A model generated the notes under the pieces. The model was not told the origin of the DNA. It saw only the letters and a program-made list of their open reading frames with translations, and searched no databases. Of a DNA stretch of 64,000 nucleotides, positions 1 to 64,000 are shown piece by piece. The stretch's first letter is position 1; each line of letters opens with the position of its first letter. Source of the stretch: a virus (taxonomy: Duplodnaviria > Caudoviricetes). The DNA is taken from the IMG/VR virus record IMGVR_UViG_3300010338_000470; one strand, given 5' to 3'. Made by a program: the position numbers and the translations under genes.

Positions 1-930
1 CTCATCCAAGAATCCAGCAGCATTCCTCTCGCCTTGACCCATCTTCTCCCCGTCCAAAGTGGCATACCACGACCCACTCTTCTGCACAAGCTCTCGACTT
101 AAGGCCTCTCGGAGAAGAGAAACCGATGGGAGGAATCCCTTACCGAACTCGACATCAACTTCAGCCTGCTTGAACGGTGGGGCCACCTTGTTCTTCACGA
201 CCTTCACACGCACCTTAGAGCCGAGGACCTCACTGCCATCCTTCACATTCTCGATCCTACGAATATCTATACGAACTGAAGAATAGAACTTTAGAGCCCT
301 ACCTCCTGGGGTTACCTCTGGGGATCCCCACATTACCCCCACCTTCTCGCGGAGCTGATTCACGAAGAGGACAGTCGTGTTCGTCTCGTGGACGTTGCCG
401 ACGATCTTCCTCATGGCTTGAGACATCATACGGGCCTGGGCACCGATATGAGAGTCCCCCATCTCCCCCTTCAGCTCGGCCCGCGGGGTGAGCGCTGCCA
501 CTGAATCGACAACGATCAGAGGAAAATCCCGAGTCGCAGCCAAGGAGTCCACAATCTCCAGACCCTCCTCCCCGGTTGTCGGCTGAGCTATAAAAATCGA
601 AGCAACGTCAACCCCCAGAGCCTCGGCATATCCGGGGTCCAAGGCGTGTTCAGCATCGATGTAGGCAACTTCCTTGCCCAACTTCTGAGCCTCCGCAACG
701 GTATGCAGCATCAGGGTGGACTTTCCTGAGGATTCAGGTCCGTACACTTCAGCTACCCGCCCACGCGGGAACCCACCGATCCCTAGAGCCAAATCAATAG
801 AAATGTTCCCCGTGGACAGGGACTCAATCTCTAGCTCTGGGCGGTCACCCATTCGCATCAAAGAAGTGGACCCAAACTGCTTATGGATCTTGTCAATGGC
901 ACTTTGACCTTCAGGACTTATCAACTTCAC
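1..930 (-). CDS. recA: RecA recombinase (3' end runs off the window)
   Basis: Manual translation from GTG at 930: ..IDKIHKQFGSTSLMRMG..EVYGPESSGKST (Walker A)..AYIDAEHALDP..IVVDSVAAL..GGRALKFYSSVRIDIR..KNKVAPPFK; absent from the ORF track because it is truncated. Confidence 0.97.
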   Translation of the reverse strand, partial: MKLISPEGQSAIDKIHKQFGSTSLMRMGDRPELEIESLSTGNISIDLALGIGGFPRGRVAEVYGPESSGKSTLMLHTVAEAQKLGKEVAYIDAEHALDPGYAEALGVDVASIFIAQPTTGEEGLEIVDSLAATRDFPLIVVDSVAALTPRAELKGEMGDSHIGAQARMMSQAMRKIVGNVHETNTTVLFVNQLREKVGVMWGSPEVTPGGRALKFYSSVRIDIRRIENVKDGSEVLGSKVRVKVVKNKVAPPFKQAEVDVEFGKGFLPSVSLLREALSRELVQKSGSWYATLDGEKMGQGERNAAGFLDE

Positions 931-1093
931 TCTCTTTCAGGTTAGAAAACAACTCCACGAGAAGTGGAGCACAGGAACCACACCCGCGACATGCGGGCAG
1001 CTCCCTCAACAAGGCAACAAGAGAGTCACCACTGGAAGCAGCGGCCTCTTCTACCTCTGATGAGGTGATACCTTGACACGAGCAAACAATCAC
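911..1093 (-). CDS. Bfd-like [2Fe-2S] ferredoxin
   Basis: MIVCSCQGIT...CRGCGSC: the CxC...CxxC pattern of bacterioferritin-associated ferredoxins. Confidence 0.8.
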   Translation of the reverse strand: MIVCSCQGITSSEVEEAAASSGDSLVALLRELPACRGCGSCAPLLVELFSNLKESEVDKS

Positions 1094-1575
1094 TAGAGCT
1101 TGTGGGCAGTCACCCTACATCCTTCCAGTTCCTCCTGGACGATACGCCTGTAAATCTCCCAGTCGCCCCCGCCCAACCCGCAACCCATCAGGAAAGGGAT
1201 ATGAATATCCCTACCCGCAAGAGGAAAGCTATTGGAGTTTTCGATAACAGAGTTTAGCTTGGAAAAGCCCGATCGAACAGCCCCATACTCCGTCATTCGA
1301 CCATTGCGGCTATACCGATTCTGTCCAAACAGATTGACAACCACGAGTTCAGGGTTATCCTCAATCTGAACAATGTCGATCTTCCCAAGCAGCAAAGAGT
1401 TGCAGTCCTTGCTTCGCTCAACCATGTTCGCATAGCTCTGGAAAACCTCGGGGTAACGGTTCCTCAGTGCCAGAGCGACTCCCCCGCCCATCACTCCCTT
1501 GCAGTTCACCTGATGGACAAGAATTCCAGATTCCACATCCAACAAGTCTCCAAGTCTTACCGTGATATTACTCAA
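1093..1575 (-). CDS. Macrodomain protein (Poa1p/DarG-like ADP-ribose processing)
   Basis: GDLL..ILVHQVNCKGVMGGGVA..IPFLMGCGLGGGDW macrodomain motifs. Confidence 0.88.
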   Translation of the reverse strand: MSNITVRLGDLLDVESGILVHQVNCKGVMGGGVALALRNRYPEVFQSYANMVERSKDCNSLLLGKIDIVQIEDNPELVVVNLFGQNRYSRNGRMTEYGAVRSGFSKLNSVIENSNSFPLAGRDIHIPFLMGCGLGGGDWEIYRRIVQEELEGCRVTAHKL

Positions 1576-1640
1576 GGGTGTCCAATCTCTAGTCGAAGAA
1601 AGTTCCGATACCGAATCCTACTTCCGAGATCTTCGCGAAG

Positions 1641-4600
1641 TCAGCCAGACAGGTCGATCTCGCATGCCTCAGTATCGCAGAAGCGGCTATCTGAAGCATC
1701 TGCGGTCTTGCCAGAGTCATAGACGGCCTTCAGGTTCACCTTACGGAGTCCCTTGCGTATACGCTCCGCTTCCTCCGCTGACAACACCTCAAACGGAGCC
1801 TGAGCGTACCCACCTTCGTCCTGTGGCGGCAAGAAGGAGATCGTCTTGAACTGTCCAGCCTTTGAACGGAGAAGAGGGTAGATCTGATCTGCCTCATCCT
1901 TACTGAAGGTCACGGTCACGGATACAGCATTGTCTGCCCACCACATCTGCACAAAGGCAGCCAACTCGGCCTTCTCCCAAATCGAAACTTCATGCTCCGA
2001 CCTCATGTCCAAGCCATCCACGGGAAACTCCGCAACGACCGTCCAATTTGGATCATTCAAGTCTGGTTCAACAAGAAACTTGGACTTCTCCAGAATGGAC
2101 ACCAACGGATCATTCCTATGGAACCTCATCCTACGCAAGAAGACTCCTGCATTCGTAGGCCAGTGGACCCCCGGAGAAGTGCCAGCAAGCAAGGATGTGG
2201 AACCAGCAGGCTTAGAGGTTGTCAAGCGAATGGACTGACGCACTCCAAGCCACTCCGAGTACTGAGTGTCCTTTTCCTTCAGGTACTCGTACCCCTCGGA
2301 CAAGTAATTCTTGAGTGTGTCCCAACCTTGCTTCTCAACAAACTCAGCAGTGCCGGTAGTCGAGACGCCAATGCGTCGATTCCTGACAATGACTTCATTC
2401 GTTTCGGCCCAAGGGGTGGGGAGTAGGGTTACCGTCTTGGCGTACAACATGGCCACCTTACATGTAGCCAACCAGTCATCCATGCCTTCAGCATTATTGA
2501 TGTACGTCTCGGCAAGGCACTGATAGGTCAGGGCATTGCCAAAAACGCCCATGTGCTTCACGGGCTCCGTAAAGCAGAATGTGTCTCTCCCCACATCGAC
2601 CAACTCAACGGAAACGACCTTCTGCTTTCGAATCAATGAGATAGGCCTGCCATCAGGGTGAGCGTTGTTTTCCATGGACCCCACGTCGGGACGGTTCTCG
2701 ACAACCTTCAACTTTGTCGGAATCATCGCGCACTCGTGAGCTGGAATACGCAAGGCGTACAGGTCCCTCGTGCGTCTCCCCTTGTTGGTAATGGCTCCCG
2801 CTGGAGCCTCCAAATGTACTGAGGCAGCGTTCACACCGCAACGCCTCAGCAGAATCTGGGCGTCTCGCAACTTCTTCTCGGAACCATGCAAGATGAGGTG
2901 TTGGGACCGTGGGTTCCTGCGAACGGACCCGTCAGCGTCGATCCATCCAGCCATGAAGTCAGCCACAGAGTCAGCATCCCATTGGAACACTTCATCTGGG
3001 AGGCCCTCGCTGGAGTTCCTAAGCCGTCTGCCCTCTTCACTGGAAATGTACTCGGAGACGTTCACCCTCGTGAAGGGATGCGAATAACCCTCTGGGTGCT
3101 GCCACGCTCTCTCTACTCCCGCTAGTGCTGGGAGTAGGACCTCAGACTCTGGCTCCTGCACGAGGGCTAGCGCCTGGTCTCCATCCATGAACCCGTCTCC
3201 AGCGAAGAACCCCCACTGGTAGGCATGCTCGAAATGCTCCCCAATTGACTTGAACTCCAATGCAAAGTTTGGCAGGTCCATTCCCGGCTCAAGTTCAAGT
3301 GTGGACAGTTTCTTGAATGAGCGCTCGGTGGGGCGCTTAGCTGACCACTCATGATTATCGGTCACATCGAGCTGGCTGCCGTCACTGAGCGTGACCCTGT
3401 AGAGAGCCTTGTTGTGGGCTGCCAGGAAGGGCCTCACCTTCGACCAGGATTCACCATTCCAGACCTCGACCTCCTGATCCACAACATCCTCAATGCGGGG
3501 GGCTCCAGTCTTCGTCTGGATTCGAGTCTCGCCCGAGACACAGCACAATTCATGAGATTCCAGGGGGATCTCAGCGCAATTATGCGCCCAGAGACCATTA
3601 GCATCAAAGGCATGGACGCCTTCAACTGTAGCATCGTAAACCTCTTCGGTTCCATCTGGGTCAATAGCAGCGATAACCGATTCAAATGAATCCCTGTGCA
3701 GTGGACGATTGTAGGCAGCGAGCCTATCCCTAAGCTTGGCTGCCTTCACTGGGTTCCTCATTGGGATACGATCAGCGAAAACGGAGAGGTTCTCCCTTGA
3801 TACAATCAGTTCCCAAAGGGGTTGCCTCTGGTAAAGGGCGCTGCCCCCCCGACCATCAGGCAAGAGGACCTCAGAAGTCTCCCTGCGGAAATAGATCGTG
3901 CTGTTGATTCCAAGGCGTCCAAGCATCCTTTGAGCTGCCCCGAGCATATCCCTGTCAATTGATGTCAGGCGAACGGAAACACCCTTAGTTTGCGTCCCCT
4001 GAATTGATCCATCCGTGTCGAACAGGCCAGCCAGCACGCCAGCCGTGAAATCACTGGACCCCTCTTCGATCTTGTCTGTAATCGTCTTGTTGCCCCTGAA
4101 AACTCCGAACTTGTCGGCCAGGTTAGTCAGTCCAGCAGTACCCAAGCGATACTGGTTAGAAGTCTTGACCCAGCCCTTGAAGGTCGGTCCAACCCCAAGA
4201 GCCTCAACGTCCTCAAGGAGAGTGGCCATAACTGCACCAGACCCATTGTCATGATCTGGCCAGCATGCCAGGTACGCTCTGGCGTCATCGAAAGTGCCGT
4301 CACCAATAAGGTGGCCAAGCATGTAGCCCTCCGATTCTGACCCAGGGCCATCCCAAGAATAAGACCCGTGACGATGCACCTTGATGGCATCGCCAGCCTC
4401 CAAGTCCGCCAGCTCAACCCACTGGCCATCCGCTCGGAGCAGCTGATGATTGTCCGTCAGCCTGAGTTCGCGACCGTCCGTGAACACGACCTTGAACACA
4501 TCCTTTTCACCAGTTTTCCAGAACCCGGTTGGAGAAGCGTACTCTTGACCATCAACTACCGCTGTAAACGGGGAATCCAGAAGGTCTACTACCTTCCTCG

Positions 4601-6209
4601 CCCCATTACTGGTCAGGACCCATGTATCGCCAGTCACGCAAGGGTTAACCCCAGTGACCCTATAGTCCTTGTTGTCGGGAGGATCAGCCAGCCGCCCACG
4701 GCTCCTGGCAACGTCAAGCCAGACAATTCCAGGCTCACCGTTCACGATGTTGGACTCGATGATGTGGGAAAGATCAGTAGAAACTTCGGCCGCAACAGAG
4801 TTGTTGGAATTCCAGCTCCAACCGTCCGGGCCAGTGCGTTCAGCGTTCTCTGGAAGATTCCAGTTCTTCAGGTTGATGTAATCCTCGTCGTCGGGTGACC
4901 CGAGTGCGAGTTCAGCACTGCGACGCGCTCCTCCTGCAACGACTGCCTTTCCAATCAGGTTCTGAATGTCGACAATGTCACGCGAGGTTAGAGGTTCCCC
5001 CTCGCGATCAGAGAGAAGCCTTCTCACTGATTCGTGCAAGCTCTGGAGAGGGCCTGGTCCTGAGGCCGTACCTCCGAAGGTCTTGAGGGGGGCTCCAGCG
5101 GGCCTCACCAAGGAGTAGTCGAACTCGACTGGCTTCTGCCCTGCCAAGAAAAATGTCACCAGTAGGTGTCCCACGGAGTCGGCCCACCCCTCCCTCGTAT
5201 CTGGGACAACAAAAACTTCAGGCTCGCCACTCGGCTCATGAAGGGTGATGTTGCCAGCGCCCTTCGTATCGAACCCAACCCCAATGCCATTCATGCTCAT
5301 GTCCATGAGCCTCACAAATGGAAGGGTTGCTTCGTACTTGGAGTGCGAAGTGATTTTCTCTGTCGAAATCCAGGCGCAGTTTCCTGTGAGAATGTTGCCC
5401 TCGATTACAAATGCAGCTTCATCCGGGACGGTAGCACAGAAAACTTCCGCCCTCCTGCCCGTGCACTCAACATTGACAACGGTCCAGGATTCCTCCGAAG
5501 TCGAGTTAACTCCTTGCTCGTACACCTCCTGAAGTACATGTGCTGGCCTCAGGTCGCGAGTCGAAACCTCTCTGTAGTCAGCGCTGGAACCACCTGATTC
5601 CTGCTTGCCCTTGACGAACCAACGGTGGTTTTCTGTAGTCAGGAATGAGAGGGTCTCTCCCGCCCCCTTGACCGTAACTTCCCATAGCTCCTCCTCTCCA
5701 AAAGAGGAAACTGGGGCTTCAATCCACTTACCCCCCCTACTCAACAGAGTGGGCGTGGTGCCAGAGAGGCTTCTTAGGGTCTTCCAGCCTCTAGTGGTCA
5801 AAGCCAGGGTTTCCCCATCGAAGCAGTTGTACAGGGGGGCTGAGTTGGAATTTCCAACAGTCATCTCTGTGCCCATGGCCCACATGCCTCGACCGGGAGG
5901 GGTCCACTTGAAGTTGAACATCCGGTCGTAAGCGTCCTGGGCAGCCTTCTGGGCCTTGTGGTCATTCCAGGGTGTCCGCTGACCCCTGCACCAATCCTTT
6001 TGGATTGAGAACATGCCCTCGACTACCCTACGGCAAGTTTCGTGCCAGCGCTCCTTGGTCCCGTCATCCTTGATCCTTGAGTACTTGCTGATGTAGGTCA
6101 GTTCCCCTAGGCTCAGGCCTTCGTGGATGTTAAACCCCCACGGAATGGACTTGTTAGCGTACTGCTCAACAAAGGAATCTGAAAGACGAAAGGAAAGGAA
6201 CTCTGACAC
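1641..6209 (-). CDS. nrdJ: Class II (B12-dependent) ribonucleotide reductase with three inteins; ~678 aa after splicing
   Basis: PPGRGMW, VVAGGARRSA, GVNP|CAEIPLESHELC|CLAE, KPAGSTSLL, C-terminal CDTEAC. Confidence 0.95.
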   Translation of the reverse strand: MSEFLSFRLSDSFVEQYANKSIPWGFNIHEGLSLGELTYISKYSRIKDDGTKERWHETCRRVVEGMFSIQKDWCRGQRTPWNDHKAQKAAQDAYDRMFNFKWTPPGRGMWAMGTEMTVGNSNSAPLYNCFDGETLALTTRGWKTLRSLSGTTPTLLSRGGKWIEAPVSSFGEEELWEVTVKGAGETLSFLTTENHRWFVKGKQESGGSSADYREVSTRDLRPAHVLQEVYEQGVNSTSEESWTVVNVECTGRRAEVFCATVPDEAAFVIEGNILTGNCAWISTEKITSHSKYEATLPFVRLMDMSMNGIGVGFDTKGAGNITLHEPSGEPEVFVVPDTREGWADSVGHLLVTFFLAGQKPVEFDYSLVRPAGAPLKTFGGTASGPGPLQSLHESVRRLLSDREGEPLTSRDIVDIQNLIGKAVVAGGARRSAELALGSPDDEDYINLKNWNLPENAERTGPDGWSWNSNNSVAAEVSTDLSHIIESNIVNGEPGIVWLDVARSRGRLADPPDNKDYRVTGVNPCVTGDTWVLTSNGARKVVDLLDSPFTAVVDGQEYASPTGFWKTGEKDVFKVVFTDGRELRLTDNHQLLRADGQWVELADLEAGDAIKVHRHGSYSWDGPGSESEGYMLGHLIGDGTFDDARAYLACWPDHDNGSGAVMATLLEDVEALGVGPTFKGWVKTSNQYRLGTAGLTNLADKFGVFRGNKTITDKIEEGSSDFTAGVLAGLFDTDGSIQGTQTKGVSVRLTSIDRDMLGAAQRMLGRLGINSTIYFRRETSEVLLPDGRGGSALYQRQPLWELIVSRENLSVFADRIPMRNPVKAAKLRDRLAAYNRPLHRDSFESVIAAIDPDGTEEVYDATVEGVHAFDANGLWAHNCAEIPLESHELCCVSGETRIQTKTGAPRIEDVVDQEVEVWNGESWSKVRPFLAAHNKALYRVTLSDGSQLDVTDNHEWSAKRPTERSFKKLSTLELEPGMDLPNFALEFKSIGEHFEHAYQWGFFAGDGFMDGDQALALVQEPESEVLLPALAGVERAWQHPEGYSHPFTRVNVSEYISSEEGRRLRNSSEGLPDEVFQWDADSVADFMAGWIDADGSVRRNPRSQHLILHGSEKKLRDAQILLRRCGVNAASVHLEAPAGAITNKGRRTRDLYALRIPAHECAMIPTKLKVVENRPDVGSMENNAHPDGRPISLIRKQKVVSVELVDVGRDTFCFTEPVKHMGVFGNALTYQCLAETYINNAEGMDDWLATCKVAMLYAKTVTLLPTPWAETNEVIVRNRRIGVSTTGTAEFVEKQGWDTLKNYLSEGYEYLKEKDTQYSEWLGVRQSIRLTTSKPAGSTSLLAGTSPGVHWPTNAGVFLRRMRFHRNDPLVSILEKSKFLVEPDLNDPNWTVVAEFPVDGLDMRSEHEVSIWEKAELAAFVQMWWADNAVSVTVTFSKDEADQIYPLLRSKAGQFKTISFLPPQDEGGYAQAPFEVLSAEEAERIRKGLRKVNLKAVYDSGKTADASDSRFCDTEACEIDLSG
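2520..3542 (-). mobile_element. RNR intein 3 with LAGLIDADG endonuclease, C-terminal Gln (341 aa)
   Basis: ELC|CVSGETRI...WGFFAGDG...MAGWIDADG...FGNALTYQ|CLAE. Confidence 0.9.
3579..4640 (-). mobile_element. RNR intein 2 with LAGLIDADG endonuclease (354 aa)
   Basis: NP|CVTGDTWV...LGHLIGDG...LAGLFDTDG...ANGLWAHN|CAE. Confidence 0.93.
5379..5825 (-). mobile_element. RNR intein 1, mini-intein (149 aa, no endonuclease)
   Basis: LYN|CFDGETLALT...TTENHRW...EVFCATV..GNILTGN|CAW. Confidence 0.9.
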
Positions 6210-6318
6210 TGAAACCTCAATCTGGTAGGGGGGGGTGGACAGGAATTGACTATAGCATGGAGAGTTCCAGGAATCTGGCTAACCCTCCAATTTCAAGTGG
6301 AGAGATGTTGGCTCTGAG

Positions 6319-6495
6319 CTATCTCTCAGGATGAACACGATCGCTGAGATCGGGAAGGTTCCTCAAAGCGTCGTATTCGTCACGCTTCACAAGTGCTTCT
6401 TCTAGAGTCGAAGCGACAGCGAAGGTCTCGCCATTCTCGTCCTTTACTAGGACATCGCCCTTCGTGGCGGAAAGAATGTAGGCATACCTTGGCAT
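6319..6495 (-). CDS. Small hypothetical protein (58 aa)
   Basis: MPRYAYILSATKGDVLVKDENGETF..; ATG overlaps the orn stop (TGATG). Confidence 0.6.
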   Translation of the reverse strand: MPRYAYILSATKGDVLVKDENGETFAVASTLEEALVKRDEYDALRNLPDLSDRVHPER

Positions 6496-7070
6496 CACTG
6501 ACCCTCGCTGTATCCGTTGAAGAACTTCTCATAATAGAAGGAGGCTTCTTCAATGGTGGAGGAAACATCATCCAAGGCCCTATGCCTCTTCTCTTTGGAG
6601 CCCACCCATCCATCGTTTGGGTGCCAGACCTTGGAAATCTCCTTGATGGAGGAGACATCAATGTTCCTATAGTGGAAAAAGGACTCCAGGTCAGGCATGT
6701 GGACCTTCAAAAAGGCTCTGTCAAAATGAACAGTGCTTCCCATGAGCGGGAACTTCCCCGGAGGGAGTCCAAAAGACTTGAGCCAATCCAGGGCTCTCGA
6801 TTCCACAACATCAGCTGTTGGGACCTCTTTTCCGCCCTCAAGTAGTTCTGACAGGAGTCCACTCTCCTGATGCATGTATCGAACAACCCTGTCCAGGTTG
6901 TCCAGTGGGCCAGCATCACCCGGCCACACCAAGGATTCAAACGATGCAAGTTCATGTAGTTCCTTGTCGGCCACAGTAATGCCCACCTCTAGAATCCATT
7001 CCGTGTCGGGAGACAGGCCCGTAGTTTCTAGATCCAGGCAAATGAAGGCAACGTCATCAGGGTCTACCAC
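6495..7070 (-). CDS. orn: Oligoribonuclease (DEDDh)
   Basis: LDLETTGL, GSTVHFDRAFL, HYRNIDVSSIKE, HRALDD; start estimated at GTG 7070. Confidence 0.93.
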   Translation of the reverse strand: MVDPDDVAFICLDLETTGLSPDTEWILEVGITVADKELHELASFESLVWPGDAGPLDNLDRVVRYMHQESGLLSELLEGGKEVPTADVVESRALDWLKSFGLPPGKFPLMGSTVHFDRAFLKVHMPDLESFFHYRNIDVSSIKEISKVWHPNDGWVGSKEKRHRALDDVSSTIEEASFYYEKFFNGYSEGQ

Positions 7071-8134
7071 TTTTCCTTCTTTCGGTCCATAGTGAGGATG
7101 GGGGCATTGCATACAATGGCATTCGTCGGGGTCGTTACCCAGAAGGCCTGCTGTGGGGGCTCAAACTCGAAGCCATTCAAGTAAGCGTACTCATCGTACC
7201 CCTTGTTCGCTCCGTTGACAATGATCGACTTGTAATGGGTAAGCTGATGGAAGTGCCCCATAACAAGCACATCGTAATGTCGTCCGGTGTCCATTGAAAG
7301 CTTGCGCTTGCGGGCATCTCCCCTCACCATCGCTGTTGCGATACCGGCAATCCCGTTCCCGCCCCTGAACTGATCACCATGAGTCAACCTGTAGGTTGTG
7401 TTGTAGATCGGAACCATGCAGTCTGCTGACTCAGGGATCTGGAAGGTCACTCGATCATCGGAGCGGAACTCACGTTCGAGGAGCTTGTAGATGAGCCAAT
7501 CTACGTTGTCCCTAACTCGCCCCTTGGTTCTTGGCTTCAAGGTCAGGCGACCATGATTGCCCACCACGCCAGAAACATGAACCTTCCCGAATCTTTCAAC
7601 CATCATCTCAATTCCAGCAGACAGCTCCTCTGACCAGAACAGTACAGTTTCAGGAAGGTGAGCTTCATTGGTTTCTGCTAGGTCGTGAAGGGTTCCGGTG
7701 ACCATGTCTCCGCCCAGGAACAGGTTTAGCCCTTCGTAATCGAATCCGGTGAAGTACCGATCCGTCATCATGATCGTCTTCTCGAATGACCTCTTGAGGC
7801 GCTGCTGGGCAATCTCACGATTGTAAGCATTGAGCCCTTCGATCTCGTCAGGGTTGACCACCTCGTCAAAGTGACAGTCGGAAATCATCAAAGTGGCAAT
7901 AGCTTTGGAGTGATTCTTGTTTGCCTTCGGCAGGGTCCACTTCGGAACTTCCAGCTCAGCCTCATCTATAGTGACCAGCTGGTCAACAAATTCCTCTAGG
8001 TCGGCAATCTGCTTCTCCAGGCGACCCGTTCGGGTCTTCAAGTTCCTGTTTTCCAGTTTGACCTTTTCAAATTTCTCGACTGGCACTTCGCCAAGGCCAG
8101 CTGTGGCCTGGTCTAGGTCTTCACTGAGACTCAT
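7064..8134 (-). CDS. Calcineurin-like metallophosphoesterase with N-terminal coiled coil
   Basis: SDCH, GGDMV, VGNHG, THGD, MGHFH motifs. Confidence 0.88.
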   Translation of the reverse strand: MSLSEDLDQATAGLGEVPVEKFEKVKLENRNLKTRTGRLEKQIADLEEFVDQLVTIDEAELEVPKWTLPKANKNHSKAIATLMISDCHFDEVVNPDEIEGLNAYNREIAQQRLKRSFEKTIMMTDRYFTGFDYEGLNLFLGGDMVTGTLHDLAETNEAHLPETVLFWSEELSAGIEMMVERFGKVHVSGVVGNHGRLTLKPRTKGRVRDNVDWLIYKLLEREFRSDDRVTFQIPESADCMVPIYNTTYRLTHGDQFRGGNGIAGIATAMVRGDARKRKLSMDTGRHYDVLVMGHFHQLTHYKSIIVNGANKGYDEYAYLNGFEFEPPQQAFWVTTPTNAIVCNAPILTMDRKKEKW

Positions 8135-8405
8135 GACTCTCCTCGAATCGTAGTTCTGGTGGTATCCAGGCCTCTGCATTGACGAAGCGCCTGACTTGAT
8201 CGTAAGAAACGCTATACCCGTTCTTCTGAAGGACTCGGAAAATGACCTTGGCTGGAATCTTCGGATCGTACAGCGCCCGGAGCAGGGAGGACCGTTCAGG
8301 TTCATCCATCTCCAGCAGGAGGGCCACCAAGCCGTTCACGTTGTGTGTCCCAGAGCGGCCTGCTTCAAGGCTGGACTCTTTGTAGAAGTCTATGCTTTCA
8401 GGCAT
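8121..8405 (-). CDS. Hypothetical protein
   Basis: ORF with RBS, overlapping the downstream phosphoesterase gene. Confidence 0.6.
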   Translation of the reverse strand: MPESIDFYKESSLEAGRSGTHNVNGLVALLLEMDEPERSSLLRALYDPKIPAKVIFRVLQKNGYSVSYDQVRRFVNAEAWIPPELRFEESHESQ

Positions 8406-8450
8406 GCTTACCTCTCGTCTAGTCGATGCTATCACGAACGCCTAGTGTAG

Positions 8451-9785
8451 CTACTCGCCACGCGCCAGTGTTGCGAATCTCATCTGATTTGGGAGCCAAC
8501 CAAGCTTGAGGGTTCCCATGGAGCCCTGCCTATGCTTGCTGATAATCAGCTCAGCAAAACCCTTGTCTTCCGAATCTTCGTTGTAGTAATCGTCACGATA
8601 CAGGAAGGAAACTACGTCAGCATCCTGTTCGATGGCCCCAGACTCTCTCAGGTCTGAGAGCATGGGGCGTTTGTTCTGCCTGCCTTCAAGACCTCTAGAA
8701 AGCTGAGAAAGAGCCAGCACTGGGCAATTCAGGTCTTTGGCTACCGTCTTCAGCTTTCTGGAAATCTCGGAAACCTCAAGCTGCCTCGATTCGCGTTGAC
8801 CCGAGGATCGCATGAGCTGCAAGTAGTCCACCACAATCAATCCTAGCTGTCCATACTTCGCCTGAACCTTCTTCGCCCTAGACATGACATCAAGAACAGT
8901 TGGTTCAGACGAATCATCAAACAGCAATGGGGCCGCTGCTACCTTCTGGGCAGCCTCATTCAAGTCAATCCAATCCTTTGAGGAAAGAACGAGTTTCCGT
9001 CCATCCCTGGAAGAAAAATTGACGTGAGAGATGCTGGTCAAAAGCCTACTGAGGATTTCTTCGTTCTGCATCTCGATACTGAAATACAGAACGGGAAGGT
9101 TCAAGTCTATGGCAACGTGAGAAGCAATGTTCAAAGCTAGGGCAGATTTACCCATGCCTGGCCTGGCACCAAGAACAACCAAGGCCCCCCTTCTGAGGCC
9201 ACTCAATTTATAGTCAATGTCCTTGTAGCCCGTAGGAACACCTACAACTCCACCGGGAGACAACCAGGAATCAGCGACGTTATCGAAAGTGGAGGCTAGA
9301 ACATCCCCGGCTTCCTCCAGCGAGGAGGTCTGCACTCTGGCTGAAGCCTCGAAAACTAGACTCTCGGCATCCTGCACGAGGTCATCAATGAGGGAGGGAC
9401 TCAAGAGGCACCGTTCCTGAATCTCCCGACTCGCCTCCAGTAGCCTCCTAAGGACGGCCTTGTTGCGGACGATCTTGGCATAGGATGAAGCCTGAGAAAG
9501 GACAGGAGCGGCCGTCTGGAGGCCCACAAGCTCCTTTGGCCAGTCTGGCCCACCACCACCATCCGAAGCGTCAGCGAACTTCAAAGCGTCGTGAACTGTA
9601 ATGGGATTGACGTCCCCGCTGGCCTTGTAGATATCCAGCATGCACGAATAGAGCTTCTTGTTGGAAGGGATGTAGAAGTCATCGACTTCCACCAAATCCG
9701 CTACCTCCGGTAGGGTGCTATCAGAAACGAGGATAGCTCCCAGGACAGCCCTCTCCGCATCCTTATCGTGGGGGGCTGAGGCCAT
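8451..9785 (-). CDS. dnaB: Replicative DNA helicase
   Basis: GARPGMGKS, FSIEM, IVVDYLQLM, LSQLSR, DLRESGAIEQDAD. Confidence 0.97.
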   Translation of the reverse strand: MASAPHDKDAERAVLGAILVSDSTLPEVADLVEVDDFYIPSNKKLYSCMLDIYKASGDVNPITVHDALKFADASDGGGGPDWPKELVGLQTAAPVLSQASSYAKIVRNKAVLRRLLEASREIQERCLLSPSLIDDLVQDAESLVFEASARVQTSSLEEAGDVLASTFDNVADSWLSPGGVVGVPTGYKDIDYKLSGLRRGALVVLGARPGMGKSALALNIASHVAIDLNLPVLYFSIEMQNEEILSRLLTSISHVNFSSRDGRKLVLSSKDWIDLNEAAQKVAAAPLLFDDSSEPTVLDVMSRAKKVQAKYGQLGLIVVDYLQLMRSSGQRESRQLEVSEISRKLKTVAKDLNCPVLALSQLSRGLEGRQNKRPMLSDLRESGAIEQDADVVSFLYRDDYYNEDSEDKGFAELIISKHRQGSMGTLKLGWLPNQMRFATLARGE

Positions 9786-10336
9786 CAGAGCAACCCGAGA
9801 TAGTAGTCGACTTGCTCAAACAGAACCTCTATGGTGCTGTCGTTAAGGAGGACAGCGTCAAATGTAGCAGCATCCAAGGCAACCTCACTTGGATGCTGGT
9901 TAGCTGCCTCTATGCCTGGGCGGACAACCCTCCAAACGGAGCCACCAGCAGCCTTAACTGCCTCAAACTCGTTCGGAAATCTGCAATCAGTAAGCACCCA
10001 GGACGTTCCACTTGGTGCCTCCTGAATTCTCTTCATGGTTGCCTCCACCCAAATGTTCTGACCCAACAGGTTGCGCCCCACTTCGGTCCCCATTCGCTGC
10101 AAAAGCTCACGGAACTCAGGGTAGATCTCCTTGCCTGCCTCATATCCAACAAGTCCAAGGATGTCCCTGTACCTAAGAAACCCCTCGTCGCTTGAAGTGA
10201 TAATCGGGTTTAGTGCCTCCAGAGAAGCCCTCAAGGTCTGAGCAAAGGCTGCCCGATGCCACCCTAGGGACTCAAGATGGTCAGCGATAGTATCCTTACC
10301 GCTGCGGGCGTAGCCTGAAAGAGCGATGATTGCCAT
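9785..10336 (-). CDS. Deoxynucleoside monophosphate kinase
   Basis: GYARSGKDT, RELLQRMGTE, TDCRFPNE, HPSE. Confidence 0.9.
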   Translation of the reverse strand: MAIIALSGYARSGKDTIADHLESLGWHRAAFAQTLRASLEALNPIITSSDEGFLRYRDILGLVGYEAGKEIYPEFRELLQRMGTEVGRNLLGQNIWVEATMKRIQEAPSGTSWVLTDCRFPNEFEAVKAAGGSVWRVVRPGIEAANQHPSEVALDAATFDAVLLNDSTIEVLFEQVDYYLGLL

Positions 10337-10378
10337 GAGGGAAAGAGTACAAGCTCATTCTTCAAGAAGCGGCCTGGT

Positions 10379-10687
10379 TCAGTTCAAGGAATGCCAAACC
10401 CGTTGTAGCTCAAGCTTCCTCAAATGGTCAGCGTACCTTCTCTGAAACTCAGGAAAGTTGGACTCTACTGTATCCTTGATAGCCCTAGCTCTAGCTAGCT
10501 TCATCAGGTCACCCCTGTCCATTGGAGGTGGTTCAACAGGGGGGAGAACGGCCCTCTCTGGCCGTGCGTTCTTCTGTGACCGACAATCTTTGCAGGCGCT
10601 CCTGCGCCCATCGGGACGATTAGAATCCCTGTGAAAGCTGAGCAGGTCCTTCTCTATCCCGCAAGCTGAACACTGCTTCGTTTCCAT
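10379..10687 (-). CDS. Zn-finger protein (HNH-associated CxxC...CxxC module)
   Basis: KQCSACG..FHRD..DGRRSACKDC. Confidence 0.65.
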   Translation of the reverse strand: METKQCSACGIEKDLLSFHRDSNRPDGRRSACKDCRSQKNARPERAVLPPVEPPPMDRGDLMKLARARAIKDTVESNFPEFQRRYADHLRKLELQRVWHSLN

Positions 10688-10726
10688 TTGAACATTTTAC
10701 AAGAATACGCTCAGAAATGGAATAAT

Positions 10727-11068
10727 TCACACTCTGAAGGCTGCCACTTCAACGCCATAGGTTTCGTCATACGAAATGTCAGCAAACCCGAGCTGATTCA
10801 TGAACCTTTCAGCATTAATGGGTCCGATGAATCGACCTCCACCCGGCTCAATGACAACCTGAAGATCGGGATCGAAACTAGCAGCCCCCGCAGGCTCTGC
10901 CGTCATCGTATCCGTCACGGTAACCGTAACTGAAGCTGAAGCGCCAGCACAAGCCACATGGAGGAAAGTGCGTGCATCGGGAGCAACCTTATCTCCAGAT
11001 GCGGAAGCTGCCAGGTAAATGGGACTCAGTCCGGTTCCAGAAATCTGTTGAGTGACAAGTGTGGCCAT
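10727..11068 (-). CDS. Hypothetical, possibly virion structural protein
   Basis: Ala/Ser/Thr-rich beta-type 113 aa ORF with a leaderless -10 upstream. Confidence 0.6.
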   Translation of the reverse strand: MATLVTQQISGTGLSPIYLAASASGDKVAPDARTFLHVACAGASASVTVTVTDTMTAEPAGAASFDPDLQVVIEPGGGRFIGPINAERFMNQLGFADISYDETYGVEVAAFRV

Positions 11069-11075
11069 GTAAATA

Positions 11076-11116
11076 GTTTAGGGGATGGGCCACCCAAGTG
11101 AACCCACCCCCTAAAC
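11076..11116 (-). terminator. Hairpin downstream of ssb
   Basis: GTTTAGGGG...CCCCTAAAC inverted repeat. Confidence 0.55.
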
Positions 11117-11143
11117 TCGCACCCCGCCACCACTAACTTCTAC

Positions 11144-11602
11144 TCAGAAGGGTTCCTCGTCGTCGTACTCCTCCTGGCGACGAGAGCCACGCTTGGTTCC
11201 CCTGCTGCCACTGTCGCTCTTGGACCGCTTGGGGGCAGGGGAGCCCTCCTGCTCGATCTTGGTGACCTCGGCAACAGCGAATCGGAGATCAGGACCGATC
11301 GAATCGATCTCGACGGCAAGCTTGGATCGACGCTCGCCCCCCTCTGTCTCCCAGTTCTGCTGCTCGACGCGACCGCAAGCGATGACTCGCGCACCCTGGG
11401 TCAGAGACTCAGCGATGTTCTCAGCGATATCGCCCCAGGCAGTGCAGTCGAAGAAGGATGTCTTCTTCTCCCAGTCGTCGCCCTTCTTGTACGAGAAGTT
11501 GTCAGCAATGGAGAACTTGGCGTAAGCCTTCCCCGCTGACGTGAACCTGACGTCAGGATCCCCCGTAAGGTTTCCAACTAGGGTGATGAGATTCCCGTTC
11601 AT
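11144..11602 (-). CDS. ssb: Single-stranded DNA-binding protein
   Basis: ITLVGNLTGDP..FFDCTAWG..acidic C-terminus DDEEPF; GGAGG RBS. Confidence 0.96.
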   Translation of the reverse strand: MNGNLITLVGNLTGDPDVRFTSAGKAYAKFSIADNFSYKKGDDWEKKTSFFDCTAWGDIAENIAESLTQGARVIACGRVEQQNWETEGGERRSKLAVEIDSIGPDLRFAVAEVTKIEQEGSPAPKRSKSDSGSRGTKRGSRRQEEYDDEEPF

Positions 11603-11659
11603 ATCTACCTCCGCAATAGTCATGTGTAAGTTGGGAAGACCACAGTGTAGCACCCCGAT

Positions 11660-11959
11660 CTACGAGATTGAATCAGGGGATGGGATGCCCCACCTCCCCA
11701 CCTTCTCTGCCAGCATGATCTGGAAACAGTTGGCGCAGGTAACATCGTACTTCTGAATTTCCCTGTTGACCTGCACCCAGGGTTCTTGAGCCGCTATCAT
11801 TTCGTAGACTTTGGAACCCCCAGCAAAGACTAGAAGCCTGACGTCCGTCTCTCCACACAGACTACACGGGGAAGCCTCAAAGATGCTTGTCAGCTTCCGG
11901 TGGATCATGGACAGGTAGGCCCTATCCTTAAGTTGGGCGCACGTCAAACAGGCTTGCAC
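11660..11959 (-). CDS. Degenerate HNH-like Zn-binding protein
   Basis: PCSLCGETDVRLL..EIQKYDVTCANCF; catalytic His residues absent. Confidence 0.55.
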   Translation of the reverse strand: MQACLTCAQLKDRAYLSMIHRKLTSIFEASPCSLCGETDVRLLVFAGGSKVYEMIAAQEPWVQVNREIQKYDVTCANCFQIMLAEKVGRWGIPSPDSIS

Positions 11960-12239
11960 GAAGAAATTCCCTAACGCTTGCGGGTGGTTCTGAGTCTAGC
12001 TTAAGGAGAACAGATTCTGAAACGGCAGAGGGACTGCCTTCTCCTTCGTCCCGGCAAATGGGCCTCCCGTTCTCATCTACCACAAACAGATTCAACTCAA
12101 GCTCACGATTACTCTTGAGAATTAGGCTGAAACACCTAGAGCTTGCATCACTAACCACATCAAGCCATTCAACGAACTCTGCCCTCCCAGCGATGGGAGC
12201 CAGGGGGGCTGTCAATTCATACCCCCAAATCGACGGCAT
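11928..12239 (-). CDS. Hypothetical protein
   Basis: ORF overlapping both neighbours in the operon. Confidence 0.5.
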   Translation of the reverse strand: MPSIWGYELTAPLAPIAGRAEFVEWLDVVSDASSRCFSLILKSNRELELNLFVVDENGRPICRDEGEGSPSAVSESVLLKLDSEPPASVREFLRASLFDVRPT

Positions 12240-12585
12240 CCACTTCCTCCCACTTCCCACTGTCGTTCCTCGTCTCAATCTTGAGGTTCTCGGGCCTCAA
12301 GGACTTTTCCACCATCTCTTCAGGTGTGGGAATCCCCGTCAGCTTCTGTGCAGTTATCTTCAACCACAACTTAAAGGTAGGGTCCGACGTGATGCGCTGG
12401 AAGGCTTTTCGCTGATTGAGGAACTGTGATCTTTCCTCCGTGGCCTCAGCCTTAGCTCCAGACGGTCGATGGAAAACCCTGATGCCTGTAGCGACCTTGT
12501 TTCGATGCTGTCCGCCAGGCCCTCCGGACCTGATGGCTTTCCACTCGAAATCGTCCTTCGTTAATGACAGGATCTTTTCCTTCAT
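12217..12585 (-). CDS. RF-1-domain peptidyl-tRNA hydrolase (ArfB/PrfH-like)
   Basis: RSGGPGGQHRNK...H.PSG...ERSQFLN. Confidence 0.9.
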   Translation of the reverse strand: MKEKILSLTKDDFEWKAIRSGGPGGQHRNKVATGIRVFHRPSGAKAEATEERSQFLNQRKAFQRITSDPTFKLWLKITAQKLTGIPTPEEMVEKSLRPENLKIETRNDSGKWEEVDAVDLGV

Positions 12586-12600
12586 TGGTAGGCTCTCCTT

Positions 12601-12792
12601 ATGTCAAAGAAAATGCGAGTAGCTCAACTGTTGGTGTTGCCAATCGTGTACCTTGACGACGGAGAAAACCTCATCCCTGTCGACGTAGATCAGATGGCTG
12701 TCCCTGGCGACATGGTAGCCGAGTTTGTCAACGGGGGACTAGCGAAGGCTCTAGAGTCGCTCAGGGAGCAGTTCGAGAACCTAGAAGACTAG
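12601..12792 (+). CDS. Hypothetical protein
   Basis: 63 aa ORF filling the gap between minus-strand genes. Confidence 0.55.
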   Translation: MSKKMRVAQLLVLPIVYLDDGENLIPVDVDQMAVPGDMVAEFVNGGLAKALESLREQFENLED

Positions 12793-13069
12793 TGTCCACA
12801 GTAGAACCCTTGAAGGGGTTGCCCACCGGATAGAAACCATTGTTTAGGGCCGAAAGAATGGACTCGAAGCATTCCGGGTATCCAGCAAAGTAAACCAGGG
12901 CTCCATTCAGGTTCCTCAACCTGTCAATATCCACTGTCCTGGCCACCACCACAGCCTTCTTTATCCTTTGCGGAGTCCACTGCCAATCATCCTTCATGAT
13001 GATCCGAGCTACATGATAATCATCGGAGATGACTACCTCAAGAGTGTCTTTTTCTACCACGACGGCCAT
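12761..13069 (-). CDS. Hypothetical protein
   Basis: ATG overlaps the upstream stop. Confidence 0.6.
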   Translation of the reverse strand: MAVVVEKDTLEVVISDDYHVARIIMKDDWQWTPQRIKKAVVVARTVDIDRLRNLNGALVYFAGYPECFESILSALNNGFYPVGNPFKGSTVDTSLLGSRTAP

Positions 13070-13542
13070 TATACAGTGGGGGGAACGTAGTCGAGATTGT
13101 AGGCAGGCGAACTCCTCCGAGAAGCCACAGAATCAATCTTGATGCGTGCCTCCGTGGCCTTCCTGTCTCGGGGGGAAGGGGCAGCCGGAAGTCCAACGCA
13201 ACGACGTAGGAAATTCTCTGCCAGATCCTTCGTTACCCGACGCTTCCTCTTATCGTAGAGCAGCGAGGACAGGTGGTCCAAGGAAAGCCCCCCTCTGTCT
13301 GCCAAGGTAGCGAGACTCCAACCCTTCTTGGATTTAAGCTCAAACAAAGCCCTCCTGAAGGTCTGAATGTCGATCGTGTCAAGGTCATCCCATCTACTTA
13401 CCCTGTGCCCGCGAATGAACTTGGCCGGTCTGTAGTCGCTCTTGAGGTTCACAAACTCCAGACACCCGCAGGCACAAAGAGGTAGCTCTCCGGACTCAAG
13501 CATCTGGACCCTGCGCGCTTCAACAAACTTGCTAGCTGGCAT
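13069..13542 (-). CDS. CxCGC motif + Xre-like HTH protein
   Basis: LCACGC..FIRGH; KKGWSLATLADRGGLSLDHLSSL HTH. Confidence 0.65.
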   Translation of the reverse strand: MPASKFVEARRVQMLESGELPLCACGCLEFVNLKSDYRPAKFIRGHRVSRWDDLDTIDIQTFRRALFELKSKKGWSLATLADRGGLSLDHLSSLLYDKRKRRVTKDLAENFLRRCVGLPAAPSPRDRKATEARIKIDSVASRRSSPAYNLDYVPPTV

Positions 13543-14944
13543 ACTCCCTCTCCTGAATCCTCTGCCTTCTTCTCTCTGCAACATCCGAGACCCCGTAGAG
13601 AACGTCGATCTCGCTGTAAGCCTTGTTTCGGTGTAGCTCCTTACGAGCGGCCCATTCCTTTAGAGGGGTTATCATCTTGTCGTAGGAGGACTTCCTGATT
13701 GTCGACCCACGACGGGTCAAATGTCCCCTGAGCGTGGCATCATTGATACCCATGATGTCAGCCACCTCCTTGGTCGTCCCGATTGAGAAGTTGCGTTTGA
13801 ACGTTTCGACAAACCGAATGAAATCTTCTCGGGGAATGTTGTCCAAGGTGCTCGGCTTGTTGAATTCCGAGGAGAACAGCTCTCTCTTTCGTTCAGTGGA
13901 AAGGGACTGGATGAGCCCAATTTGCTTAGTGAAGAAGTTGTATCGCTCAATGGAAACCATCTTCTTCCGCTCATCGAAGAAATCTTGCAGGATCCTTCTA
14001 TCCATGTTCATGAACTTGGCAAGCTTCGGCCAAGAGGTGTCCAGTTCTTCCTTCAGGTCGAAGATTCTTTGGCGTAGTGGAGCTAGCTCCACATACTCAT
14101 CCCCCTTGTGTCTTGTCCAATGTCCATCCCCCGCATTGGCTCCTGTGCTCTTTGGGGGGAAGGTTGCCCCACTCAGGCCCTCTAGGAACAAGAAGGGTCG
14201 AAGTAAGTCAAGAATCATCTCCTCGCTTGACTGGGAATGATCCTTGTATTGGAACACCAGAGAGGAGAAGCGGTTGTCGCTAATTCCCATGATCTCCGCC
14301 ATCTGCCCCCACGTCAACCCTAGGTGAGAACGCAAGTTATGGACAACCTCAACGAAATCCTTTCTGAAGATCATGCCTGGATCAGGAACGGGCTTGCGGT
14401 GCCCCTTAAGGGTACTGGAGACCCTCAGCCCGGTGTGGACTCTAACCTCTTGGCCGCAGCCACACTCACACAAGGGCACGGGTCCTATCGTCTTGATGTA
14501 CCTCGCCCTTTGGGCCGAGTATTGAGCTTCCCTCTCTGCTTGACTTCTGCCTCCGGGCTCCTTCTTCTTCTCGGGCTCCTTTGGGGCGGGAGAGCTGTTC
14601 TTTCCTTCAGTCAAGCAATCCAAGCAAATTCGACTTATCCTGCGTCCAGTTTTCTGGTAGTGTTTGGCGTCGTCAGGCTTCTCGATTCCACACAGGGTGC
14701 ACTTCTTGGGGTCTGCCGGGAGAGCAGCTACCCTTCCGGACCTCAGGGGCTTTGAAGGCTCAGACACTGAAGCCTTCTTGTGCTTATACGTGTGGGACCG
14801 CCTGCGCTCATTGGCGCAAAGCCTACACTCCCCCTTCAGCCCATCATGACTGTCCTTCTGGAAGTGGAAGAATTCTCCAGTGCGAGGGAGAAACTCTCCG
14901 CACCGAGAACAAGACTTGTAGTTGTTGATATCCATCAACATCAA
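13532..14944 (-). CDS. Multi-domain DNA-binding protein (2 Zn fingers, CECGC, ~3 HTH)
   Basis: CSRC..CRLC, CTLC..CLDC, LCECGCG, LGLTWGQMAEIMGIS, TSWPKLAKFMNM, TTKEVADIMGIN. Confidence 0.7.
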   Translation of the reverse strand: MMLMDINNYKSCSRCGEFLPRTGEFFHFQKDSHDGLKGECRLCANERRRSHTYKHKKASVSEPSKPLRSGRVAALPADPKKCTLCGIEKPDDAKHYQKTGRRISRICLDCLTEGKNSSPAPKEPEKKKEPGGRSQAEREAQYSAQRARYIKTIGPVPLCECGCGQEVRVHTGLRVSSTLKGHRKPVPDPGMIFRKDFVEVVHNLRSHLGLTWGQMAEIMGISDNRFSSLVFQYKDHSQSSEEMILDLLRPFLFLEGLSGATFPPKSTGANAGDGHWTRHKGDEYVELAPLRQRIFDLKEELDTSWPKLAKFMNMDRRILQDFFDERKKMVSIERYNFFTKQIGLIQSLSTERKRELFSSEFNKPSTLDNIPREDFIRFVETFKRNFSIGTTKEVADIMGINDATLRGHLTRRGSTIRKSSYDKMITPLKEWAARKELHRNKAYSEIDVLYGVSDVAERRRQRIQEREYAS

Positions 14945-14974
14945 GGGTAGACCTTCAATCTACAAGACTTGGAG

Positions 14975-15045
14975 TGGTTCCGGAAGGAATCGAACCTTCG
15001 TGCCTGGCTTATGAAACCAGTGTTCTCCCATTGAACTACGGAACC
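14975..15045 (-). tRNA. tRNA-Met/Ile2 (CAT)
   Basis: Cloverleaf, CTGGT-TT CAT AA-GCCAG. Confidence 0.9.
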
Positions 15046-15049
15046 CCGT

Positions 15050-15625
15050 TCAGAATAGATCGTACACCAATTCTACGATTTGGCCAAACTGAACCCACCC
15101 GTCAACACGCGTGGCCGCAGTGACATGCTCGTTGTATGAGTGGGACATCAAGACGCACTCTATTCCTTGATCCTGGGCAGCTTTCCAGTTCTTCTCGTAG
15201 TCATCGAGAAGAAGGTCGACCCCCACGAGAGTCTTGTCTTCGGAAAAGGTTATGGAATCGAACTCTAGGCCAGACTTCTGGAGCCAGTCCATCGTGTTAT
15301 GCACACCCCTGCCCTCAAAGGTACGGTGGGTGATGATGTGGATGGTGTGACCCTTCAGGCGAAGGCCTCGGATGACTTCAATAGCCTCAGGGTAAGGTTG
15401 GCCATTGCGGTAAAGCTGACGTTTGCTGATTCCGAAGTTGAGCCACCTCCCAAACTCCTCAGGCTTCATCTTCAACTCTCTGAAGAACCCATAGACTGGG
15501 GGGTCCCACCCGTTTCCAGGATCATCTACATCCTTCGCCTCAAAGTAGGACTCTGATCGAAGGACCCCAAGAAAATCGTCCACGAAGTTGTAGATGCATC
15601 CGTCCAGATCGAGCCCTAGTCTCAT
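15050..15625 (-). CDS. 5'(3')-deoxyribonucleotidase (HAD, NT5C-like)
   Basis: LDLDGC, IITHR, K..VGVDLLLDD. Confidence 0.88.
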   Translation of the reverse strand: MRLGLDLDGCIYNFVDDFLGVLRSESYFEAKDVDDPGNGWDPPVYGFFRELKMKPEEFGRWLNFGISKRQLYRNGQPYPEAIEVIRGLRLKGHTIHIITHRTFEGRGVHNTMDWLQKSGLEFDSITFSEDKTLVGVDLLLDDYEKNWKAAQDQGIECVLMSHSYNEHVTAATRVDGWVQFGQIVELVYDLF

Positions 15626-15660
15626 GAGACTAGCTTACCTTCAGAATCTACAGGAAGTAG

Positions 15661-16086
15661 TTAGAGATTCCACGGACTAGTGCCAGCCTCCCGGTAGAGG
15701 TCAAGGGCAACTAAAGTGTTCACGTCGGGATTAGCCCACTGGGTGGGGCTGAATCCCAGCTTATGGAACCTCCCTGAATGTGTCCCCAGTAGAAGCTGCC
15801 AGCAGCCGCGTGCCGAGCTTCCCTTGTTGGCGGCACTGGGGCTGTTGCGCGACTCGCGCCAGACGATCCCCCTAGCCCAAGAACGAGAGGCAGCAGGCCA
15901 GTGCCTGTCAATGGCCTCATAGCAATCCCGGCTTGAGCCTGGACGCGACTGGATGTGCGTCACCACCGCATCTTGCTGGTGGGGCGCTAGCGTTTGGAAA
16001 AGCTGGACCTCGTGAGGCGTGCAGGCCGACCCAAGTGCGACAGTTAGGAAGATGAACAACGTCAAAATGGCTGTTTTGATACTCAT
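15661..16086 (-). CDS. Secreted/lipoprotein lytic transglycosylase (SLT-like)
   Basis: Signal peptide ending LGSAC; RESR..P.A.N..SSARGCWQ; PW C-terminus. Confidence 0.8.
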   Translation of the reverse strand: MSIKTAILTLFIFLTVALGSACTPHEVQLFQTLAPHQQDAVVTHIQSRPGSSRDCYEAIDRHWPAASRSWARGIVWRESRNSPSAANKGSSARGCWQLLLGTHSGRFHKLGFSPTQWANPDVNTLVALDLYREAGTSPWNL

Positions 16087-16133
16087 GAAGAGTATTGTAA
16101 CAGCTCTGTCTTCGTTTTGAAACGAAACTGTAA

Positions 16134-17219
16134 CTATCTAGCGGATCTCTTGAGGGCGTCAGCCAAAAGGGCGAGCCAAGTGTTGTACCCGGCCACCCCA
16201 TCCGCCCCCAGATTCCTGGACCTCTGGTAGTTCTTGAGGGTTGCTTCAGTCCCCCTACCGAAAACCCCATCAACCCCTGTCCTGAACCCGTTATCGGTCA
16301 AATGTTGCTGCAAATCAGCAACAGCAGGACCACGGTCGCCACGTCGCAGAGTCTGCTTGCCTCTAGCGGAGGCCGCTAGACTCTCTAGAAGAGCTTTGAA
16401 GCCAGCTTGGGGGTCTGCTGGGGGGGCTGGGGTCTGCTTGTCGTAGAGGAGGCTCCAGACAGCACTATCGGCCACCCCGGTGACAGGTAGTCCAACGAAC
16501 TTTTGAAGATCTCTCACGGCTTGAGCTGTAGCGGGACCGAAATCACCGTCCACAACGAGCCCCCTGCCAGAAAGATTGTTGATTCCGGCTTGCAGCCACT
16601 TCACTGCATCGCCCTTGTCGCCCTCCCTTAGGGTGTGGGTACGTGCTTCCTTGATGGCATTGGCAATAGCTACAAGGTCCACAGGGGGGGCCACTGGTCC
16701 ACCGCCCCCAAGGTACTTCTTCATGCGCTCCCGCTCAACGTTGCCATCGACAGCGAAACGATCAGGCTTCCTTCTAGGTGCCCACTCCTTATGTTCGCAG
16801 TTCATCTCAATGTTAGGCATCAACGCGGCGCAAACTCTAGCGGTTGTTTCAAGTTGATCCTCTCGCCAGGGTTCACTTCCGGTCCCGGTGTTTTCCACCT
16901 CAATGCCGTAGACACTGGAGTTCCCGCTGAGACCCCTCCAGGAGCCCGCTCCTGCGTGGTTCGCCCGCCCCGCTGCTACAACATAGATGGTGTTGTCTCT
17001 GGCCTGGAAAACGTTACAGAGCGGCCCTGGAAGCCCGGAGCGGCCATAGATGCAGATGTTCAAAGAAGGGGCATTTCCTGCGGCAGGTCCAGCAGTATGG
17101 TGCCTGACAAACCCTCTAGGGTTGAAGGAAGCTGAACCTCTGGTCTGCCACCCAGCCACTTCTACGACGTTGAGGCCAGCTGCTCTCAGCTTGCTGGCTA
17201 TGCTCTGGTCCCACCCCAT
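16134..17219 (-). CDS. Endolysin: N-acetylmuramoyl-L-alanine amidase + two PG_binding_1 domains
   Basis: HHTAG, ANHAG, GIEVEN, HKEW; two L+.GD.G.AV..LQ..DG.FG..T repeats. Confidence 0.93.
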   Translation of the reverse strand: MGWDQSIASKLRAAGLNVVEVAGWQTRGSASFNPRGFVRHHTAGPAAGNAPSLNICIYGRSGLPGPLCNVFQARDNTIYVVAAGRANHAGAGSWRGLSGNSSVYGIEVENTGTGSEPWREDQLETTARVCAALMPNIEMNCEHKEWAPRRKPDRFAVDGNVERERMKKYLGGGGPVAPPVDLVAIANAIKEARTHTLREGDKGDAVKWLQAGINNLSGRGLVVDGDFGPATAQAVRDLQKFVGLPVTGVADSAVWSLLYDKQTPAPPADPQAGFKALLESLAASARGKQTLRRGDRGPAVADLQQHLTDNGFRTGVDGVFGRGTEATLKNYQRSRNLGADGVAGYNTWLALLADALKRSAR

Positions 17220-17395
17220 CAGAGTGCCCCTACAGCGCTCAGGGCTTCATATTCAGCTACCCTGGCCTGAACGGCTTCAGGGTCTAGGAAGTTGACATCA
17301 GCAAACAGGACCAAGGCTGTCAAGTCATCGTCGGAGGAAATCTGAGAAGGATCACAGAAATCCAGGTCGCATCCGCAAAGTTCATCATCATCCAT
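17219..17395 (-). CDS. Small acidic protein (58 aa) coupled to the endolysin
   Basis: MDDDELCGCDLDFCDP..; stop overlaps the amidase ATG; leaderless -10 upstream. Confidence 0.6.
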   Translation of the reverse strand: MDDDELCGCDLDFCDPSQISSDDDLTALVLFADVNFLDPEAVQARVAEYEALSAVGAL

Positions 17396-17415
17396 GAGTC
17401 AAGGATACCACTAGG

Positions 17416-17949
17416 TCACGGGGAAACATTCACAACCAAGGGCTCAATCTCCCAATACTTGATGGCTCCCCTGTTCCCACTACCATCAATGGGAGTGTCC
17501 GAACCCTTGATCTGCCAAACCACAGTCCGCCCCGTTTCCTTCTCCAGCTCCTTGGTTCTCTCAACCACCTCGTCTGGCACGTCAAGGGAATAAGACAAGT
17601 CGTGGCATCCGGGTTCCCTCGTCAAGGGAGAATCCAGGGCCGTCACAATATTCGTGCCGCGAGGAGTGACGGTCCCCCAGTGGGCGTTAATCAAAACCTG
17701 GACAGGCTCATCTGAATTCAGACAACGCGTCCAGGACATTCTGACATCCTCGTCCGCATTCACTTCAGGGAAACCAGAGACCCCCACGGCATTGTGGATC
17801 TCTCCGTTCGTGTATTTCCCCAAAGGATTGAAAGTCTCGCTGCGGATCTCCCAAAACAACAGAAGGCTTTGGCTTACGAAGACGAAAAGGGCACCCAGGA
17901 TAAGGACCCAAGAAATGAGCGAACCCTTGCATCTGTTCCGAACTCGCAT
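17416..17949 (-). CDS. Membrane-anchored hypothetical protein
   Basis: N-terminal hydrophobic helix. Confidence 0.65.
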   Translation of the reverse strand: MRVRNRCKGSLISWVLILGALFVFVSQSLLLFWEIRSETFNPLGKYTNGEIHNAVGVSGFPEVNADEDVRMSWTRCLNSDEPVQVLINAHWGTVTPRGTNIVTALDSPLTREPGCHDLSYSLDVPDEVVERTKELEKETGRTVVWQIKGSDTPIDGSGNRGAIKYWEIEPLVVNVSP

Positions 17950-17961
17950 ACTAAAAGTATG

Positions 17962-17997
17962 CGACTCAGCCCACCCGAAACTGGGTGGGCTGAGTCG
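17962..17997 (-). terminator. Intrinsic terminator-like hairpin
   Basis: Perfect 15-bp stem CGACTCAGCCCACCC/GGGTGGGCTGAGTCG followed by TTTT on the minus strand. Confidence 0.7.
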
Positions 17998-18018
17998 AAC
18001 GACTGGACGCTATGGGAG

Positions 18019-18348
18019 TCAGAAGCACTTGCCATTGAGCATGGTGTAAGCCTCGTCCGAAGAAATGCTGTAGTCAACGGCCTTGCTCAGCTCCCTCGAC
18101 GTCAGTTCGGGATAGCTGTTGAAGGTCGAGCAAACAGCGACCTGCTCATCAATGCTCAGCTCATCCCAGGTGATATCAAAGGCCACCCTGGCGATATCAG
18201 CATCAGAAACGGAAGTCTCTGGCTCCAAAACTTCCGTCCTTGTCCCCCTGTCCTCGGAGGTTCGCTCAGCCTCGTCAGCACAAGAGGCTGCAAGCAGAAG
18301 GAGAGTGACGGAAAGGATTACAGTGAATGACTTCTTGAGGTTCATCAT
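18019..18348 (-). CDS. Lipoprotein, hypothetical
   Basis: Signal peptide with LAASC lipobox. Confidence 0.7.
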   Translation of the reverse strand: MMNLKKSFTVILSVTLLLLAASCADEAERTSEDRGTRTEVLEPETSVSDADIARVAFDITWDELSIDEQVAVCSTFNSYPELTSRELSKAVDYSISSDEAYTMLNGKCF

Positions 18349-18376
18349 GCCTGTAAGGTAACACCTGCTTCTTCAA

Positions 18377-19030
18377 CTAGCCAACACGTGGAACGGAGGC
18401 ATAGCGGTCGAGAATGGCTTGCGCCCACTCAACCAGATCTTCGACCCGCTGGCCCCGCTGGTGCGACGTGCACCACAGCTCCAGATTCTCAAGTCGATTG
18501 TCATCTCGAAGTCCATTCTTGTGATGGACGTCTTCTTCAGGCAAAAGGCACCGACCAAGGTGGCGGGCCATCACGTAGCGGTGCTCGAATACCAAGTTGT
18601 GAGGCCCTGTTGCCATGTCGATGAATGGGTCGTCCGGAATCAACCTGCGTCGGATGTACCCTTGACTGGTCTTATGGGTGCCACCCTTCCAGTTCCAGCT
18701 CTTTTCACCTTGGTACTTGCCCGCCTCGTATCCGCCTCGTCGTCGCTGGACGCCATGATTCTCCAGGACGTACCAAATTGACTTCGGGTTGGCGTCTAGG
18801 CGCTCACCGATTGAAGCTAGGGTTTCGCCAGCCTCGTAGGCATCGCAAATGTCGAGCTGCTGCGCCAGCGAGGGCTTAAAGGGTGGTCGTGTCACTCTGT
18901 GAGGCGACAGGCCAGGGATTCTCTTGCACGCCTTACAGTAGAACTGAAGCCCATCCTTGGATGCCGCCCTGCGGTGGAACTCTGAACGGGGCTTCGTCTC
19001 CCCACACTTCCTACAGCTCTTGGACTCCAT
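18377..19030 (-). CDS. HNH endonuclease (Zn finger + HTH + HNH_3)
   Basis: EHRYVMARHLGR.L...EDVHHKNGLRDDNRLENL. Confidence 0.9.
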   Translation of the reverse strand: MESKSCRKCGETKPRSEFHRRAASKDGLQFYCKACKRIPGLSPHRVTRPPFKPSLAQQLDICDAYEAGETLASIGERLDANPKSIWYVLENHGVQRRRGGYEAGKYQGEKSWNWKGGTHKTSQGYIRRRLIPDDPFIDMATGPHNLVFEHRYVMARHLGRCLLPEEDVHHKNGLRDDNRLENLELWCTSHQRGQRVEDLVEWAQAILDRYASVPRVG

Positions 19031-19478
19031 TCTTGGAGTCTAGCACAAGATCGGGCAAGCAGATCCCGCGCAGGTGATCCATCTCGTGCTGGATGATCCT
19101 TGCCTTCCAGCCCGTGGCCCCCTCCTGGTGTCTAACGCCTTCAACGTCAGTATAGGTCCACGCTATCTCCGTAGACCTCTCCACTGAGAACTCCTTGCCT
19201 GGAACAGAAAGACATCCCTCCCCCGCCCTAACAGTCGAGTTGGCAGAATAAAGGATCTCGGGATTCAAGGCAAGAAAGGACTCCCCGGAATCGTGAAGAT
19301 AGAAGGCCCTAATGGGCATCCCAACCTGTGGAGCGGCCACAGCAACGCCACCGAGGACGAGACAGGCAAACCGAAGGTCAAAGGCAAGCTTTTCTACATC
19401 GACAGCCTCAACATCTACTGGACTGGACTTCTCGCTCAGTATCCGATTCGGATACTTGACCACCCTCAGGACCTTCAC
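19011..19478 (-). CDS. def: Peptide deformylase
   Basis: GVAVAAPQVG, EGCLSVP, QHEMDHLRG. Confidence 0.93.
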   Translation of the reverse strand: MKVLRVVKYPNRILSEKSSPVDVEAVDVEKLAFDLRFACLVLGGVAVAAPQVGMPIRAFYLHDSGESFLALNPEILYSANSTVRAGEGCLSVPGKEFSVERSTEIAWTYTDVEGVRHQEGATGWKARIIQHEMDHLRGICLPDLVLDSKNGVQEL

Positions 19479-19726
19479 GCTTCAGCCATTTCCGGGTGAC
19501 GTTCAATGAACTCGTCGTATCCGTCACGGTACTGTTCCACCGTGTTGGACACAACCCACCCCTTCTTGGTGTTAGAAAGAGACTGCATTCGAATGAAGTA
19601 AACCCTGGGCTTCCCAGGCTTTTCTTCTGTATCATCTTGGAATCGCATAGAGTGCCAGGCCCGACTCGAACGGGCATATCTTGGGTTGCAACCAAGCGCA
19701 TTGAGCCATCTCTGCCACTGGCACAA
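19475..19726 (-). CDS. Hypothetical protein
   Basis: Stop overlaps the def start; start uncertain. Confidence 0.4.
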   Translation of the reverse strand: MCQWQRWLNALGCNPRYARSSRAWHSMRFQDDTEEKPGKPRVYFIRMQSLSNTKKGWVVSNTVEQYRDGYDEFIERHPEMAEA

Positions 19727-19807
19727 GTTGAGCCAGTTTTGCCACTTGGCTTAGGTGGCCCCACGGTCAACGACCAGAAAACCGTGAGGACTGGGCTTAT
19801 TCCCAGC

Positions 19808-19882
19808 TGGAGCGACATGGGAGAGTCGAACTCCCTTACCCGACTTGGAAGGACGGTGCATCACCAAAAATGCTTATGTCGC
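19808..19882 (-). tRNA. tRNA-Gly (TCC)
   Basis: Cloverleaf with CCA. Confidence 0.92.
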
Positions 19883-19900
19883 ATGTGTCTAGCTTCTAGG

Positions 19901-20215
19901 TTAGCTTAGTTGAATGGCTACTGAGAAGTTGTGAAGGACAACGCAAAGGTAGACAAGAGAAATGACGAGTAGGCCGAAACCTATGAAGTCCGAATCCAGC
20001 TTGTACCCCGCCCAGACGATCAACCCGACTGCCAGCATCTTGATGCAGATGGCAAGCATCGGGGAGTGAATGAACAGGTCTGCAACGGGGTTGGCCTCAG
20101 ATCCACCGAAGGTAAAGACGAGGTGAGTGCTGAAAACATCCAAGATGTTCAACACTGCCAAAGTGAACCCTCTGGCCAGGATGGATTCCTGTGTTCTAGA
20201 CCTCAAGGCTTCCAA
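19901..20215 (-). CDS. DUF5658-like membrane protein
   Basis: LNILDVFST..GGSEANP..K..N pattern, three TM segments; TTG start after AGGAG. Confidence 0.7.
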   Translation of the reverse strand: MEALRSRTQESILARGFTLAVLNILDVFSTHLVFTFGGSEANPVADLFIHSPMLAICIKMLAVGLIVWAGYKLDSDFIGFGLLVISLVYLCVVLHNFSVAIQLS

Positions 20216-20233
20216 CTCTACTCCTTTGATGAG

Positions 20234-20315
20234 TGCGAGTGGTGGGACTCGAACCCACACATTTTTCAATAGCGGGGTTTAAATCCGCCGCGTCTGCCTA
20301 TTCCGCCACACTCGC
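20234..20315 (-). tRNA. tRNA-Leu (TAA)
   Basis: Cloverleaf with variable arm. Confidence 0.9.
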
Positions 20316-20316
20316 T

Positions 20317-20395
20317 TGGCCCCCCCGGTAGGACTCGAACCTACAACGGACGCTGGGTAGAAGCCAGCCGCTCTAATCCATTGAGCTACGGAGGG
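20317..20395 (-). tRNA. tRNA-Arg (TCT)
   Basis: Cloverleaf with CCA. Confidence 0.92.
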
Positions 20396-20590
20396 AAGAT
20401 TCAGATTCTTCGACTAACGGCCCATCAGTAATCCCAGGTAACCTGGGGCTATGGACGACGCAACGAAAATCCAGTTCGACCACAAAATCCACTTCAGCTG
20501 CAAGTGGTCGAATGTCTGACGCCATCAAGCATCCACACTCTGGATGTCGCGATTGTTTCCTGAGCACGCAGTGAACCATACCAGCGACAC

Positions 20591-20890
20591 CTACGACTGT
20601 AGAAGATCCAAAACTTCTCCCAGGGGGGCTGCACCCACAATGCGAGCGACCTCTTGCCCTTCCTTGAGAAACAGGAGAGAGGGAACCTTCTGCACCTTGA
20701 ACCTCTTGCAAAGACCTATCTCCATCTCCGCGTTTACCTTGAACAAGGGCGTCCCAGACGTGGCCTCAGCCTCTTCCAGGACAGGATTCATGGCCTTGCA
20801 GGGCGAGCACCACTCGGCCCAGAAGTCAACCAGGACAGCGTCCTGGGTCTTGATGCTTTCATCAAATGAGTCAGAAGTAAGTTCAACCAT
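20591..20890 (-). CDS. trxA: Thioredoxin
   Basis: VLVDFWAEWCSPCK..VPSLLF. Confidence 0.92.
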   Translation of the reverse strand: MVELTSDSFDESIKTQDAVLVDFWAEWCSPCKAMNPVLEEAEATSGTPLFKVNAEMEIGLCKRFKVQKVPSLLFLKEGQEVARIVGAAPLGEVLDLLQS

Positions 20891-20966
20891 GGTGCTTGAT
20901 GCAGGAATCGAACCTGCGGCCTCTTCCGTGTCGAGGAAGCGCTCTAACCGTCTGAGCTAACCAAGC
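20890..20966 (-). tRNA. tRNA-Val (GAC)
   Basis: Cloverleaf with CCA. Confidence 0.93.
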
Positions 20967-20971
20967 ATTAG

Positions 20972-21031
20972 TGGAGGAGCAAGGGAATCGAACCCTCGTA
21001 GATCGTCATCATACGTTGCCAAACGCTCCCC
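20972..21031 (-). ncRNA. Miniature tRNA-like RNA (acceptor + T arm, no anticodon arm)
   Basis: GGGGAGC..GAGGG-TTCGATT-CCCTT-GCTCCTCCA, 60 nt. Confidence 0.55.
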
Positions 21032-21033
21032 AA

Positions 21034-21397
21034 GGTGGAGGCGGAGGGAATCGAACCCTCGTCTTCCAGAGTGTACCACACGATTGTACAACCATTCCAG
21101 ATAAAGCGTTGGTCGCTTCGCAGCAAGCTGCTACCCGGACTTTCCCGAAAGTCGACGGTCTTTCCCGTTGTCAGCAGTCTTTCCAGCTGTCCTCCCCTAC
21201 TTCTGTTGCCAGGCTGTAGGAAACAGGCCCCGTGCGACCTCGCGGCTCACGTTGACTCTAGCCACTCAACCGTTAGGTCAGGCGGCTAGAGCGAACTGCT
21301 CGTTGGCGGTTCTTGTTGGTTCCCCGTTTAACGAGTCTGAGAAACTCGGGTTGAATCTAAGTGCTACAGATTCCGAAATCGAAACCTTGTCGCCCCC
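21034..21397 (-). ncRNA. ssrA: tmRNA; tag (A)ANEQFALAA at 21278-21307
   Basis: 5' GGGGGCGACAAGGTTTCGA, G3-U70, 3' TTCGATTCCCTCCGCCTCCACC; tag ORF ending LAA*. Confidence 0.96.
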
Positions 21398-21419
21398 TAG
21401 CTTCCGACAAGCGGAATAG

Positions 21420-21501
21420 TCCCCCAAGAGGGAGTCGAACCCTCACGCCCGAAGGCACCCGGTCCTAAGCCGGGCGCGTCTACCAGTTCCGCCATCGGGG
21501 G
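21420..21501 (-). tRNA. tRNA-Leu (TAG)
   Basis: Cloverleaf with variable arm. Confidence 0.92.
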
Positions 21502-21502
21502 A

Positions 21503-22077
21503 AATGAGTGTAGGGGAGCTAGGTTCAGGCTCCCCTGTCGCCACACTTTACCGGCCTGCTTAGACCTCGTGGCTTTGATCACACATCCAGGAACTACCCT
21601 TGGTTGTTATGGGGTTTGTGCGTATCCCCTTAGCCCCTACAGACTTCTTGGCATCAGCCCTGGCCGGGGCCTCATACCAGGGGGAGCGGAAATCTCCCCC
21701 TTCCCTTTACCAACGAACCTTACTCAAGGGTCCGTCCTGGGATATAACCCTACGTCTGTAGGTTAGCTCAGCATTTCCGTTTCACAGTTCAAAATGTGAA
21801 ATTCCCTATGCGTAGCGCTGAGCAGGCAGGGAGCACACCTCCTTGCGAGAGATGAGCTTTGCCACTCCGCTTTACCACCCCGATCACCCTGGCAAGGCTT
21901 TTCGAGGCTCTCTTTTCACATGCAGTGCCAGCCACATGCTCCCCCGGATTCCAGAGATGCTATCCCCGCTAAGGGTCCCTGGCGTCCGGTTCGTGGAGAT
22001 TTGGACCTAACGGCCCCGCAGAATCCTGGGAAGGATCCCGCGTATCGCAGGTTGCCCTGCTATCCGGTACTCCTCAA
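21503..22077 (-). ncRNA. Large structured ncRNA, ROOL-like (~575 nt)
   Basis: No credible ORF; many long helices with 5'/3' closure; own promoter; motifs ATGTGGCTGGCA, GATACGC, GAGGTCTAA and TAAAGTGT resemble ROOL as I recall it. Confidence 0.65.
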
Positions 22078-22128
22078 CCGTCTAACTTTTCAAGTGTCGT
22101 CCGTGGCCCCGTGGGGGCAACGGAGATA

Positions 22129-22157
22129 ACTCTACCATGTCAGTCTTCAACTTTCAA
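22129..22157 (-). promoter_or_regulatory. Sigma70-type promoter for the ROOL-like RNA/tRNA/tmRNA transcript
   Basis: TTGAAA-17 bp-(TGG)TAGAGT. Confidence 0.7.
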
Positions 22158-22307
22158 GCGAAGGCTCCAATGTTAGCTGCATCACCAAGGCTTGCAGCCA
22201 AACGCTCAGGGCATCCAGCATGCCGCCATCAAGTGGCGTTCCGTGCAGAAGTGGATGCACTAGGCTCAGGAGGCCCAAGGCCACCAAAAACAACTTGTAG
22301 GTTCGCA

Positions 22308-22382
22308 TGGAGCCGGTTGCAGGACTCGAACCCGCCCACACTGCTTACAAGGCAGTTGCTCTTCCTGATGAGCTAAACCGGC
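22308..22382 (-). tRNA. tRNA-Thr (TGT)
   Basis: Cloverleaf with CCA. Confidence 0.92.
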
Positions 22383-22388
22383 AAAACT

Positions 22389-22480
22389 TCCCAAGATGGG
22401 GAGGACTCGAACCTCCTCCTCCCCCCACCAAAGCTGACATGCAAGGGGGGTGTGCTTCCAATACACCACATATCCTGGGA
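22389..22480 (-). ncRNA. tRNA-like element with an 18-nt anticodon loop
   Basis: Normal D arm and T arm; C6/G6 stem enclosing TTGCATGTCAGCTTTGGT; irregular acceptor stem. Confidence 0.55.
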
Positions 22481-22694
22481 GCAGGTAAAGGATTTCAGAG
22501 ATGGTTCCACTGGAACATCACAATCCTCCCCCTTCCCTTACATCACAGCTAGTCCTGATTGCCTGTTGGGCCTTTAACCCAACTGGTTTCTTGTGCCTGT
22601 CAGCGTGATACAACCAGTTTTCACTGAGGTTCTTGAAAGGGTTCAGACTGGTATTTGCTCCAGTCTCCCCACCTCCTACTACCCGATACCAAAG

Positions 22695-22766
22695 CACCCT
22701 CGGAAGGACTCGAACCTTCAACTTCCTCGTTCGTAGCGAGACACTCTTCCATTGAGTTACGAGGGT
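22695..22766 (-). tRNA. tRNA-Arg (ACG)
   Basis: Cloverleaf. Confidence 0.92.
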
Positions 22767-22771
22767 TTAAG

Positions 22772-22853
22772 CGGAGCGAGAGGGATTCGAACCCCCAACC
22801 CTTGACGGGCCACCGTTTTCAAGACGGATTGGCACCCCAATGCCGGTCGCTCC
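22772..22853 (-). tRNA. tRNA-Ser (TGA)
   Basis: Cloverleaf, long variable arm, G73. Confidence 0.9.
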
Positions 22854-22894
22854 AAACTGGCTGTCGCCAGTCTACCTTGGCGATCTACGGTTAG

Positions 22895-22979
22895 CGGAAC
22901 ACCGAGGACTCGAACCCCACCCCTTGCGGGGCGCATTCCTTAGCAGGGAAGCGCGGCAAGCCTTACCGCTTGATGTTCC
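22895..22979 (-). tRNA. tRNA-Ser (GCT)
   Basis: Cloverleaf, long variable arm, G73. Confidence 0.9.
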
Positions 22980-23062
22980 AGAATGAATGCGCTGCCAGCG
23001 CTTTCCGTTGTGCACCGAAGTGCATGCAGGCCGACGGGGCACCACCATAAAATCTAGGCTTC

Positions 23063-23294
23063 GATAGTCGGGGGCGATACCCATCACTGATGGGTCATCC
23101 CACACCAACTTGAAGAAATCTACACAATCATCAACAGAACGTCCCTGAAGGTACATCTCTATACACTTGTGGACGAGAGTCCCAAAGGATGCTGCTGCCG
23201 ATTGAAGTTCTACAACGTCAGGATGCTCTTGTGCCAGCTTGTACTGTAGATTGCACTCTTGAAACTTTTTGAGTAGCGACGGATTGAACTTCAC
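23063..23294 (-). pseudogene. N-terminal fragment of a PD-(D/E)XK (RecB/Cas4-like) exonuclease
   Basis: MKFNPSLLKKFQECNLQYKL..AASFGTLVHKCIE, then runs into non-coding/tRNA sequence before any catalytic motif. Confidence 0.65.
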
Positions 23295-23602
23295 CAAAAA
23301 TCCCTCGCTGTGATAACTGATTCCCATCCATCGTATTCAGAAATGAGATAAGGCCCGTCAACCTCTACCACCTCTAAATCATCAGCCCCACCCGTGTGAA
23401 AGTGTTTCAAACCCAAATCAACCATCATCTGGATGATCAGATCATGGTGAGGGCCACTCCTTTGGCATAAATCCTTTGGGTTGCCACCCGACTCAATGAA
23501 GTCAATGATAGGCCGGTACTCAGCGATCTCTTTCCGCTTATCATCTGGTGCCCAGGTCGACCATCCAGCACCATAGCCTGTACTTACTAAAATCTTCGTC
23601 AC
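23291..23602 (-). CDS. Hypothetical phage protein
   Basis: KILVSTGYGAGWSTW..ISEYDGWESV; overlapping start/stop with neighbours. Confidence 0.75.
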   Translation of the reverse strand: MTKILVSTGYGAGWSTWAPDDKRKEIAEYRPIIDFIESGGNPKDLCQRSGPHHDLIIQMMVDLGLKHFHTGGADDLEVVEVDGPYLISEYDGWESVITARDFW

Positions 23603-23901
23603 ATCTTCTCCAAAAGAATCAACAGAAACTGGATCTCAGCATCTGAACACTCCAACACATTCACGAGCCTAGCGAACACGTTCGCTGCCGGGAAGCGAGT
23701 CGGAGTGATCGTGATATCGAAATCACGCATGCTCCCATCCTCTAGAAGGAAGCTCAAGGAAACATCCGTTGGATACGGCTCCTCCGTTCCAGCCCATCTC
23801 TCGTTGATGTACGTCTCGCTGAATCCAAGGAAAGCCTTCTGAATCACCTCGGCAACATCACTACTGAACAGTTCCCCGTCGTGCGATAACTTGTTTCCCA
23901 T
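23599..23901 (-). CDS. Hypothetical protein
   Basis: Leaderless -10 upstream; overlaps the next gene. Confidence 0.65.
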   Translation of the reverse strand: MGNKLSHDGELFSSDVAEVIQKAFLGFSETYINERWAGTEEPYPTDVSLSFLLEDGSMRDFDITITPTRFPAANVFARLVNVLECSDAEIQFLLILLEKM

Positions 23902-23983
23902 GCCGCCAACGTAGCACCCACTTCTACGTATAGGGCAGCCCTCCCCATCCTTGAGGTCGAGAGTGGTGCTACAGAACGTTCAG

Positions 23984-24066
23984 CGGTAAGAGGAGTACTC
24001 GAAACCCATGCCTAGCGACACGATCCGTTTTCGAAACGGTCCCCAGGCCTCCTGGGTTCACTTACC
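23984..24066 (-). tRNA. tRNA-Ser (CGA)
   Basis: Cloverleaf, long variable arm. Confidence 0.85.
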
Positions 24067-24070
24067 GGAG

Positions 24071-24157
24071 CGGAACACCGAGGACTCGAACCCCATGCCA
24101 TTTTTCAGACACCAACTTCTTTCCAGGAAGTGCCGACGCCTAGTCGGTTGATGTTCC
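24071..24157 (-). tRNA. tRNA-Ser (GGA)
   Basis: Cloverleaf, long variable arm. Confidence 0.9.
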
Positions 24158-24231
24158 ATATGTTCGCTTCATCCTGCGCTGATACTCCCGTTGGTACTCA
24201 CGCTCTACTGCTGGATCTGAGAATGGTATGA

Positions 24232-24591
24232 TCAGGCAGCCACCCGACGACTCAAGCCGGTGGTGTCGCCACCTCGCTTGTGACGCTTGGCGTCAGCGAA
24301 GGTCCTGACCGGGTTCCTCTTACGGATAGGGCTACACCCACAGGAATCGAAAAGGCCACGTGTCGTGCCATTGTTGGTCATGACATACAGCTTCTTCCAT
24401 TGACCCTTCTGGCTCTGGCGTGGGGCTGTAAAGTCGCGGCCCATGTTGAGCCCCTGCTTCTGACACTTCAGACAACACATTGTGCCGGTCTGGGTATGCT
24501 CACCATACTGGGAGCGCGGACCTTTCCAGGCGATGCGACAATCGAAACAAGCGTAAACGCTTCGATAGTAGTTGTAACTGTAGCGGCACAT
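24232..24591 (-). CDS. Cys-rich hypothetical protein
   Basis: YACFDCR..CLKC..MGRDFTAP..FDSCGC. Confidence 0.7.
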   Translation of the reverse strand: MCRYSYNYYRSVYACFDCRIAWKGPRSQYGEHTQTGTMCCLKCQKQGLNMGRDFTAPRQSQKGQWKKLYVMTNNGTTRGLFDSCGCSPIRKRNPVRTFADAKRHKRGGDTTGLSRRVAA

Positions 24592-24615
24592 ACCACTACA
24601 GTATCACATTCGGTT

Positions 24616-24765
24616 TCAGGCGATAGCCTTAACCTCCAAGACCTCCACTTCTGCCAGCTCATAATCTTCAAGCTGGCAAAGAATCCCGTATCTGATGACG
24701 GCTTCGTCAGGAGTCGAAGCCCTGACGACTATCGGCCCATTCGGGCCATCCAAATGCCATTCCAT
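24616..24765 (-). CDS. Small hypothetical protein
   Basis: MEWHLDGP..; AAGGA RBS. Confidence 0.5.
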   Translation of the reverse strand: MEWHLDGPNGPIVVRASTPDEAVIRYGILCQLEDYELAEVEVLEVKAIA

Positions 24766-24783
24766 GGCTATTTCCTTTCCGGA

Positions 24784-24859
24784 TGGGGCGACTGAGGAGA
24801 TTCGAACTCCCACTAACAGGGACACAACCTATCGTGCTAGCCATTACACTACAGCCGCC
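24784..24859 (-). tRNA. tRNA-His (GTG)
   Basis: G-1:C73, CCA. Confidence 0.93.
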
Positions 24860-24900
24860 ATGACTGATTTTCAAAATTTGCACCTCGTACAGGTGCATCA

Positions 24901-24973
24901 TGGTCCCCTCGGAAAGAATTGAACTCTCGTAAGCAAGTTTCGAAGACTCGCCACCGGCTCCACCGGCAAGGGG
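24901..24973 (-). tRNA. tRNA-Arg (TCG), aberrant D arm
   Basis: CGAGT-CT TCG AA-ACTTG, CCA. Confidence 0.82.
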
Positions 24974-25103
24974 ATGGCCCACCTTACGCAAGGGTTTGGG
25001 CGGGTACTGGCCTGCGATCCTGAACCCACAACTCGGGTTTGGTCCTTGCGCCAGGATTCTTCAGACTTCACCAGTATCGCTGGCTGTTGAAATCTGAAGT
25101 TCG

Positions 25104-25177
25104 CTGGAGTGGCAGGTCTCGAACCTGCAAATCCCTGATTCAGAGTCAGGTGGGTCTACCAGTTCCCCTACACTCCA
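25104..25177 (-). tRNA. tRNA-Gln (CTG)
   Basis: U1-A72, G73 cloverleaf. Confidence 0.92.
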
Positions 25178-25323
25178 ATGGCCCCTGCTTGCCTCCGGGG
25201 CGGATGGCCGCAGAAGAAGGTCCTGGGGCCGGTCTCCTAAACCCCAGGACCCTCTCTGCACGATGAGCCTAAGTGGCGATGGCCACTTGGTGCATTTAGC
25301 GCCACAGGCCCAAGCCTGTAGGT

Positions 25324-25450
25324 CCAAGCCAAGTCATATCTAGCTTCCTTGGCCTATGGGGATACCGCTAGCCCCAAAGGAGCGACAAGCACTCCTCTTA
25401 GCGGAAACCAATCCTAGCTGGTTGGCCAGGGAGTTCCTGGACTTGCTTGG
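25324..25450 (-). ncRNA. Unnamed pseudoknotted RNA candidate
   Basis: Closing helices CCAAGC-AAGTC/GACTT-GCTTGG and CCTGGCC/GGCCAAGG; loop TAGCGG complementary to upstream CCGCTA. Confidence 0.5.
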
Positions 25451-25467
25451 ATTCGGTTCCCACGAAC

Positions 25468-26013
25468 TTAACCGGAGATCGCCTCAGCTTGAAGGTTGTC
25501 GACACCGAAGAGTGGCTTCAGCAAGACTCCACAGTCCGCCAGGTTGTCAAAACCTCCCACTTGACGATCGATCACACAAAGAGCGCAATCCACGGCAGCC
25601 CCCAAGTGACGAAGGTCGCCAACTGAGGTAATGATCTGACCGCCTGAAGTTACGACATCCTCGATAACTAGAGTCTGCCTTCCTTCTACATTAAACCCCT
25701 CCACCAAGCGTTCTGTTCCGTAGGCCTTGGCCTCCTTCCGCACGAACGCCACCGGAAGGTCGGTTTCCAAGGATAACCCAACAGCGATAGGAATCCCGCC
25801 CATCTCCAGTCCAGCTAAACACTCGGTCTCATCGGGGATGAGCGAGACTAGGGCAGAACAGATACGTCGCAATAGTTCCGGGTCCGATTCAAATTGATAC
25901 TTGTCGAAGTATCGATCAGACGTGGACCCAGAGCGAAGGGTGAAGGTACCCACCGTTTCGCACCTATTGCTTAGTTGCGATCCAAGATGCTGCAAACTGT
26001 TTGTCGCCATCAA
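25468..26013 (-). CDS. pyrE: Orotate phosphoribosyltransferase
   Basis: GTFTLRSG..YFDK, FVRKEAKAYG, LVIEDVVTSGG. Confidence 0.93.
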   Translation of the reverse strand: MMATNSLQHLGSQLSNRCETVGTFTLRSGSTSDRYFDKYQFESDPELLRRICSALVSLIPDETECLAGLEMGGIPIAVGLSLETDLPVAFVRKEAKAYGTERLVEGFNVEGRQTLVIEDVVTSGGQIITSVGDLRHLGAAVDCALCVIDRQVGGFDNLADCGVLLKPLFGVDNLQAEAISG

Positions 26014-26066
26014 TCTGCTTCTCTGGAGCGGTTACTTCGAGGGCTGATCCAGCGATCAGCCATTAG

Positions 26067-26142
26067 TGGCGGGAGAGGGATTTGAACCCTCGACCTCCTG
26101 CTTATGAGGCAGGCGAGCACATCCAGACTGCTCCACCCCGCT
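26067..26142 (-). tRNA. tRNA-fMet-like (CAT)
   Basis: 1:72 mismatch, GCGGGGTGGAGCAG, TTCAAAT T-loop. Confidence 0.88.
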
Positions 26143-26253
26143 ACGCAAACTATAGCACACTGGGGTCTTCACCCGATAATCTTGGCTCATAGACAACCAC
26201 GGAGAGAGGTATCCGCTAGGATTCAAGTGGAACCCATTCAGCGAAGGAAACCC

Positions 26254-27174
26254 ATGCCTTACTTGTCTCCCACCCAAGAAGAAATAGACCTAATGACCTC
26301 TCAGCTAAGCAGTCGTCTGGGAGATGCGGAAGCGAGGCTAGAGGCTCTTGAAATCCAAGTAGCAGATTTGCTGAACTCCAGTCAGCCATCCCCGATTACT
26401 CCAACCGAATGGGGTTACAACCTTACCAGCCCCACCAACCTTGAGTCGGTGGCACTCAACTTGGGTGACCCTCAGGTTGTCAGGCTCTTTTTCTCAGGTT
26501 CTCCCGGTTCAGGGGAACCAACCTGGGCTCTGGGTAAAACCGCTATCGTTAGCTTCAAGTTCAACCCGACTCAGGCCTTCCCGGCAGAGAAGCTGCGAGC
26601 CTTCCTGGCTTCCAAGCCAGCCAACGTGAAGGCCTACGTTTGCACCTATCATGAACCAGAAGGCAACATCAGAGCGTACCAATTCACGGCAGCGCAATAC
26701 CGTGACTTCGTCACAGCAACTACTTCCGTATGCCGGGAGTTCGAGAACTGTATCTCAACCCCCATCCTCATGCAATGGACCCTAGAGTCAGCCTCCGGAC
26801 GGAACGTAAACGACTATCTTGAAGGAGTCGAATACGATGTCCTCGGATGGGACGTTTACCCAAGACTAGGAACCATCAAGGACATCCAGGCTCAGCTAAA
26901 GTCCATTCACGACGAATCCGTCAAGAGGGGTAAGCCTTGGCTTATTGGTGAAGTGGGGGCCGTGAAGTACGTCGAAGGACGCCAGTACCCCCGCCCTTCC
27001 TACACTGAAGCAGATCGGGCTGTTTGGATGCTTAACACGGTAGCCCAGATCAAGGCTCTAGCTGTCCAACCTCTGGCGGTCTGCTGGTTCACTTACCCGA
27101 CCGATGGGCACCTCTACACTCTTGAATCAGCTGAGACGCAAAACGCCATGAAGCAAATTCTTGCCAACGGGTAA
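26254..27174 (+). CDS. Glycoside hydrolase, GH26/clan-A-like TIM barrel with N-terminal coiled coil
   Basis: YHEPE (acid/base), LGWDVY, WLIGEVG (nucleophile), VCWF. Confidence 0.72.
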   Translation: MPYLSPTQEEIDLMTSQLSSRLGDAEARLEALEIQVADLLNSSQPSPITPTEWGYNLTSPTNLESVALNLGDPQVVRLFFSGSPGSGEPTWALGKTAIVSFKFNPTQAFPAEKLRAFLASKPANVKAYVCTYHEPEGNIRAYQFTAAQYRDFVTATTSVCREFENCISTPILMQWTLESASGRNVNDYLEGVEYDVLGWDVYPRLGTIKDIQAQLKSIHDESVKRGKPWLIGEVGAVKYVEGRQYPRPSYTEADRAVWMLNTVAQIKALAVQPLAVCWFTYPTDGHLYTLESAETQNAMKQILANG

Positions 27175-27175
27175 G

Positions 27176-27526
27176 GTTGAGAAGCCCTGTAGCCGGAGTT
27201 TTGTCATTTAAGACCATCATCCATCTAGGAAGAAACCATCTCCCTCCCCCTCGCGGGGGTGCACCAACCCGGTCATAATGGGCCTGGCCGACCTAGACCT
27301 ATTTGGCTTACTACAGCTGAAGTTTACTCAGCCAGGAACATTACTGCCCTGCTGGGGGTCTCTTACACCCCCTCTTCCACCTACTGACCTGTGCCCTGAG
27401 GGCCATCGGCCGTCCGTTCGCTATGCACTTGTTGTCCTCTCGCGAGGCCCGGTTTAACCCGGCAGCTTTGCCATATGTAGCTCCGAACTTCCTCTACTTT
27501 CGCAGCGATGGTCCAGGCTTCTCAAC
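27176..27526 (-). ncRNA. rnpB: RNase P RNA (type A-like)
   Basis: P1 GTTGAGAAGCC/GGCTTCTCAAC; CR-I GAGGAAGTTCGGAGC; CR-V ACAAAACTCCGGCTA. Confidence 0.93.
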
Positions 27527-27531
27527 ACTAG

Positions 27532-27615
27532 TGTCGGTAGAGGGACTTGAACCCTCACGCCCCTAAGGGCACTAGCCCCTCAAGCTAGCGCGTATACCAA
27601 TTCCGCCATACCGAC
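27532..27615 (-). tRNA. tRNA-Leu (GAG)
   Basis: Cloverleaf with variable arm. Confidence 0.92.
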
Positions 27616-27620
27616 AAGTA

Positions 27621-27694
27621 TGGTCGAGATGGGGGGAATCGAACCCCCGTCATACGGTCCCAAACCGTAAGTTCTACCATTGAACTACATCTCG
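27621..27694 (-). tRNA. tRNA-Pro (TGG)
   Basis: Cloverleaf with CCA. Confidence 0.92.
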
Positions 27695-27751
27695 TAAGGA
27701 GGAGACCCCTCAGTCTCACCACTTTGACGTTGCGGGCAGGTGACGCCCGGA

Positions 27752-27827
27752 TGGTGCGGTATGCCGGATTCGAACCGACTGTCTTCTCGTTGGCAACGAG
27801 ACGCATCGCCAGCAATGCTTATACCGC
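27752..27827 (-). tRNA. tRNA-Gly (GCC)
   Basis: Cloverleaf with CCA. Confidence 0.9.
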
Positions 27828-27832
27828 CAAGG

Positions 27833-27908
27833 TGGAGCCCGCGAAGGGATTCGAACCCCTACTTTCTCGTTACGACGGAGACGTGCTAGCCATTAACACT
27901 ACGCAGGC
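27833..27908 (-). tRNA. tRNA-Thr (CGT)
   Basis: Cloverleaf, C31-C39 mismatch. Confidence 0.87.
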
Positions 27909-27909
27909 A

Positions 27910-27986
27910 TGGAGCCCCCAGGGAGAATCGAACTCACCTCTTGTAGCGTACCATGCTACCGTGCTATCCATTACCACTATGGAGGC
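27910..27986 (-). tRNA. tRNA-Thr (GGT)
   Basis: Cloverleaf with CCA. Confidence 0.9.
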
Positions 27987-27988
27987 CT

Positions 27989-28533
27989 GACAGTGATTGA
28001 GGCTCACTGTGGGCCTGAGAACTCTCCTACCCATGGCCTTGGGTCGCCTGATTTACCTAATATCCGACTTGACGGTACTTCCCCGCCCTTTTTCAGGCAA
28101 GCGCACGGATGGAACGAACACCCGCAGGGCCGAGCACATACGATACTACGTAGCTCCCCTCAATGTCGCTAGAGGTTTCTACCATTGTACCCCACCCGCT
28201 ACGCGATTGTGTAGCAAGCCTGGTAGCAACGCATGTGCCGGGTATCGCACATGTTACCCTAGCCGGTTTTTTGTTTTACCATGGATCAGCTGTATACATG
28301 CTCGGGTTAAGAGCCCTCGCCACTGTCCAAGTTCCGTGTGACCTTCACGTTCACGTAGTTGGCTAACGTTCCATGCCCGTTATTTAATATGCTCGTTCAA
28401 GCATAACCAACTACCGCTCTGAGCCTAAGATCTCTTTGAGGTCGGACTGTCCTCACCCTACAGATGTCTTAGCATCCCTGCACTGAACGGACTGGGAGCA
28501 CAACCCGTTCCTGATTGCCCCGAAGGGCTCTCA
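27989..28533 (-). ncRNA. Large structured ncRNA, GOLLD-like (~545 nt)
   Basis: Between tRNAs, no credible ORF; more than 12 helices plus loop-loop complementarity; A-rich linkers ATTAAATAAC and GGTAAAACAAAAAACCGG and a terminal TCTCAGGCC resemble GOLLD as I recall it. Confidence 0.6.
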
Positions 28534-28536
28534 TCG

Positions 28537-28607
28537 TTCTCCGCAGAGGAATCGAACCCCTAGCTTCTGGGCCAAAACCAGACGTGTTTCCGTTACACCA
28601 TCGGAGA
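28537..28607 (-). tRNA. tRNA-Gln (TTG)
   Basis: Cloverleaf. Confidence 0.88.
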
Positions 28608-28611
28608 ATAG

Positions 28612-28683
28612 TGGAGTCGCGGGGAATCGAACCCCGATCTTCTGGTTGCAAACCAGAGGTAATGGCCCTTATACGACGACCCC
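28612..28683 (-). tRNA. tRNA-Ala (TGC)
   Basis: G3-U70, A73. Confidence 0.92.
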
Positions 28684-28686
28684 AAT

Positions 28687-28760
28687 TGGTGCACCTACGA
28701 GGAATCGAACCTCGGTCAGTCGGATGTAAGCCGACCGCTCTCCCATTAAGCTATAGGTGC
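28687..28760 (-). tRNA. tRNA-Val (TAC)
   Basis: Cloverleaf with CCA. Confidence 0.92.
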
Positions 28761-28764
28761 TCGG

Positions 28765-28837
28765 TGCGGGCACCAGGGATTGAACCTGGGTCACGCAGAT
28801 ATAAGCTGCGTGGGGGCAACCAGCCCCCCCTACCCGC
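28765..28837 (-). tRNA. tRNA-Ile (TAT)
   Basis: CGCAG-CT TAT AT-CTGCG. Confidence 0.85.
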
Positions 28838-28852
28838 TAGATTCGACCACAG

Positions 28853-28936
28853 TGGGGGCGGTGGGATTCGAACCCACAACGGTCTTTCGACGCCGAGTTA
28901 AAAGCTCGGTCCCTTCAGCCATTCGGTCACACCCCC
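28853..28936 (-). tRNA. tRNA-Lys (TTT) with long variable arm
   Basis: CCGAG-CT TTT AA-CTCGG followed by a GTC-GAAA-GAC arm. Confidence 0.85.
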
Positions 28937-29385
28937 AGAAGGCCATAAGATCTGGCCCATTTGCGAACAGCATTATCGCTGACGCCGTACTTGCTAGCAA
29001 TAGCCACCCATGACATTGATGCAATCTCCTGCCTGAGAACTTCAGGAGAAGGTCTTTCAACCTTCCGGCTAGCTATCCTAGCACATCTATCTGAACAATA
29101 CAACTTGTTCTTCGTTGCCGTACCACACCGCATGCAATCAACAGTGGGTGCTGAGTGCTTCTCTTTGTGTTGATCGACACTAAGCACTTCTAAGTTGTCC
29201 AGAGCATTGTTTGTGCGATCTTCGTCAATGTGGTGGACATGTTCATCTTCAAGAAGTGGTCGACCGAGTGCTTGCTCCATCAGATATCGAGGATACGACT
29301 GGCTCGTATAAACCCCATCATCACTGATGAGCACGACGATTAGTCGTCCTTCTTTGCCGTTGGAATACGGACCGTAGACCCTCAT
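28927..29385 (-). CDS. HNH endonuclease with C-terminal HTH
   Basis: RYLMEQALGRPL..EHVHHIDEDRTNNALDNL; KYGVSDNAVRKW. Confidence 0.9.
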   Translation of the reverse strand: MRVYGPYSNGKEGRLIVVLISDDGVYTSQSYPRYLMEQALGRPLLEDEHVHHIDEDRTNNALDNLEVLSVDQHKEKHSAPTVDCMRCGTATKNKLYCSDRCARIASRKVERPSPEVLRQEIASMSWVAIASKYGVSDNAVRKWARSYGLLGV

Positions 29386-29627
29386 GGTGAAACCTTCTTG
29401 CTGACTGGACGAATCCAGAGCGGAAGAGGAATCCAGATCCTCTCGTGGCCCTTGCCCTTGCCGAAGTCATGTTCGATCTGCACCTTATGTCTGCCCATGC
29501 AGGCGAACTTAGAACGACGTACGTTCCAATAGTGTTTTGCATTCAGAACCTTCTTGTGTTGACCTACCTTCTTATTGGCGGAAGGTACGGCGATGACTGA
29601 GAGCCATCCGGTTCTTTGGATGCGCAT
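29382..29627 (-). CDS. Basic hypothetical protein
   Basis: Stop overlaps the HNH start (ATGA). Confidence 0.55.
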   Translation of the reverse strand: MRIQRTGWLSVIAVPSANKKVGQHKKVLNAKHYWNVRRSKFACMGRHKVQIEHDFGKGKGHERIWIPLPLWIRPVSKKVSP

Positions 29628-29642
29628 GGTACCTTTCTACGA

Positions 29643-29719
29643 TGGCACGGGGGGAAGGAATCGAACCCTCGCTACACTTGGGTCAGAACCAAGCTGGCAA
29701 ACCAGCATGCCACCCCCGT
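29643..29719 (-). tRNA. tRNA-Gln (CTG), second copy
   Basis: CTTGG-TT CTG AC-CCAAG, CCA. Confidence 0.85.
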
Positions 29720-29720
29720 A

Positions 29721-29834
29721 TGGTGGTTCCGGCCGGAATCGAACCGGCAACCCCCGTCGGGGCGACATCCATGTATCTGACTACAGAAATCGGGTGCTAG
29801 GGCGGGCTTTCCCCCGCAATCCTTTCGGACCACC
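29721..29834 (-). ncRNA. Oversized tRNA-like RNA (~114 nt)
   Basis: Perfect T arm GCCGG-TTCGATT-CCGGC, 3' ACCA, enlarged D, anticodon and variable arms. Confidence 0.6.
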
Positions 29835-29839
29835 CGTAG

Positions 29840-29913
29840 TGGGCATACTCGGATTCGAACCGAGAATCCTGGAAGTTTGAGTTCCGGTGCTTTGCCAGTT
29901 AGCACATATGCCC
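29840..29913 (-). tRNA. tRNA with CAA anticodon (Leu) but a short variable loop
   Basis: GGAA-CT CAA AC-TTCC, 74 nt. Confidence 0.82.
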
Positions 29914-29914
29914 T

Positions 29915-30008
29915 AAGTTTCTCTTGCTATTCTTCCAAGTAGGCGTTTGAGCGTGACATGCGCTGTCTGGGTGGAAGCCAGGTGCTCTGCCAATTGGGCT
30001 AGACAGAC
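29915..30008 (-). pseudogene. 5' half of tRNA-Gly(TCC) fused to an HNH C-terminal remnant
   Basis: GTCTGTC-TAGCCCAATTGGCAGAGCA-CTGG CT TCC AC CCAG, then a frame reading ACHAQTPTWKN; no T arm. Confidence 0.6.
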
Positions 30009-30009
30009 A

Positions 30010-30096
30010 TGGTGCCGGAGGAGGGATTCGAACCCCCTAAGCTCAAAAGCAACTGATTTACAGTCAGCCCCAACTCACCGTCGTTGGCGCTCCGGC
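30010..30096 (-). tRNA. tRNA-Tyr (GTA)
   Basis: Cloverleaf, variable arm, CCA. Confidence 0.9.
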
Positions 30097-30108
30097 GTGG
30101 AGCGATAG

Positions 30109-30409
30109 GTACGATGGTGTGCCACATCCATGGTTCGATGTAGCGGTTAGCCCACTGCTTGTGCAGACCCAAAGGCTTGCCCTTGTCGTCAAGCGGGCCG
30201 AGCTGTGATAGCTCTCGCACACCCTCAACGCAGGCATCCCTCATGCGCAGGATGATCTCCTCAGCCTTGGCACGATCCTCGTCGGTCATGGGCGTTACCG
30301 CCTGCATGCCCGGTTGGTTATACCTATAGTCCACCGGCAAGGCTGGATCATCTTCGATCCTGCTTAGCTGCTTCCACGTTGGGATGGCTCGACTAGATGC
30401 CGAGTTTCG
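30109..30409 (-). pseudogene. thyX: Internal fragment of ThyX (FAD-dependent thymidylate synthase)
   Basis: RNSASSRAIP...NQPGMQA...LHKQWANRYIEPWMWHTIV; no start, no C-terminus; preceded by a tRNA 5' half (30410-30442). Confidence 0.75.
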
Positions 30410-30442
30410 AAGCCACTCTGACCAGACTGAGTTACACCCCCG

Positions 30443-30517
30443 TGGCGCTCTATCCGGGACTCGAACCCGATTCTCAAGCTTGACAAGCTTGGGTGGTAAC
30501 CCATACACCAATAGAGC
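30443..30517 (-). tRNA. tRNA-Asp (GTC)
   Basis: Cloverleaf, G73, CCA. Confidence 0.92.
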
Positions 30518-30519
30518 AG

Positions 30520-30768
30520 GTGCCCCCTCTCCCCTTGCTAGCAGGAGATGACTTAGGAGGACTTTTAGGTCAGTCTGGTTTCCGGTACCCTGACGAGTAT
30601 CAGTCGACAAGGCTGCCTTGCAGCGCTACAGGGACAGGCGCGTTACCTGCCATCACCGGCACACCCCTGACTTTTGGGTGCTTCGCTCTTGTAGAAGTGG
30701 ACGGGTTGGACGTTGGCGTCTCAGCCACAAGAGTACGTCGCCCCATTACCGCTGAGTCGACCCGTCAT
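30520..30768 (-). ncRNA. Unnamed pseudoknotted RNA candidate (~250 nt)
   Basis: GACGGGT/ACCCGTC, CTCAGC/GCTGAG, crossing CTCTTGT/ACAAGAG, CCGGT/ACCGG, CCCTG/CAGGG. Confidence 0.5.
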
Positions 30769-30780
30769 AGATCTATCAAT

Positions 30781-31146
30781 CTAGCCTTTCCACAAGAAGT
30801 CGGGGAAGGGCTTGAAGGTCTTGTCTTCTAAGCTATCTAGACTCCAGATCCCTTGTGGTGGGGTTAGACCCGTTCGATTGAGGCGCTCATTGACTGCCTC
30901 ATTGAATGCCTCCTTGTTCCAGTAGACACCGCTGTCGCCAGAGTACGAAAACTCTGACAGACGTATGTGTTGACCGGGGTGAGGAACAGCTTCTTCAAGG
31001 GAAGCCCTCTGGTCGAACTTGAACTTGAGTTCAATTGTCCCGGAGAGATCCACGGCTGTCACAGCTTGAGTCCCATCCTCCAAAGTTTCAACCTTCGTCA
31101 CCCAGAGGGTGCCGGGAGCGTATACCATCGTAGACATGGGGGGCAT
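30781..31146 (-). CDS. Hypothetical protein
   Basis: 121 aa ORF after tRNA-Asn. Confidence 0.6.
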   Translation of the reverse strand: MPPMSTMVYAPGTLWVTKVETLEDGTQAVTAVDLSGTIELKFKFDQRASLEEAVPHPGQHIRLSEFSYSGDSGVYWNKEAFNEAVNERLNRTGLTPPQGIWSLDSLEDKTFKPFPDFLWKG

Positions 31147-31169
31147 CTTAACACCCCTAACTACAGAAG

Positions 31170-31242
31170 CTCTGGGACCAGGATTCGAACCCGGAACTTT
31201 CGGGTAACAACCGAACGCGTTCGCCATTTACGCCATCCCAGA
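31170..31242 (-). tRNA. tRNA-Asn (GTT)
   Basis: U1-A72, G73. Confidence 0.92.
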
Positions 31243-31293
31243 ATGGTTCCGGTCTCTCCCGGATGTCAAACCACTCACGCAGGTTTCGCCTCG

Positions 31294-31367
31294 TGGTTCC
31301 TCTCAGATTCGAACTGAAGCCTCTGGGTCTTCACGCCAGCGTGCCATTCCAACTACACCAAAGAACC
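31294..31367 (-). tRNA. tRNA-Phe (GAA)
   Basis: Cloverleaf, C31-C39 mismatch. Confidence 0.85.
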
Positions 31368-31368
31368 A

Positions 31369-31453
31369 TGGTACTCCTGGGGGGAGTCGAACCCCCACAC
31401 CCGAAGGCAACTGAGTTTGAATCAGCCGCGTCTGCCAATTCCGCCACAGGAGC
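31369..31453 (-). tRNA. tRNA-Leu (CAA), canonical
   Basis: Variable arm, CCA. Confidence 0.92.
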
Positions 31454-31463
31454 ATGACTGAAG

Positions 31464-31532
31464 CGCCCTTGCCCAGAGTCGAACTGGGTCAACTTGCTTA
31501 GGAGGCAAATGTCGGTATCCCACCGCAAGGGC
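31464..31532 (-). tRNA. tRNA-Arg (CCT), aberrant D arm
   Basis: TTTGC-CT CCT AA-GCAAG, 69 nt. Confidence 0.8.
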
Positions 31533-31542
31533 AGTTGTTTAG

Positions 31543-31614
31543 CACCCCCACGGGGATTCGAACCCCGTTCTCGGACTTGAAAGGACCACGTCTTAACCCA
31601 TAGACCATGGGGGC
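31543..31614 (-). tRNA. tRNA-Glu (TTC)
   Basis: Cloverleaf. Confidence 0.9.
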
Positions 31615-31649
31615 AAGTTTGTGTGGTCCGGTTTTCAGAGCCACACTAG

Positions 31650-31722
31650 TGGGTGTGAGAGGATTTGAACCTCCACCAATCGGGTAAGAGCCGATCATGC
31701 TAGCCGTTAACACCACACACCC
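31650..31722 (-). tRNA. tRNA-Lys (CTT)
   Basis: Cloverleaf. Confidence 0.92.
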
Positions 31723-31881
31723 ATGAGTTGACCGCATAAAGTGCACTTGCGGCCAACTTATCATCGCGTAGGGCATTTGAGCCCCCCACTCGGCTCCGGC
31801 TGTCTATTCGCTGTTCCTCGGCAGCTAGCCGCCCTAACCCCTAGGAGGATGAATCCTGTGGGAGGGGAGGATTTTCTTGCG

Positions 31882-31954
31882 TCGGCATGGAGAGAGTTGA
31901 ACTCCCATTTCGACCTTATCAGAGTCGCGTCTTAAACCGTTGGACCACATGCCG
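31882..31954 (-). tRNA. tRNA-Ile (GAT)
   Basis: Cloverleaf. Confidence 0.9.
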
Positions 31955-32004
31955 TAGTGTCGGATTGGGATGACTTTCCCTCAAGAAGTCCGACAGCTCC
32001 TTTG

Positions 32005-32091
32005 TGGGGGTGAGAGGATTCGAACCTCCTGAAGCCTTTCGGGCCAGCAGGGTTACAGCCTGCCCCAACTCTCCAACGTTGGCGCACCCTC
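32005..32091 (-). tRNA. tRNA-Tyr (GTA), second copy
   Basis: Cloverleaf, variable arm. Confidence 0.88.
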
Positions 32092-32094
32092 ATA

Positions 32095-32340
32095 GGTGCG
32101 CGGATTCTCTCTGGATACCGCGTAGGTCACACAACTTTGCCATGTGTCGGCTCCGATACTCTATCGGTAGTACCTGGCCAACTTGCGAAGAAGGTCAGGA
32201 TGGAGGTTCCGTGCCGGTGGGAAGGAGTGTACGTCCTGCCCATTCGCTCCGACTCTAGTTCCCCTTTTCGGGGCGCTACCCCGACATCGAGTCCAATTTC
32301 TGTCGACTTACTCCAGGCTTGGACTAGGCCTAGAACTGGA
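32095..32340 (-). ncRNA. Unnamed multi-hairpin RNA with a kissing loop
   Basis: Adjacent hairpin loops AGTCCAA and TTGGACT are complementary; at least 6 further hairpins. Confidence 0.5.
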
Positions 32341-32343
32341 TCA

Positions 32344-32418
32344 TGGCACCCGATGGGAGAGTCGAACTCCCGCTTCTTGACTGAGAATCAAGCGTCACTA
32401 CCGCTAGACCAATCGGGC
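32344..32418 (-). tRNA. tRNA-Glu (CTC)
   Basis: Cloverleaf with CCA. Confidence 0.92.
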
Positions 32419-32569
32419 ATGCGAGGGAGTGTCACCTCCCCCGTTGCAGAAGTTGTCTCTCTTCTCTTGCCTGATTGGATATGGTCCAGTCAGGAGGACC
32501 CTTCACCCACATCAAAGTCGGGTGTCAACGCTTTCGCGACCACTTACTATCTTTGGGCCAAAGCCCTAG

Positions 32570-32640
32570 CACGCCCTGGAGGAATCGAACCCCCGCCTTA
32601 ACTGGTTTGGAAGCAGTTTGGTCACCATGACCTAAGGCGT
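32570..32640 (-). tRNA. tRNA-Trp (CCA)
   Basis: Short D arm, C31-C39 mismatch, G73. Confidence 0.82.
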
Positions 32641-32649
32641 ATATGTTGT

Positions 32650-32723
32650 TGGCAGGAGTGCAGAGAATCGAACTCTATCGACAAGGGTTTTGGAGACCCT
32701 CCGGCTACCTCAGCCTCACTCCT
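32650..32723 (-). tRNA. tRNA-Trp (CCA), second copy
   Basis: A1-U72, G73, CCA. Confidence 0.9.
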
Positions 32724-33057
32724 AAGTTCTACTACCCCAAGTGCGTTCCCTGTGACAATTAGCGCAGACTACATCACACTTGTCTATCTCTTCGTTGAGC
32801 TTCTTCCACGAACCTCGTTTCATCAGCGTGTTGATTACGCCAGTCTTCTCAGCGGGATCACGATGATCGAAGTCCATTACATGTGGTGGGTAAGCTACCC
32901 CACAGTCCATGCATGGTTCCGACTTAAGCTGATTGACGTAATCTTTCATCTTCTGGTACTTGATGCGGTTTCGCTCGTAGTACTGTTCTCGATTTTCTCT
33001 GTAGTGATTCCTCCTAGAAGCTCTTGCCCGTTCATCTAACGGGTCCTTGTAGGCCAT
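32722..33057 (-). CDS. HNH endonuclease
   Basis: PCMDCG..MDFDH..KCDVVCANCHRERT. Confidence 0.88.
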   Translation of the reverse strand: MAYKDPLDERARASRRNHYRENREQYYERNRIKYQKMKDYVNQLKSEPCMDCGVAYPPHVMDFDHRDPAEKTGVINTLMKRGSWKKLNEEIDKCDVVCANCHRERTWGSRT

Positions 33058-33064
33058 GTTGCTG

Positions 33065-33093
33065 ACCTTACCACGCATTTCTTCATTTGTCAA
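33065..33093 (-). promoter_or_regulatory. Promoter at the head of the tRNA array (leaderless HNH)
   Basis: TTGACA-17 bp-TAAGGT, ATG 7 nt downstream. Confidence 0.75.
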
Positions 33094-33305
33094 GTCTGTG
33101 TTTGAAGTCACAGCGAGGGAGAGGTCCAGGTGGCCTGGAGTCCGCTTCTACCTACCTAGGTTCGCTGCTTCAAACGTTGATTCAGCTACCCTGGGCGGGA
33201 GCAAACTCTTGGGCAATCAACCAATTGCCTGGGAGTGAGCGCGACGTCGCCACCTGCTCGGAGCGCTTATAGGCTCTCAGTGTGGATTTCGTCGCCATGT
33301 CAAAA

Positions 33306-33334
33306 ACTATAGCACACCCATCTACGCAAGTCAA
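33306..33334 (-). promoter_or_regulatory. Promoter preceding a 38-codon leaderless ORF
   Basis: TTGACT-17 bp-(TGC)TATAGT. Confidence 0.65.
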
Positions 33335-33390
33335 AACGCTTGGCTACAGTCCGTGTTTTCCGGGCCACTTCGTCTACTAGAATTGAGATC

Positions 33391-33699
33391 ATGTTGAACT
33401 TTCTAGCCGCCGCGACAGATGGGATCACTCTGGATTCAGCCCTGACGGCTTTGAACTTAGGGCTGGCAGGCATCGGCCTGCTTGCTTTCACTAGAGGATG
33501 GATCGTTCCAGGAAAGACCTATGAGGAATCTCTCCGCAGGGAGGCTGAATCTCGGGCCGAGATAACTAAACTCAACAAAGCGATGAACGACAAGTTTCTG
33601 CCTGAACTCCAAAAGGCTAGAGCTGTCCAGATCGCTTTAGGCCAACTAGTGGACCGAGTGGCAGCCTTCGTGGAGAAGGAGGAATCCCGTGAGTCTTGA
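33391..33699 (+). CDS. Small membrane protein (holin-like)
   Basis: One TM segment, RGWIVPG, coiled-coil tail. Confidence 0.6.
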   Translation: MLNFLAAATDGITLDSALTALNLGLAGIGLLAFTRGWIVPGKTYEESLRREAESRAEITKLNKAMNDKFLPELQKARAVQIALGQLVDRVAAFVEKEESRES

Positions 33700-33764
33700 A
33701 GTTGAGAGACTAGATCGAGCTACGGCCCTGCATTCGGAAAGCAACGCCATGCTCATCGCCAAAA

Positions 33765-35714
33765 TCAAGACACTGCTGTCAAGACTCCAGGAGCCAGCTC
33801 AGGCATCTTCAACCCGGAGTCAGCGATAAACCTAGACGGATCAACCTTCACTCCCTTGTCGTTGACGGATGGCACTCCAATCTTCAACGTATCTTGGGCA
33901 CGAGTGAAGGCAACGTAGGCTGCTCTACGCTCCGAAAGGTAACTCCCCTCCTTCTTAGCCATGATGTGAGGGAGGGAATCGTCATGCATGTTCGACAGCC
34001 ACACCACGGGCCACTCGGATCCCTTGCTGGCGTGGATGGTGCAGATCTGGGTAGCATCCTTGGACTCAATCTGAAGACGTGAACACTCGTCAGTGAAATC
34101 AATCAGATCCTTGATGGATGAGAACCTTCCGGCAACCTCCAGCAAAGTTTCGATGTTCTCGATCCTGCTGGAGTCAGCGTCATCCTCGATCCCGTTCGTC
34201 TTTCGGAGCCAGTCAATGTACCCTGTGGAATTAAGGACCATACTGATGGCTGACCTGGGGCTGATAGGAGTTCCCCCTGCTTCCCTCAAGGAGATGAGCA
34301 GGTCGGAAAGGTCCACTGCTGCCTGGCGCTGCTTGGGGAACAGCTTCTTTCCAGGGTACGAATCAGTGAACCTGATGGCCTGAATGACATCATCGTTGTA
34401 CTTTTGGGCATTCCCTCGAACAGCGTCAACAAAGGCCCCACCGAGAAATCTGGTCGGACGATTGATGATCTTCGACAAGTAATCCCATCGCTCGTCACCG
34501 GCCCCGTTCGCCAGGCGGAGGTAAGCCATGATATCCCCAACCTCCATGCGGTCGAAGAACCCTCCACCCTTGCACCAGTAAGGCAACCCCGCTGCCACGA
34601 AGGCAGTCTCAAGGTCTGCTGACTGAGCATTGGTGCGAGTCAGGACGGCCACATCACCACCCCTGAGGCCAGACTCCCTCATGGAGAGAACGTCACTAGC
34701 GATGTAGTGGGCCTGGTCCAGCGAGTCAATAAACGAGTGTACTTCGATGGACCCCCCCTGACCTCTCACGGAAACCTGATCCTTCATGCCGAGGCCAGAG
34801 ATCAACTTGTTGACCACGTCAACGACGGGCTTCACGCTCCGATAGTTGTTGACGAGATCAACACGAAGCGCACCCTTGTACCTTCCCATGAAGTTCTCAA
34901 AAGCCTCAGGGGAAGCGCCCCTGAACTCGTAGAGCGACTGCCGAAGGTCTCCCACGACGGTCAAGTTGGGGCTCTCCGACGGGGGTGCGAGCATCTCAAG
35001 AAGCCCCCACTGCAAAGAGTTGGAATCCTGGCACTCGTCCACCAAGAAGGCTTTCCAGGTCCCCTTGGCGAGAGCCAGGGCCTCAGGGGAGGACTTCAGT
35101 AGATCGTAACCCTTCAGGAGCATATCATCGAAATCGATGAGGTTCTCAGTCCCCAGGGCCTTCTCGTACATCGGGTACACCTTCGCAGCAGCGTAGATGT
35201 CAGAATCCCGCGGGGCAGAGTCGACAGTCTCCTGGATCTCAGGGTCATAATGGTGGATGCCAGAATTCTTCCAACGCCCAATCCACCCCAAAACCTTGCC
35301 CACGTCAGCGTTCAAGTTGAGAGCATCCGGAGTCTTCCTGCTCGCAGGTCCAAGGAAATCCTGAACTACCTGCTTCCTCTTGTATTCCTTCGCCAATCCA
35401 GGGAGTTGCTGACCTCTGGCCTCCATCCATCGGTTCATGAATCGGAACATCAGCGAGTGAAAGGTCGAGATGACGAGATCATCTGAGTTCACAAGTGGCT
35501 GCACTCGCTCACTCATCTCCTTAGCGGCCTGTCGAGTGAAGGCAGCGACGAACATCTCAGAAGGGTTGACACCGTTCTCGACCTGATAGGCAATCCTGGA
35601 TACGATGATTCGGGTCTTCCCGGAGCCAGCCCCAGCCATGACAGCGAGCGGCTCGAAGGGAGCCGTCACGGCCTTCTTCTGTTCAGGGTCAAGTCCATCC
35701 AGGTAGTTCGTCAT
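33765..35714 (-). CDS. UvrD/PcrA-like SF1 helicase
   Basis: AGAGSGKT, LVDECQD, VGDLRQSLYEFRG, NYRS, TIHASKGSEW, YVAFTRA. Confidence 0.95.
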   Translation of the reverse strand: MTNYLDGLDPEQKKAVTAPFEPLAVMAGAGSGKTRIIVSRIAYQVENGVNPSEMFVAAFTRQAAKEMSERVQPLVNSDDLVISTFHSLMFRFMNRWMEARGQQLPGLAKEYKRKQVVQDFLGPASRKTPDALNLNADVGKVLGWIGRWKNSGIHHYDPEIQETVDSAPRDSDIYAAAKVYPMYEKALGTENLIDFDDMLLKGYDLLKSSPEALALAKGTWKAFLVDECQDSNSLQWGLLEMLAPPSESPNLTVVGDLRQSLYEFRGASPEAFENFMGRYKGALRVDLVNNYRSVKPVVDVVNKLISGLGMKDQVSVRGQGGSIEVHSFIDSLDQAHYIASDVLSMRESGLRGGDVAVLTRTNAQSADLETAFVAAGLPYWCKGGGFFDRMEVGDIMAYLRLANGAGDERWDYLSKIINRPTRFLGGAFVDAVRGNAQKYNDDVIQAIRFTDSYPGKKLFPKQRQAAVDLSDLLISLREAGGTPISPRSAISMVLNSTGYIDWLRKTNGIEDDADSSRIENIETLLEVAGRFSSIKDLIDFTDECSRLQIESKDATQICTIHASKGSEWPVVWLSNMHDDSLPHIMAKKEGSYLSERRAAYVAFTRAQDTLKIGVPSVNDKGVKVDPSRFIADSGLKMPELAPGVLTAVS

Positions 35715-35779
35715 GAGGACGACGATACAGCATCCATCTCCGCCTGTCAAGCGAAGACCCATAATATAGACTCGGGATC

Positions 35780-36262
35780 ATGCTCAGCGACAAGGACATC
35801 AAGTACATGAAGTGGTCACTCCAGGGGGCCGACCTCTTCTCCACCTGCTCGAAGGCCCAGTACCTCGCCATCATCCTTGACACCCACGGAAGGGTTGTCG
35901 GCACAGGGTACAACGGTGTGCCTTCAGGTATGAAACACTGCGTTGACGGTGGATGCCCCCGAGTCGTCAACAACGTCCCATCTGGAACCCCATACGACTA
36001 CGGCCCAGGGCTCTGCTACGCCATCCACGCTGAAGCTAACGCTATCCTTCACTCAGATCGAACAGCGAGACTGGACGGAACCATCTACGTTGGTGGGGTT
36101 CCGTGTTTCGGATGTGCCAAGCAGATCGCTAGCTCTGGGCTAGGTAGGCTCGTCTACCTCCAGAACGAGGCCTCAAGGACGGACGCTTCTCAATCCTTGG
36201 AGCTGATAGCTTCCGTGGGGATCGAAGTAGCTGGGGTGGACCCCACCCTCCTCAAAGAATAA
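35780..36262 (+). CDS. dCMP deaminase
   Basis: GTGYNG, HAEANA, PCFGC. Confidence 0.93.
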   Translation: MLSDKDIKYMKWSLQGADLFSTCSKAQYLAIILDTHGRVVGTGYNGVPSGMKHCVDGGCPRVVNNVPSGTPYDYGPGLCYAIHAEANAILHSDRTARLDGTIYVGGVPCFGCAKQIASSGLGRLVYLQNEASRTDASQSLELIASVGIEVAGVDPTLLKE

Positions 36263-39200
36263 GTTCGACCCGTTTGCGTTGCTTGCCCTTGATCCCAGTA
36301 AGGACCTCGAAGGCCCCCGATATGGCGTCACAGTTGTGTACGACTAACCCGTTGGCCGTGTATTCGTTCACGTCAGCGACTCTGAGATTGTAAACTGTTT
36401 GCGTTGGGGCGGCTTCAACTGAAATAACAGGCCATACAACTCCAGCTTCAACACGCTTGCCGTCCTCTTGTCCTCTCGCCTCGAATTCAACGCGTGGATG
36501 TAGCGGTTTAGACGGCCATCTCGAACTCAATTCTTCAACTAGATCTACAGCCTGAGAACGTGAAATCCTCACAGTCCATTGGGGTCTGCCTTGATATTCA
36601 ACCCTGCCCAAAGTGGGGTTGTATCCAAGATGGAAAAGGATCTCTCGAACCTGATAGATCAATTGCCTGTTGGCAAGACTCATCCCGAGGTCTCCACGCT
36701 CATCAATGTGCCCATCTTCGAGGAAAATTTCAAGAACAAGCTGTCTGAGTAGGTTGTCGCCCCAGTTGAACCATTCCGATGGGATGCTCTTGTTTTTGCC
36801 TACTCCAACTCTATTTTTCAAAGAAGATGGTGTGAATTCTCTGAGATCAGTAGTAGCCGCACCGCTTTCGGTTCGACTCGGCCAGGAATTACACAAGCCT
36901 CGCTGCTCGCCCGACTCGACCATCTCTTGAACTGTTTCCCATCCGACCTCTTCCCAATACCTTTGAAGCCTCGGACGCTCTGCATGCTTACGATATTCAC
37001 GCTTCTTTGCAAAAGTCAGTAGCGGATGATTTGGTGTTACAACGAGTGCCTCGTTTCCTCCGACTCGGAGCTTCACTGTTGGGGCTTCCCTTTCAAAAGT
37101 TTCGAGAACTTCCTTGAATCCAAACCTTGTCCACACCATATCACCAACGCTGACATCTTGAATTTCCACATACCCACGATCGGTACGCACTAGCGTCCCG
37201 GCACCAAAACACTGGTCATCGTGGATGGAGGACTTCTTAGAAGCTAGCGGATCGAAAGCCATCACCTCGTCCAAGAAGGCCGTCACCCAATCCCCTCTCA
37301 CCAAGAAGATTTCCTTGCGCTTGGCCTTGGCTGCCCAGTTGTTCACCCTCTTGCCCTTGTCGGCAGTGATGGAGTTGCCGTCAAAGTCGAAGCCGAGAAG
37401 AACGTTCCTAGCGTAGTGCGATATCTGAGAGAGGCCAGCCTGACCTGGGTCCTTTTCCATCCTAATCTTGACGTGGTTGCCGTCTTCCCATGCTGTTTGC
37501 AGGACTCGACGTTCGACATCAGCAGGCCCAGCCCTAAAACGCCTCATGTCCAAAATGAACATGTAGCCATCCACGATAGCCACCTTGGCTCCAGCGGTCC
37601 AGTCAGGGTCGGGGTTGGAATCGGATGGGGCTGAGCCTGCCAAATCCCAATACCTGACGCAGTTCATGAAAGCTTCAGCCGGGACATCCTCGGGGGCGAT
37701 AATCGGGAAGTCGTCACGGTCAAAGAGGTTGCCTGTCTCCTCCGCGTACCAGTCACCGAACTTCAGCCTGGCTCTATCCACGCTCGAAAGACGGTCAAGG
37801 GCCTCCCCGTATGACTCGATGTCAACGTAAGGATTCTCCTCGAACCCGCAAGGGATGAAAAGCCTCTTACTGTCTTTGTGCTTACCTTCTTCAATGAAGT
37901 AACGTCTCACCCAGTTTGGAGCAGGGTTGGTGGCAGACCTTGCCCTCAAGGGTACCTTAGCCAAGGGGGACCCAGAAGCAGCAGAGGGGCGACGGATACG
38001 AGAGATCAGATACCTGTAGTGGTTCTCTCTGATCTCGGTTAACTCATCGAACCCACAGTTTGCAGAAACAATCCCACCTTTGATGATATAGTGGGAACAT
38101 GAATCAACTGTCAGGTCCCGAGTATCCACCTCACCCACTGGGGCCATTTCACAAACAGCGGAATACACGTCCTGAAGTGACGAGGTACAAATTTCCGACG
38201 TATAGGGGTGGACATACGATATGCCGCCCATCGGGATACATAGCGGAATACTGCCCCGACCACCCTCATTGCAACAAAATTGGTCAGGTTGCCCAGCATC
38301 GCCTCGTGATGGAGGGAGGCCTCGGTCGTCTGCTCTTGCCGGGAGAAATTGTCCACCATCGAAACCGGGACAAGAAGGACAACCGTCTAAGCAATCTCTC
38401 CCTTGAGACGCCTCAGACTCACGCCAAGGAGCACTATCCTGAGTCCTTGATGGCGGGGGTGTATGGGAAGGCTGACCTGAATGAAGGGCAGGTCCGTACA
38501 GCGCTAGCGGGGCGAACGACACGAGAAGCCGCTGACTTGTTAGGAGTGCATCCTCAGACGTTGAGAAATAGGTTCGATCACTTGCTTCAGAAACGACGCA
38601 GCCCTGGTGAACCGCTGCCCCTTGAGTTGCAATGGAAGCTGCGGGAGATGGCCCTTGATCCCGGCATGAGCCAATCTCGTGCTTGCCGTGAACTTGGAGT
38701 GTCGCCTGGAACCCTGAAGACGTGGTACCGCTCTCTAGGTTTGTCTTGGCAGCGAGCGAAGTCGGGGCCACCCAGCACCCGTCGGTAGACAGCATGCGAT
38801 GCCCTTCACCGACCACTACTGAGGAACCGTTAGGAGTGGTGACCTTCCAAGCTGGCTTCATTCCGGGGCTATGGGTTCTCGTCACCTTCCTAGCCCCTTG
38901 AAGTGTCTGAACCTCGTCACCCACTTCAATATCTTCAATGGGACGCCACGACCCGTCCGCCATGAGGACAGGGGTCGACTTCTCGACGCAATACTGAACC
39001 TCCATGCCCTTGTACCTGAGGTGGTCATCAGGGCCATCCAGATATCCGAAAGAGAGCGTGGCTCCCGACGGGAACACAGCGGTATTCGACTGCTTCAACC
39101 AGCGAACTTCTGGGTACTCGGAAAGCCACTCCCTGGCCCTATCCATGATGGCTCCGGGGAGGGCCAGGTCAGCGAAGGTGTTACGGAAGATGATGGCAGC

Positions 39201-41675
39201 GTAACCTGGAACGTCGCAATTGTGCGTCGGAACCATATTCTCTCCAACAAGGAAGAGGTGGTCTTCTGAGCCAACAGTGAGGCACTGAACAAGCCTGGAT
39301 TCGTTCAGTCTTTCGACCTTGGAAACGATCCATCGCTTCTGCATTCGGGTGTTGGTCCGCTTTCGCTCCACGCTCTGCTTTTGCTTGGCCTTCTTTCTGG
39401 TCAGCCTGAACACATACTCGTCGGCCGGGAAGGAGACTAGCCATCCGAACTTTTGCTCTCCGGATGGAGTCGTGTGCCATTGCTTGGAACGAGTAGCATG
39501 CCACCCAAAGGAGCTGACTAGCTCTACTACGGCTTCCACCAGCAATCGGTTAGTGCTGAAGAATATTGGAGTACCCCAATGAGCATCCGTCGTCCCGTCG
39601 GCATCCATAAGGCCTTGCAGGAGAGCCAACCTCTGCCCCTTCGAGGCCCGAAAGTAGGCTTGAGGTACATGCTTGTCTATCAGTACGCCAGCCCTTTTCA
39701 GATTAGTTCTAAGCCCAAGGTCATGCCAGTGATGCTCTCCATCGCGTGCTATCTCGTACCCTACTCCCCTGAGGGCTTCCTCTACCTCTCTGTCAATGCC
39801 AACCGCACCCCCGTCACCCCATGACCTATCTCCAAGCCAGACCACAAGCCAGACCCCAAGCAAATATGGGTCCACTGGAAGTTCGATTTCAGGCAGATCA
39901 AGAGGCTTGGAGTCCAAGATGCTCCATTGTGCTGCGGGCTTACGCCCGCGGGACGTCCTCTGGGTACGGAACATTTCAGCAGTAGACACTGTTCTCGTGG
40001 GGAGGTGTTCTCCCCCGTCTGGCGACATCCTGTCGGCTAATGTCTCTGCTGCCCAAAGGTGCTTACCATCGGCAACTATAGAGTATCCTTCATTGAAGTA
40101 CATCTCGTAGAGATCAGAGGACCACTCAGGCTGCGTTTTGGCCAGGACGGGCACCGGAACACCGTTCTGGTCAAACACCATGTCACCTACTTCAAGCTTC
40201 CCTATGGTGGACCAGCCTTCCGGGGTAGGGACGGGGGTGTCCACGTCCAGCGGGTACTGCAACGCTGCCATTAAAAGGGCGTCCGAGTTGTGGGTTACGA
40301 TGAAGGAGCGTCCGATGCGGAAAAGGCCGCGAGGGTTGGCGACCTGGATGCACTGTGTTAGCTGGGGCTCAGCTTCCTCGATGGATTCGATAGGGCGATA
40401 CTCGGTGCGATTCATCTTTGAGTCGAAGTCGCATGCCAACCAGCGATCCCTCTTGAACGGCAGCCTGAAGAAGCACTCGGGACACTGTGAGACTTGAAAG
40501 CGCCAGGCCTTACCTTCAAACTCGGGGTCTTGATTCTTCGTCTTCTTGAACTGGAAGACGGAGGGCTTGAATCCCATGGACCAGAACAAGGACCAAAGCT
40601 GCTCGCACATGTCTTCGGTGGCGAGACATATCTCCATGCGCCCTCTTTCAGCGTCGATGTAGCCGTCCGTATCGAAGAATCCCGAGATGAACGACTTCTT
40701 GTCGTCGTGCGAGGTGAGGAAGATCCAGTCTGGGATTCGTTTGCCAGCGAGGAAGTTTTCGGCCCTCAAGTGCCTCTTCAAGCTGACGCCATTGCTGTCG
40801 GTGAGGGCCAGTCCGAACATGTCCTGCCTGCCTTCCCGCTCCATGACGGTAGCGACTCTGACATCCCATCCATCTTTCTGGAGTTCAGGGATTAGGTCGT
40901 CAGCATAGGACTCACTTGTCCAAACATACCCGTTATCGATTCCCCCATCTCCCAACCAAACTCCGAGTGTGTAAGGGGGAATCTCTGACTTCCACTCTCC
41001 GGCCCCATTTAGGGGTCCACCATTCGGAATGGAGAGGCGCTTACGTTCAGACTCTTGAAGCTCGATGACTTCTTCAGTTGTAAGCGTTGTTGTGTAGTCC
41101 CAAATAGAGGGGCGCACATAGGTCTCACGAGCTTCCTGAGCGCGCTTGGAGTTATGGAGGGCAGCCGCCTCGGCAGTGCCCTTAGCTCGCCCGTCTGTAG
41201 CCTCTAGACGCTCCTTCTCGGACCTACCCCTCAGCGCTCTCTTGGCGCGCCTAGCGGCCTTCCAGTGAGGGTCCGTGCGCTGGTAGGCCCCCCTCTGGTT
41301 CTCGTTGGCGACATTCCAGCGGTGGGTTCTCCCTGCGATCACATCCTCCCCGCCACTAGAGACGTTGTAACACTTATCAGCGAATACTTCGGACTTGGCC
41401 AGGACTTGGGTCGGCTCTCCGTCCTGGTCGAAGACATAATCTCCCACCTTCAGTGAGCCGATAGTCTTCCATCCCTCTGTCGTCAGAATAGCTGTGGAAA
41501 CTCTCAGATTTTTGCCACCACTTGCCGCTCCACCGAATAGAACTTCTAGTGCGTCGGTGCGCAAGAAGGCTTTCTGCTTAGGGTGTGGCTCGTGGGGTGA
41601 GTAAAGGGGTGGCTTGGGTTCCAGGAAGTCGCGGACTTTCTGCCAGTCAACATCCTTGGGGGTCTCGTCAGGCAT
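36252..41675 (-). CDS. terL: Terminase large subunit with four inteins; ~450 aa after splicing
   Basis: GGAASGGK|S Walker A, Y|CGFDE Walker B, SATNP, RYWDLA, DWTAG, HDDQ|CDA. Confidence 0.95.
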   Translation of the reverse strand: MPDETPKDVDWQKVRDFLEPKPPLYSPHEPHPKQKAFLRTDALEVLFGGAASGGKNLRVSTAILTTEGWKTIGSLKVGDYVFDQDGEPTQVLAKSEVFADKCYNVSSGGEDVIAGRTHRWNVANENQRGAYQRTDPHWKAARRAKRALRGRSEKERLEATDGRAKGTAEAAALHNSKRAQEARETYVRPSIWDYTTTLTTEEVIELQESERKRLSIPNGGPLNGAGEWKSEIPPYTLGVWLGDGGIDNGYVWTSESYADDLIPELQKDGWDVRVATVMEREGRQDMFGLALTDSNGVSLKRHLRAENFLAGKRIPDWIFLTSHDDKKSFISGFFDTDGYIDAERGRMEICLATEDMCEQLWSLFWSMGFKPSVFQFKKTKNQDPEFEGKAWRFQVSQCPECFFRLPFKRDRWLACDFDSKMNRTEYRPIESIEEAEPQLTQCIQVANPRGLFRIGRSFIVTHNSDALLMAALQYPLDVDTPVPTPEGWSTIGKLEVGDMVFDQNGVPVPVLAKTQPEWSSDLYEMYFNEGYSIVADGKHLWAAETLADRMSPDGGEHLPTRTVSTAEMFRTQRTSRGRKPAAQWSILDSKPLDLPEIELPVDPYLLGVWLVVWLGDRSWGDGGAVGIDREVEEALRGVGYEIARDGEHHWHDLGLRTNLKRAGVLIDKHVPQAYFRASKGQRLALLQGLMDADGTTDAHWGTPIFFSTNRLLVEAVVELVSSFGWHATRSKQWHTTPSGEQKFGWLVSFPADEYVFRLTRKKAKQKQSVERKRTNTRMQKRWIVSKVERLNESRLVQCLTVGSEDHLFLVGENMVPTHNCDVPGYAAIIFRNTFADLALPGAIMDRAREWLSEYPEVRWLKQSNTAVFPSGATLSFGYLDGPDDHLRYKGMEVQYCVEKSTPVLMADGSWRPIEDIEVGDEVQTLQGARKVTRTHSPGMKPAWKVTTPNGSSVVVGEGHRMLSTDGCWVAPTSLAAKTNLESGTTSSGFQATLQVHGKHEIGSCRDQGPSPAASIATQGAAVHQGCVVSEASDRTYFSTSEDALLTSQRLLVSFAPLALYGPALHSGQPSHTPPPSRTQDSAPWRESEASQGRDCLDGCPSCPGFDGGQFLPARADDRGLPPSRGDAGQPDQFCCNEGGRGSIPLCIPMGGISYVHPYTSEICTSSLQDVYSAVCEMAPVGEVDTRDLTVDSCSHYIIKGGIVSANCGFDELTEIRENHYRYLISRIRRPSAASGSPLAKVPLRARSATNPAPNWVRRYFIEEGKHKDSKRLFIPCGFEENPYVDIESYGEALDRLSSVDRARLKFGDWYAEETGNLFDRDDFPIIAPEDVPAEAFMNCVRYWDLAGSAPSDSNPDPDWTAGAKVAIVDGYMFILDMRRFRAGPADVERRVLQTAWEDGNHVKIRMEKDPGQAGLSQISHYARNVLLGFDFDGNSITADKGKRVNNWAAKAKRKEIFLVRGDWVTAFLDEVMAFDPLASKKSSIHDDQCFGAGTLVRTDRGYVEIQDVSVGDMVWTRFGFKEVLETFEREAPTVKLRVGGNEALVVTPNHPLLTFAKKREYRKHAERPRLQRYWEEVGWETVQEMVESGEQRGLCNSWPSRTESGAATTDLREFTPSSLKNRVGVGKNKSIPSEWFNWGDNLLRQLVLEIFLEDGHIDERGDLGMSLANRQLIYQVREILFHLGYNPTLGRVEYQGRPQWTVRISRSQAVDLVEELSSRWPSKPLHPRVEFEARGQEDGKRVEAGVVWPVISVEAAPTQTVYNLRVADVNEYTANGLVVHNCDAISGAFEVLTGIKGKQRKRVELIL
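36333..37211 (-). mobile_element. TerL intein 4 (293 aa), partial LAGLIDADG
   Basis: DDQ|CFGAGTLV..VTPNHP..LEIFLEDG..VYNLRV..ANGLVVHN|C. Confidence 0.9.
38084..38092 (+). promoter_or_regulatory. Extended -10 for the leaderless antisense HNH
   Basis: TGa-TATAGT-6 nt-ATG, the same architecture as other genes in this window. Confidence 0.65.
38099..38788 (+). CDS. HNH endonuclease (HNH_3 + two HTH) nested antisense inside TerL intein 3
   Basis: GYIAEYCPDHP..QHRLVMEGGLGRLLLPGEIVHHRNRDKKDNRLSNL; TTREAADLLGVHPQTL; SQSRACRELGVSPGTL. Confidence 0.9.
   Translation: MNQLSGPEYPPHPLGPFHKQRNTRPEVTRYKFPTYRGGHTICRPSGYIAEYCPDHPHCNKIGQVAQHRLVMEGGLGRLLLPGEIVHHRNRDKKDNRLSNLSLETPQTHAKEHYPESLMAGVYGKADLNEGQVRTALAGRTTREAADLLGVHPQTLRNRFDHLLQKRRSPGEPLPLELQWKLREMALDPGMSQSRACRELGVSPGTLKTWYRSLGLSWQRAKSGPPSTRR
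39219..40253 (-). mobile_element. TerL intein 2: class 3-like, Pro1, LAGLIDADG (345 aa)
   Basis: QY|PLDVDTP..KHLW..LQGLMDADG..VQCLTV..PTHN|C. Confidence 0.9.
40287..41510 (-). mobile_element. TerL intein 1: class 3-like, Asn1, LAGLIDADG (408 aa)
   Basis: GGK|NLRVST..THRW..LGVWLGDG..ISGFFDTDG..TQCIQV..VTHN|S. Confidence 0.9.
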
Positions 41676-41690
41676 GGTGTCTACATTGTA

Positions 41691-42206
41691 TCAGATCAAT
41701 GTTAGTTGATCTGAAGGGATCTCGTAAGCACGCTCATTGTTCATGATGCGGTCCATCTTCTCCCCCCACGCGCTTCTTGGTCCAGGGTGAAGCAATCCGT
41801 CGTGAATGTCATCCAAAACGGTCCTACCCTTGGGTGGGCCTTGAACCCTTCCGTCACCAAGCATCGGAAGACGATCCCTACAATGAGCATCTACTACCGT
41901 CCACTTGTTCCTGGCTAGCGGCCAGTGAGCCCCGCTGGACACGGCTGCCCTGTAGTCGTTCCACGCTGACAGGTACGAGAACCGAAGGTGCACCATACTG
42001 TGGCACCTTACACAAAGGAAGATTGCTCCAGTGATGGGTTCGCTGTAGTCTTCCAGGTGGGCGATGATCTCCCCTGGAACGTCCCCATACACCCCGCAGG
42101 CCGTGCAGTTGAGTGGGCGAACAAGGAACCCCCGCTTATACGCCCAGGTTTGGATGCGTCCACCCTTGTTGCGTTCTTCTCCGGTAAACCCGTTGTAGTC
42201 AGACAT
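41691..42206 (-). CDS. HNH-like Zn-binding protein
   Basis: CTACG..HLEDYS..LCVRCH..H. Confidence 0.65.
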   Translation of the reverse strand: MSDYNGFTGEERNKGGRIQTWAYKRGFLVRPLNCTACGVYGDVPGEIIAHLEDYSEPITGAIFLCVRCHSMVHLRFSYLSAWNDYRAAVSSGAHWPLARNKWTVVDAHCRDRLPMLGDGRVQGPPKGRTVLDDIHDGLLHPGPRSAWGEKMDRIMNNERAYEIPSDQLTLI

Positions 42207-42780
42207 CCTTCACTCTCAAGTAAGCACAACCCTTTAGGGTCTCATCTACATAGTATCGCGACTCTAGGCAACGAATCTCGGTGGCCGTATCAGGTACGGG
42301 ATGCACAGACCTGCCTTGGTCTGCCCGACCCTCGATCCAGATCTCCTTGATTCCCGCCTCGGCCACGGCAGCAGACCAAATCCTTGACCACTCCCAGTCC
42401 ACTGTCTGATCTGGCGTATTGCCAAACAACTCACTGATGCATCTGCGGGCCACGATACCCGTAGCCTTACGCTCCTTGATGAGGTTGACGAAAGCCGGTA
42501 GGGTTCTACGTTCAATGAACATCTGGAAAAACTCCATCTCCACCCCAAACTTCTTGGCCCGGACGATGTTCTTCTCTAGAAGTTCGACCCCCACAACGTC
42601 GATTCCAGTTTTCTCTGAAATTCGAGTACCCAGCAGTCCGGTGGCGCAACACATATCGATCACGCTGTCGGCCTCAAAGGTCTGCATGAACAACGTGAAG
42701 ATGTTGTCATGGATGCGCGGAAACTTTCCTTCATCTCTCCATGCAGCAAGGTATGATTCATCGTTGTATCTAATGCCCAT
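42199..42780 (-). CDS. Class I SAM-dependent methyltransferase-like protein
   Basis: VIDMCCATGLLG motif I, VVGVE motif II. Confidence 0.7.
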   Translation of the reverse strand: MGIRYNDESYLAAWRDEGKFPRIHDNIFTLFMQTFEADSVIDMCCATGLLGTRISEKTGIDVVGVELLEKNIVRAKKFGVEMEFFQMFIERRTLPAFVNLIKERKATGIVARRCISELFGNTPDQTVDWEWSRIWSAAVAEAGIKEIWIEGRADQGRSVHPVPDTATEIRCLESRYYVDETLKGCAYLRVKDV

Positions 42781-43763
42781 CAGTTGATCCCTTCCACTCC
42801 GCGAGACAGCAAGAAGTCCTTGAACACTTCATTCTGAAGGAGCGGTCTATGCACCTGAATGAGCTGCACCCCTGGCCAAGGATTCGCTTCGATGATCTTG
42901 GGTCCAGAGTCAGTTATCATGACGTCCCACCCGCAATACAAAAGCCCTGGACGCAACAAGTCGTGGGCGGTCGCCAGCATGCCGAGCGTCTCCTGCCAAT
43001 ACGGCAGCTCTACACCTTCTATCTTGGTCCCTCTTTCAGGGTGGACGAGCCAGTCCTTCTTATCGAAGAGAACTGGGATGCGCTTGGAACCACCACCTTC
43101 GCGGCCGTCCATAGGGGAGAAGTCCTCCCTGGTCCCCTTGAGGACTCCATCCTCAACCCACGTGGTGATGCCACCCAGGGACCAGTTGTCCTTGAATCCC
43201 GAGAAAAAGGTGCCCCACTTGTGTACAGCGGCAGCTGCATGCATCTCTCCTTCGTGCCAGAAAGTCAAGATCCGAAGTCCGTTGGCAGAATGGGGCCAAA
43301 TTGCTCTAGCGTACTCTCCCTGCTCACACATTTCCGTGACGATGTAGTCGACTGACTCCTCTTCGGAGTCCCTCATGTAAGTGAGGAATGAGCCTCGATC
43401 TAGGCCAGAAGAGAATCCCGCCACCCCCATTCCTTGAGACCCGCTAGCGGGCTTGACTACAACCGGGTTAGTTAGCCCCTCCAAGTCTCCCTCGTAGGCC
43501 CCATCCGTGAAGACCCCCAAAGTCCTGATACAGAAGCCTTCAGGGAGCACGGATGGAAGTCCTCGCTTGTCATTGAAGAACTCAGCGTTGGAGTTGACGC
43601 AATCGTCAGCGCTTTGGGTAGAGAAGTCCGAAAGGTAGTCCTCCAGGGGTGCATCCTTGTAGAGGTGGTGGCTCCACTGGTAGAAGTGGTCCAGGTTAAC
43701 TGTTGTCCTCTTGGCTACGCTCAAACTCAAGTCGCTCCTCCTTTGAGAGATTCCTGGTCTCAA
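42780..43763 (-). CDS. ATP-grasp ligase (ATPgrasp_ST-like)
   Basis: VVVKPASGSQGMG, LRILT, GWDVMITDSGPKIIEAN..P; start uncertain. Confidence 0.85.
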   Translation of the reverse strand: MRPGISQRRSDLSLSVAKRTTVNLDHFYQWSHHLYKDAPLEDYLSDFSTQSADDCVNSNAEFFNDKRGLPSVLPEGFCIRTLGVFTDGAYEGDLEGLTNPVVVKPASGSQGMGVAGFSSGLDRGSFLTYMRDSEEESVDYIVTEMCEQGEYARAIWPHSANGLRILTFWHEGEMHAAAAVHKWGTFFSGFKDNWSLGGITTWVEDGVLKGTREDFSPMDGREGGGSKRIPVLFDKKDWLVHPERGTKIEGVELPYWQETLGMLATAHDLLRPGLLYCGWDVMITDSGPKIIEANPWPGVQLIQVHRPLLQNEVFKDFLLSRGVEGIN

Positions 43764-44262
43764 TGGGCTTCCAGGCCTTGGAATAATTCCAGTTCTGGAG
43801 GTCCCTACTCTTCAGTAGGGAGCGATCATACAGCAGTTGAACTTCACCTGGCGTCATCCCCATCTTCTGGATCAGTTCATCTGGAGTGGCGTCATGAACG
43901 TCAATCAACTCTTGCACAAGGTCACTCATCCTCAAAGCGGCATGGGTGCCCTTGGCTCGATTGATCCTAACGGTCATCATCATGGCCTCCCTGTCGGGGA
44001 GGTCCAAGGCCACAAAGGGAACCTCACCCTCATAGCGATCCAGGAGCCCTGGATGGGTCTTGGCCAGGTGAGTTCGGTGAAATCCATCAATGATCAGCAT
44101 GTCCTTGTTTCCGATGATGGGGTGGACCCATCCGGTGGACAGTATCGACTCCGCCAGGAGATCAAGTTCCTTGTTGAAAACCACGTTAGGGTTCCAGTGG
44201 TTCGAACGAAGCTTGAAGGCATCCACGGACTGGACGTGGAAAATCGGATCATTCTGTAGCAT
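43696..44262 (-). CDS. IbrB/YbdM-like ParB-domain protein
   Basis: WNPN, HPII, IIDGFHR, TVRINRAKG.H. Confidence 0.88.
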   Translation of the reverse strand: MLQNDPIFHVQSVDAFKLRSNHWNPNVVFNKELDLLAESILSTGWVHPIIGNKDMLIIDGFHRTHLAKTHPGLLDRYEGEVPFVALDLPDREAMMMTVRINRAKGTHAALRMSDLVQELIDVHDATPDELIQKMGMTPGEVQLLYDRSLLKSRDLQNWNYSKAWKPIETRNLSKEERLEFERSQEDNS

Positions 44263-45349
44263 TCTTGGTTCCTTTGTGAGCCTTGCTGTCAACGTACACG
44301 CCCGCCATCCTCTGTTTTATGGTGCCGAAAGCAATATTTCTCAACAGTAGGTCGATTGGATAGTTCTCTGGATCCTTCTGGTGCCTCATCTTCCACAGCT
44401 TGACGCTCTCAAAGGCTAGCTGTTGGTTAGCTTCCGGTACATTCTCCTTGATGTACCTCATGACCCCGTTGAACCCCTTGCCCTTGTAATCCCTGATGAT
44501 GGCGTCCTGATCGAAGTCATCCCAGTATCGGGACTGGTCGAGCATGTCAGGGAAGACCTCTACGATGGACTGATAGAACTCTGGCTCAATGCTTGCTAAG
44601 GCCTTGAACTTCTTGGCTGCCACAACATGCAGGGCTGTGGAGACTCTAAGTCCTATTCCCGCTATGTCCTGTGCTTCGTAGACCGGGCACCAGTCTTCCC
44701 CGCAGTCGTATATGTACTTGAGTACATCATTCTGCTCCCAGTCATACAGGGGCTTGCAAAGCTTCACCCTGGAGCGAGTGTTGTGCTCAATCGAAGAGAT
44801 GTAGTTCTCGTTCAACTTTTGAGTGACGGAGCGAAACCTGACAAGACTTTCGGAGGCTCTCACCCCTGTCATGAAGGCGACCTTGCCCGCTGGGAACAGG
44901 TAGTTGGCGATCAAGTCATCAACAGAGTTCTGGTCAGAGGCAACATCAAGGCCCACCATCTCTCCGGTGATCGCCCACTCTGGCATTTCCCCCACCCATT
45001 CCCGGTCTGGGTCCCATTCCGTGTACCGTTGCTTTTCCCCCAGGACGAACTTGGAGTTAGCCATGGGAAGACAAAACCAGTGAAGGTCACACCAGTCTTC
45101 CTCGGTCCTGAACTTGTTCACGAACTCAAGGACGGAAGGATTGATGACTTCCTCGTGGCGGAAGGCCACCTTGACTGGCCCAAGGTCATTCTTCTCGTGA
45201 AACTCCTTGACCATCAAGAGCAGAGCAAGAGAGTCCTTGCCCCCGGAGAACATGACAGCACAATGGTCGAACACATCGTAGATGTGTGCCACTCTCTCCT
45301 TGGCTGCCTCGACAACATCTATGTCTAGGTACTTCTTCGCTCTAGGCAC
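44249..45349 (-). CDS. IbrA/YbdN-like PAPS-reductase-fold (PP-loop) protein
   Basis: FSGGKDS, GVRASES..R, PLYDW. Confidence 0.9.
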   Translation of the reverse strand: MPRAKKYLDIDVVEAAKERVAHIYDVFDHCAVMFSGGKDSLALLLMVKEFHEKNDLGPVKVAFRHEEVINPSVLEFVNKFRTEEDWCDLHWFCLPMANSKFVLGEKQRYTEWDPDREWVGEMPEWAITGEMVGLDVASDQNSVDDLIANYLFPAGKVAFMTGVRASESLVRFRSVTQKLNENYISSIEHNTRSRVKLCKPLYDWEQNDVLKYIYDCGEDWCPVYEAQDIAGIGLRVSTALHVVAAKKFKALASIEPEFYQSIVEVFPDMLDQSRYWDDFDQDAIIRDYKGKGFNGVMRYIKENVPEANQQLAFESVKLWKMRHQKDPENYPIDLLLRNIAFGTIKQRMAGVYVDSKAHKGTKNATE

Positions 45350-45992
45350 CGCTGTAGTCCGTGTTTTCGTAGAGCCCCTTGTCGATCCAGTGCGGGCGGA
45401 ACGTGTCCCCTCGCTCGTAAACGTTCATAGGGACAGACACCCTGAAATCCCCCGGAGCCCCATCGGGCACCCTGTGTAGCATCTTATGGCCCTCAAAGAC
45501 CGCCAAGTGTCCAGGTATCGGATCGACATCAACGTAAGTCCCGTTGATTTCGATTTGAAGAGGGCTGCCATTCGAGACAAACACCAGCATGCTCATGGGG
45601 TTTGTGTCGTAGTGGAGGCCCTCACATCCGCCCTCTTCGTAAACTCTGACGTTCACTCCAGAAATCTGGTGGGGAGAGGGGACAAGGTCTCTTCCCGAGA
45701 TGGCCGATGTCACCCTGGCAAGCTCACGGTACTGGTTGATCAGCTCTGGGACTATCTCACAAGAAACAAACCCGTCATACAGCCCATAGTTAGCGTACTC
45801 GCCTTGAGACCCAAAAGTATTCCTCTTGATTTCACAATCAGGACGGTTCACTCTCAGGTCCTTGATCCTGTCGATGACGAGCTGACATTCAGCTTCAGTC
45901 AATACCGGAGTCTCAAGAATTGCAAACCTGTAGCGATCATACAGGCGCATGCACTCAATAATCGAACCCGTCAACTTCTCTGAGGAAAGCAT
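45342..45992 (-). CDS. 2OG-Fe(II) oxygenase
   Basis: N..Y..G..LHYD...LHRV...RVS. Confidence 0.85.
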   Translation of the reverse strand: MLSSEKLTGSIIECMRLYDRYRFAILETPVLTEAECQLVIDRIKDLRVNRPDCEIKRNTFGSQGEYANYGLYDGFVSCEIVPELINQYRELARVTSAISGRDLVPSPHQISGVNVRVYEEGGCEGLHYDTNPMSMLVFVSNGSPLQIEINGTYVDVDPIPGHLAVFEGHKMLHRVPDGAPGDFRVSVPMNVYERGDTFRPHWIDKGLYENTDYSGA

Positions 45993-46656
45993 CTAGTCTC
46001 CCTGAAATAGTGTCTTCGTCGGGGAACTGCTTCTTGAGCCAACGTAGAAAGCCGAACCAGCGAGCCTGCTGATCTTCGTTCTCGAAGACCAGCGGGTACT
46101 GAATAACCGGAAACTGCTTCCGCTCTTGAGGCTCTTCGGCCGAGTCTTCCTCAACTTCGACCTCTGCCTCCTCTTTGGAGGAGAGATCTGATAGGTCCAA
46201 CTCAGCTTCCTCAAGCTGAATCCCGTCGATGATCTCTTGGATGTCTACGAGATCATAGCCTGTTGCATCTACAAGCTCCAGGTCGTCTTCGAAGACTGCC
46301 ACCATCTCAGCTAGAGCTTTATCATCATACTCACCCATGTCGTGAGTGTGGTTGTCCGCTACAGCGAAGGCTGCCGCTGTCTTCTCGTCATCCTTGGACC
46401 AAGTGACAGCAATGTGCGTGAACCCCAGCTTTCTCATGGCCTGGAGAGTCGTATTGCCAGCGATGACAATGCCGGTTTCTTCGTCCTCTTCGCGGACGGC
46501 CACAACAGGCTTGCGTTGACCGAACTGCTTTACGGACGCCACCACGGCATCCACATTGCCCTTGCGGGGGTTGCCTGGAAGTAGAGAAAGCTTCTCGATG
46601 GGGTAAGCCAGGGGGCGAAGATCCTCCTGGATGTAGGATAGATCAGGAGTTTTCAT
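45955..46656 (-). CDS. ParB/Srx N-terminal domain protein
   Basis: PGNPRK, FGQRKPVV, VIAGN, AVADN. Confidence 0.88.
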   Translation of the reverse strand: MKTPDLSYIQEDLRPLAYPIEKLSLLPGNPRKGNVDAVVASVKQFGQRKPVVAVREEDEETGIVIAGNTTLQAMRKLGFTHIAVTWSKDDEKTAAAFAVADNHTHDMGEYDDKALAEMVAVFEDDLELVDATGYDLVDIQEIIDGIQLEEAELDLSDLSSKEEAEVEVEEDSAEEPQERKQFPVIQYPLVFENEDQQARWFGFLRWLKKQFPDEDTISGRLDAFLREVDGFDY

Positions 46657-46737
46657 GACTGGATTATACAAAACCCCAGAAAGGGCGAGGTTTGACCCCC
46701 GCCCTCCCTGGTCCTTGTGAAAAGTGAATGAAAGGCG

Positions 46738-47019
46738 TCACTTCACAAGTGTCTGCTGTGCCTTGGCAGCCACTCCAGTAGGCTTCCAGATACCGTAGTA
46801 CGTCGCCACAGCGATGACAAAATACTCAACGGCTCCTTGTAGCGCCTCTGTTGAGAGCACTCCATTGGAGTTGACGTAGGCTGTCCCTAGTCCTGCCAGG
46901 GCTGAAAGAGCCGCCAAAAGGACTGCCTTGACTCCAGAGGAGGTGACTTCCTTGGTGACCAAGCCAACCAGGACGGGAAGGACGACAGCAACAACTAGTT
47001 CTACCCATGAAAGATCCAT
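46738..47019 (-). CDS. Holin-like membrane protein
   Basis: Three TM segments, YYGIWKPTG C-terminus. Confidence 0.75.
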   Translation of the reverse strand: MDLSWVELVVAVVLPVLVGLVTKEVTSSGVKAVLLAALSALAGLGTAYVNSNGVLSTEALQGAVEYFVIAVATYYGIWKPTGVAAKAQQTLVK

Positions 47020-47024
47020 GCGAT

Positions 47025-47339
47025 TCACCTCCCCTCAAGCGGAAACTGAACGGATTCAAGTCCATTCAGGTTTACTGAACCATCTTCAGAGAAGCCGAGA
47101 GCCTTCCAGAAAAACTTCATAGCCTTGCCGCGGGAACCATACACCCCCACCTTCAGGCCTCTGTCTCTCAGTTCGGTTGCGGCCTCCCTAGCATAATCAT
47201 CGTATGTCTCGTACAGGACCCCCACGGACGGAGACTGCTCGAAATTGAGGCCTATCTCCCTCTCCTTCATCAAGTCTCTCTCCACGTCGAAAACCTCGGT
47301 CTCGTCGTCCCCTAGCACCAGGATGAATTTGCTCTTCAA
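47025..47339 (-). CDS. Hypothetical protein
   Basis: Overlaps the upstream gene stop. Confidence 0.55.
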   Translation of the reverse strand: MKSKFILVLGDDETEVFDVERDLMKEREIGLNFEQSPSVGVLYETYDDYAREAATELRDRGLKVGVYGSRGKAMKFFWKALGFSEDGSVNLNGLESVQFPLEGR

Positions 47340-47659
47340 GAGAGTGCGTAGGGGGTCAGGTTCAGAACTTCATGAAGGGAGGAGTCGGAGTTGCGCCAGC
47401 CCATAGCAACGTGCCTGACTACTTCCCTAGCGTCTAGGACAGCTTCATCCTTGGTAGTGAAGCCACTGGAGGGGTCGACAATCCACCCAGTTATGACGTT
47501 ACCCTCGATGACATGCTTCATTCGCGGAACATCCAAGAGGAAGACCCTTCCATCCCGCAGTTCTACCTTGTCCACCCCACAGGGAAGGATTGGGTCGCTT
47601 GGCGTGTCATCAACCATCGGACTTGAACCTGACCTCTTTAGGAATCTCATTTCCTGCAT
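47336..47659 (-). CDS. Hypothetical protein
   Basis: ORF with GGAG RBS. Confidence 0.55.
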   Translation of the reverse strand: MQEMRFLKRSGSSPMVDDTPSDPILPCGVDKVELRDGRVFLLDVPRMKHVIEGNVITGWIVDPSSGFTTKDEAVLDAREVVRHVAMGWRNSDSSLHEVLNLTPYALS

Positions 47660-47680
47660 CTTAGCACTCCGCCCTACGCG

Positions 47681-47709
47681 TTGACACCTGAAGATTCGCC
47701 TGATACAGT
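47681..47709 (+). promoter_or_regulatory. Promoter of the leaderless DUF932 gene
   Basis: TTGACA-17 bp-TACAGT-7 nt-ATG. Confidence 0.8.
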
Positions 47710-47716
47710 GTACGTC

Positions 47717-48709
47717 ATGTCACATGACCTGCAAATCCAAAACGGTAAGGCTAGCTTCGCATACAACCAGCGCGTCGGGGATCCCTGGCACCGGCTGGGA
47801 GTCCCGGTGGATGGCAACATGACCATCCCTCAGGCCCTCCAGGCCTCCAGGGCTGACTTCACTGTCGAGAAGCTGCCCCTCTTGGCCAGGGAACCCTCTG
47901 GGCTCGTGTATGTTCCTCAGCGGGTCGCCACGGTGGCCACCTACACGGACGGAACAAAGGCTTCCCTCGGTGTAGTCGGAGAGGGCTATCAGGTAGTCCA
48001 GAACGAGGCAGCTCTAGAGGTTGCCTACTCGATCGTCGGGGCATCCAACGGGGATGCTCAGGTCGACACGATTGGGGTTCTCAGCGGTGGGGCTCAGCTC
48101 TTCTCCTACCTCGCTCTTGATGGTCTCGTCATCGACCCCACCGGGATCAACGATGAGATCGACCGAGGGCTGGTCATCTACTGGAGTCACGATGGGTCAG
48201 TTGCCATGACCTACTTGTTCTCCGCCATCCGTGTGGTCTGCCGCAACACCCTCTCCTTGGCTCTAAGCGGAGCGAAGAATGTCTTCAGGGCCAAGCACAC
48301 GGCTTCCGTGGAGAAGCGGCTAGAGGGCGCTCAGGCCGTCCTGGGGGTATCCACACAGTGGGCCTCGGCCTTCTCCAAGAAGGCTGAGGAGCTTCTCAGG
48401 GTCTCCTACACGGAAGACAAGTTCCAGAAACTGCTCACCCAGGTCTTCCCTGAGCCTCACGGTGCGACAGATCGCCAAAAGAGCAACGTCAAGGCAGTCA
48501 GGACCCAGGTGCGTGGAATCTTCGCCAACGAGAGGAACTCCAAGAACTACGGTTCGAACGGGTGGAGCATGTACAACTCCATTGTCGAATACCTCGACCA
48601 CGAACGGGACTCCTCGCAGGAAGACCTGTGGAAGGCAACCATGACCCCCGGTAGCTGGGTGGACAAGAAGAAGATCGAGGCCGCTTCCAGGATTCTGGAA
48701 CTCGCTTAG
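47717..48709 (+). CDS. DUF932 (LGT_TIGR03299-like) protein
   Basis: PWHRLG, YQVVQN, SHDGS, RVVCRNTL, KHT, WSMYNSIVEYLDH. Confidence 0.88.
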   Translation: MSHDLQIQNGKASFAYNQRVGDPWHRLGVPVDGNMTIPQALQASRADFTVEKLPLLAREPSGLVYVPQRVATVATYTDGTKASLGVVGEGYQVVQNEAALEVAYSIVGASNGDAQVDTIGVLSGGAQLFSYLALDGLVIDPTGINDEIDRGLVIYWSHDGSVAMTYLFSAIRVVCRNTLSLALSGAKNVFRAKHTASVEKRLEGAQAVLGVSTQWASAFSKKAEELLRVSYTEDKFQKLLTQVFPEPHGATDRQKSNVKAVRTQVRGIFANERNSKNYGSNGWSMYNSIVEYLDHERDSSQEDLWKATMTPGSWVDKKKIEAASRILELA

Positions 48710-49161
48710 ACAAATCCAGAGGCGACGGGCTTGTGGGGGACGTTGAAGCTCATCAACTGAGTGTTCGACCTCAACCACAAGTCCTCGACCTGTCCACCGT
48801 CACCAACAGCATAATCTGAGGCATCGCACTCGTACTGGTACAACACCCCGTTGATCCAGAACTTCATAGTGAAGCTGAACTGTTCCATTGCTGCTGCCAA
48901 CTCTTCCATTCTTGATAGCAACTGCCCCTGAGAAGATCCGACAACCCTCACCTTGAAGGTTAGGGTTTGCTGATCCTTCACAGCGTGCGTCAAGGTCTGC
49001 CCAGAAACGTATGGGGAGGTGGCGCTGGTCTTCCTGAAGGACACCTCACCTGGCCCAAAGCCATCCCTCTGAATGTAATAACCTGAAGAAGGGGCTACGG
49101 CCAAGTCGGCCAAGGAAAGCCAAGACCTCGTGATGGTGCCCTCTGACTGGAAGTCACTCAT
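48706..49161 (-). CDS. Minor/distal tail protein
   Basis: Position directly after the tape measure gene. Confidence 0.6.
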   Translation of the reverse strand: MSDFQSEGTITRSWLSLADLAVAPSSGYYIQRDGFGPGEVSFRKTSATSPYVSGQTLTHAVKDQQTLTFKVRVVGSSQGQLLSRMEELAAAMEQFSFTMKFWINGVLYQYECDASDYAVGDGGQVEDLWLRSNTQLMSFNVPHKPVASGFV

Positions 49162-52100
49162 CTCGTCAGCCTCCTTTGACGCTTCTTGCGCTCAGCGAAC
49201 CTCAAAGCGTCCTCCATGTTTACACCCTGGATCGGTCCGTTGAAGTTAGTCTGATTCGTTGTGGAGACAGGAACAACCACAGTCTGGGCTGCCTGAGCGT
49301 GGGAGGTCCCGAAAGCCCCGCCCCCGACCATGCTAGCCCCAGCGGTCCCGTAGAGGCCACCATTGGCAAACTTTGTCAAAGAGTAACCAAACTGGTTAGC
49401 CACCTCAGCGAGGATCGAAGTCGAGCGTGATCTCTTAGAGGAGGCCAGTGGGATGTAGGCTTCCCCTCCAGTCTCTGGCTCGCTCCAAACTCTGATTCCA
49501 CCCTTGTTAATCTGAGCCGAGTGCTGCTCTATGCCACCGTTAGCGTAAAGGCCAGCAGCCCTCCACATTCTGCGCTCAGTGTCGTACCACTCGGTCCCGA
49601 GAGTGAGCCCACGCGGGTGGTAGGCATACTGGAAAACGCCAGGAATCCGAAGAACAGGTTTCCCGTTCTTTACGAACCCAGTGTACCCCTGTACATTATT
49701 GTACTTATTGGATCGCTGCATTCCTCCAGGAGTACTAGACTTCGACCCTGAACGCGGGTTGGAAGTTCGAGGTTTGGCTGGCACTCCTCCCCCGCCAGCG
49801 CCACCCTGGGGGGCTGTGGCTATCCCGAGAATGTTAGCAACGTCACCCAGACCCAAAGAATCCAAAAGGGCCTTAACTTCTGGGACCTTGGCAGCGATTC
49901 CGCTAGTGATAGCCTCCATAATGCCAGCCGTACCCCCAACTGCATTGCCATGAGCCAGGACCATGGCCTCATTGATAGCTTCTGGAATCTTGCCCTGACC
50001 AAAGTCCTTGGCGTCCAAAATGGACTTGATTCCGTCTGCGATCTCCTGACCACCAACCTCGCCAGCATTCAGCTCCCTGAACATTGTCACGAGCATGGAT
50101 TGAAACTCTGGCCCAAGAGATGCAAACTTCTTCAATTGGTCGGTCGTGATACCAGCGTTCGCTACTCCTGCATTTCCAGACAGTCCAACGAGGGCGACCC
50201 CGATCTCCGAAACCTGAGTCTTAGCTTCAGCAATGCGTGTCTTTACCTCCTGCCACGTTGGCGACAGGTTAGGGTTCATCTTCTTGACGCTTTCCGTAAG
50301 CGCCTCGCTCATCTTATGGAACTGGGATTCGCTGGCTGAAACAAAGGACTCGATAATTGGGAGTCCCTCAGCCCCCAAGGAGGCGAGCTGGGTGATAATT
50401 TCGTCAGAAAGAGCCGACCCAACACCATTCTTGGCAAGCCGCTCACGTATGGTCAAAAGTCCATCAGTGAACTTCTTGGCATTGTCTGCTTCAGCTGTCA
50501 AACGCTTGAGGAAAGCCCCCGTGGAAGCAGTTACATTGTCATCTGATAGGAAGTCTTCCTTGGCCTTCTTTGCCTTCTCAAGAGAGTCAATCTGGGCATC
50601 CAGGCCGTCGATCGTAGCATCAGAGGCACCCTTCTTGATCTTGTCTCTCGTGTCTTTCAAGGAGCTGATGCGCTTCTCAAGGTTATCGTTGTAACTCTTG
50701 ACTTCAGCCTCGGCAGTCTTGGACGCAGCTTCCTTAGCTTCCTCTTGAACTTTACCGAAGGCGCTGGAGAAGCTAGCGCCATACCCTGAAGCCGCAGCTT
50801 CGAAGACGGCATTGATGCTGGACACGATCTTAGTTGGATCTACGATCTCCTGGAGCGCCCCCTTGAACGCATCGTTGATCTTGTTGGCGGATTCGACCAT
50901 CTCATTAGAGGCGTCCTCGGTCATGCCCGCTGCCTCTTCCATGCTGAAACCAGCACCAAGGGCAGCCTCTCCGACTTCCTTCATGTCTGTCTTGAAGTCC
51001 TTGCGGGCGTCCTTGGACTTCTGGTTGTTCACGCTCTCGAAGAAGTCCATGCCCTTGGACTCCGCCATTTTCTGAACCTCAGCAACCCCAAGGCCCGTTT
51101 CCTTGGCCAGAATCTTGTAGTTTTCTTGAGCGTTCTTGATGGCCTTGCGCTCTGCTGCCTGCGACTCCTCCAGAGCCTTCTTCTGTTGAGTGGCAGCGTC
51201 ATTTGTGAAGACGTCAAAGAAAGGATTTGCCTTCTCCCAAAAGCTCTTGTTCTTTGCACTCGTAGCAGACTTTCGTGTGGCCTCGACGGCCTTGATGGCA
51301 TCCTGGTATCCCTTGATGGCATCCTCGCGGCCCTTGATGGTGCTCTTGTCCACCTTTTCATCAATAAGCTCAGCCCACTGTTGACCCATGGACTTGGCCT
51401 CGCTCTGGAACTGCTTGTAGGCCGTGACGACCCCCGCAATGGCGGTAATAGCCATCATGGCACTAGAGGCCATGCCTCCCATGCCTCCACTGAAGGTGGA
51501 AACGAATTGCCTAGTGGATGTTCCAGCAGCCTTCATACCGGCAACGGTACTCTTCGTGAATCCCAGTCCTGCCGCCCTGGCATTCTTGTAACCAGCTACC
51601 GTCTGCGCTCCGATACCAAGCTTCTTGGGGTCAAAGTCCCCAATGATTCCGCCAGCACCTTCTAGCATGGACCGGGAGATTCTCTGGCTCCCTAGTCCTG
51701 ATAGACCAGCCTTGAGGTGGGTGACTTCCTTAGACACCAGTCCAAATCCCTTGGCGAAGCCGTTGACGGCCATGTTGCCAAGCTTCATGGCGGTGATGAG
51801 AGCGATAAGGGGTCCAGCCAACGGGCCTAGGGCCTTCAAGGCGAAGGTGATAGCACCGAAGGCTGCGCCCACGGCCTTAAGGGTGACCAAGAAGGCTCCA
51901 CCAAGAAAGCCAACGAAGGGCTTCAAGGCCGGGATAGCAAACTCTTTCACGAATTCCTGGATGTTCTTCACTGTGGATGAGAAGGCTGGGCCGATAGTGT
52001 CAATAAGGGTAGCGGCAATGGACTTCCCCATTTTGGTAAAGGTCGTGAAGAAACCTGAAACAACATTCTGAGCCTTACTCATGGCGTTGGCGATGGACTC

Positions 52101-53333
52101 CATCTGCTTCTGCGCCACCTTCTCAGTCATCCCGTAGGACTTCTTCGCTCCATCATAGAAGGCTCTCACGTCCTTGGAGGAGCTGGCGATCCAGGGCAAA
52201 AGGGCCGCTACGGACCTGTCCGGGAGCCCGATCTCCTTCAAGGCCTCACGCTGCTGCCTTCCAGACATTCCCTTGAAAGCCTTGTTGAGCTGCTCCTGGA
52301 TGTCAACGAGGTTGCGGACGTTGCCCTGGGCGTCATAAACTTCAATCCCGTACTTTCTCATGGCTACAGCATTTTCTGTAGCTCCCCTCTGGAGATCCCT
52401 GAGGGCAATGTAGGCCTGCTGTCCAGCTACCTTGCCCTTGATGCCGATGGCGGCATACATCTCGATGATGGCCGCTCCTTCTTCAACGGAACGCTTTGAA
52501 AGGCTGAGCATCGTAGCGAACCTGTTAGTGAAGGACTCGGAAACCTGTTCCACCGTGGCGTTAGAGTCAATAGCAGCCTTAGTGATGACGTCAGCAACGT
52601 GCTTCATTTCACGGGCAAACTTCTCAGGGTCCTCCCTGAACCTCAACCCTAGAGCTGTCTGGGTATCAAGAAGAATCTCAGTAGCTTCCTCTAGGTCCAT
52701 AACGCCAGCCTGGGCGAACTCGGCTGCTGTACCGATACTCTTGATGCTCTCCGAGGTGTCGAGACCTGCGGACAAGAGGAAGTAGTAACCCTCTGCCACT
52801 TCAGCGGGGCTGAACTTTGTCTGACTTGAGATGAGTCTCGCCTGATCCGCCAAAGCTTTTTCTGTGGCAGCTGAAACCTTAGGTATGATAGCGAGGGACT
52901 CAACCATCGCCTTGTCGAATCCGACGACAGCATCTGTGGCGAACTTGAAGGCCTTGGTAACCGAAGTGATCACAGCGTGAATAGCTGAGAATCCAATCAA
53001 GGCCCCCACTGCTTCCATCGAAACAGCTTTGATGGTAGCCATGCCCTTGCCTAAGAGGGAAGTCTGGCCAGACATGGCTGCCGTGGCTCTCTCCCCAATC
53101 CTCAGGGCTCCCGTGTATCGCTGCTTGGCGTTCAAAGCAGCACTCATGCCTCGTTCTACGTTGCGAATAGACCCAGCGTACTGATCCTGAGCTTGAGCTG
53201 CCTGGCGTGCCCCTGGAGCCGTGGATTGGACCGTCTGGTTGAACTGCTTGGTAGCAGATTGAGCGCGCTTCAACCCAGCGATATACTGGCTCGTATTAGC
53301 CGAGATGACGACCGAGATATTTCTAACGGCCAT
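49158..53333 (-). CDS. Tape measure protein
   Basis: 1391 aa, Ala-rich helical, TP901-type core (TKFSPAEVAEG..), TM region, EPETGGEAYIPL. Confidence 0.95.
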   Translation of the reverse strand: MAVRNISVVISANTSQYIAGLKRAQSATKQFNQTVQSTAPGARQAAQAQDQYAGSIRNVERGMSAALNAKQRYTGALRIGERATAAMSGQTSLLGKGMATIKAVSMEAVGALIGFSAIHAVITSVTKAFKFATDAVVGFDKAMVESLAIIPKVSAATEKALADQARLISSQTKFSPAEVAEGYYFLLSAGLDTSESIKSIGTAAEFAQAGVMDLEEATEILLDTQTALGLRFREDPEKFAREMKHVADVITKAAIDSNATVEQVSESFTNRFATMLSLSKRSVEEGAAIIEMYAAIGIKGKVAGQQAYIALRDLQRGATENAVAMRKYGIEVYDAQGNVRNLVDIQEQLNKAFKGMSGRQQREALKEIGLPDRSVAALLPWIASSSKDVRAFYDGAKKSYGMTEKVAQKQMESIANAMSKAQNVVSGFFTTFTKMGKSIAATLIDTIGPAFSSTVKNIQEFVKEFAIPALKPFVGFLGGAFLVTLKAVGAAFGAITFALKALGPLAGPLIALITAMKLGNMAVNGFAKGFGLVSKEVTHLKAGLSGLGSQRISRSMLEGAGGIIGDFDPKKLGIGAQTVAGYKNARAAGLGFTKSTVAGMKAAGTSTRQFVSTFSGGMGGMASSAMMAITAIAGVVTAYKQFQSEAKSMGQQWAELIDEKVDKSTIKGREDAIKGYQDAIKAVEATRKSATSAKNKSFWEKANPFFDVFTNDAATQQKKALEESQAAERKAIKNAQENYKILAKETGLGVAEVQKMAESKGMDFFESVNNQKSKDARKDFKTDMKEVGEAALGAGFSMEEAAGMTEDASNEMVESANKINDAFKGALQEIVDPTKIVSSINAVFEAAASGYGASFSSAFGKVQEEAKEAASKTAEAEVKSYNDNLEKRISSLKDTRDKIKKGASDATIDGLDAQIDSLEKAKKAKEDFLSDDNVTASTGAFLKRLTAEADNAKKFTDGLLTIRERLAKNGVGSALSDEIITQLASLGAEGLPIIESFVSASESQFHKMSEALTESVKKMNPNLSPTWQEVKTRIAEAKTQVSEIGVALVGLSGNAGVANAGITTDQLKKFASLGPEFQSMLVTMFRELNAGEVGGQEIADGIKSILDAKDFGQGKIPEAINEAMVLAHGNAVGGTAGIMEAITSGIAAKVPEVKALLDSLGLGDVANILGIATAPQGGAGGGGVPAKPRTSNPRSGSKSSTPGGMQRSNKYNNVQGYTGFVKNGKPVLRIPGVFQYAYHPRGLTLGTEWYDTERRMWRAAGLYANGGIEQHSAQINKGGIRVWSEPETGGEAYIPLASSKRSRSTSILAEVANQFGYSLTKFANGGLYGTAGASMVGGGAFGTSHAQAAQTVVVPVSTTNQTNFNGPIQGVNMEDALRFAERKKRQRRLTR

Positions 53334-53359
53334 AGGGCTTCCCGTTGGTTGAGTTCAAG

Positions 53360-54252
53360 TTACCTCTTGAGGATTTTACCATCCTGGTCAACCAAGCTAT
53401 CAGGGAACAAGATGACCCGAACTCCGGGGGGAATGCCGTCTTCTCCGAAGGTGGAAGTGCGATAGGACTCGATTTCAGCACATCCGTGGCACTTGATGCC
53501 AACTGGCGTGTATGGTGGATGGTCCATCAGCCTCCCCGTTTCGGGGTCTATCCAGTCGACTTCTCTGGACCCGCACATTTCGCAAACTTCAGCCTTGGCT
53601 CTGGTGTAGGCCAGGGCCTTATCCTGGTCGTCTGGATCCCAAGAAAGGAACTCACTGTGAGGTATTCCGAGCGGAGTGCAAAAAGCTAGCTCCTCCCGAA
53701 GTTGATCATCTACCCAAATCCTTTTCCCAGGTCGAGGACCTTACGCTCAGCGTTCGCTTGAATGGCTGCCAGGAAAAGGGAGGCAAGCTCAGCTTGGTTC
53801 CAGTCCTCGGAATCCCAAATGTCATAGATGTCCTCAGCGGTCATGTCCTCAGGCTCGACAATGGAAGCTGCCATCAGGGCGGGAGGGAAGGTGTCGTCGT
53901 TCCACGCTGGCTCAGCTAGACCCTGAGTCAGGGCATCGTCCTTCTGCTTCTGGGTAGGCTTGCATTCCTCAAGAAGCTCCTCATACTTCAACCTTCCAAC
54001 GGACCTGAAAGCGAAGACCACTACATCGTCCTCGATCTCTGCCCTAAGCTTCTCTACCTGGGCTTCAAGTTCAAGCTTCTCAGCCTTCAGAGCCCTGCTG
54101 CCGGGGGAGTCCTTCAGGGCTTCCGTTACCCGCTCCAAGGATGAGCGAGCTTCATTGAACTCGTCAGCCCTGTCGCCATCCAGGGCTATCTCAACCTTCT
54201 TGACGACAGGCTTCTTGCGCTTCTTGATATCAGCAAAGCTCTTCTTTGCCAT
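53360..54252 (-). CDS. Tail assembly chaperone, -1 frameshift product (gpGT-like)
   Basis: Slippery GGGAAAA at 53722-53728; the -1 frame stays open (RIWVDDQLREELAFC..GIPHSEF..CEMCG..CHGC) to 53360. Confidence 0.85.
53710..54252 (-). CDS. Tail assembly chaperone (gpG-like)
   Basis: Between the tail tube and TMP genes; ends LGKGFG at a slippery site. Confidence 0.85.
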   Translation of the reverse strand: MAKKSFADIKKRKKPVVKKVEIALDGDRADEFNEARSSLERVTEALKDSPGSRALKAEKLELEAQVEKLRAEIEDDVVVFAFRSVGRLKYEELLEECKPTQKQKDDALTQGLAEPAWNDDTFPPALMAASIVEPEDMTAEDIYDIWDSEDWNQAELASLFLAAIQANAERKVLDLGKGFG

Positions 54253-54343
54253 TCCACTTGTCCTTTTGTTGAGTTTGTCTTAGGTAGGAGTATAGCACTA
54301 CCCCCCGAGGAGCGAAGCTGGGTCAGCTAGACTGAAGGCTGCT

Positions 54344-56221
54344 ATGCCTACCCCTTCGACATTTGAAGCCTTTGGGGAGCGGAAGACGCTCAAGGAATGG
54401 GCCTCAGATCCACGATGCCAGGTGCATCTTGAGACCCTAAGACGGAGGGTTCGCTCCGGGAAAACCGTAGAGGAGTCCCTTCAGGGCTCTAATCCTATTC
54501 TCCTGACAGCCTTCGGGGAAGAACGAACGGCCTACGAATGGGCTCGGGACTCACGTTGTGCTGTAAGTGAAGCCGTGCTGTATCGACGCCTTCAAGAAGG
54601 TTGGGATTCGGAAGAGGCACTCACGACTCGACCCAGACAGGCAAAAACCTTCGAGGCTTTAGGGGAGGTCAAACCTCTTTCCGAATGGATCAAGGACAGC
54701 AGGTGTGCGGTTTCTAGGGACGTCCTCTATTCTCGATTAAGGAAGGGCTGGGAATTCCAGGAGGCACTCACTATCCCCACCGCTGAAACCGTTTCAATCT
54801 TTGGAGAATTCAAAACTGTAGCTGAGTGGGCGAAGGATCAACGGAGCAACGTGGATGCCGACACGCTTAGGGGGAGGCTGTCCCGTGGATGGGATGCTGA
54901 GGAGGCTCTTACGGAGGCTAAAAAACAACTCCTTGAATTTGAGGCCTTCGGAGAAACTAAGACGTTGAAAGAGTGGATCAAGGACCCTCGGTCCATAGTC
55001 AAGGAGTCCGTCGTTAGAGACAGGCTCGGCAGGCACTGGGACTTCGAGAGGGCCATAACAGCCCCACTGGAAGTCGAAGCACGGTTCGAAGCATTCGGAG
55101 AGACAAAGACCCTCAGGGAGTGGTCTGCTGACCCGCGCTGCATCCCAAGCCTGAAAACCCTGTCCCTTCGAATCTACAATGGTCTACCTTTCGAGGAGGC
55201 GCTCACGAAGGAGCTAGGGCGACGAAGGGGGTCCTTTGAGGCTTTTGGGGAAAAAAGAACCCTGGCGGGCTGGGCAGAGGACTCCAGATGTGTCGTCTCT
55301 CTCACTACTTTGGCTTCCAGGGTCCATGAATACGGTTGGAATCTAGAGGCCGCTATCACCACCCCGATCGGTGGGGGGAGTTCCGTTCGCGAACAGGAGC
55401 TGGCAGAATACGTTTCCTCTCTTGTTGAAACAGTAGTAAACGACAGGACAGCTATTGGACCCATGGAACTAGACATCCTGGTCCCATCTAAAGGCATCGC
55501 TATCGAGTTCAACGGAATCTACTGGCATTCAGAGAGGTTCGTAGGGAAGACCTACCATGCTGAGAAGTTGAAGGCCTGCACGGAGGCCGACTTGAGGCTC
55601 ATTCAGATCTGGGAAGACGAGTGGCTCCACCGACGCCCCCAAGTTGAGTCTATGTTGGTCCACAAGCTAGGGCTGTCCAAAGCTTCCGTGGGGGCACGAA
55701 AGTGCTCCGTGGTAGGGGTACAGCCAATGGAAGCCACAGAGTTTCTACGACAGAACCACATCCAGGGAGCCCCCCCGTCTATTGGACGCGCCTGGGGGCT
55801 GAAGCACCGAGACTCCCTCGTTGCAGTGATGCTCTTCGCTCGCAACCCATCAAAGCCCGGAGACTTCTTGCTGACACGCTACGCCACCAGCGTGACCATC
55901 CCCGGAGGGTTCAGTAAGCTTCTAAGGGCAGCAGAACGAGAGCTAGAGGCTACTTCCATAACGTCCTTTGCTGACCTGTGTGTATCAGATGGGGGCCTCT
56001 ACGAGGCTAACGGATTCGAACTAGAAGCTACTCTGGACCCAGACTACAAGTATGTCGTCGGGGATCAGAGGGTTCACAAGTTTAACTACCGTCTCAAGAG
56101 ATTCAAGGAAGACCCCGATCTCCTGTTTGAAGAGGGCCTCACCGAGAGGGAACTGGCTAACCTTAACGGGCTGCATCGCATCTATGATGCTGGCAAGCTA
56201 CGCTATCGCAAATCCCTGTAA
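54344..56221 (+). CDS. Free-standing endonuclease-like protein: 7 HTH-like repeats + Vsr/DUF559-like nuclease + GNAT-like C-domain
   Basis: 7x FEAFGE.KTL.EW..D.R..V....L..R...GW..EEALT; ELDI..IAIEFNGIYWHS..IQIWEDEW; NHIQG..GGFSKLL..SFAD..GGLY..RIYDAG. Confidence 0.82.
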   Translation: MPTPSTFEAFGERKTLKEWASDPRCQVHLETLRRRVRSGKTVEESLQGSNPILLTAFGEERTAYEWARDSRCAVSEAVLYRRLQEGWDSEEALTTRPRQAKTFEALGEVKPLSEWIKDSRCAVSRDVLYSRLRKGWEFQEALTIPTAETVSIFGEFKTVAEWAKDQRSNVDADTLRGRLSRGWDAEEALTEAKKQLLEFEAFGETKTLKEWIKDPRSIVKESVVRDRLGRHWDFERAITAPLEVEARFEAFGETKTLREWSADPRCIPSLKTLSLRIYNGLPFEEALTKELGRRRGSFEAFGEKRTLAGWAEDSRCVVSLTTLASRVHEYGWNLEAAITTPIGGGSSVREQELAEYVSSLVETVVNDRTAIGPMELDILVPSKGIAIEFNGIYWHSERFVGKTYHAEKLKACTEADLRLIQIWEDEWLHRRPQVESMLVHKLGLSKASVGARKCSVVGVQPMEATEFLRQNHIQGAPPSIGRAWGLKHRDSLVAVMLFARNPSKPGDFLLTRYATSVTIPGGFSKLLRAAERELEATSITSFADLCVSDGGLYEANGFELEATLDPDYKYVVGDQRVHKFNYRLKRFKEDPDLLFEEGLTERELANLNGLHRIYDAGKLRYRKSL

Positions 56222-56226
56222 ACGCG

Positions 56227-56273
56227 GCTCCGCCCCGAAGACTCCCAACCTAAGGAAGCCTCGGGGCGGAGGA
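56227..56273. terminator. Hairpin between convergent genes
   Basis: CTCCGCCCCGA...TCGGGGCGGAG. Confidence 0.65.
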
Positions 56274-56284
56274 GCGGGCTAAGC

Positions 56285-56761
56285 TCAAGGCTTGACTTCA
56301 GCAGCCAAACCAGGAACGTTAGTGATCGTGAAGGTCGTCATGAAACGAGCCGGGTCGTTACCAGCGCTCCACTCTCTGGTGGTCTTAGCGACAGAAACTG
56401 GCCACACCTCGCAGTCGTCGCCGGCCACGGGGGCGACTCCACCGATCCCGTATGGGAAGAAGACCACGAAGCCTTCTGCTCCCTTAGCTAGGGTGGTGAG
56501 CAGCGGGTTGGAGGTGTTGTCCTCGTAGAACGTCATCTCCGAGTCGTCTGCTGTGTCTTCGCCCGGAATCTTCTTGACGAACTCAGCACACATGTCTGGA
56601 ACGTCGATAGGGTTGTTCTGGAAGGCGAATCCACTGATCTCCGCAATGCTGCACGTCAGCTCTGTTGCACCCGAAAGCTCAGCGACAGTCGGTGAAGCAG
56701 CGGAGCTGATGGAGGAAACGAAGTAGATCTTGGTGGTTCCCCTTCGGAAGTACCTTGCCAT
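56285..56761 (-). CDS. Major tail (tube) protein
   Basis: PTVAEL..G.ELT..I.GF..IPGE..; position upstream of the chaperones. Confidence 0.85.
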   Translation of the reverse strand: MARYFRRGTTKIYFVSSISSAASPTVAELSGATELTCSIAEISGFAFQNNPIDVPDMCAEFVKKIPGEDTADDSEMTFYEDNTSNPLLTTLAKGAEGFVVFFPYGIGGVAPVAGDDCEVWPVSVAKTTREWSAGNDPARFMTTFTITNVPGLAAEVKP

Positions 56762-56842
56762 GTTGTATGGTCTCCTGTGATCGTGAAAGAACTTCTTCCT
56801 AGAGTTTACATCTCAGCCAAGGTCCAAACCCCACCCAGGGGC

Positions 56843-57286
56843 TTACGTTGACGTGACAGCAAACCCGAAGGAGTCGCTCCTGGTCCAGATTTGGCCCACG
56901 TTGTCTAGTCCTCCAGTACCACCTATGGCAAACTGGTTGACTACGACCCCGCCCTCGAACTCGACTTTATTCAAGAGTGTCCCGTGGGCATCCTTACCTA
57001 CTAGAACCTTGAATCCTTTGTCGCCAAGAAACTCGGCCTGATCGTCCCTTAGTCCATGGTAGTCGACCTGGATTTCAAAGGTGGCGCTGGATTCAGGGTT
57101 GCAAAGTGGGGGGCCTTCGAAATTGAACGTAGAAACAGGGTGCAGGCAAGCGTATGGAGGATCGAAAAATTCCCCATTCCCGTCCCTTGGAGCGCGACTG
57201 ATCCCAACTGGTATCCCTAGCTCTACTTCCAGAAGGGATTTAAGTCCCTTCAGGAAGAGTCTCCGTTGCACTACTGATTCTGTCAA
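56843..57286 (-). CDS. Tail terminator-like protein
   Basis: Synteny; PPY..L motif. Confidence 0.6.
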   Translation of the reverse strand: MTESVVQRRLFLKGLKSLLEVELGIPVGISRAPRDGNGEFFDPPYACLHPVSTFNFEGPPLCNPESSATFEIQVDYHGLRDDQAEFLGDKGFKVLVGKDAHGTLLNKVEFEGGVVVNQFAIGGTGGLDNVGQIWTRSDSFGFAVTST

Positions 57287-57660
57287 GTTAGTACGTTCCT
57301 GAGGCTGGCCACGAAGGCTGGTTCAAACTCGTTGATGGCTGGGCGGAAGTGGGGTCGAGGGGATCGCCTCACCTTCTTTCCGTTCGGAAGCGTCTGCACG
57401 CCACCGAATTCAAGCATCCTCCCATAGTCTAGATCACTGCCTATTTCCGCTTGGAAGTAGAAGCTCCCCACCCAGTCCTTCTCGATGCGAATGCTGGCCT
57501 TATAGCGCCCGGTTCTGACCGGAGCGTTAGCTTGGATCATTGATTTGAGTAGGACGGCCCCCCTGTAAGTGACTACAGCAACCCGCGACGGTACTTCAAC
57601 CTGAAGCCTGTTGAACTCCGCTGCCATCAAGTGAGCATCGTTTGTGACTGTGATTTTCAT
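57283..57660 (-). CDS. HK97 gp10-like neck protein
   Basis: APVRTGRYKASI, YGRMLEFG, PRPHFRPA. Confidence 0.85.
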   Translation of the reverse strand: MKITVTNDAHLMAAEFNRLQVEVPSRVAVVTYRGAVLLKSMIQANAPVRTGRYKASIRIEKDWVGSFYFQAEIGSDLDYGRMLEFGGVQTLPNGKKVRRSPRPHFRPAINEFEPAFVASLRNVLT

Positions 57661-58100
57661 CAGACTGCCGGATTGTGGGTTCCTATGGAGTCGCTCACAA
57701 ACTCCAAGAGTAGGTTTCGATACACGGAATGCGTGGTGGTATCCATCCTAGTCACACGGAAGGCTCTGCCAACTAAACCCTCGCTGTAAGGTGATGTAAG
57801 AACAGTCAAAACGTCACCTTCTCGAATCTTGCCCGTATCTGAATCGACAGGCAAAATGCATTGATAGTAGTTCAGGTCCTTTTGGGCGTCAGCAACCCTA
57901 AGTTCCTTGTCTCCCGTTTTAACCGAAGAGATCAAGCACTTGCCGGAATAGACAGTGGTGTCATAGTCATCAGCTGGCCTAACTAGCATTCCTGTAGTTT
58001 CATCCAAGATATCGTCCTGGATGCCCCTCGTGTCGCGCTTAACCACACAAGTATCAACCATCTTGGATCCAATGAACAGAATCCCAGGGGTCCGCGGCAT
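57660..58100 (-). CDS. Head-tail joining (stopper, DUF6093-like) protein
   Basis: MVDTCVVKR..LDETTG..VYSGKC..LPV..GD..V. Confidence 0.7.
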   Translation of the reverse strand: MPRTPGILFIGSKMVDTCVVKRDTRGIQDDILDETTGMLVRPADDYDTTVYSGKCLISSVKTGDKELRVADAQKDLNYYQCILPVDSDTGKIREGDVLTVLTSPYSEGLVGRAFRVTRMDTTTHSVYRNLLLEFVSDSIGTHNPAV

Positions 58101-58102
58101 GG

Positions 58103-58291
58103 TCACCATAGCTCAGCCAACTCCTTGAGCCTCTTGATCGTCAGAGAAATCGGGTCCCCATCGCCCCACCCCATAGAGTCAAGAATATCGCTACTTAGCT
58201 GGCCTGGGTCTACGCTGTTCAAAAACCTTAAAAGAACATCGCTCTCGCTGTACGTTTCCTGCTCCTGAGCCTTGAAGAATAGGTCCGTCAC
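58103..58291 (-). CDS. Hypothetical protein
   Basis: Overlapping start/stop in the operon. Confidence 0.55.
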   Translation of the reverse strand: MTDLFFKAQEQETYSESDVLLRFLNSVDPGQLSSDILDSMGWGDGDPISLTIKRLKELAELW

Positions 58292-58932
58292 GCTGAAACC
58301 CTCTTCTTGTACCTCTTGATCGAGTTGAAATCCTTATCTGATCTGAAAACCGTCAAGGGGTTCGCTCCAGACCCATAGGACGAAGACTGAAAGGTGTCGC
58401 CATCGTAGAACTTGAGGGAATAATCCTCAACCCTCATCTCCTTAATGCCTGTCACTTCGTTTGCCTGAGTGGCTGCTCGTGCCTCGGCTTCACCCCAAAG
58501 CCTCATAACACCGAAAGCTATGACAGAATTCACCCCGTTGGGTTCATCTAGCCCAGCTGTATACTCGACAGTTATCTCTGGGTCGTCAAAGTCGTCATAG
58601 TCATCCAATCCGTAGTCGATAACCCCATACTGATTGCGGGGCCACATACCCTCTAGCCCCCACGGAGTGACCGTATACGAGTCGGGATCGAGGGTCGTGC
58701 CGTCCACCTCAACGGAAGAAATGGATACAACGGGGGTGTTGGACAGGAAAACGCGCCCGTCAGCGTCAGCTATCACAACTTCAGTAAAGGATTCTACCTG
58801 GATAGGCCTACCCAACCAGGCTTCGAGTTCACCAATAGCCAGATCTATCCAGAGATTGACCCTGTCCTCGTCATCTCCGCTATAAGTAACCCCTAGCAGG
58901 AGGGCAATGTCATCAGATGTTATAAGGGCCAT
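58288..58932 (-). CDS. Head-tail adaptor
   Basis: LSNTPVVSISSV..ITVEYTAG; synteny. Confidence 0.75.
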   Translation of the reverse strand: MALITSDDIALLLGVTYSGDDEDRVNLWIDLAIGELEAWLGRPIQVESFTEVVIADADGRVFLSNTPVVSISSVEVDGTTLDPDSYTVTPWGLEGMWPRNQYGVIDYGLDDYDDFDDPEITVEYTAGLDEPNGVNSVIAFGVMRLWGEAEARAATQANEVTGIKEMRVEDYSLKFYDGDTFQSSSYGSGANPLTVFRSDKDFNSIKRYKKRVSA

Positions 58933-58961
58933 GCCTAAATGGTAGCACCGAGTCGCGTCCC

Positions 58962-59972
58962 TTAGCCGGGGTAGAAGGCTATTCCATCCAACGAATTCCA
59001 AGTTGTCGACCCGTTATTAGTGGCTGCCACACCGCCAGTTGATGTTACGTCAACCCTGCAAACCCCAGTGCCTGAAGTGGTTGGCCTTGGGAACAAAAGA
59101 GTCGCAGCTGGCCTATATCCGGACGGGAGAGTGAAGATGTTTGCGGCAGCTGAAGATCCAGATAAGACAAGTCCACGAAGGTGGACTATCCCGTACTTGT
59201 CCTTCCTATACTGAGCTGGTGGCCACCTGTCGGTGGCACCAGTGCTTCCCCCAGCCCAAGAGTTCTCAAGGGTGGCTGTTACCCATTGGTCCTCGGTGCT
59301 CAGAGTTCCGTACTCTCCCTGAATGATTGACCAACTAGTTGTAGTAGTGTAATTATACCCGGCCTCAGAGGGCCTCACGTCAAATCTCTTAGCGTCAGCA
59401 CTAGAGTCCGTGACAACATTCATGGAGGAACACATAAACTCTGGAGGAACCCAGATCTTCGAGACACCACCGACGGAGGCGCTCGCTGTGCCTAAAACTT
59501 CAACAAACCCGTTGTCTCTCTTGAAGGTCCCAAAAGGGAACTCTGTGTAGCCTGGCCTGAGTCCCATTCCGTGCAGAACTGAATACCTGCCCTCGTATTC
59601 CCCCAAAGGAACAACAGGAAACCTTACGTTCATCGAACAAAAGGAGCTAGAGCCAGTAGGGATTCCAATAGTGACGTTTCCGTTCGGGTTGATGTTGACA
59701 TACCCTGGAGCGTTGGCGTTGATCTGAGGAAGGTACACATCCAGGGCTGGCCTGTACCCCTCTGGGAGCGTGAAAAGGGTGCCGCTCCCGCTCTTAACAA
59801 GTCCTTTCATGTAGACCCACCCGTCGGCCGTCATCCTGAAAGCAGCCGTATCGAACCCGCCCCCGTAGTTGGTCCATGAGCCGATAAAGGCTGGTTCTCC
59901 AGAACCCCCAACTTCGTGCCAGTACGTGTCTGGCAGATACTCTGTCTTTGGCTTCAAGCTATGAAAAGTCAT
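58962..59972 (-). CDS. Tail fibre/receptor-binding-like protein with duplicated beta module
   Basis: Two copies of G.V.L.GLV.SG...FTLP.GYRPA. Confidence 0.7.
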   Translation of the reverse strand: MTFHSLKPKTEYLPDTYWHEVGGSGEPAFIGSWTNYGGGFDTAAFRMTADGWVYMKGLVKSGSGTLFTLPEGYRPALDVYLPQINANAPGYVNINPNGNVTIGIPTGSSSFCSMNVRFPVVPLGEYEGRYSVLHGMGLRPGYTEFPFGTFKRDNGFVEVLGTASASVGGVSKIWVPPEFMCSSMNVVTDSSADAKRFDVRPSEAGYNYTTTTSWSIIQGEYGTLSTEDQWVTATLENSWAGGSTGATDRWPPAQYRKDKYGIVHLRGLVLSGSSAAANIFTLPSGYRPAATLLFPRPTTSGTGVCRVDVTSTGGVAATNNGSTTWNSLDGIAFYPG

Positions 59973-60279
59973 ATGCCCCCACCACCGCTCTAAGGTAGTT
60001 CGTTTGTGTGTTGTTCGACACTCTCAATTTGTTGCCTGCTTGCAGGGTGAGGTCCAGTTCCACGAGGACTAGTTCTTTCGGTGGGACCACTATGCCTTGA
60101 TGGATTGCGAACGTGTAGGTGTCGGTAATATAGACGGAGGCATTCAGGTGCGTGGTGGAGGTCGTGGAGTTGCCTAGAACTAGGGACTTTACGTGGTACG
60201 TGTGTCCAGATGGGACAGTAAGTAGGTCGGAACTGGAGGGTCCGGAAAGCTCCGCGTACCCCCTAACTAAGGACCTCAT
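59959..60279 (-). CDS. Putative structural protein
   Basis: TVPSG..VKSLVLGN..L.L.AG.KL. Confidence 0.6.
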   Translation of the reverse strand: MRSLVRGYAELSGPSSSDLLTVPSGHTYHVKSLVLGNSTTSTTHLNASVYITDTYTFAIHQGIVVPPKELVLVELDLTLQAGNKLRVSNNTQTNYLRAVVGAYDFS

Positions 60280-60746
60280 GAGAACACAACCCCCTGAAAC
60301 TCGACATCAATGTAGGTCGTTAGGGCTGAGGATGCAGACTCTACCTGACCGCAAGCAATGTACTCATTGTCATTCAGTGGCACAAAGCAGTCCACTACAA
60401 GTCGAGATCGTGCTGGTATGAGAAGTTCGCTACCTATGGTTGCCCTAAAGGTATTAGGTGACTCAACTATGGCTGAATAGAAATTGTAGCTGGTGGTTAT
60501 GGTGGTGTTGCTGACTATCAGCTTAGTAATGGCAACTTGAACACCGGCTGGCTTAGCATACCTGGAGACATAAGAGCTAGTTGTGCTGTTGATCATCCTG
60601 TAAGGGCGACCATTGTAGAGTTGGATAGGTTTCCCCACCTCGTCCACGTACTTCTTCGTGGCGGCATCCTGATCAGCTGTAGGGTTGAGGACATTGGAGA
60701 CCTTCTGGCTCCCCATATCCAGTTCAACTAGATTTTTACGCGCCAT
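60276..60746 (-). CDS. Putative structural protein
   Basis: PTADQDAATKKYVD fibre motif. Confidence 0.65.
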   Translation of the reverse strand: MARKNLVELDMGSQKVSNVLNPTADQDAATKKYVDEVGKPIQLYNGRPYRMINSTTSSYVSRYAKPAGVQVAITKLIVSNTTITTSYNFYSAIVESPNTFRATIGSELLIPARSRLVVDCFVPLNDNEYIACGQVESASSALTTYIDVEFQGVVFS

Positions 60747-60758
60747 GGCTACATTCTA

Positions 60759-61886
60759 TCAGCCAACCACGACACACCTGTATTTACTGCTAGCCGGGGC
60801 GGTAGCGAAGACAAGGGACACCTGGGTAGTGCTCGTCTTCTGAATTTCAGGATACACTTCAGCGTAGGGAGAAGAGTTATCGTGAACGGACACGGTAACG
60901 TCCCTTGAGCCAAGCCCGTGAGTCACGGTGATGGTAGTAGAGGTGCCGTCCCCAACATTGGTTGCGTACTTCTTAGTGAACGTCGAGGCGAGCTTGGCAT
61001 CGGAAATTCCCCCGTCCTTGACTCTCAAGGCATCAGCGTTGATCTCGATGGTCGAGTTGTCGACGTTGACACTGAAGGTGTTTCCAGTGAGATCAAGGCC
61101 GTTGCCAGCAACATAGGACCCAGCCCCAGCGAACTGAGCGTAAGTCAAGGAGGTCGAACCAACGGTAATCGGGGCGTTAGTGGTCAACACCCAAGCTGTA
61201 TCAGCATTGACCGTACCCTCCTCGATGAAAACAGCCATGTTGGGTAGTTCGGCTGCCGTGTCAGCATCGGAAGCTCTAGTGGGTGCCCCGGAAGCGTTGA
61301 CAACATAAAGACCGTTCTCGGAGGCTGTACCCTGGTTCTTGATGAGGATACGGTCGCCCGTAGCTAGGGTCACACCGTCAACGGAATCCCCATTCTCGAA
61401 ACTTGAAGCCAAAGTCCCTGCTGCGGTCGTGGCTACCCTGGCAGCGTTCTTCCAAGACGTGCCATTTATGGCTGAATCCACATACCCCTTGGTGGCTCCG
61501 TCGGTGGAAGCTGTAGGGGTGGCGAGGTTTGTGATCTTCTGAGAGTTGAGGTTCAGGCTTCCAGTGGGGGCTGGGAGGGTATGCAAGGCCCCCACAACAA
61601 AGTCAACGGAAGGAACTCCGTCGTTGTACGTTAAGGTGATGCCGGTTTGTGTACCGGCCGTCAGCATTGTTGCTATGAAGTCTTCGATTTGCTCCTGGGT
61701 GAACCCAGAACTGCCCGAAGCAGCGACCCATGATGTCCCGTCCCAAAAGTAGAGCTTGCTAGTGGATGTATCGTAGTAGATCTGACCAGTAGCAGGGCTG
61801 CTAGGGGCAGAGGCAAGGTTCTGAACTCTGGCATTCAGAATCTCGTTCTTGTTTAGGTCAATGCCTGTGAGGTATTGGCGTGCCAT
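60759..61886 (-). CDS. Virion fibre/decoration protein
   Basis: PTASTDGATKGYVD, GDRILIKNQ..ENGLY, TVTHGLG. Confidence 0.75.
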   Translation of the reverse strand: MARQYLTGIDLNKNEILNARVQNLASAPSSPATGQIYYDTSTSKLYFWDGTSWVAASGSSGFTQEQIEDFIATMLTAGTQTGITLTYNDGVPSVDFVVGALHTLPAPTGSLNLNSQKITNLATPTASTDGATKGYVDSAINGTSWKNAARVATTAAGTLASSFENGDSVDGVTLATGDRILIKNQGTASENGLYVVNASGAPTRASDADTAAELPNMAVFIEEGTVNADTAWVLTTNAPITVGSTSLTYAQFAGAGSYVAGNGLDLTGNTFSVNVDNSTIEINADALRVKDGGISDAKLASTFTKKYATNVGDGTSTTITVTHGLGSRDVTVSVHDNSSPYAEVYPEIQKTSTTQVSLVFATAPASSKYRCVVVG

Positions 61887-61908
61887 GGGTCAATTCTACC
61901 TCTCAGCC

Positions 61909-62181
61909 CTAGGACAAAACAGCATATCCACTGAAAGCAGATGAGAATGTGATAGTCAAGGAGTTCACCGAACTATGCAGAATCTCTCCGACCACAACCT
62001 CATTGGCTGAATTGAAGGCCGTGACATTCGGCTTGTAATCCATGTTGTGGGTTATGGTCCACACGGAGGCTACGGAGGCTTGGGTGTGGAAATAGGAGAG
62101 CTTCCCGTCACCAGGGTCGCCTGGGTCGCCCTTGGGGCCGGGAGGTCCTTGAATGCCGTCAACTATAACTACAGTGCCCAC
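61909..62181 (-). CDS. Small structural protein with a short collagen repeat
   Basis: GPPGPKGDPGDPG; WTITHNM. Confidence 0.7.
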   Translation of the reverse strand: MGTVVIVDGIQGPPGPKGDPGDPGDGKLSYFHTQASVASVWTITHNMDYKPNVTAFNSANEVVVGEILHSSVNSLTITFSSAFSGYAVLS

Positions 62182-62190
62182 GCTGTCACC

Positions 62191-62376
62191 TCAACTAGTC
62201 CAAACTAGGATATCACCAAGATAGGCTTTAGTGGCGGGGTTCGAACCAAAGAAAAGGGCAGCAACCTGGCTTGAACCAAAGAAGATCTGCTTCAACACCT
62301 CAAGTGCCTCCAAGGGCACGGCTCCAAGCTCCGCCCCAGCGGGACTCCACATAATGTCAAATTCATCAGAAGGCAT
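62191..62376 (-). CDS. Small hypothetical protein
   Basis: ..AYLGDILVW C-terminus. Confidence 0.55.
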   Translation of the reverse strand: MPSDEFDIMWSPAGAELGAVPLEALEVLKQIFFGSSQVAALFFGSNPATKAYLGDILVWTS

Positions 62377-62377
62377 T

Positions 62378-63193
62378 TCAGGCCTCACGCATGTAAAAGG
62401 TTGAAGCAAAGAAGGGAGATCCCGTGGAGCTGCCCGGATAGATGATCCACTCAAGGCAGCTTTCAGCAGGTATCACAACTGGAAGGTCGGAGTTCAAGAT
62501 ATCAAACATTCTGGGTTGTGACTGATTACCTAGAGGCAGGGCCAGAAGAGGCTTGAAGAGGGTGACCCCAAAGTTGCCTGCGGTGCCGGTGGAGGTCGCC
62601 AAGGTTACAGACTCAACGGACCTGAACCCCGTATCACCAACATTCAGGGGGATTTCGGCCATGTGTCCAACTTCTCTATCCCCGGTGGCCCCCAACCCAC
62701 CGTAAGCCATCACCGGAGAGGTCGAGCTAACGCCATCCTGGTTTGTGTAGGAAACAGTAAAGGTCGACCGAAGGGTCCCAAGCGTGGCATAAATCTCTAG
62801 TGCGGCCCTGACGCCCTCCCCTGAAGTGTATCTAGTCAATGTGGCCGTGGGGAGATTCAAGGTTTGAGGAGTGGTGGTGGCGGCACTGAGCTGCCCCTGG
62901 TGGCATAACCTGTCGACAAGAAGGGCCATCCCTCCGTTTAGGTTCGTGCTGAGGTTAACTCCCACCAGAATAGAGTCCACGGCAGGGGACCCGTAGAGGG
63001 CCCCTGCTGTTGTGTTCGTGCACGCCAAAGGCCCTATCGGGGTGGCCCCTTGGGTTTTTCCATTACTTAGAGCGTGGGAAGACTTCGACTTGTTTACGGT
63101 TGTCGAAGTCGCATGAACTTTCAAGTCCTGATAGATTCCGGACCCATCGAAACTCACAAGTTGCTTATACTCTGTCAGTCCAGCAAGAGCCAT
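62378..63193 (-). CDS. Putative structural protein (paralogue of the adjacent gene)
   Basis: DRL..GLS..T.Q..LP..LTR.TSG.GV..LEI..G.FGV.L.KPL shared with the neighbour. Confidence 0.7.
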   Translation of the reverse strand: MALAGLTEYKQLVSFDGSGIYQDLKVHATSTTVNKSKSSHALSNGKTQGATPIGPLACTNTTAGALYGSPAVDSILVGVNLSTNLNGGMALLVDRLCHQGQLSAATTTPQTLNLPTATLTRYTSGEGVRAALEIYATLGTLRSTFTVSYTNQDGVSSTSPVMAYGGLGATGDREVGHMAEIPLNVGDTGFRSVESVTLATSTGTAGNFGVTLFKPLLALPLGNQSQPRMFDILNSDLPVVIPAESCLEWIIYPGSSTGSPFFASTFYMREA

Positions 63194-64000
63194 CAGGCCT
63201 CCACGAAGGACAGGGTCCCAACTGGCGCTGGAATCGTAGAGGAGCTACCAAAAAAGGCCATAGAAAGGGCTGCGTTTTCAGGAATTTCGATAGGGCCAAA
63301 CCCTGACAGGAGATTGCGATTTTCCCCAACTCCAGCTATCTGTAGTGGTAGGTAGAGAAGGGGCTTAGCTAAGACGACACCAAAACTACCGGCTGTCCCG
63401 GTTGAAATGGAAAGCTTCACTGCTTCAACAGAGGTAACCCCGAGGTCTCCTGCGCTCAAGGCCACTGGGATCAGGCGACCCTGTTCCCTCTGGGTTCCAG
63501 CTCCAAGGGCGACAACTGGCGATGTTTTCGAAACGCCATCTTCATTCTTGTAATCAACTGTTACGTTAGCCCCAGATGCACCTATGGTCGTGTGGATCTC
63601 AAGGAAAATCTGGACCCCCAGCCCCGAAGTGCTCCTAGTGAGGGGACTGGTGGGCAGATTGGTGGTTTGTGTGGTCGCCAGGGCTCCGCTCAGTCCCCCT
63701 TGCTCACCCAGGCGATCGTAAATCAAAAGCGTTCCAGGCGTAATGCAGCTAGCCGTGACGCCTGTCAACCACTTCGTTCTCCCCCCTGAGGCGTTCGCAT
63801 GCCTCAAGGTTCCATCACTTACGTTAGTTGGCACAGAGGCGGCACCGAGGGCTGTCCCGCCAGTTCCAGACGGACATCCATCCATCATGTTGAGGGAGAT
63901 CCACCGCCCCGCTCCCCCAGTAACGCCAGCCCCATTTATACGGTCAGTCTTAGAGAAGTGAAGGACTTCAGGTGTGCCACTGGCTCCGCCAGTTGCCCTG
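63193..64000 (-). CDS. Putative structural protein (5' end beyond the window)
   Basis: Frame open to the window edge; paralogous to 62378-63193. Confidence 0.7.
   Translation of the reverse strand, partial: RATGGASGTPEVLHFSKTDRINGAGVTGGAGRWISLNMMDGCPSGTGGTALGAASVPTNVSDGTLRHANASGGRTKWLTGVTASCITPGTLLIYDRLGEQGGLSGALATTQTTNLPTSPLTRSTSGLGVQIFLEIHTTIGASGANVTVDYKNEDGVSKTSPVVALGAGTQREQGRLIPVALSAGDLGVTSVEAVKLSISTGTAGSFGVVLAKPLLYLPLQIAGVGENRNLLSGFGPIEIPENAALSMAFFGSSSTIPAPVGTLSFVEA

Follow-up and report, generated by a model that had tools for sequence, protein, structure and literature searches.

The window analysed here is a 64,000-nucleotide stretch of DNA from a tailed-phage record (IMG/VR IMGVR_UViG_3300010338_000470; Caudoviricetes). 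On its minus strand, the gene for the terminase large subunit (terL) is read as one uninterrupted frame that includes four inteins, and the third of these shares its DNA with a complete gene for an HNH nuclease on the plus strand (Table 1).

Table 1. Coordinates of terL intein 3, its antisense nuclease gene and associated elements (positions in the window)
Feature	Position	Strand	Description
Antisense homing-endonuclease gene	38099..38788	+	229 aa, intact: N-terminal extension, HNH_3 core and two HTH domains
HNH_3 catalytic core	38294..38425	+	aa 66-109; Pfam HNH_3; invariant Q66 H67 R68, H86 H87, N95, N99, H108
Two three-helix HTH DNA-binding domains (predicted)	38483..38737	+	aa about 129-163 and 175-213; Pfam HTH families; model helices
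terL	36252..41675	-	single open frame, 1807 codons/aa, four inteins; extein matches terminase large subunit families
Intein 3	38058..38990	-	311 residues, class 1 (Cys1 ... Asn311 / Cys+1); directly before the Walker B motif (QY|CGFDE)
Intein 3, N-terminal splicing domain	38730..38990	-	residues 1-87; blocks A and B; invariant C1, H64; Pfam Hom_end_hint/Vint/Hint
Intein 3, linker	38244..38729	-	residues 88-249, the antisense reading of the HNH gene; stop-free, no protein conservation, predicted disordered
Intein 3, C-terminal splicing domain	38058..38243	-	residues 250-311; invariant HPY 261-263, D292, N311; H300/Y301 in block F; block G ends GIVSAN
C-extein +1 Cys and Walker B (CGFDE)	38043..38057	-	with 38991-39011 (KGMEVQY), the predicted homing site after intein removal
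Extended -10-like element TGaTATAGT, 6 nt, ATG (leaderless layout)	38084..38101	+	reverse complement of block F codons S-C-S-H-Y-I-I

A nuclease gene antisense to a TerL intein

The host gene was identified through its C-extein, which matched the terminase large subunit family phrog_979 of PHROGs at 8.6e-52. Intein 3 has exact boundaries: Cys1 is encoded at 38990-38988, the terminal Asn at 38060-38058 and the +1 Cys at 38057-38055, followed by the GFDE of Walker B. These boundaries bear out the proposal, made in an earlier note on this DNA, that both splicing regions are intact, as does the conservation of the block B His, of block F and of Asn311. Among 23 homologous inteins, C1, H64 (block B), D292 (block F) and N311 are invariant, and H300 and Y301 are present in at least 90%. 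The +1 residue, Cys in the window and Cys, Thr or Ser among the relatives, is one that a class 1 intein requires. The penultimate residue of block G is not His, since intein 3 ends in GIVSAN and its relatives carry A, S, Q, K, R or L at this position. Some inteins tolerate a non-His residue here. The absence of the penultimate His therefore does not exclude class 1 membership and leaves the efficiency of splicing uncertain. Because terL is essential and the frame is open in all loci, we infer that intein 3 undergoes protein splicing.

Between the two splicing regions, the intein frame encodes no recognisable enzyme. Pfam matched only Hint-type domains in TerL at residues 896-984 and found no endonuclease domain in the intein frame, which was also without a match in PHROGs. 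In an AlphaFold2 model of intein 3, residues 1-85 and 250-311 had mean pLDDT values of 80-98 (92-98 in the N-terminal domain and 80-97 in the C-terminal splicing domain), and residues 88-247 were at about 40. The best Foldseek matches of this model were mini-inteins (NpuDnaB, TMt 0.75; Mtu RecA, 0.73; Ssp DnaB, 0.69), and these matches span both halves of the splicing domain. The lack of an in-frame endonuclease and the low pLDDT agree with the earlier description of the linker as not protein-like, but its unstructured part comes to about 160 residues and not the roughly 200 first suggested.

The complete 229-aa frame that had been noticed on the opposite strand was confirmed as an HNH_3 protein with two HTH regions by profile searches of both frames. 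It scored 35.2 bits with Pfam HNH_3 (PF13392), whose cut-off is 24.8, and also matched Pfam HTH families at residues of about 131-162 and 185-213, and PHROG HNH endonuclease families down to 1.9e-16. In a library of 1.8 billion proteins clustered at 50% identity, 184 clusters matched the nuclease at E <= 1e-30. Residues H67, H86, H87, N95, N99, H108 and H112 are invariant across 31 HNH sequences. The protein model (pLDDT 87) contains the elements of a beta-beta-alpha fold, with strands at 84-87 and 100-103 and a helix at 105-118. Its top structural match in the PDB was I-HmuI (1u3e; probability 0.92), a weak match with an E-value of 0.03, a TM-score of 0.26-0.33 and 16% identity; at E <= 0.001 Foldseek gave no match to the HNH model, and PDB sequences searched with a profile of the nuclease family likewise yielded none. 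A TGA lies in the HNH frame at 38084-38086, and the ATG at 38099 is therefore the sole possible start. About 48 N-terminal and about 20 C-terminal codons of the HNH gene overlap folded parts of the splicing domain.

Selection on the two strands and recurrence in relatives

Both strands had been reported to stay open over the nuclease gene. When the window's HNH gene was shuffled synonymously, the intein phase acquired 4.2 stops on average, and the probability of no stop, P(0), was 0.0055; for HNH genes across loci, the means were 3.5-15 stops and P(0) was <= 0.0055 per locus. Because of this low probability, and because all homologous loci keep this phase free of stops, the open intein phase exceeds chance.

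The same DNA behaves differently in its two readings. Nucleotide differences at HNH codon positions 1, 2 and 3 were 0.41, 0.38 and 0.61. Amino acid identity was 47.6% for the HNH frame; read in the intein frame, this DNA gave 25.7%, and the non-coding frames gave 25-26%. NG86 omega in the HNH frame was 0.16-0.27 in closer pairs of relatives and 0.20-0.42 in the window's own pairs, with a maximum of 0.42, and omega in the intein frame over the HNH gene was 1.0-1.8. The HNH frame is under purifying selection, and the intein frame over the same DNA is without protein-level selection. This comparative evidence backs the view that the nuclease is a separate antisense gene. The check that the earlier note had set, selection in the nuclease frame versus stop-avoidance in the intein frame, gave the predicted outcome, although the note's text on refutation swaps the strand labels.

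Relatives in IMG/VR were recovered with alignment queries; single-protein scans of IMG/VR with the nuclease or the C-extein found nothing. Searches made through the HNH protein gathered 29 non-redundant loci in which an antisense HNH gene lies inside an intein, the N- and C-terminal splicing parts being encoded on the other strand. Without exception, the intein is read in the antisense phase HNH+1, which has 0 stops in all 29 loci, and the other two antisense phases have 2-18 stops. Searches made through the intein N-domain alone gave 36 non-duplicate loci with a findable intein C-end, and all 36 were open through the intein: 33 contain a full antisense HNH gene, two a shortened one (L091, in which the HNH catalytic core is deleted, and L112), and one is a mini-intein of 151 aa (L072). 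The 29 and the 36 loci are related by descent and do not count as independent events, and the constant antisense phase may stem from one origin.

The host of all such inteins is TerL. The insert occupies the same position in the terminase profile, except in L018 and L028, where it lies about 16 residues upstream; 24 loci share the insertion site of intein 3. PHROGs assigned all of nine C-exteins to terminase, and Pfam found nothing in them at 1e-3. The family's hosts are uncultured phages of varied GC content. A free-standing family member, 54% identical (L008), has stops in all three antisense frames of the covered part, including 5 in the HNH+1 phase, and in another locus (L035) a family member lies divergently adjacent to an intein-free terL. 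Against 50,697 phage records, blastn of the region gave no match, and tblastn of the nuclease against phage records returned only distant HNH cores. A search for longer proteins containing intein 3 returned the window's own protein only. Two candidates were rejected as relatives (L113 and L118), which carry C-terminal Hint domains on tail-like proteins. The nuclease of L114 was considered as a pseudogene, and this was rejected, its apparent stop being the natural terminator. In L001-L003, gene callers break terL at the nuclease.

Identity between HNH proteins correlated with identity between splicing domains (rho 0.64), whereas the correlation of either with extein identity was 0.28-0.35. Discordant pairs were found, in which the HNH proteins were 63% identical and the exteins 28% (L009-L010), or 60% versus 27% (L002-L007). 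The nuclease and the splicing domain thus diverge in step with each other and not with the exteins, so they appear to move as one unit.

Probable expression signals within blocks F and G

The stretch at 38084-38101 reads TGATATAGT-GGGAAC-ATG. As the earlier note had recognised, this extended -10-like box and the spacing that follows it are formed by intein codons on the other strand, and its claim that the layout is used across the genome also held: custom patterns gave 10 occurrences of TGNTANNNT-N6-ATG in the window where 0.76 were expected (13-fold), and 6 of the N7 form where 0.79 were expected, with most matches falling on ORF starts, that of the HNH gene included. A scan for sigma-70 -35/-10 sites between 37700 and 39300 gave no site; the HNH start of the window has only an extended -10.

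Across the family, 15 of the 29 loci have a near-consensus -10 no more than 45 nt from the HNH start (p < 0.05 versus the same strand of terL). Some of them carry a TGcTATAAT box in block G, where it arises from the rare codons ATT-ATA-GCA (that is, TGCTATAAT) in genes with an extein GC3 of 0.8-0.9 and no extein ATA codon; in the high-GC exteins, ATA accounts for 0 of 4-17 Ile codons. In the TGcTATAAT loci, the GC3 of the last 22 intein codons is 0.23-0.36, and that of the intein N-domain is 0.39-0.81; the GC3 of the whole intein is below that of its exteins. Other loci have AGGAG 4-9 nt upstream of the HNH ATG, and most loci that lack a -10 carry this Shine-Dalgarno sequence. The conservation of the -10 box may partly reflect intein residues (H-Y-I, I-I-A) or the lower GC of the mobile element. 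Taken as a whole, the sequence comparison supports the view that signals for expression of the nuclease reside within the C-terminal splicing motifs of the intein.

Proposed mechanism, alternatives and known systems

The locus is probably a composite selfish element in which a class 1 intein at the TerL Walker B motif and an antisense HNH gene form two genes sharing the same DNA. The loop that normally holds an in-frame endonuclease domain instead carries a complete HNH gene of free-standing type on the opposite strand. Translation of TerL would run across the antisense of this gene and yield a disordered loop of ~160 residues between mini-intein-like Hint halves, and splicing would excise the whole insert, presumably leaving packaging unharmed. 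The sole constraint on the intein frame over the HNH gene is the absence of stop codons, achieved by the choice of synonymous HNH codons. The nuclease would be expressed from its own signals in block F/G codons: in the window phage, the extended -10 box, separated from the ATG by 6 nt, may direct a leaderless mRNA, and in relatives the TGcTATAAT box in block G, a Shine-Dalgarno sequence, or both may drive it. In co-infecting phages whose terL lacks the intein, the nuclease would presumably nick or cut at the sequence coding for Walker B, and repair would copy intein and nuclease into the cut terL allele. The transcription, specificity and timing of the nuclease are proposed here, as is splicing of the intein.

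The possibility that the plus-strand ORF is a chance or decayed antisense frame without a product, or that the linker is a genuine in-frame intein domain of unknown type, draws some plausibility from the frequency of long antisense ORFs in GC-rich DNA and from the fact that the ORF was first picked out without tools. A chance ORF, however, does not account for a Pfam match above the cut-off, for invariant catalytic residues, for the 184 clusters or for an omega of about 0.2 in the HNH frame, and a linker domain is at odds with conservation at only the non-coding level, with predicted disorder and with the lack of any family match. The catalytic residues, the avoidance of stops, the frame identities and omega refute this explanation, to which we assign next to no probability. 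We also think it improbable that the HNH protein is made but does not act as the intein's homing enzyme, serving instead in genome-end cleavage as a terminase-associated HNH, as in HK97-like phages, or as an anti-competitor nuclease in a tolerated site of terL. HNH genes adjoining terminase genes are described as common in phages (PMC3592412), and the family member beside an intein-free terL (L035) fits such a role, but an HNH_3 core followed by two HTH domains, with I-HmuI as the best structural match, is the architecture of site-specific homing enzymes. Moreover, the nuclease co-varies with the splicing domain and not with the terminase, it is present in 35 of the 36 intein-found relatives, the intein and nuclease recur as a unit in terminases only about 25-30% identical, and decay forms of a homing cycle are present in the core deletion (L091) and the mini-intein (L072).

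Somewhat less remote, but still unlikely, is that this anatomy is right and the box is not a promoter. The -10-like hexamers would then be by-products of intein residues and lower GC, and transcription of the HNH gene would be weak or would begin at another place, such as an antisense promoter lying farther downstream in terL. The boxes are indeed the reverse complement of the intein-conserved H-Y-I and I-I-A, 14 of the 29 loci lack a significant -10 in the same 45-nt range of the HNH start, the standard scan gave no -35/-10 pair there, and GC3 is lower throughout the intein than in the exteins. Yet the codons chosen (ATT-ATA-GCA, TAT) yield TATAAT and are otherwise absent or rare in those genes, GC3 falls further in the last 22 codons of the TGcTATAAT loci than in the N-domain, the window's box fits a layout over-represented at other ORF starts, and the loci without a -10 mostly have AGGAG instead. 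We entertain only tentatively, as a possibility with the odds against it, a joint reading in which the nuclease signals (the -10 box and leaderless start, or the Shine-Dalgarno sequence) are written in splice-essential F/G codons and so weld intein and nuclease together against recombination, the nuclease is made early, driven by a promoter of its own, before the late terL message, and antisense transcription into the 5' two-thirds of terL could damp or delay the terminase. If true, this would be a dual-coding solution undescribed for any intein.

The composite element described above has several partial counterparts. Like I-HmuI, which is intron-encoded, the nuclease has an HNH core followed by helix-turn-helix DNA-binding modules. 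The earlier note had left aside whether the architecture was already reported. Antisense nucleases of inteins have in fact been published, but the HNH type is new to the literature searched. Antisense LAGLIDADG genes are known from Synechocystis DnaX and a Chloroflexus SpoVR-like protein (Gorbalenya 1998 and Gogarten 2002, as cited in bioRxiv 10.1101/2025.01.02.630785), and antisense LAGLIDADG and VSR-like nucleases from actinophage inteins, those of TerL included (Gosselin, Arsenault and Gogarten; bioRxiv 10.1101/2025.01.02.630785). The actinophage inteins resemble the present family in being contiguous, with a nuclease ORF placed antisense to the intein, between its splicing blocks, and an open host frame, in having an in-frame region without recognisable structure, and in the joint spread of intein and nuclease. 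That study proposes that a free-standing nuclease gene invaded the intein, and we propose the same origin here. It draws on PhagesDB, whereas the intein 3 family comes from uncultured phages of varied GC, and it lists HNH as an in-frame type only, whereas the intein 3 nuclease is of the HNH_3 type with two HTH domains. The word 'promoter' does not occur in it, in contrast to the block F/G signals and the quantified stop avoidance of the intein 3 family. An antisense HNH gene in an intein was not found in the literature searched, where promoters are likewise undiscussed.

Other systems share part of the layout. In a cyanobacterial dnaX intein with an out-of-frame LAGLIDADG gene, secondary invasion of a mini-intein is favoured (bioRxiv 10.64898/2026.09.14.751524); the frames overlap as they do here, with a low dN/dS for the nuclease reading and an elevated one for the intein reading of the same DNA, but that nuclease is a +2 ORF in a shifted frame of the same strand, and nuclease family, host gene and organisms differ. 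The fractured genes of Dassa et al. (2009, PMC2677866) also place an endonuclease gene of free-standing type inside the intein locus of a phage-like gene, and their model connects free-standing nucleases, inteins and split inteins. Their host gene, however, is in two ORFs joined by trans-splicing, and the intein 3 family has a continuous frame in every locus. ShiLan-type insertions in phage methylase genes (Arsenault et al. 2025, PMC11855218) likewise hide an HNH gene in another frame while the host frame stays open. The ShiLan HNH gene is out of frame with its start and stop inside the insertion, an antisense or opposite strand is never mentioned for it, and the insertion has no detectable splicing domain, whereas in intein 3 an intact Hint domain flanks the nuclease gene.

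The HNH gene of intein 3 is a variant of the known antisense-nuclease intein layout, in which the HNH type and the evidence for a promoter in a splicing motif are the new parts. It adds a third nuclease family (HNH_3-HTH) to a rare antisense or out-of-frame arrangement and shows the layout to be widespread, in dozens of phage lineages over a wide range of GC. It is a clean case of natural dual coding, in which selection acts on the protein encoded by one strand and, on the other strand, only against stops, and the free-standing copy, the mini-intein and the core deletion (L008, L072 and L091) offer natural controls and stages of a homing cycle. Because gene callers split terL at the nuclease, terminases in metagenomic phages are mis-annotated as fragments. 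A Hint domain that tolerates a disordered loop of 160 residues may also help intein engineering. The layout also fits the existing model in which mini-inteins gain nucleases through invasion by free-standing homing genes.

An HNH gene on the strand opposite TerL intein 3

The terminase large subunit gene (terL) is interrupted by four inteins in a single open frame that matches terminase large subunit families, and the C-extein of its product matches phrog_979 in PHROGs (8.6e-52). Intein 3 is directly followed by Cys+1 and GFDE, the Walker B motif. Its frame gave no match against PHROGs, and Hint-type domains at the N-terminus were its sole Pfam matches. On the opposite strand, Pfam recognized HNH_3 at nuclease residues 66-109 (35.2 bits, above the cut-off of 24.8) and helix-turn-helix (HTH) families at about residues 131-162 and 185-213, and the PHROGs matches of the protein are HNH endonuclease families (down to 1.9e-16). 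Family searches of both strands thus bore out the division that the earlier note had proposed from the sequence alone, and its other sequence-level statements, namely the intein coordinates, the antisense HNH_3 and HTH ORF and the box-ATG string, proved correct. Because an in-frame TGA lies upstream, the ATG at 38099 is the sole possible nuclease start. Reverse-complemented, the string TGATATAGT-GGGAAC-ATG gives the intein codons TCA TGT TCC CAC TAT ATC ATC (S-C-S-H-Y-I-I).

Inteins make up about three quarters of the TerL precursor. Two lack a Cys/Ser start (GGK/NLRV..THN/S and QY/PLDV..THN/C, with slashes at the junctions) and lie at Walker A with just 11 residues between them; the fourth is DDQ/CFGAG..VHN/C. 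Pfam finds LAGLIDADG_3 in frame in three stretches of TerL.

Features of the window and of loci (L numbers) from other DNA
Sequence	Feature	Coordinates	Strand	Remarks
Window	terL	36252-41675	-	1807 codons
Window	Intein 3	38058-38990	-	311 residues, Cys1 (CVEKSTPVLMADGSW...) to ...GGIVSAN
Window	HNH nuclease ORF	38099-38788	+	229 codons
Window	Box and start, TGATATAGT-GGGAAC-ATG	38084-38101	+	includes TGA 38084-38086
Window	HPYT (intein) / RGG (nuclease)	38205-38216 / 38204-38212	- / +	same bases, opposite strands
Window	TGnTAnnnT-N6/7-ATG examples	19028-19045, 23899-23916, 60744-60761, 16084-16102, 47701-47719	both strands	layout match
L001	Terminase	4889-7414		cut in public gene calls
L002	Terminase	5036-7713		cut in public gene calls
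L003	Terminase	4901-7651		cut in public gene calls
L008	Free-standing family member	721-1260
L035	Intein-free terL	2475-4210		...SAFQM/IGWDE...
L072 (also L071)	Mini-intein	2501-2953		..DLI/C...FINKN/CVDE
L091 (also L092)	Intein with shortened HNH	2501-3256
L112	Intein with shortened HNH	2501-3259
L113	Tail-like protein with Hint domain	494-2920
L118	Tail-like protein with Hint domain	1862-2869

In an AlphaFold2 model of the intein, built with 23 homologues, residues 1-85 and 250-311 were confidently modelled (block mean pLDDT 80-98), whereas residues 88-247 stayed at about 40. Foldseek matched the intein model to mini-inteins with both halves covered (NpuDnaB, TMt 0.75; Mtu RecA, 0.73-0.74; Ssp DnaB, 0.69). 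Given the confident ends, the low-scoring middle and these matches, intein 3 is predicted to be a mini-intein-like Hint domain with a disordered loop of about 160 residues. The nuclease model (mean pLDDT 87) has a strand-strand-helix core and two three-helix bundles, and its best solved match, a weak one, is the HNH homing endonuclease I-HmuI (probability 0.92, E 0.03). The overlap extends beyond the loop: roughly the first 48 nuclease codons face the folded segment at the intein's C-terminus, and roughly the last 20 face the end of its N-domain. In the first of these overlaps, the intein motif HPY (residues 261-263) is invariant and the opposing nuclease motif RGG nearly so. The HPY motif belongs to the intein, since the nuclease-free mini-intein L072 also has HPYT; in this stretch, both proteins seem to be constrained.

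Recurrence of the layout and selection on the two strands

Searches of cultured phages and single-protein scans returned no close relative. A collection of 5.8 billion proteins yielded about 60 full-length nuclease relatives (35-52% identity), and a nuclease-family profile found 184 clusters at E <= 1e-30 among 1.84 billion representative proteins. In the first three contexts, the nuclease gene lies on the strand opposite the terminase, whose frame stays open through it (ORFs of 813, 783 and 900 aa), and the intein occupies the same site (...QF/C ... N/CGFDE). Public gene calls cut the terminases of L001, L002 and L003 at the nuclease gene and report the C-terminal part alone, so terL genes of this type are annotated as fragments; in L001, a spurious ORF is also called on the plus strand over the N-terminal terminase part.

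With the nuclease-family alignment, a further 60 loci were retrieved, their sources being metagenomes, IMG/VR and three MAGs. In every full-length relative with sufficient flanking DNA, the opposite strand carried both intein splicing regions in one antisense phase (HNH frame + 1, the intein phase), which held 0 stops, versus 2-18 in the other two. Removal of duplicates left 29 loci, each with an intact nuclease ORF. A second sample was fetched through the intein N-domain alone, independently of the nuclease. Here, an intein C-end could be identified in 36 non-duplicate loci, and the intein was open throughout in every one of them; 33 carried a full antisense HNH gene and two a shortened one (L091, L112), while L071/L072 is a 151-residue mini-intein that lacks a nuclease and has no stop-free antisense frame. 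N-domain similarity alone also fetched two long phage tail-like proteins (L113, L118) ending in a Hint domain (C[VP]..GTPILMA...HN, then few residues and a stop); these were rejected as inteins and represent C-terminal autoprocessing or intein-like domains.

As a null for stop avoidance, synonymous codons were shuffled within each nuclease gene, keeping protein and codon usage. The shuffles averaged 3.5-15 stops in the intein phase, and none were observed in any of the 29 loci (P of zero stops <= 0.0055 in every locus). The nearest relative of the window nuclease (54% identity) is free-standing, in L008, downstream of an unrelated gene with the same orientation. As a natural control, it carries five stops in the intein phase, and neither of the other two antisense phases is stop-free; openness is therefore not a property of the protein sequence. 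Aligned by codon, 17 nucleases had nucleotide differences of 0.41, 0.38 and 0.61 at nuclease codon positions 1, 2 and 3. Amino-acid identity in the nuclease's own frame was 47.6%, whereas the intein frame (25.7%) scored like non-coding frames (25-26%). Nei-Gojobori omega was 0.16-0.27 in closer pairs (0.42 in one distant pair that includes the window) in the nuclease frame and 1.0-1.8 in the intein frame of the same DNA. The selection test by strand that had been proposed thus came out as predicted, with purifying selection in the nuclease frame and an intein frame that is only open. By these comparisons, the linker (intein residues 88-249) is selected solely to stay open.

Putative expression signals at the nuclease start

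The leaderless layout said to be used across this genome is real: TGNTANNNT-N6-ATG occurs 10 times in the window against 0.76 expected, and the N7 form six times against 0.79. Most matches fall at ORF starts, the nuclease start among them. This suggests that the phage widely uses extended -10 promoters with leaderless mRNAs. The pattern TGnTAnnnT followed by 6-7 nt and ATG was 8-13 times commoner than in shuffles on both strands of the window. A standard sigma-70 scan found no -35/-10 pair at the nuclease start.

In relatives of the closest clade, the nuclease start lies 23-44 nt inward of the intein C-terminal end; in more distant relatives this distance reaches 98 nt. In one arrangement, 6-9 nt separate a -10 box (TGcTATAAT, TGcTACGAT, gTGTACAAT, TGaTATAAT) from the start; in the other, the box is 21-33 nt upstream and/or there is an AGGAG-type Shine-Dalgarno. 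Of the 29 loci, 15 have a top-scoring -10 (45-nt search range) that is significant when the corresponding strand of the flanking terL serves as background. Read on the other strand, the commonest box, TGCTATAAT, gives the block G codons ATT-ATA-GCA (I-I-A), and the box could accordingly be a by-product of conserved intein residues and the element's composition. We consider this unlikely, because ATT-ATA-GCA is used even where extein GC3 is 0.80-0.93 and the exteins contain no ATA, and GC3 of the last 22 intein codons falls to 0.23-0.45 in most closest-clade loci. We read the box instead as reflecting selection on the DNA for a putative promoter.

Probable mobility, reduced forms and known systems

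All C-exteins are terminase large subunits that start at the same terminase-profile position, except in the L018/L028 group, where the insertion lies about 16 residues upstream. Pairwise identity of the nuclease follows that of the splicing domain (rho 0.64) and is only weakly correlated with that of the extein (rho 0.28-0.35); several pairs share 60-63% nuclease identity and 27-28% extein identity. Since the nuclease tracks the splicing domain and the extein only weakly, the data fit a model in which intein and nuclease move together among divergent terminase genes, with the conserved Walker B sequence as their site.

The intein-free terL of L035 has no Cys/Ser/Thr at the site, and divergently adjoining its start is a nuclease-family member, within which the contig breaks off; residues 10-81 of it show 55% identity. 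The L072 mini-intein, related to intein 3 and at the terminase Walker B site, has no antisense ORF (3-7 stops per antisense frame). Together with the free-standing gene of L008, these loci fit an origin in which a free-standing gene invaded a mini-intein. The inteins of L091 and L112, of about 252 residues and both open in frame, look like decay stages: the L091 nuclease has lost its HH..N..N..H catalytic core but is still open and retains the HTH part, and in that of L112 the core and a single HTH domain remain.

Comparative evidence thus supports the core of the interpretation offered in the earlier note, in which the nuclease has its own antisense gene, the intein frame is maintained solely as an open one and expression signals lie within splicing motifs. 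Promoters are not discussed in the four related papers cited here. Three of these describe split inteins with free-standing nucleases (Dassa et al., PMC2677866), HNH genes lying out of frame in insertions that lack splicing domains (Arsenault et al., PMC11855218) and a dnaX intein with a +2-frame LAGLIDADG, where dN/dS depends on the frame in the same way (Phillips et al., bioRxiv 10.64898/2026.09.14.751524). A literature search for antisense HNH homing endonucleases in inteins had one match, a preprint on non-canonical actinophage inteins, including TerL inteins, with antisense LAGLIDADG and antisense VSR-like nucleases (Gosselin, Arsenault, Gogarten; bioRxiv 10.1101/2025.01.02.630785); it credits the first antisense LAGLIDADG cases to Gorbalenya 1998 and Gogarten 2002. 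The antisense-endonuclease intein is therefore an architecture already described, of a rare kind. That preprint, however, lists HNH solely as an in-frame type, whereas the window HNH is antisense, and the HNH_3-HTH version is a new variant.
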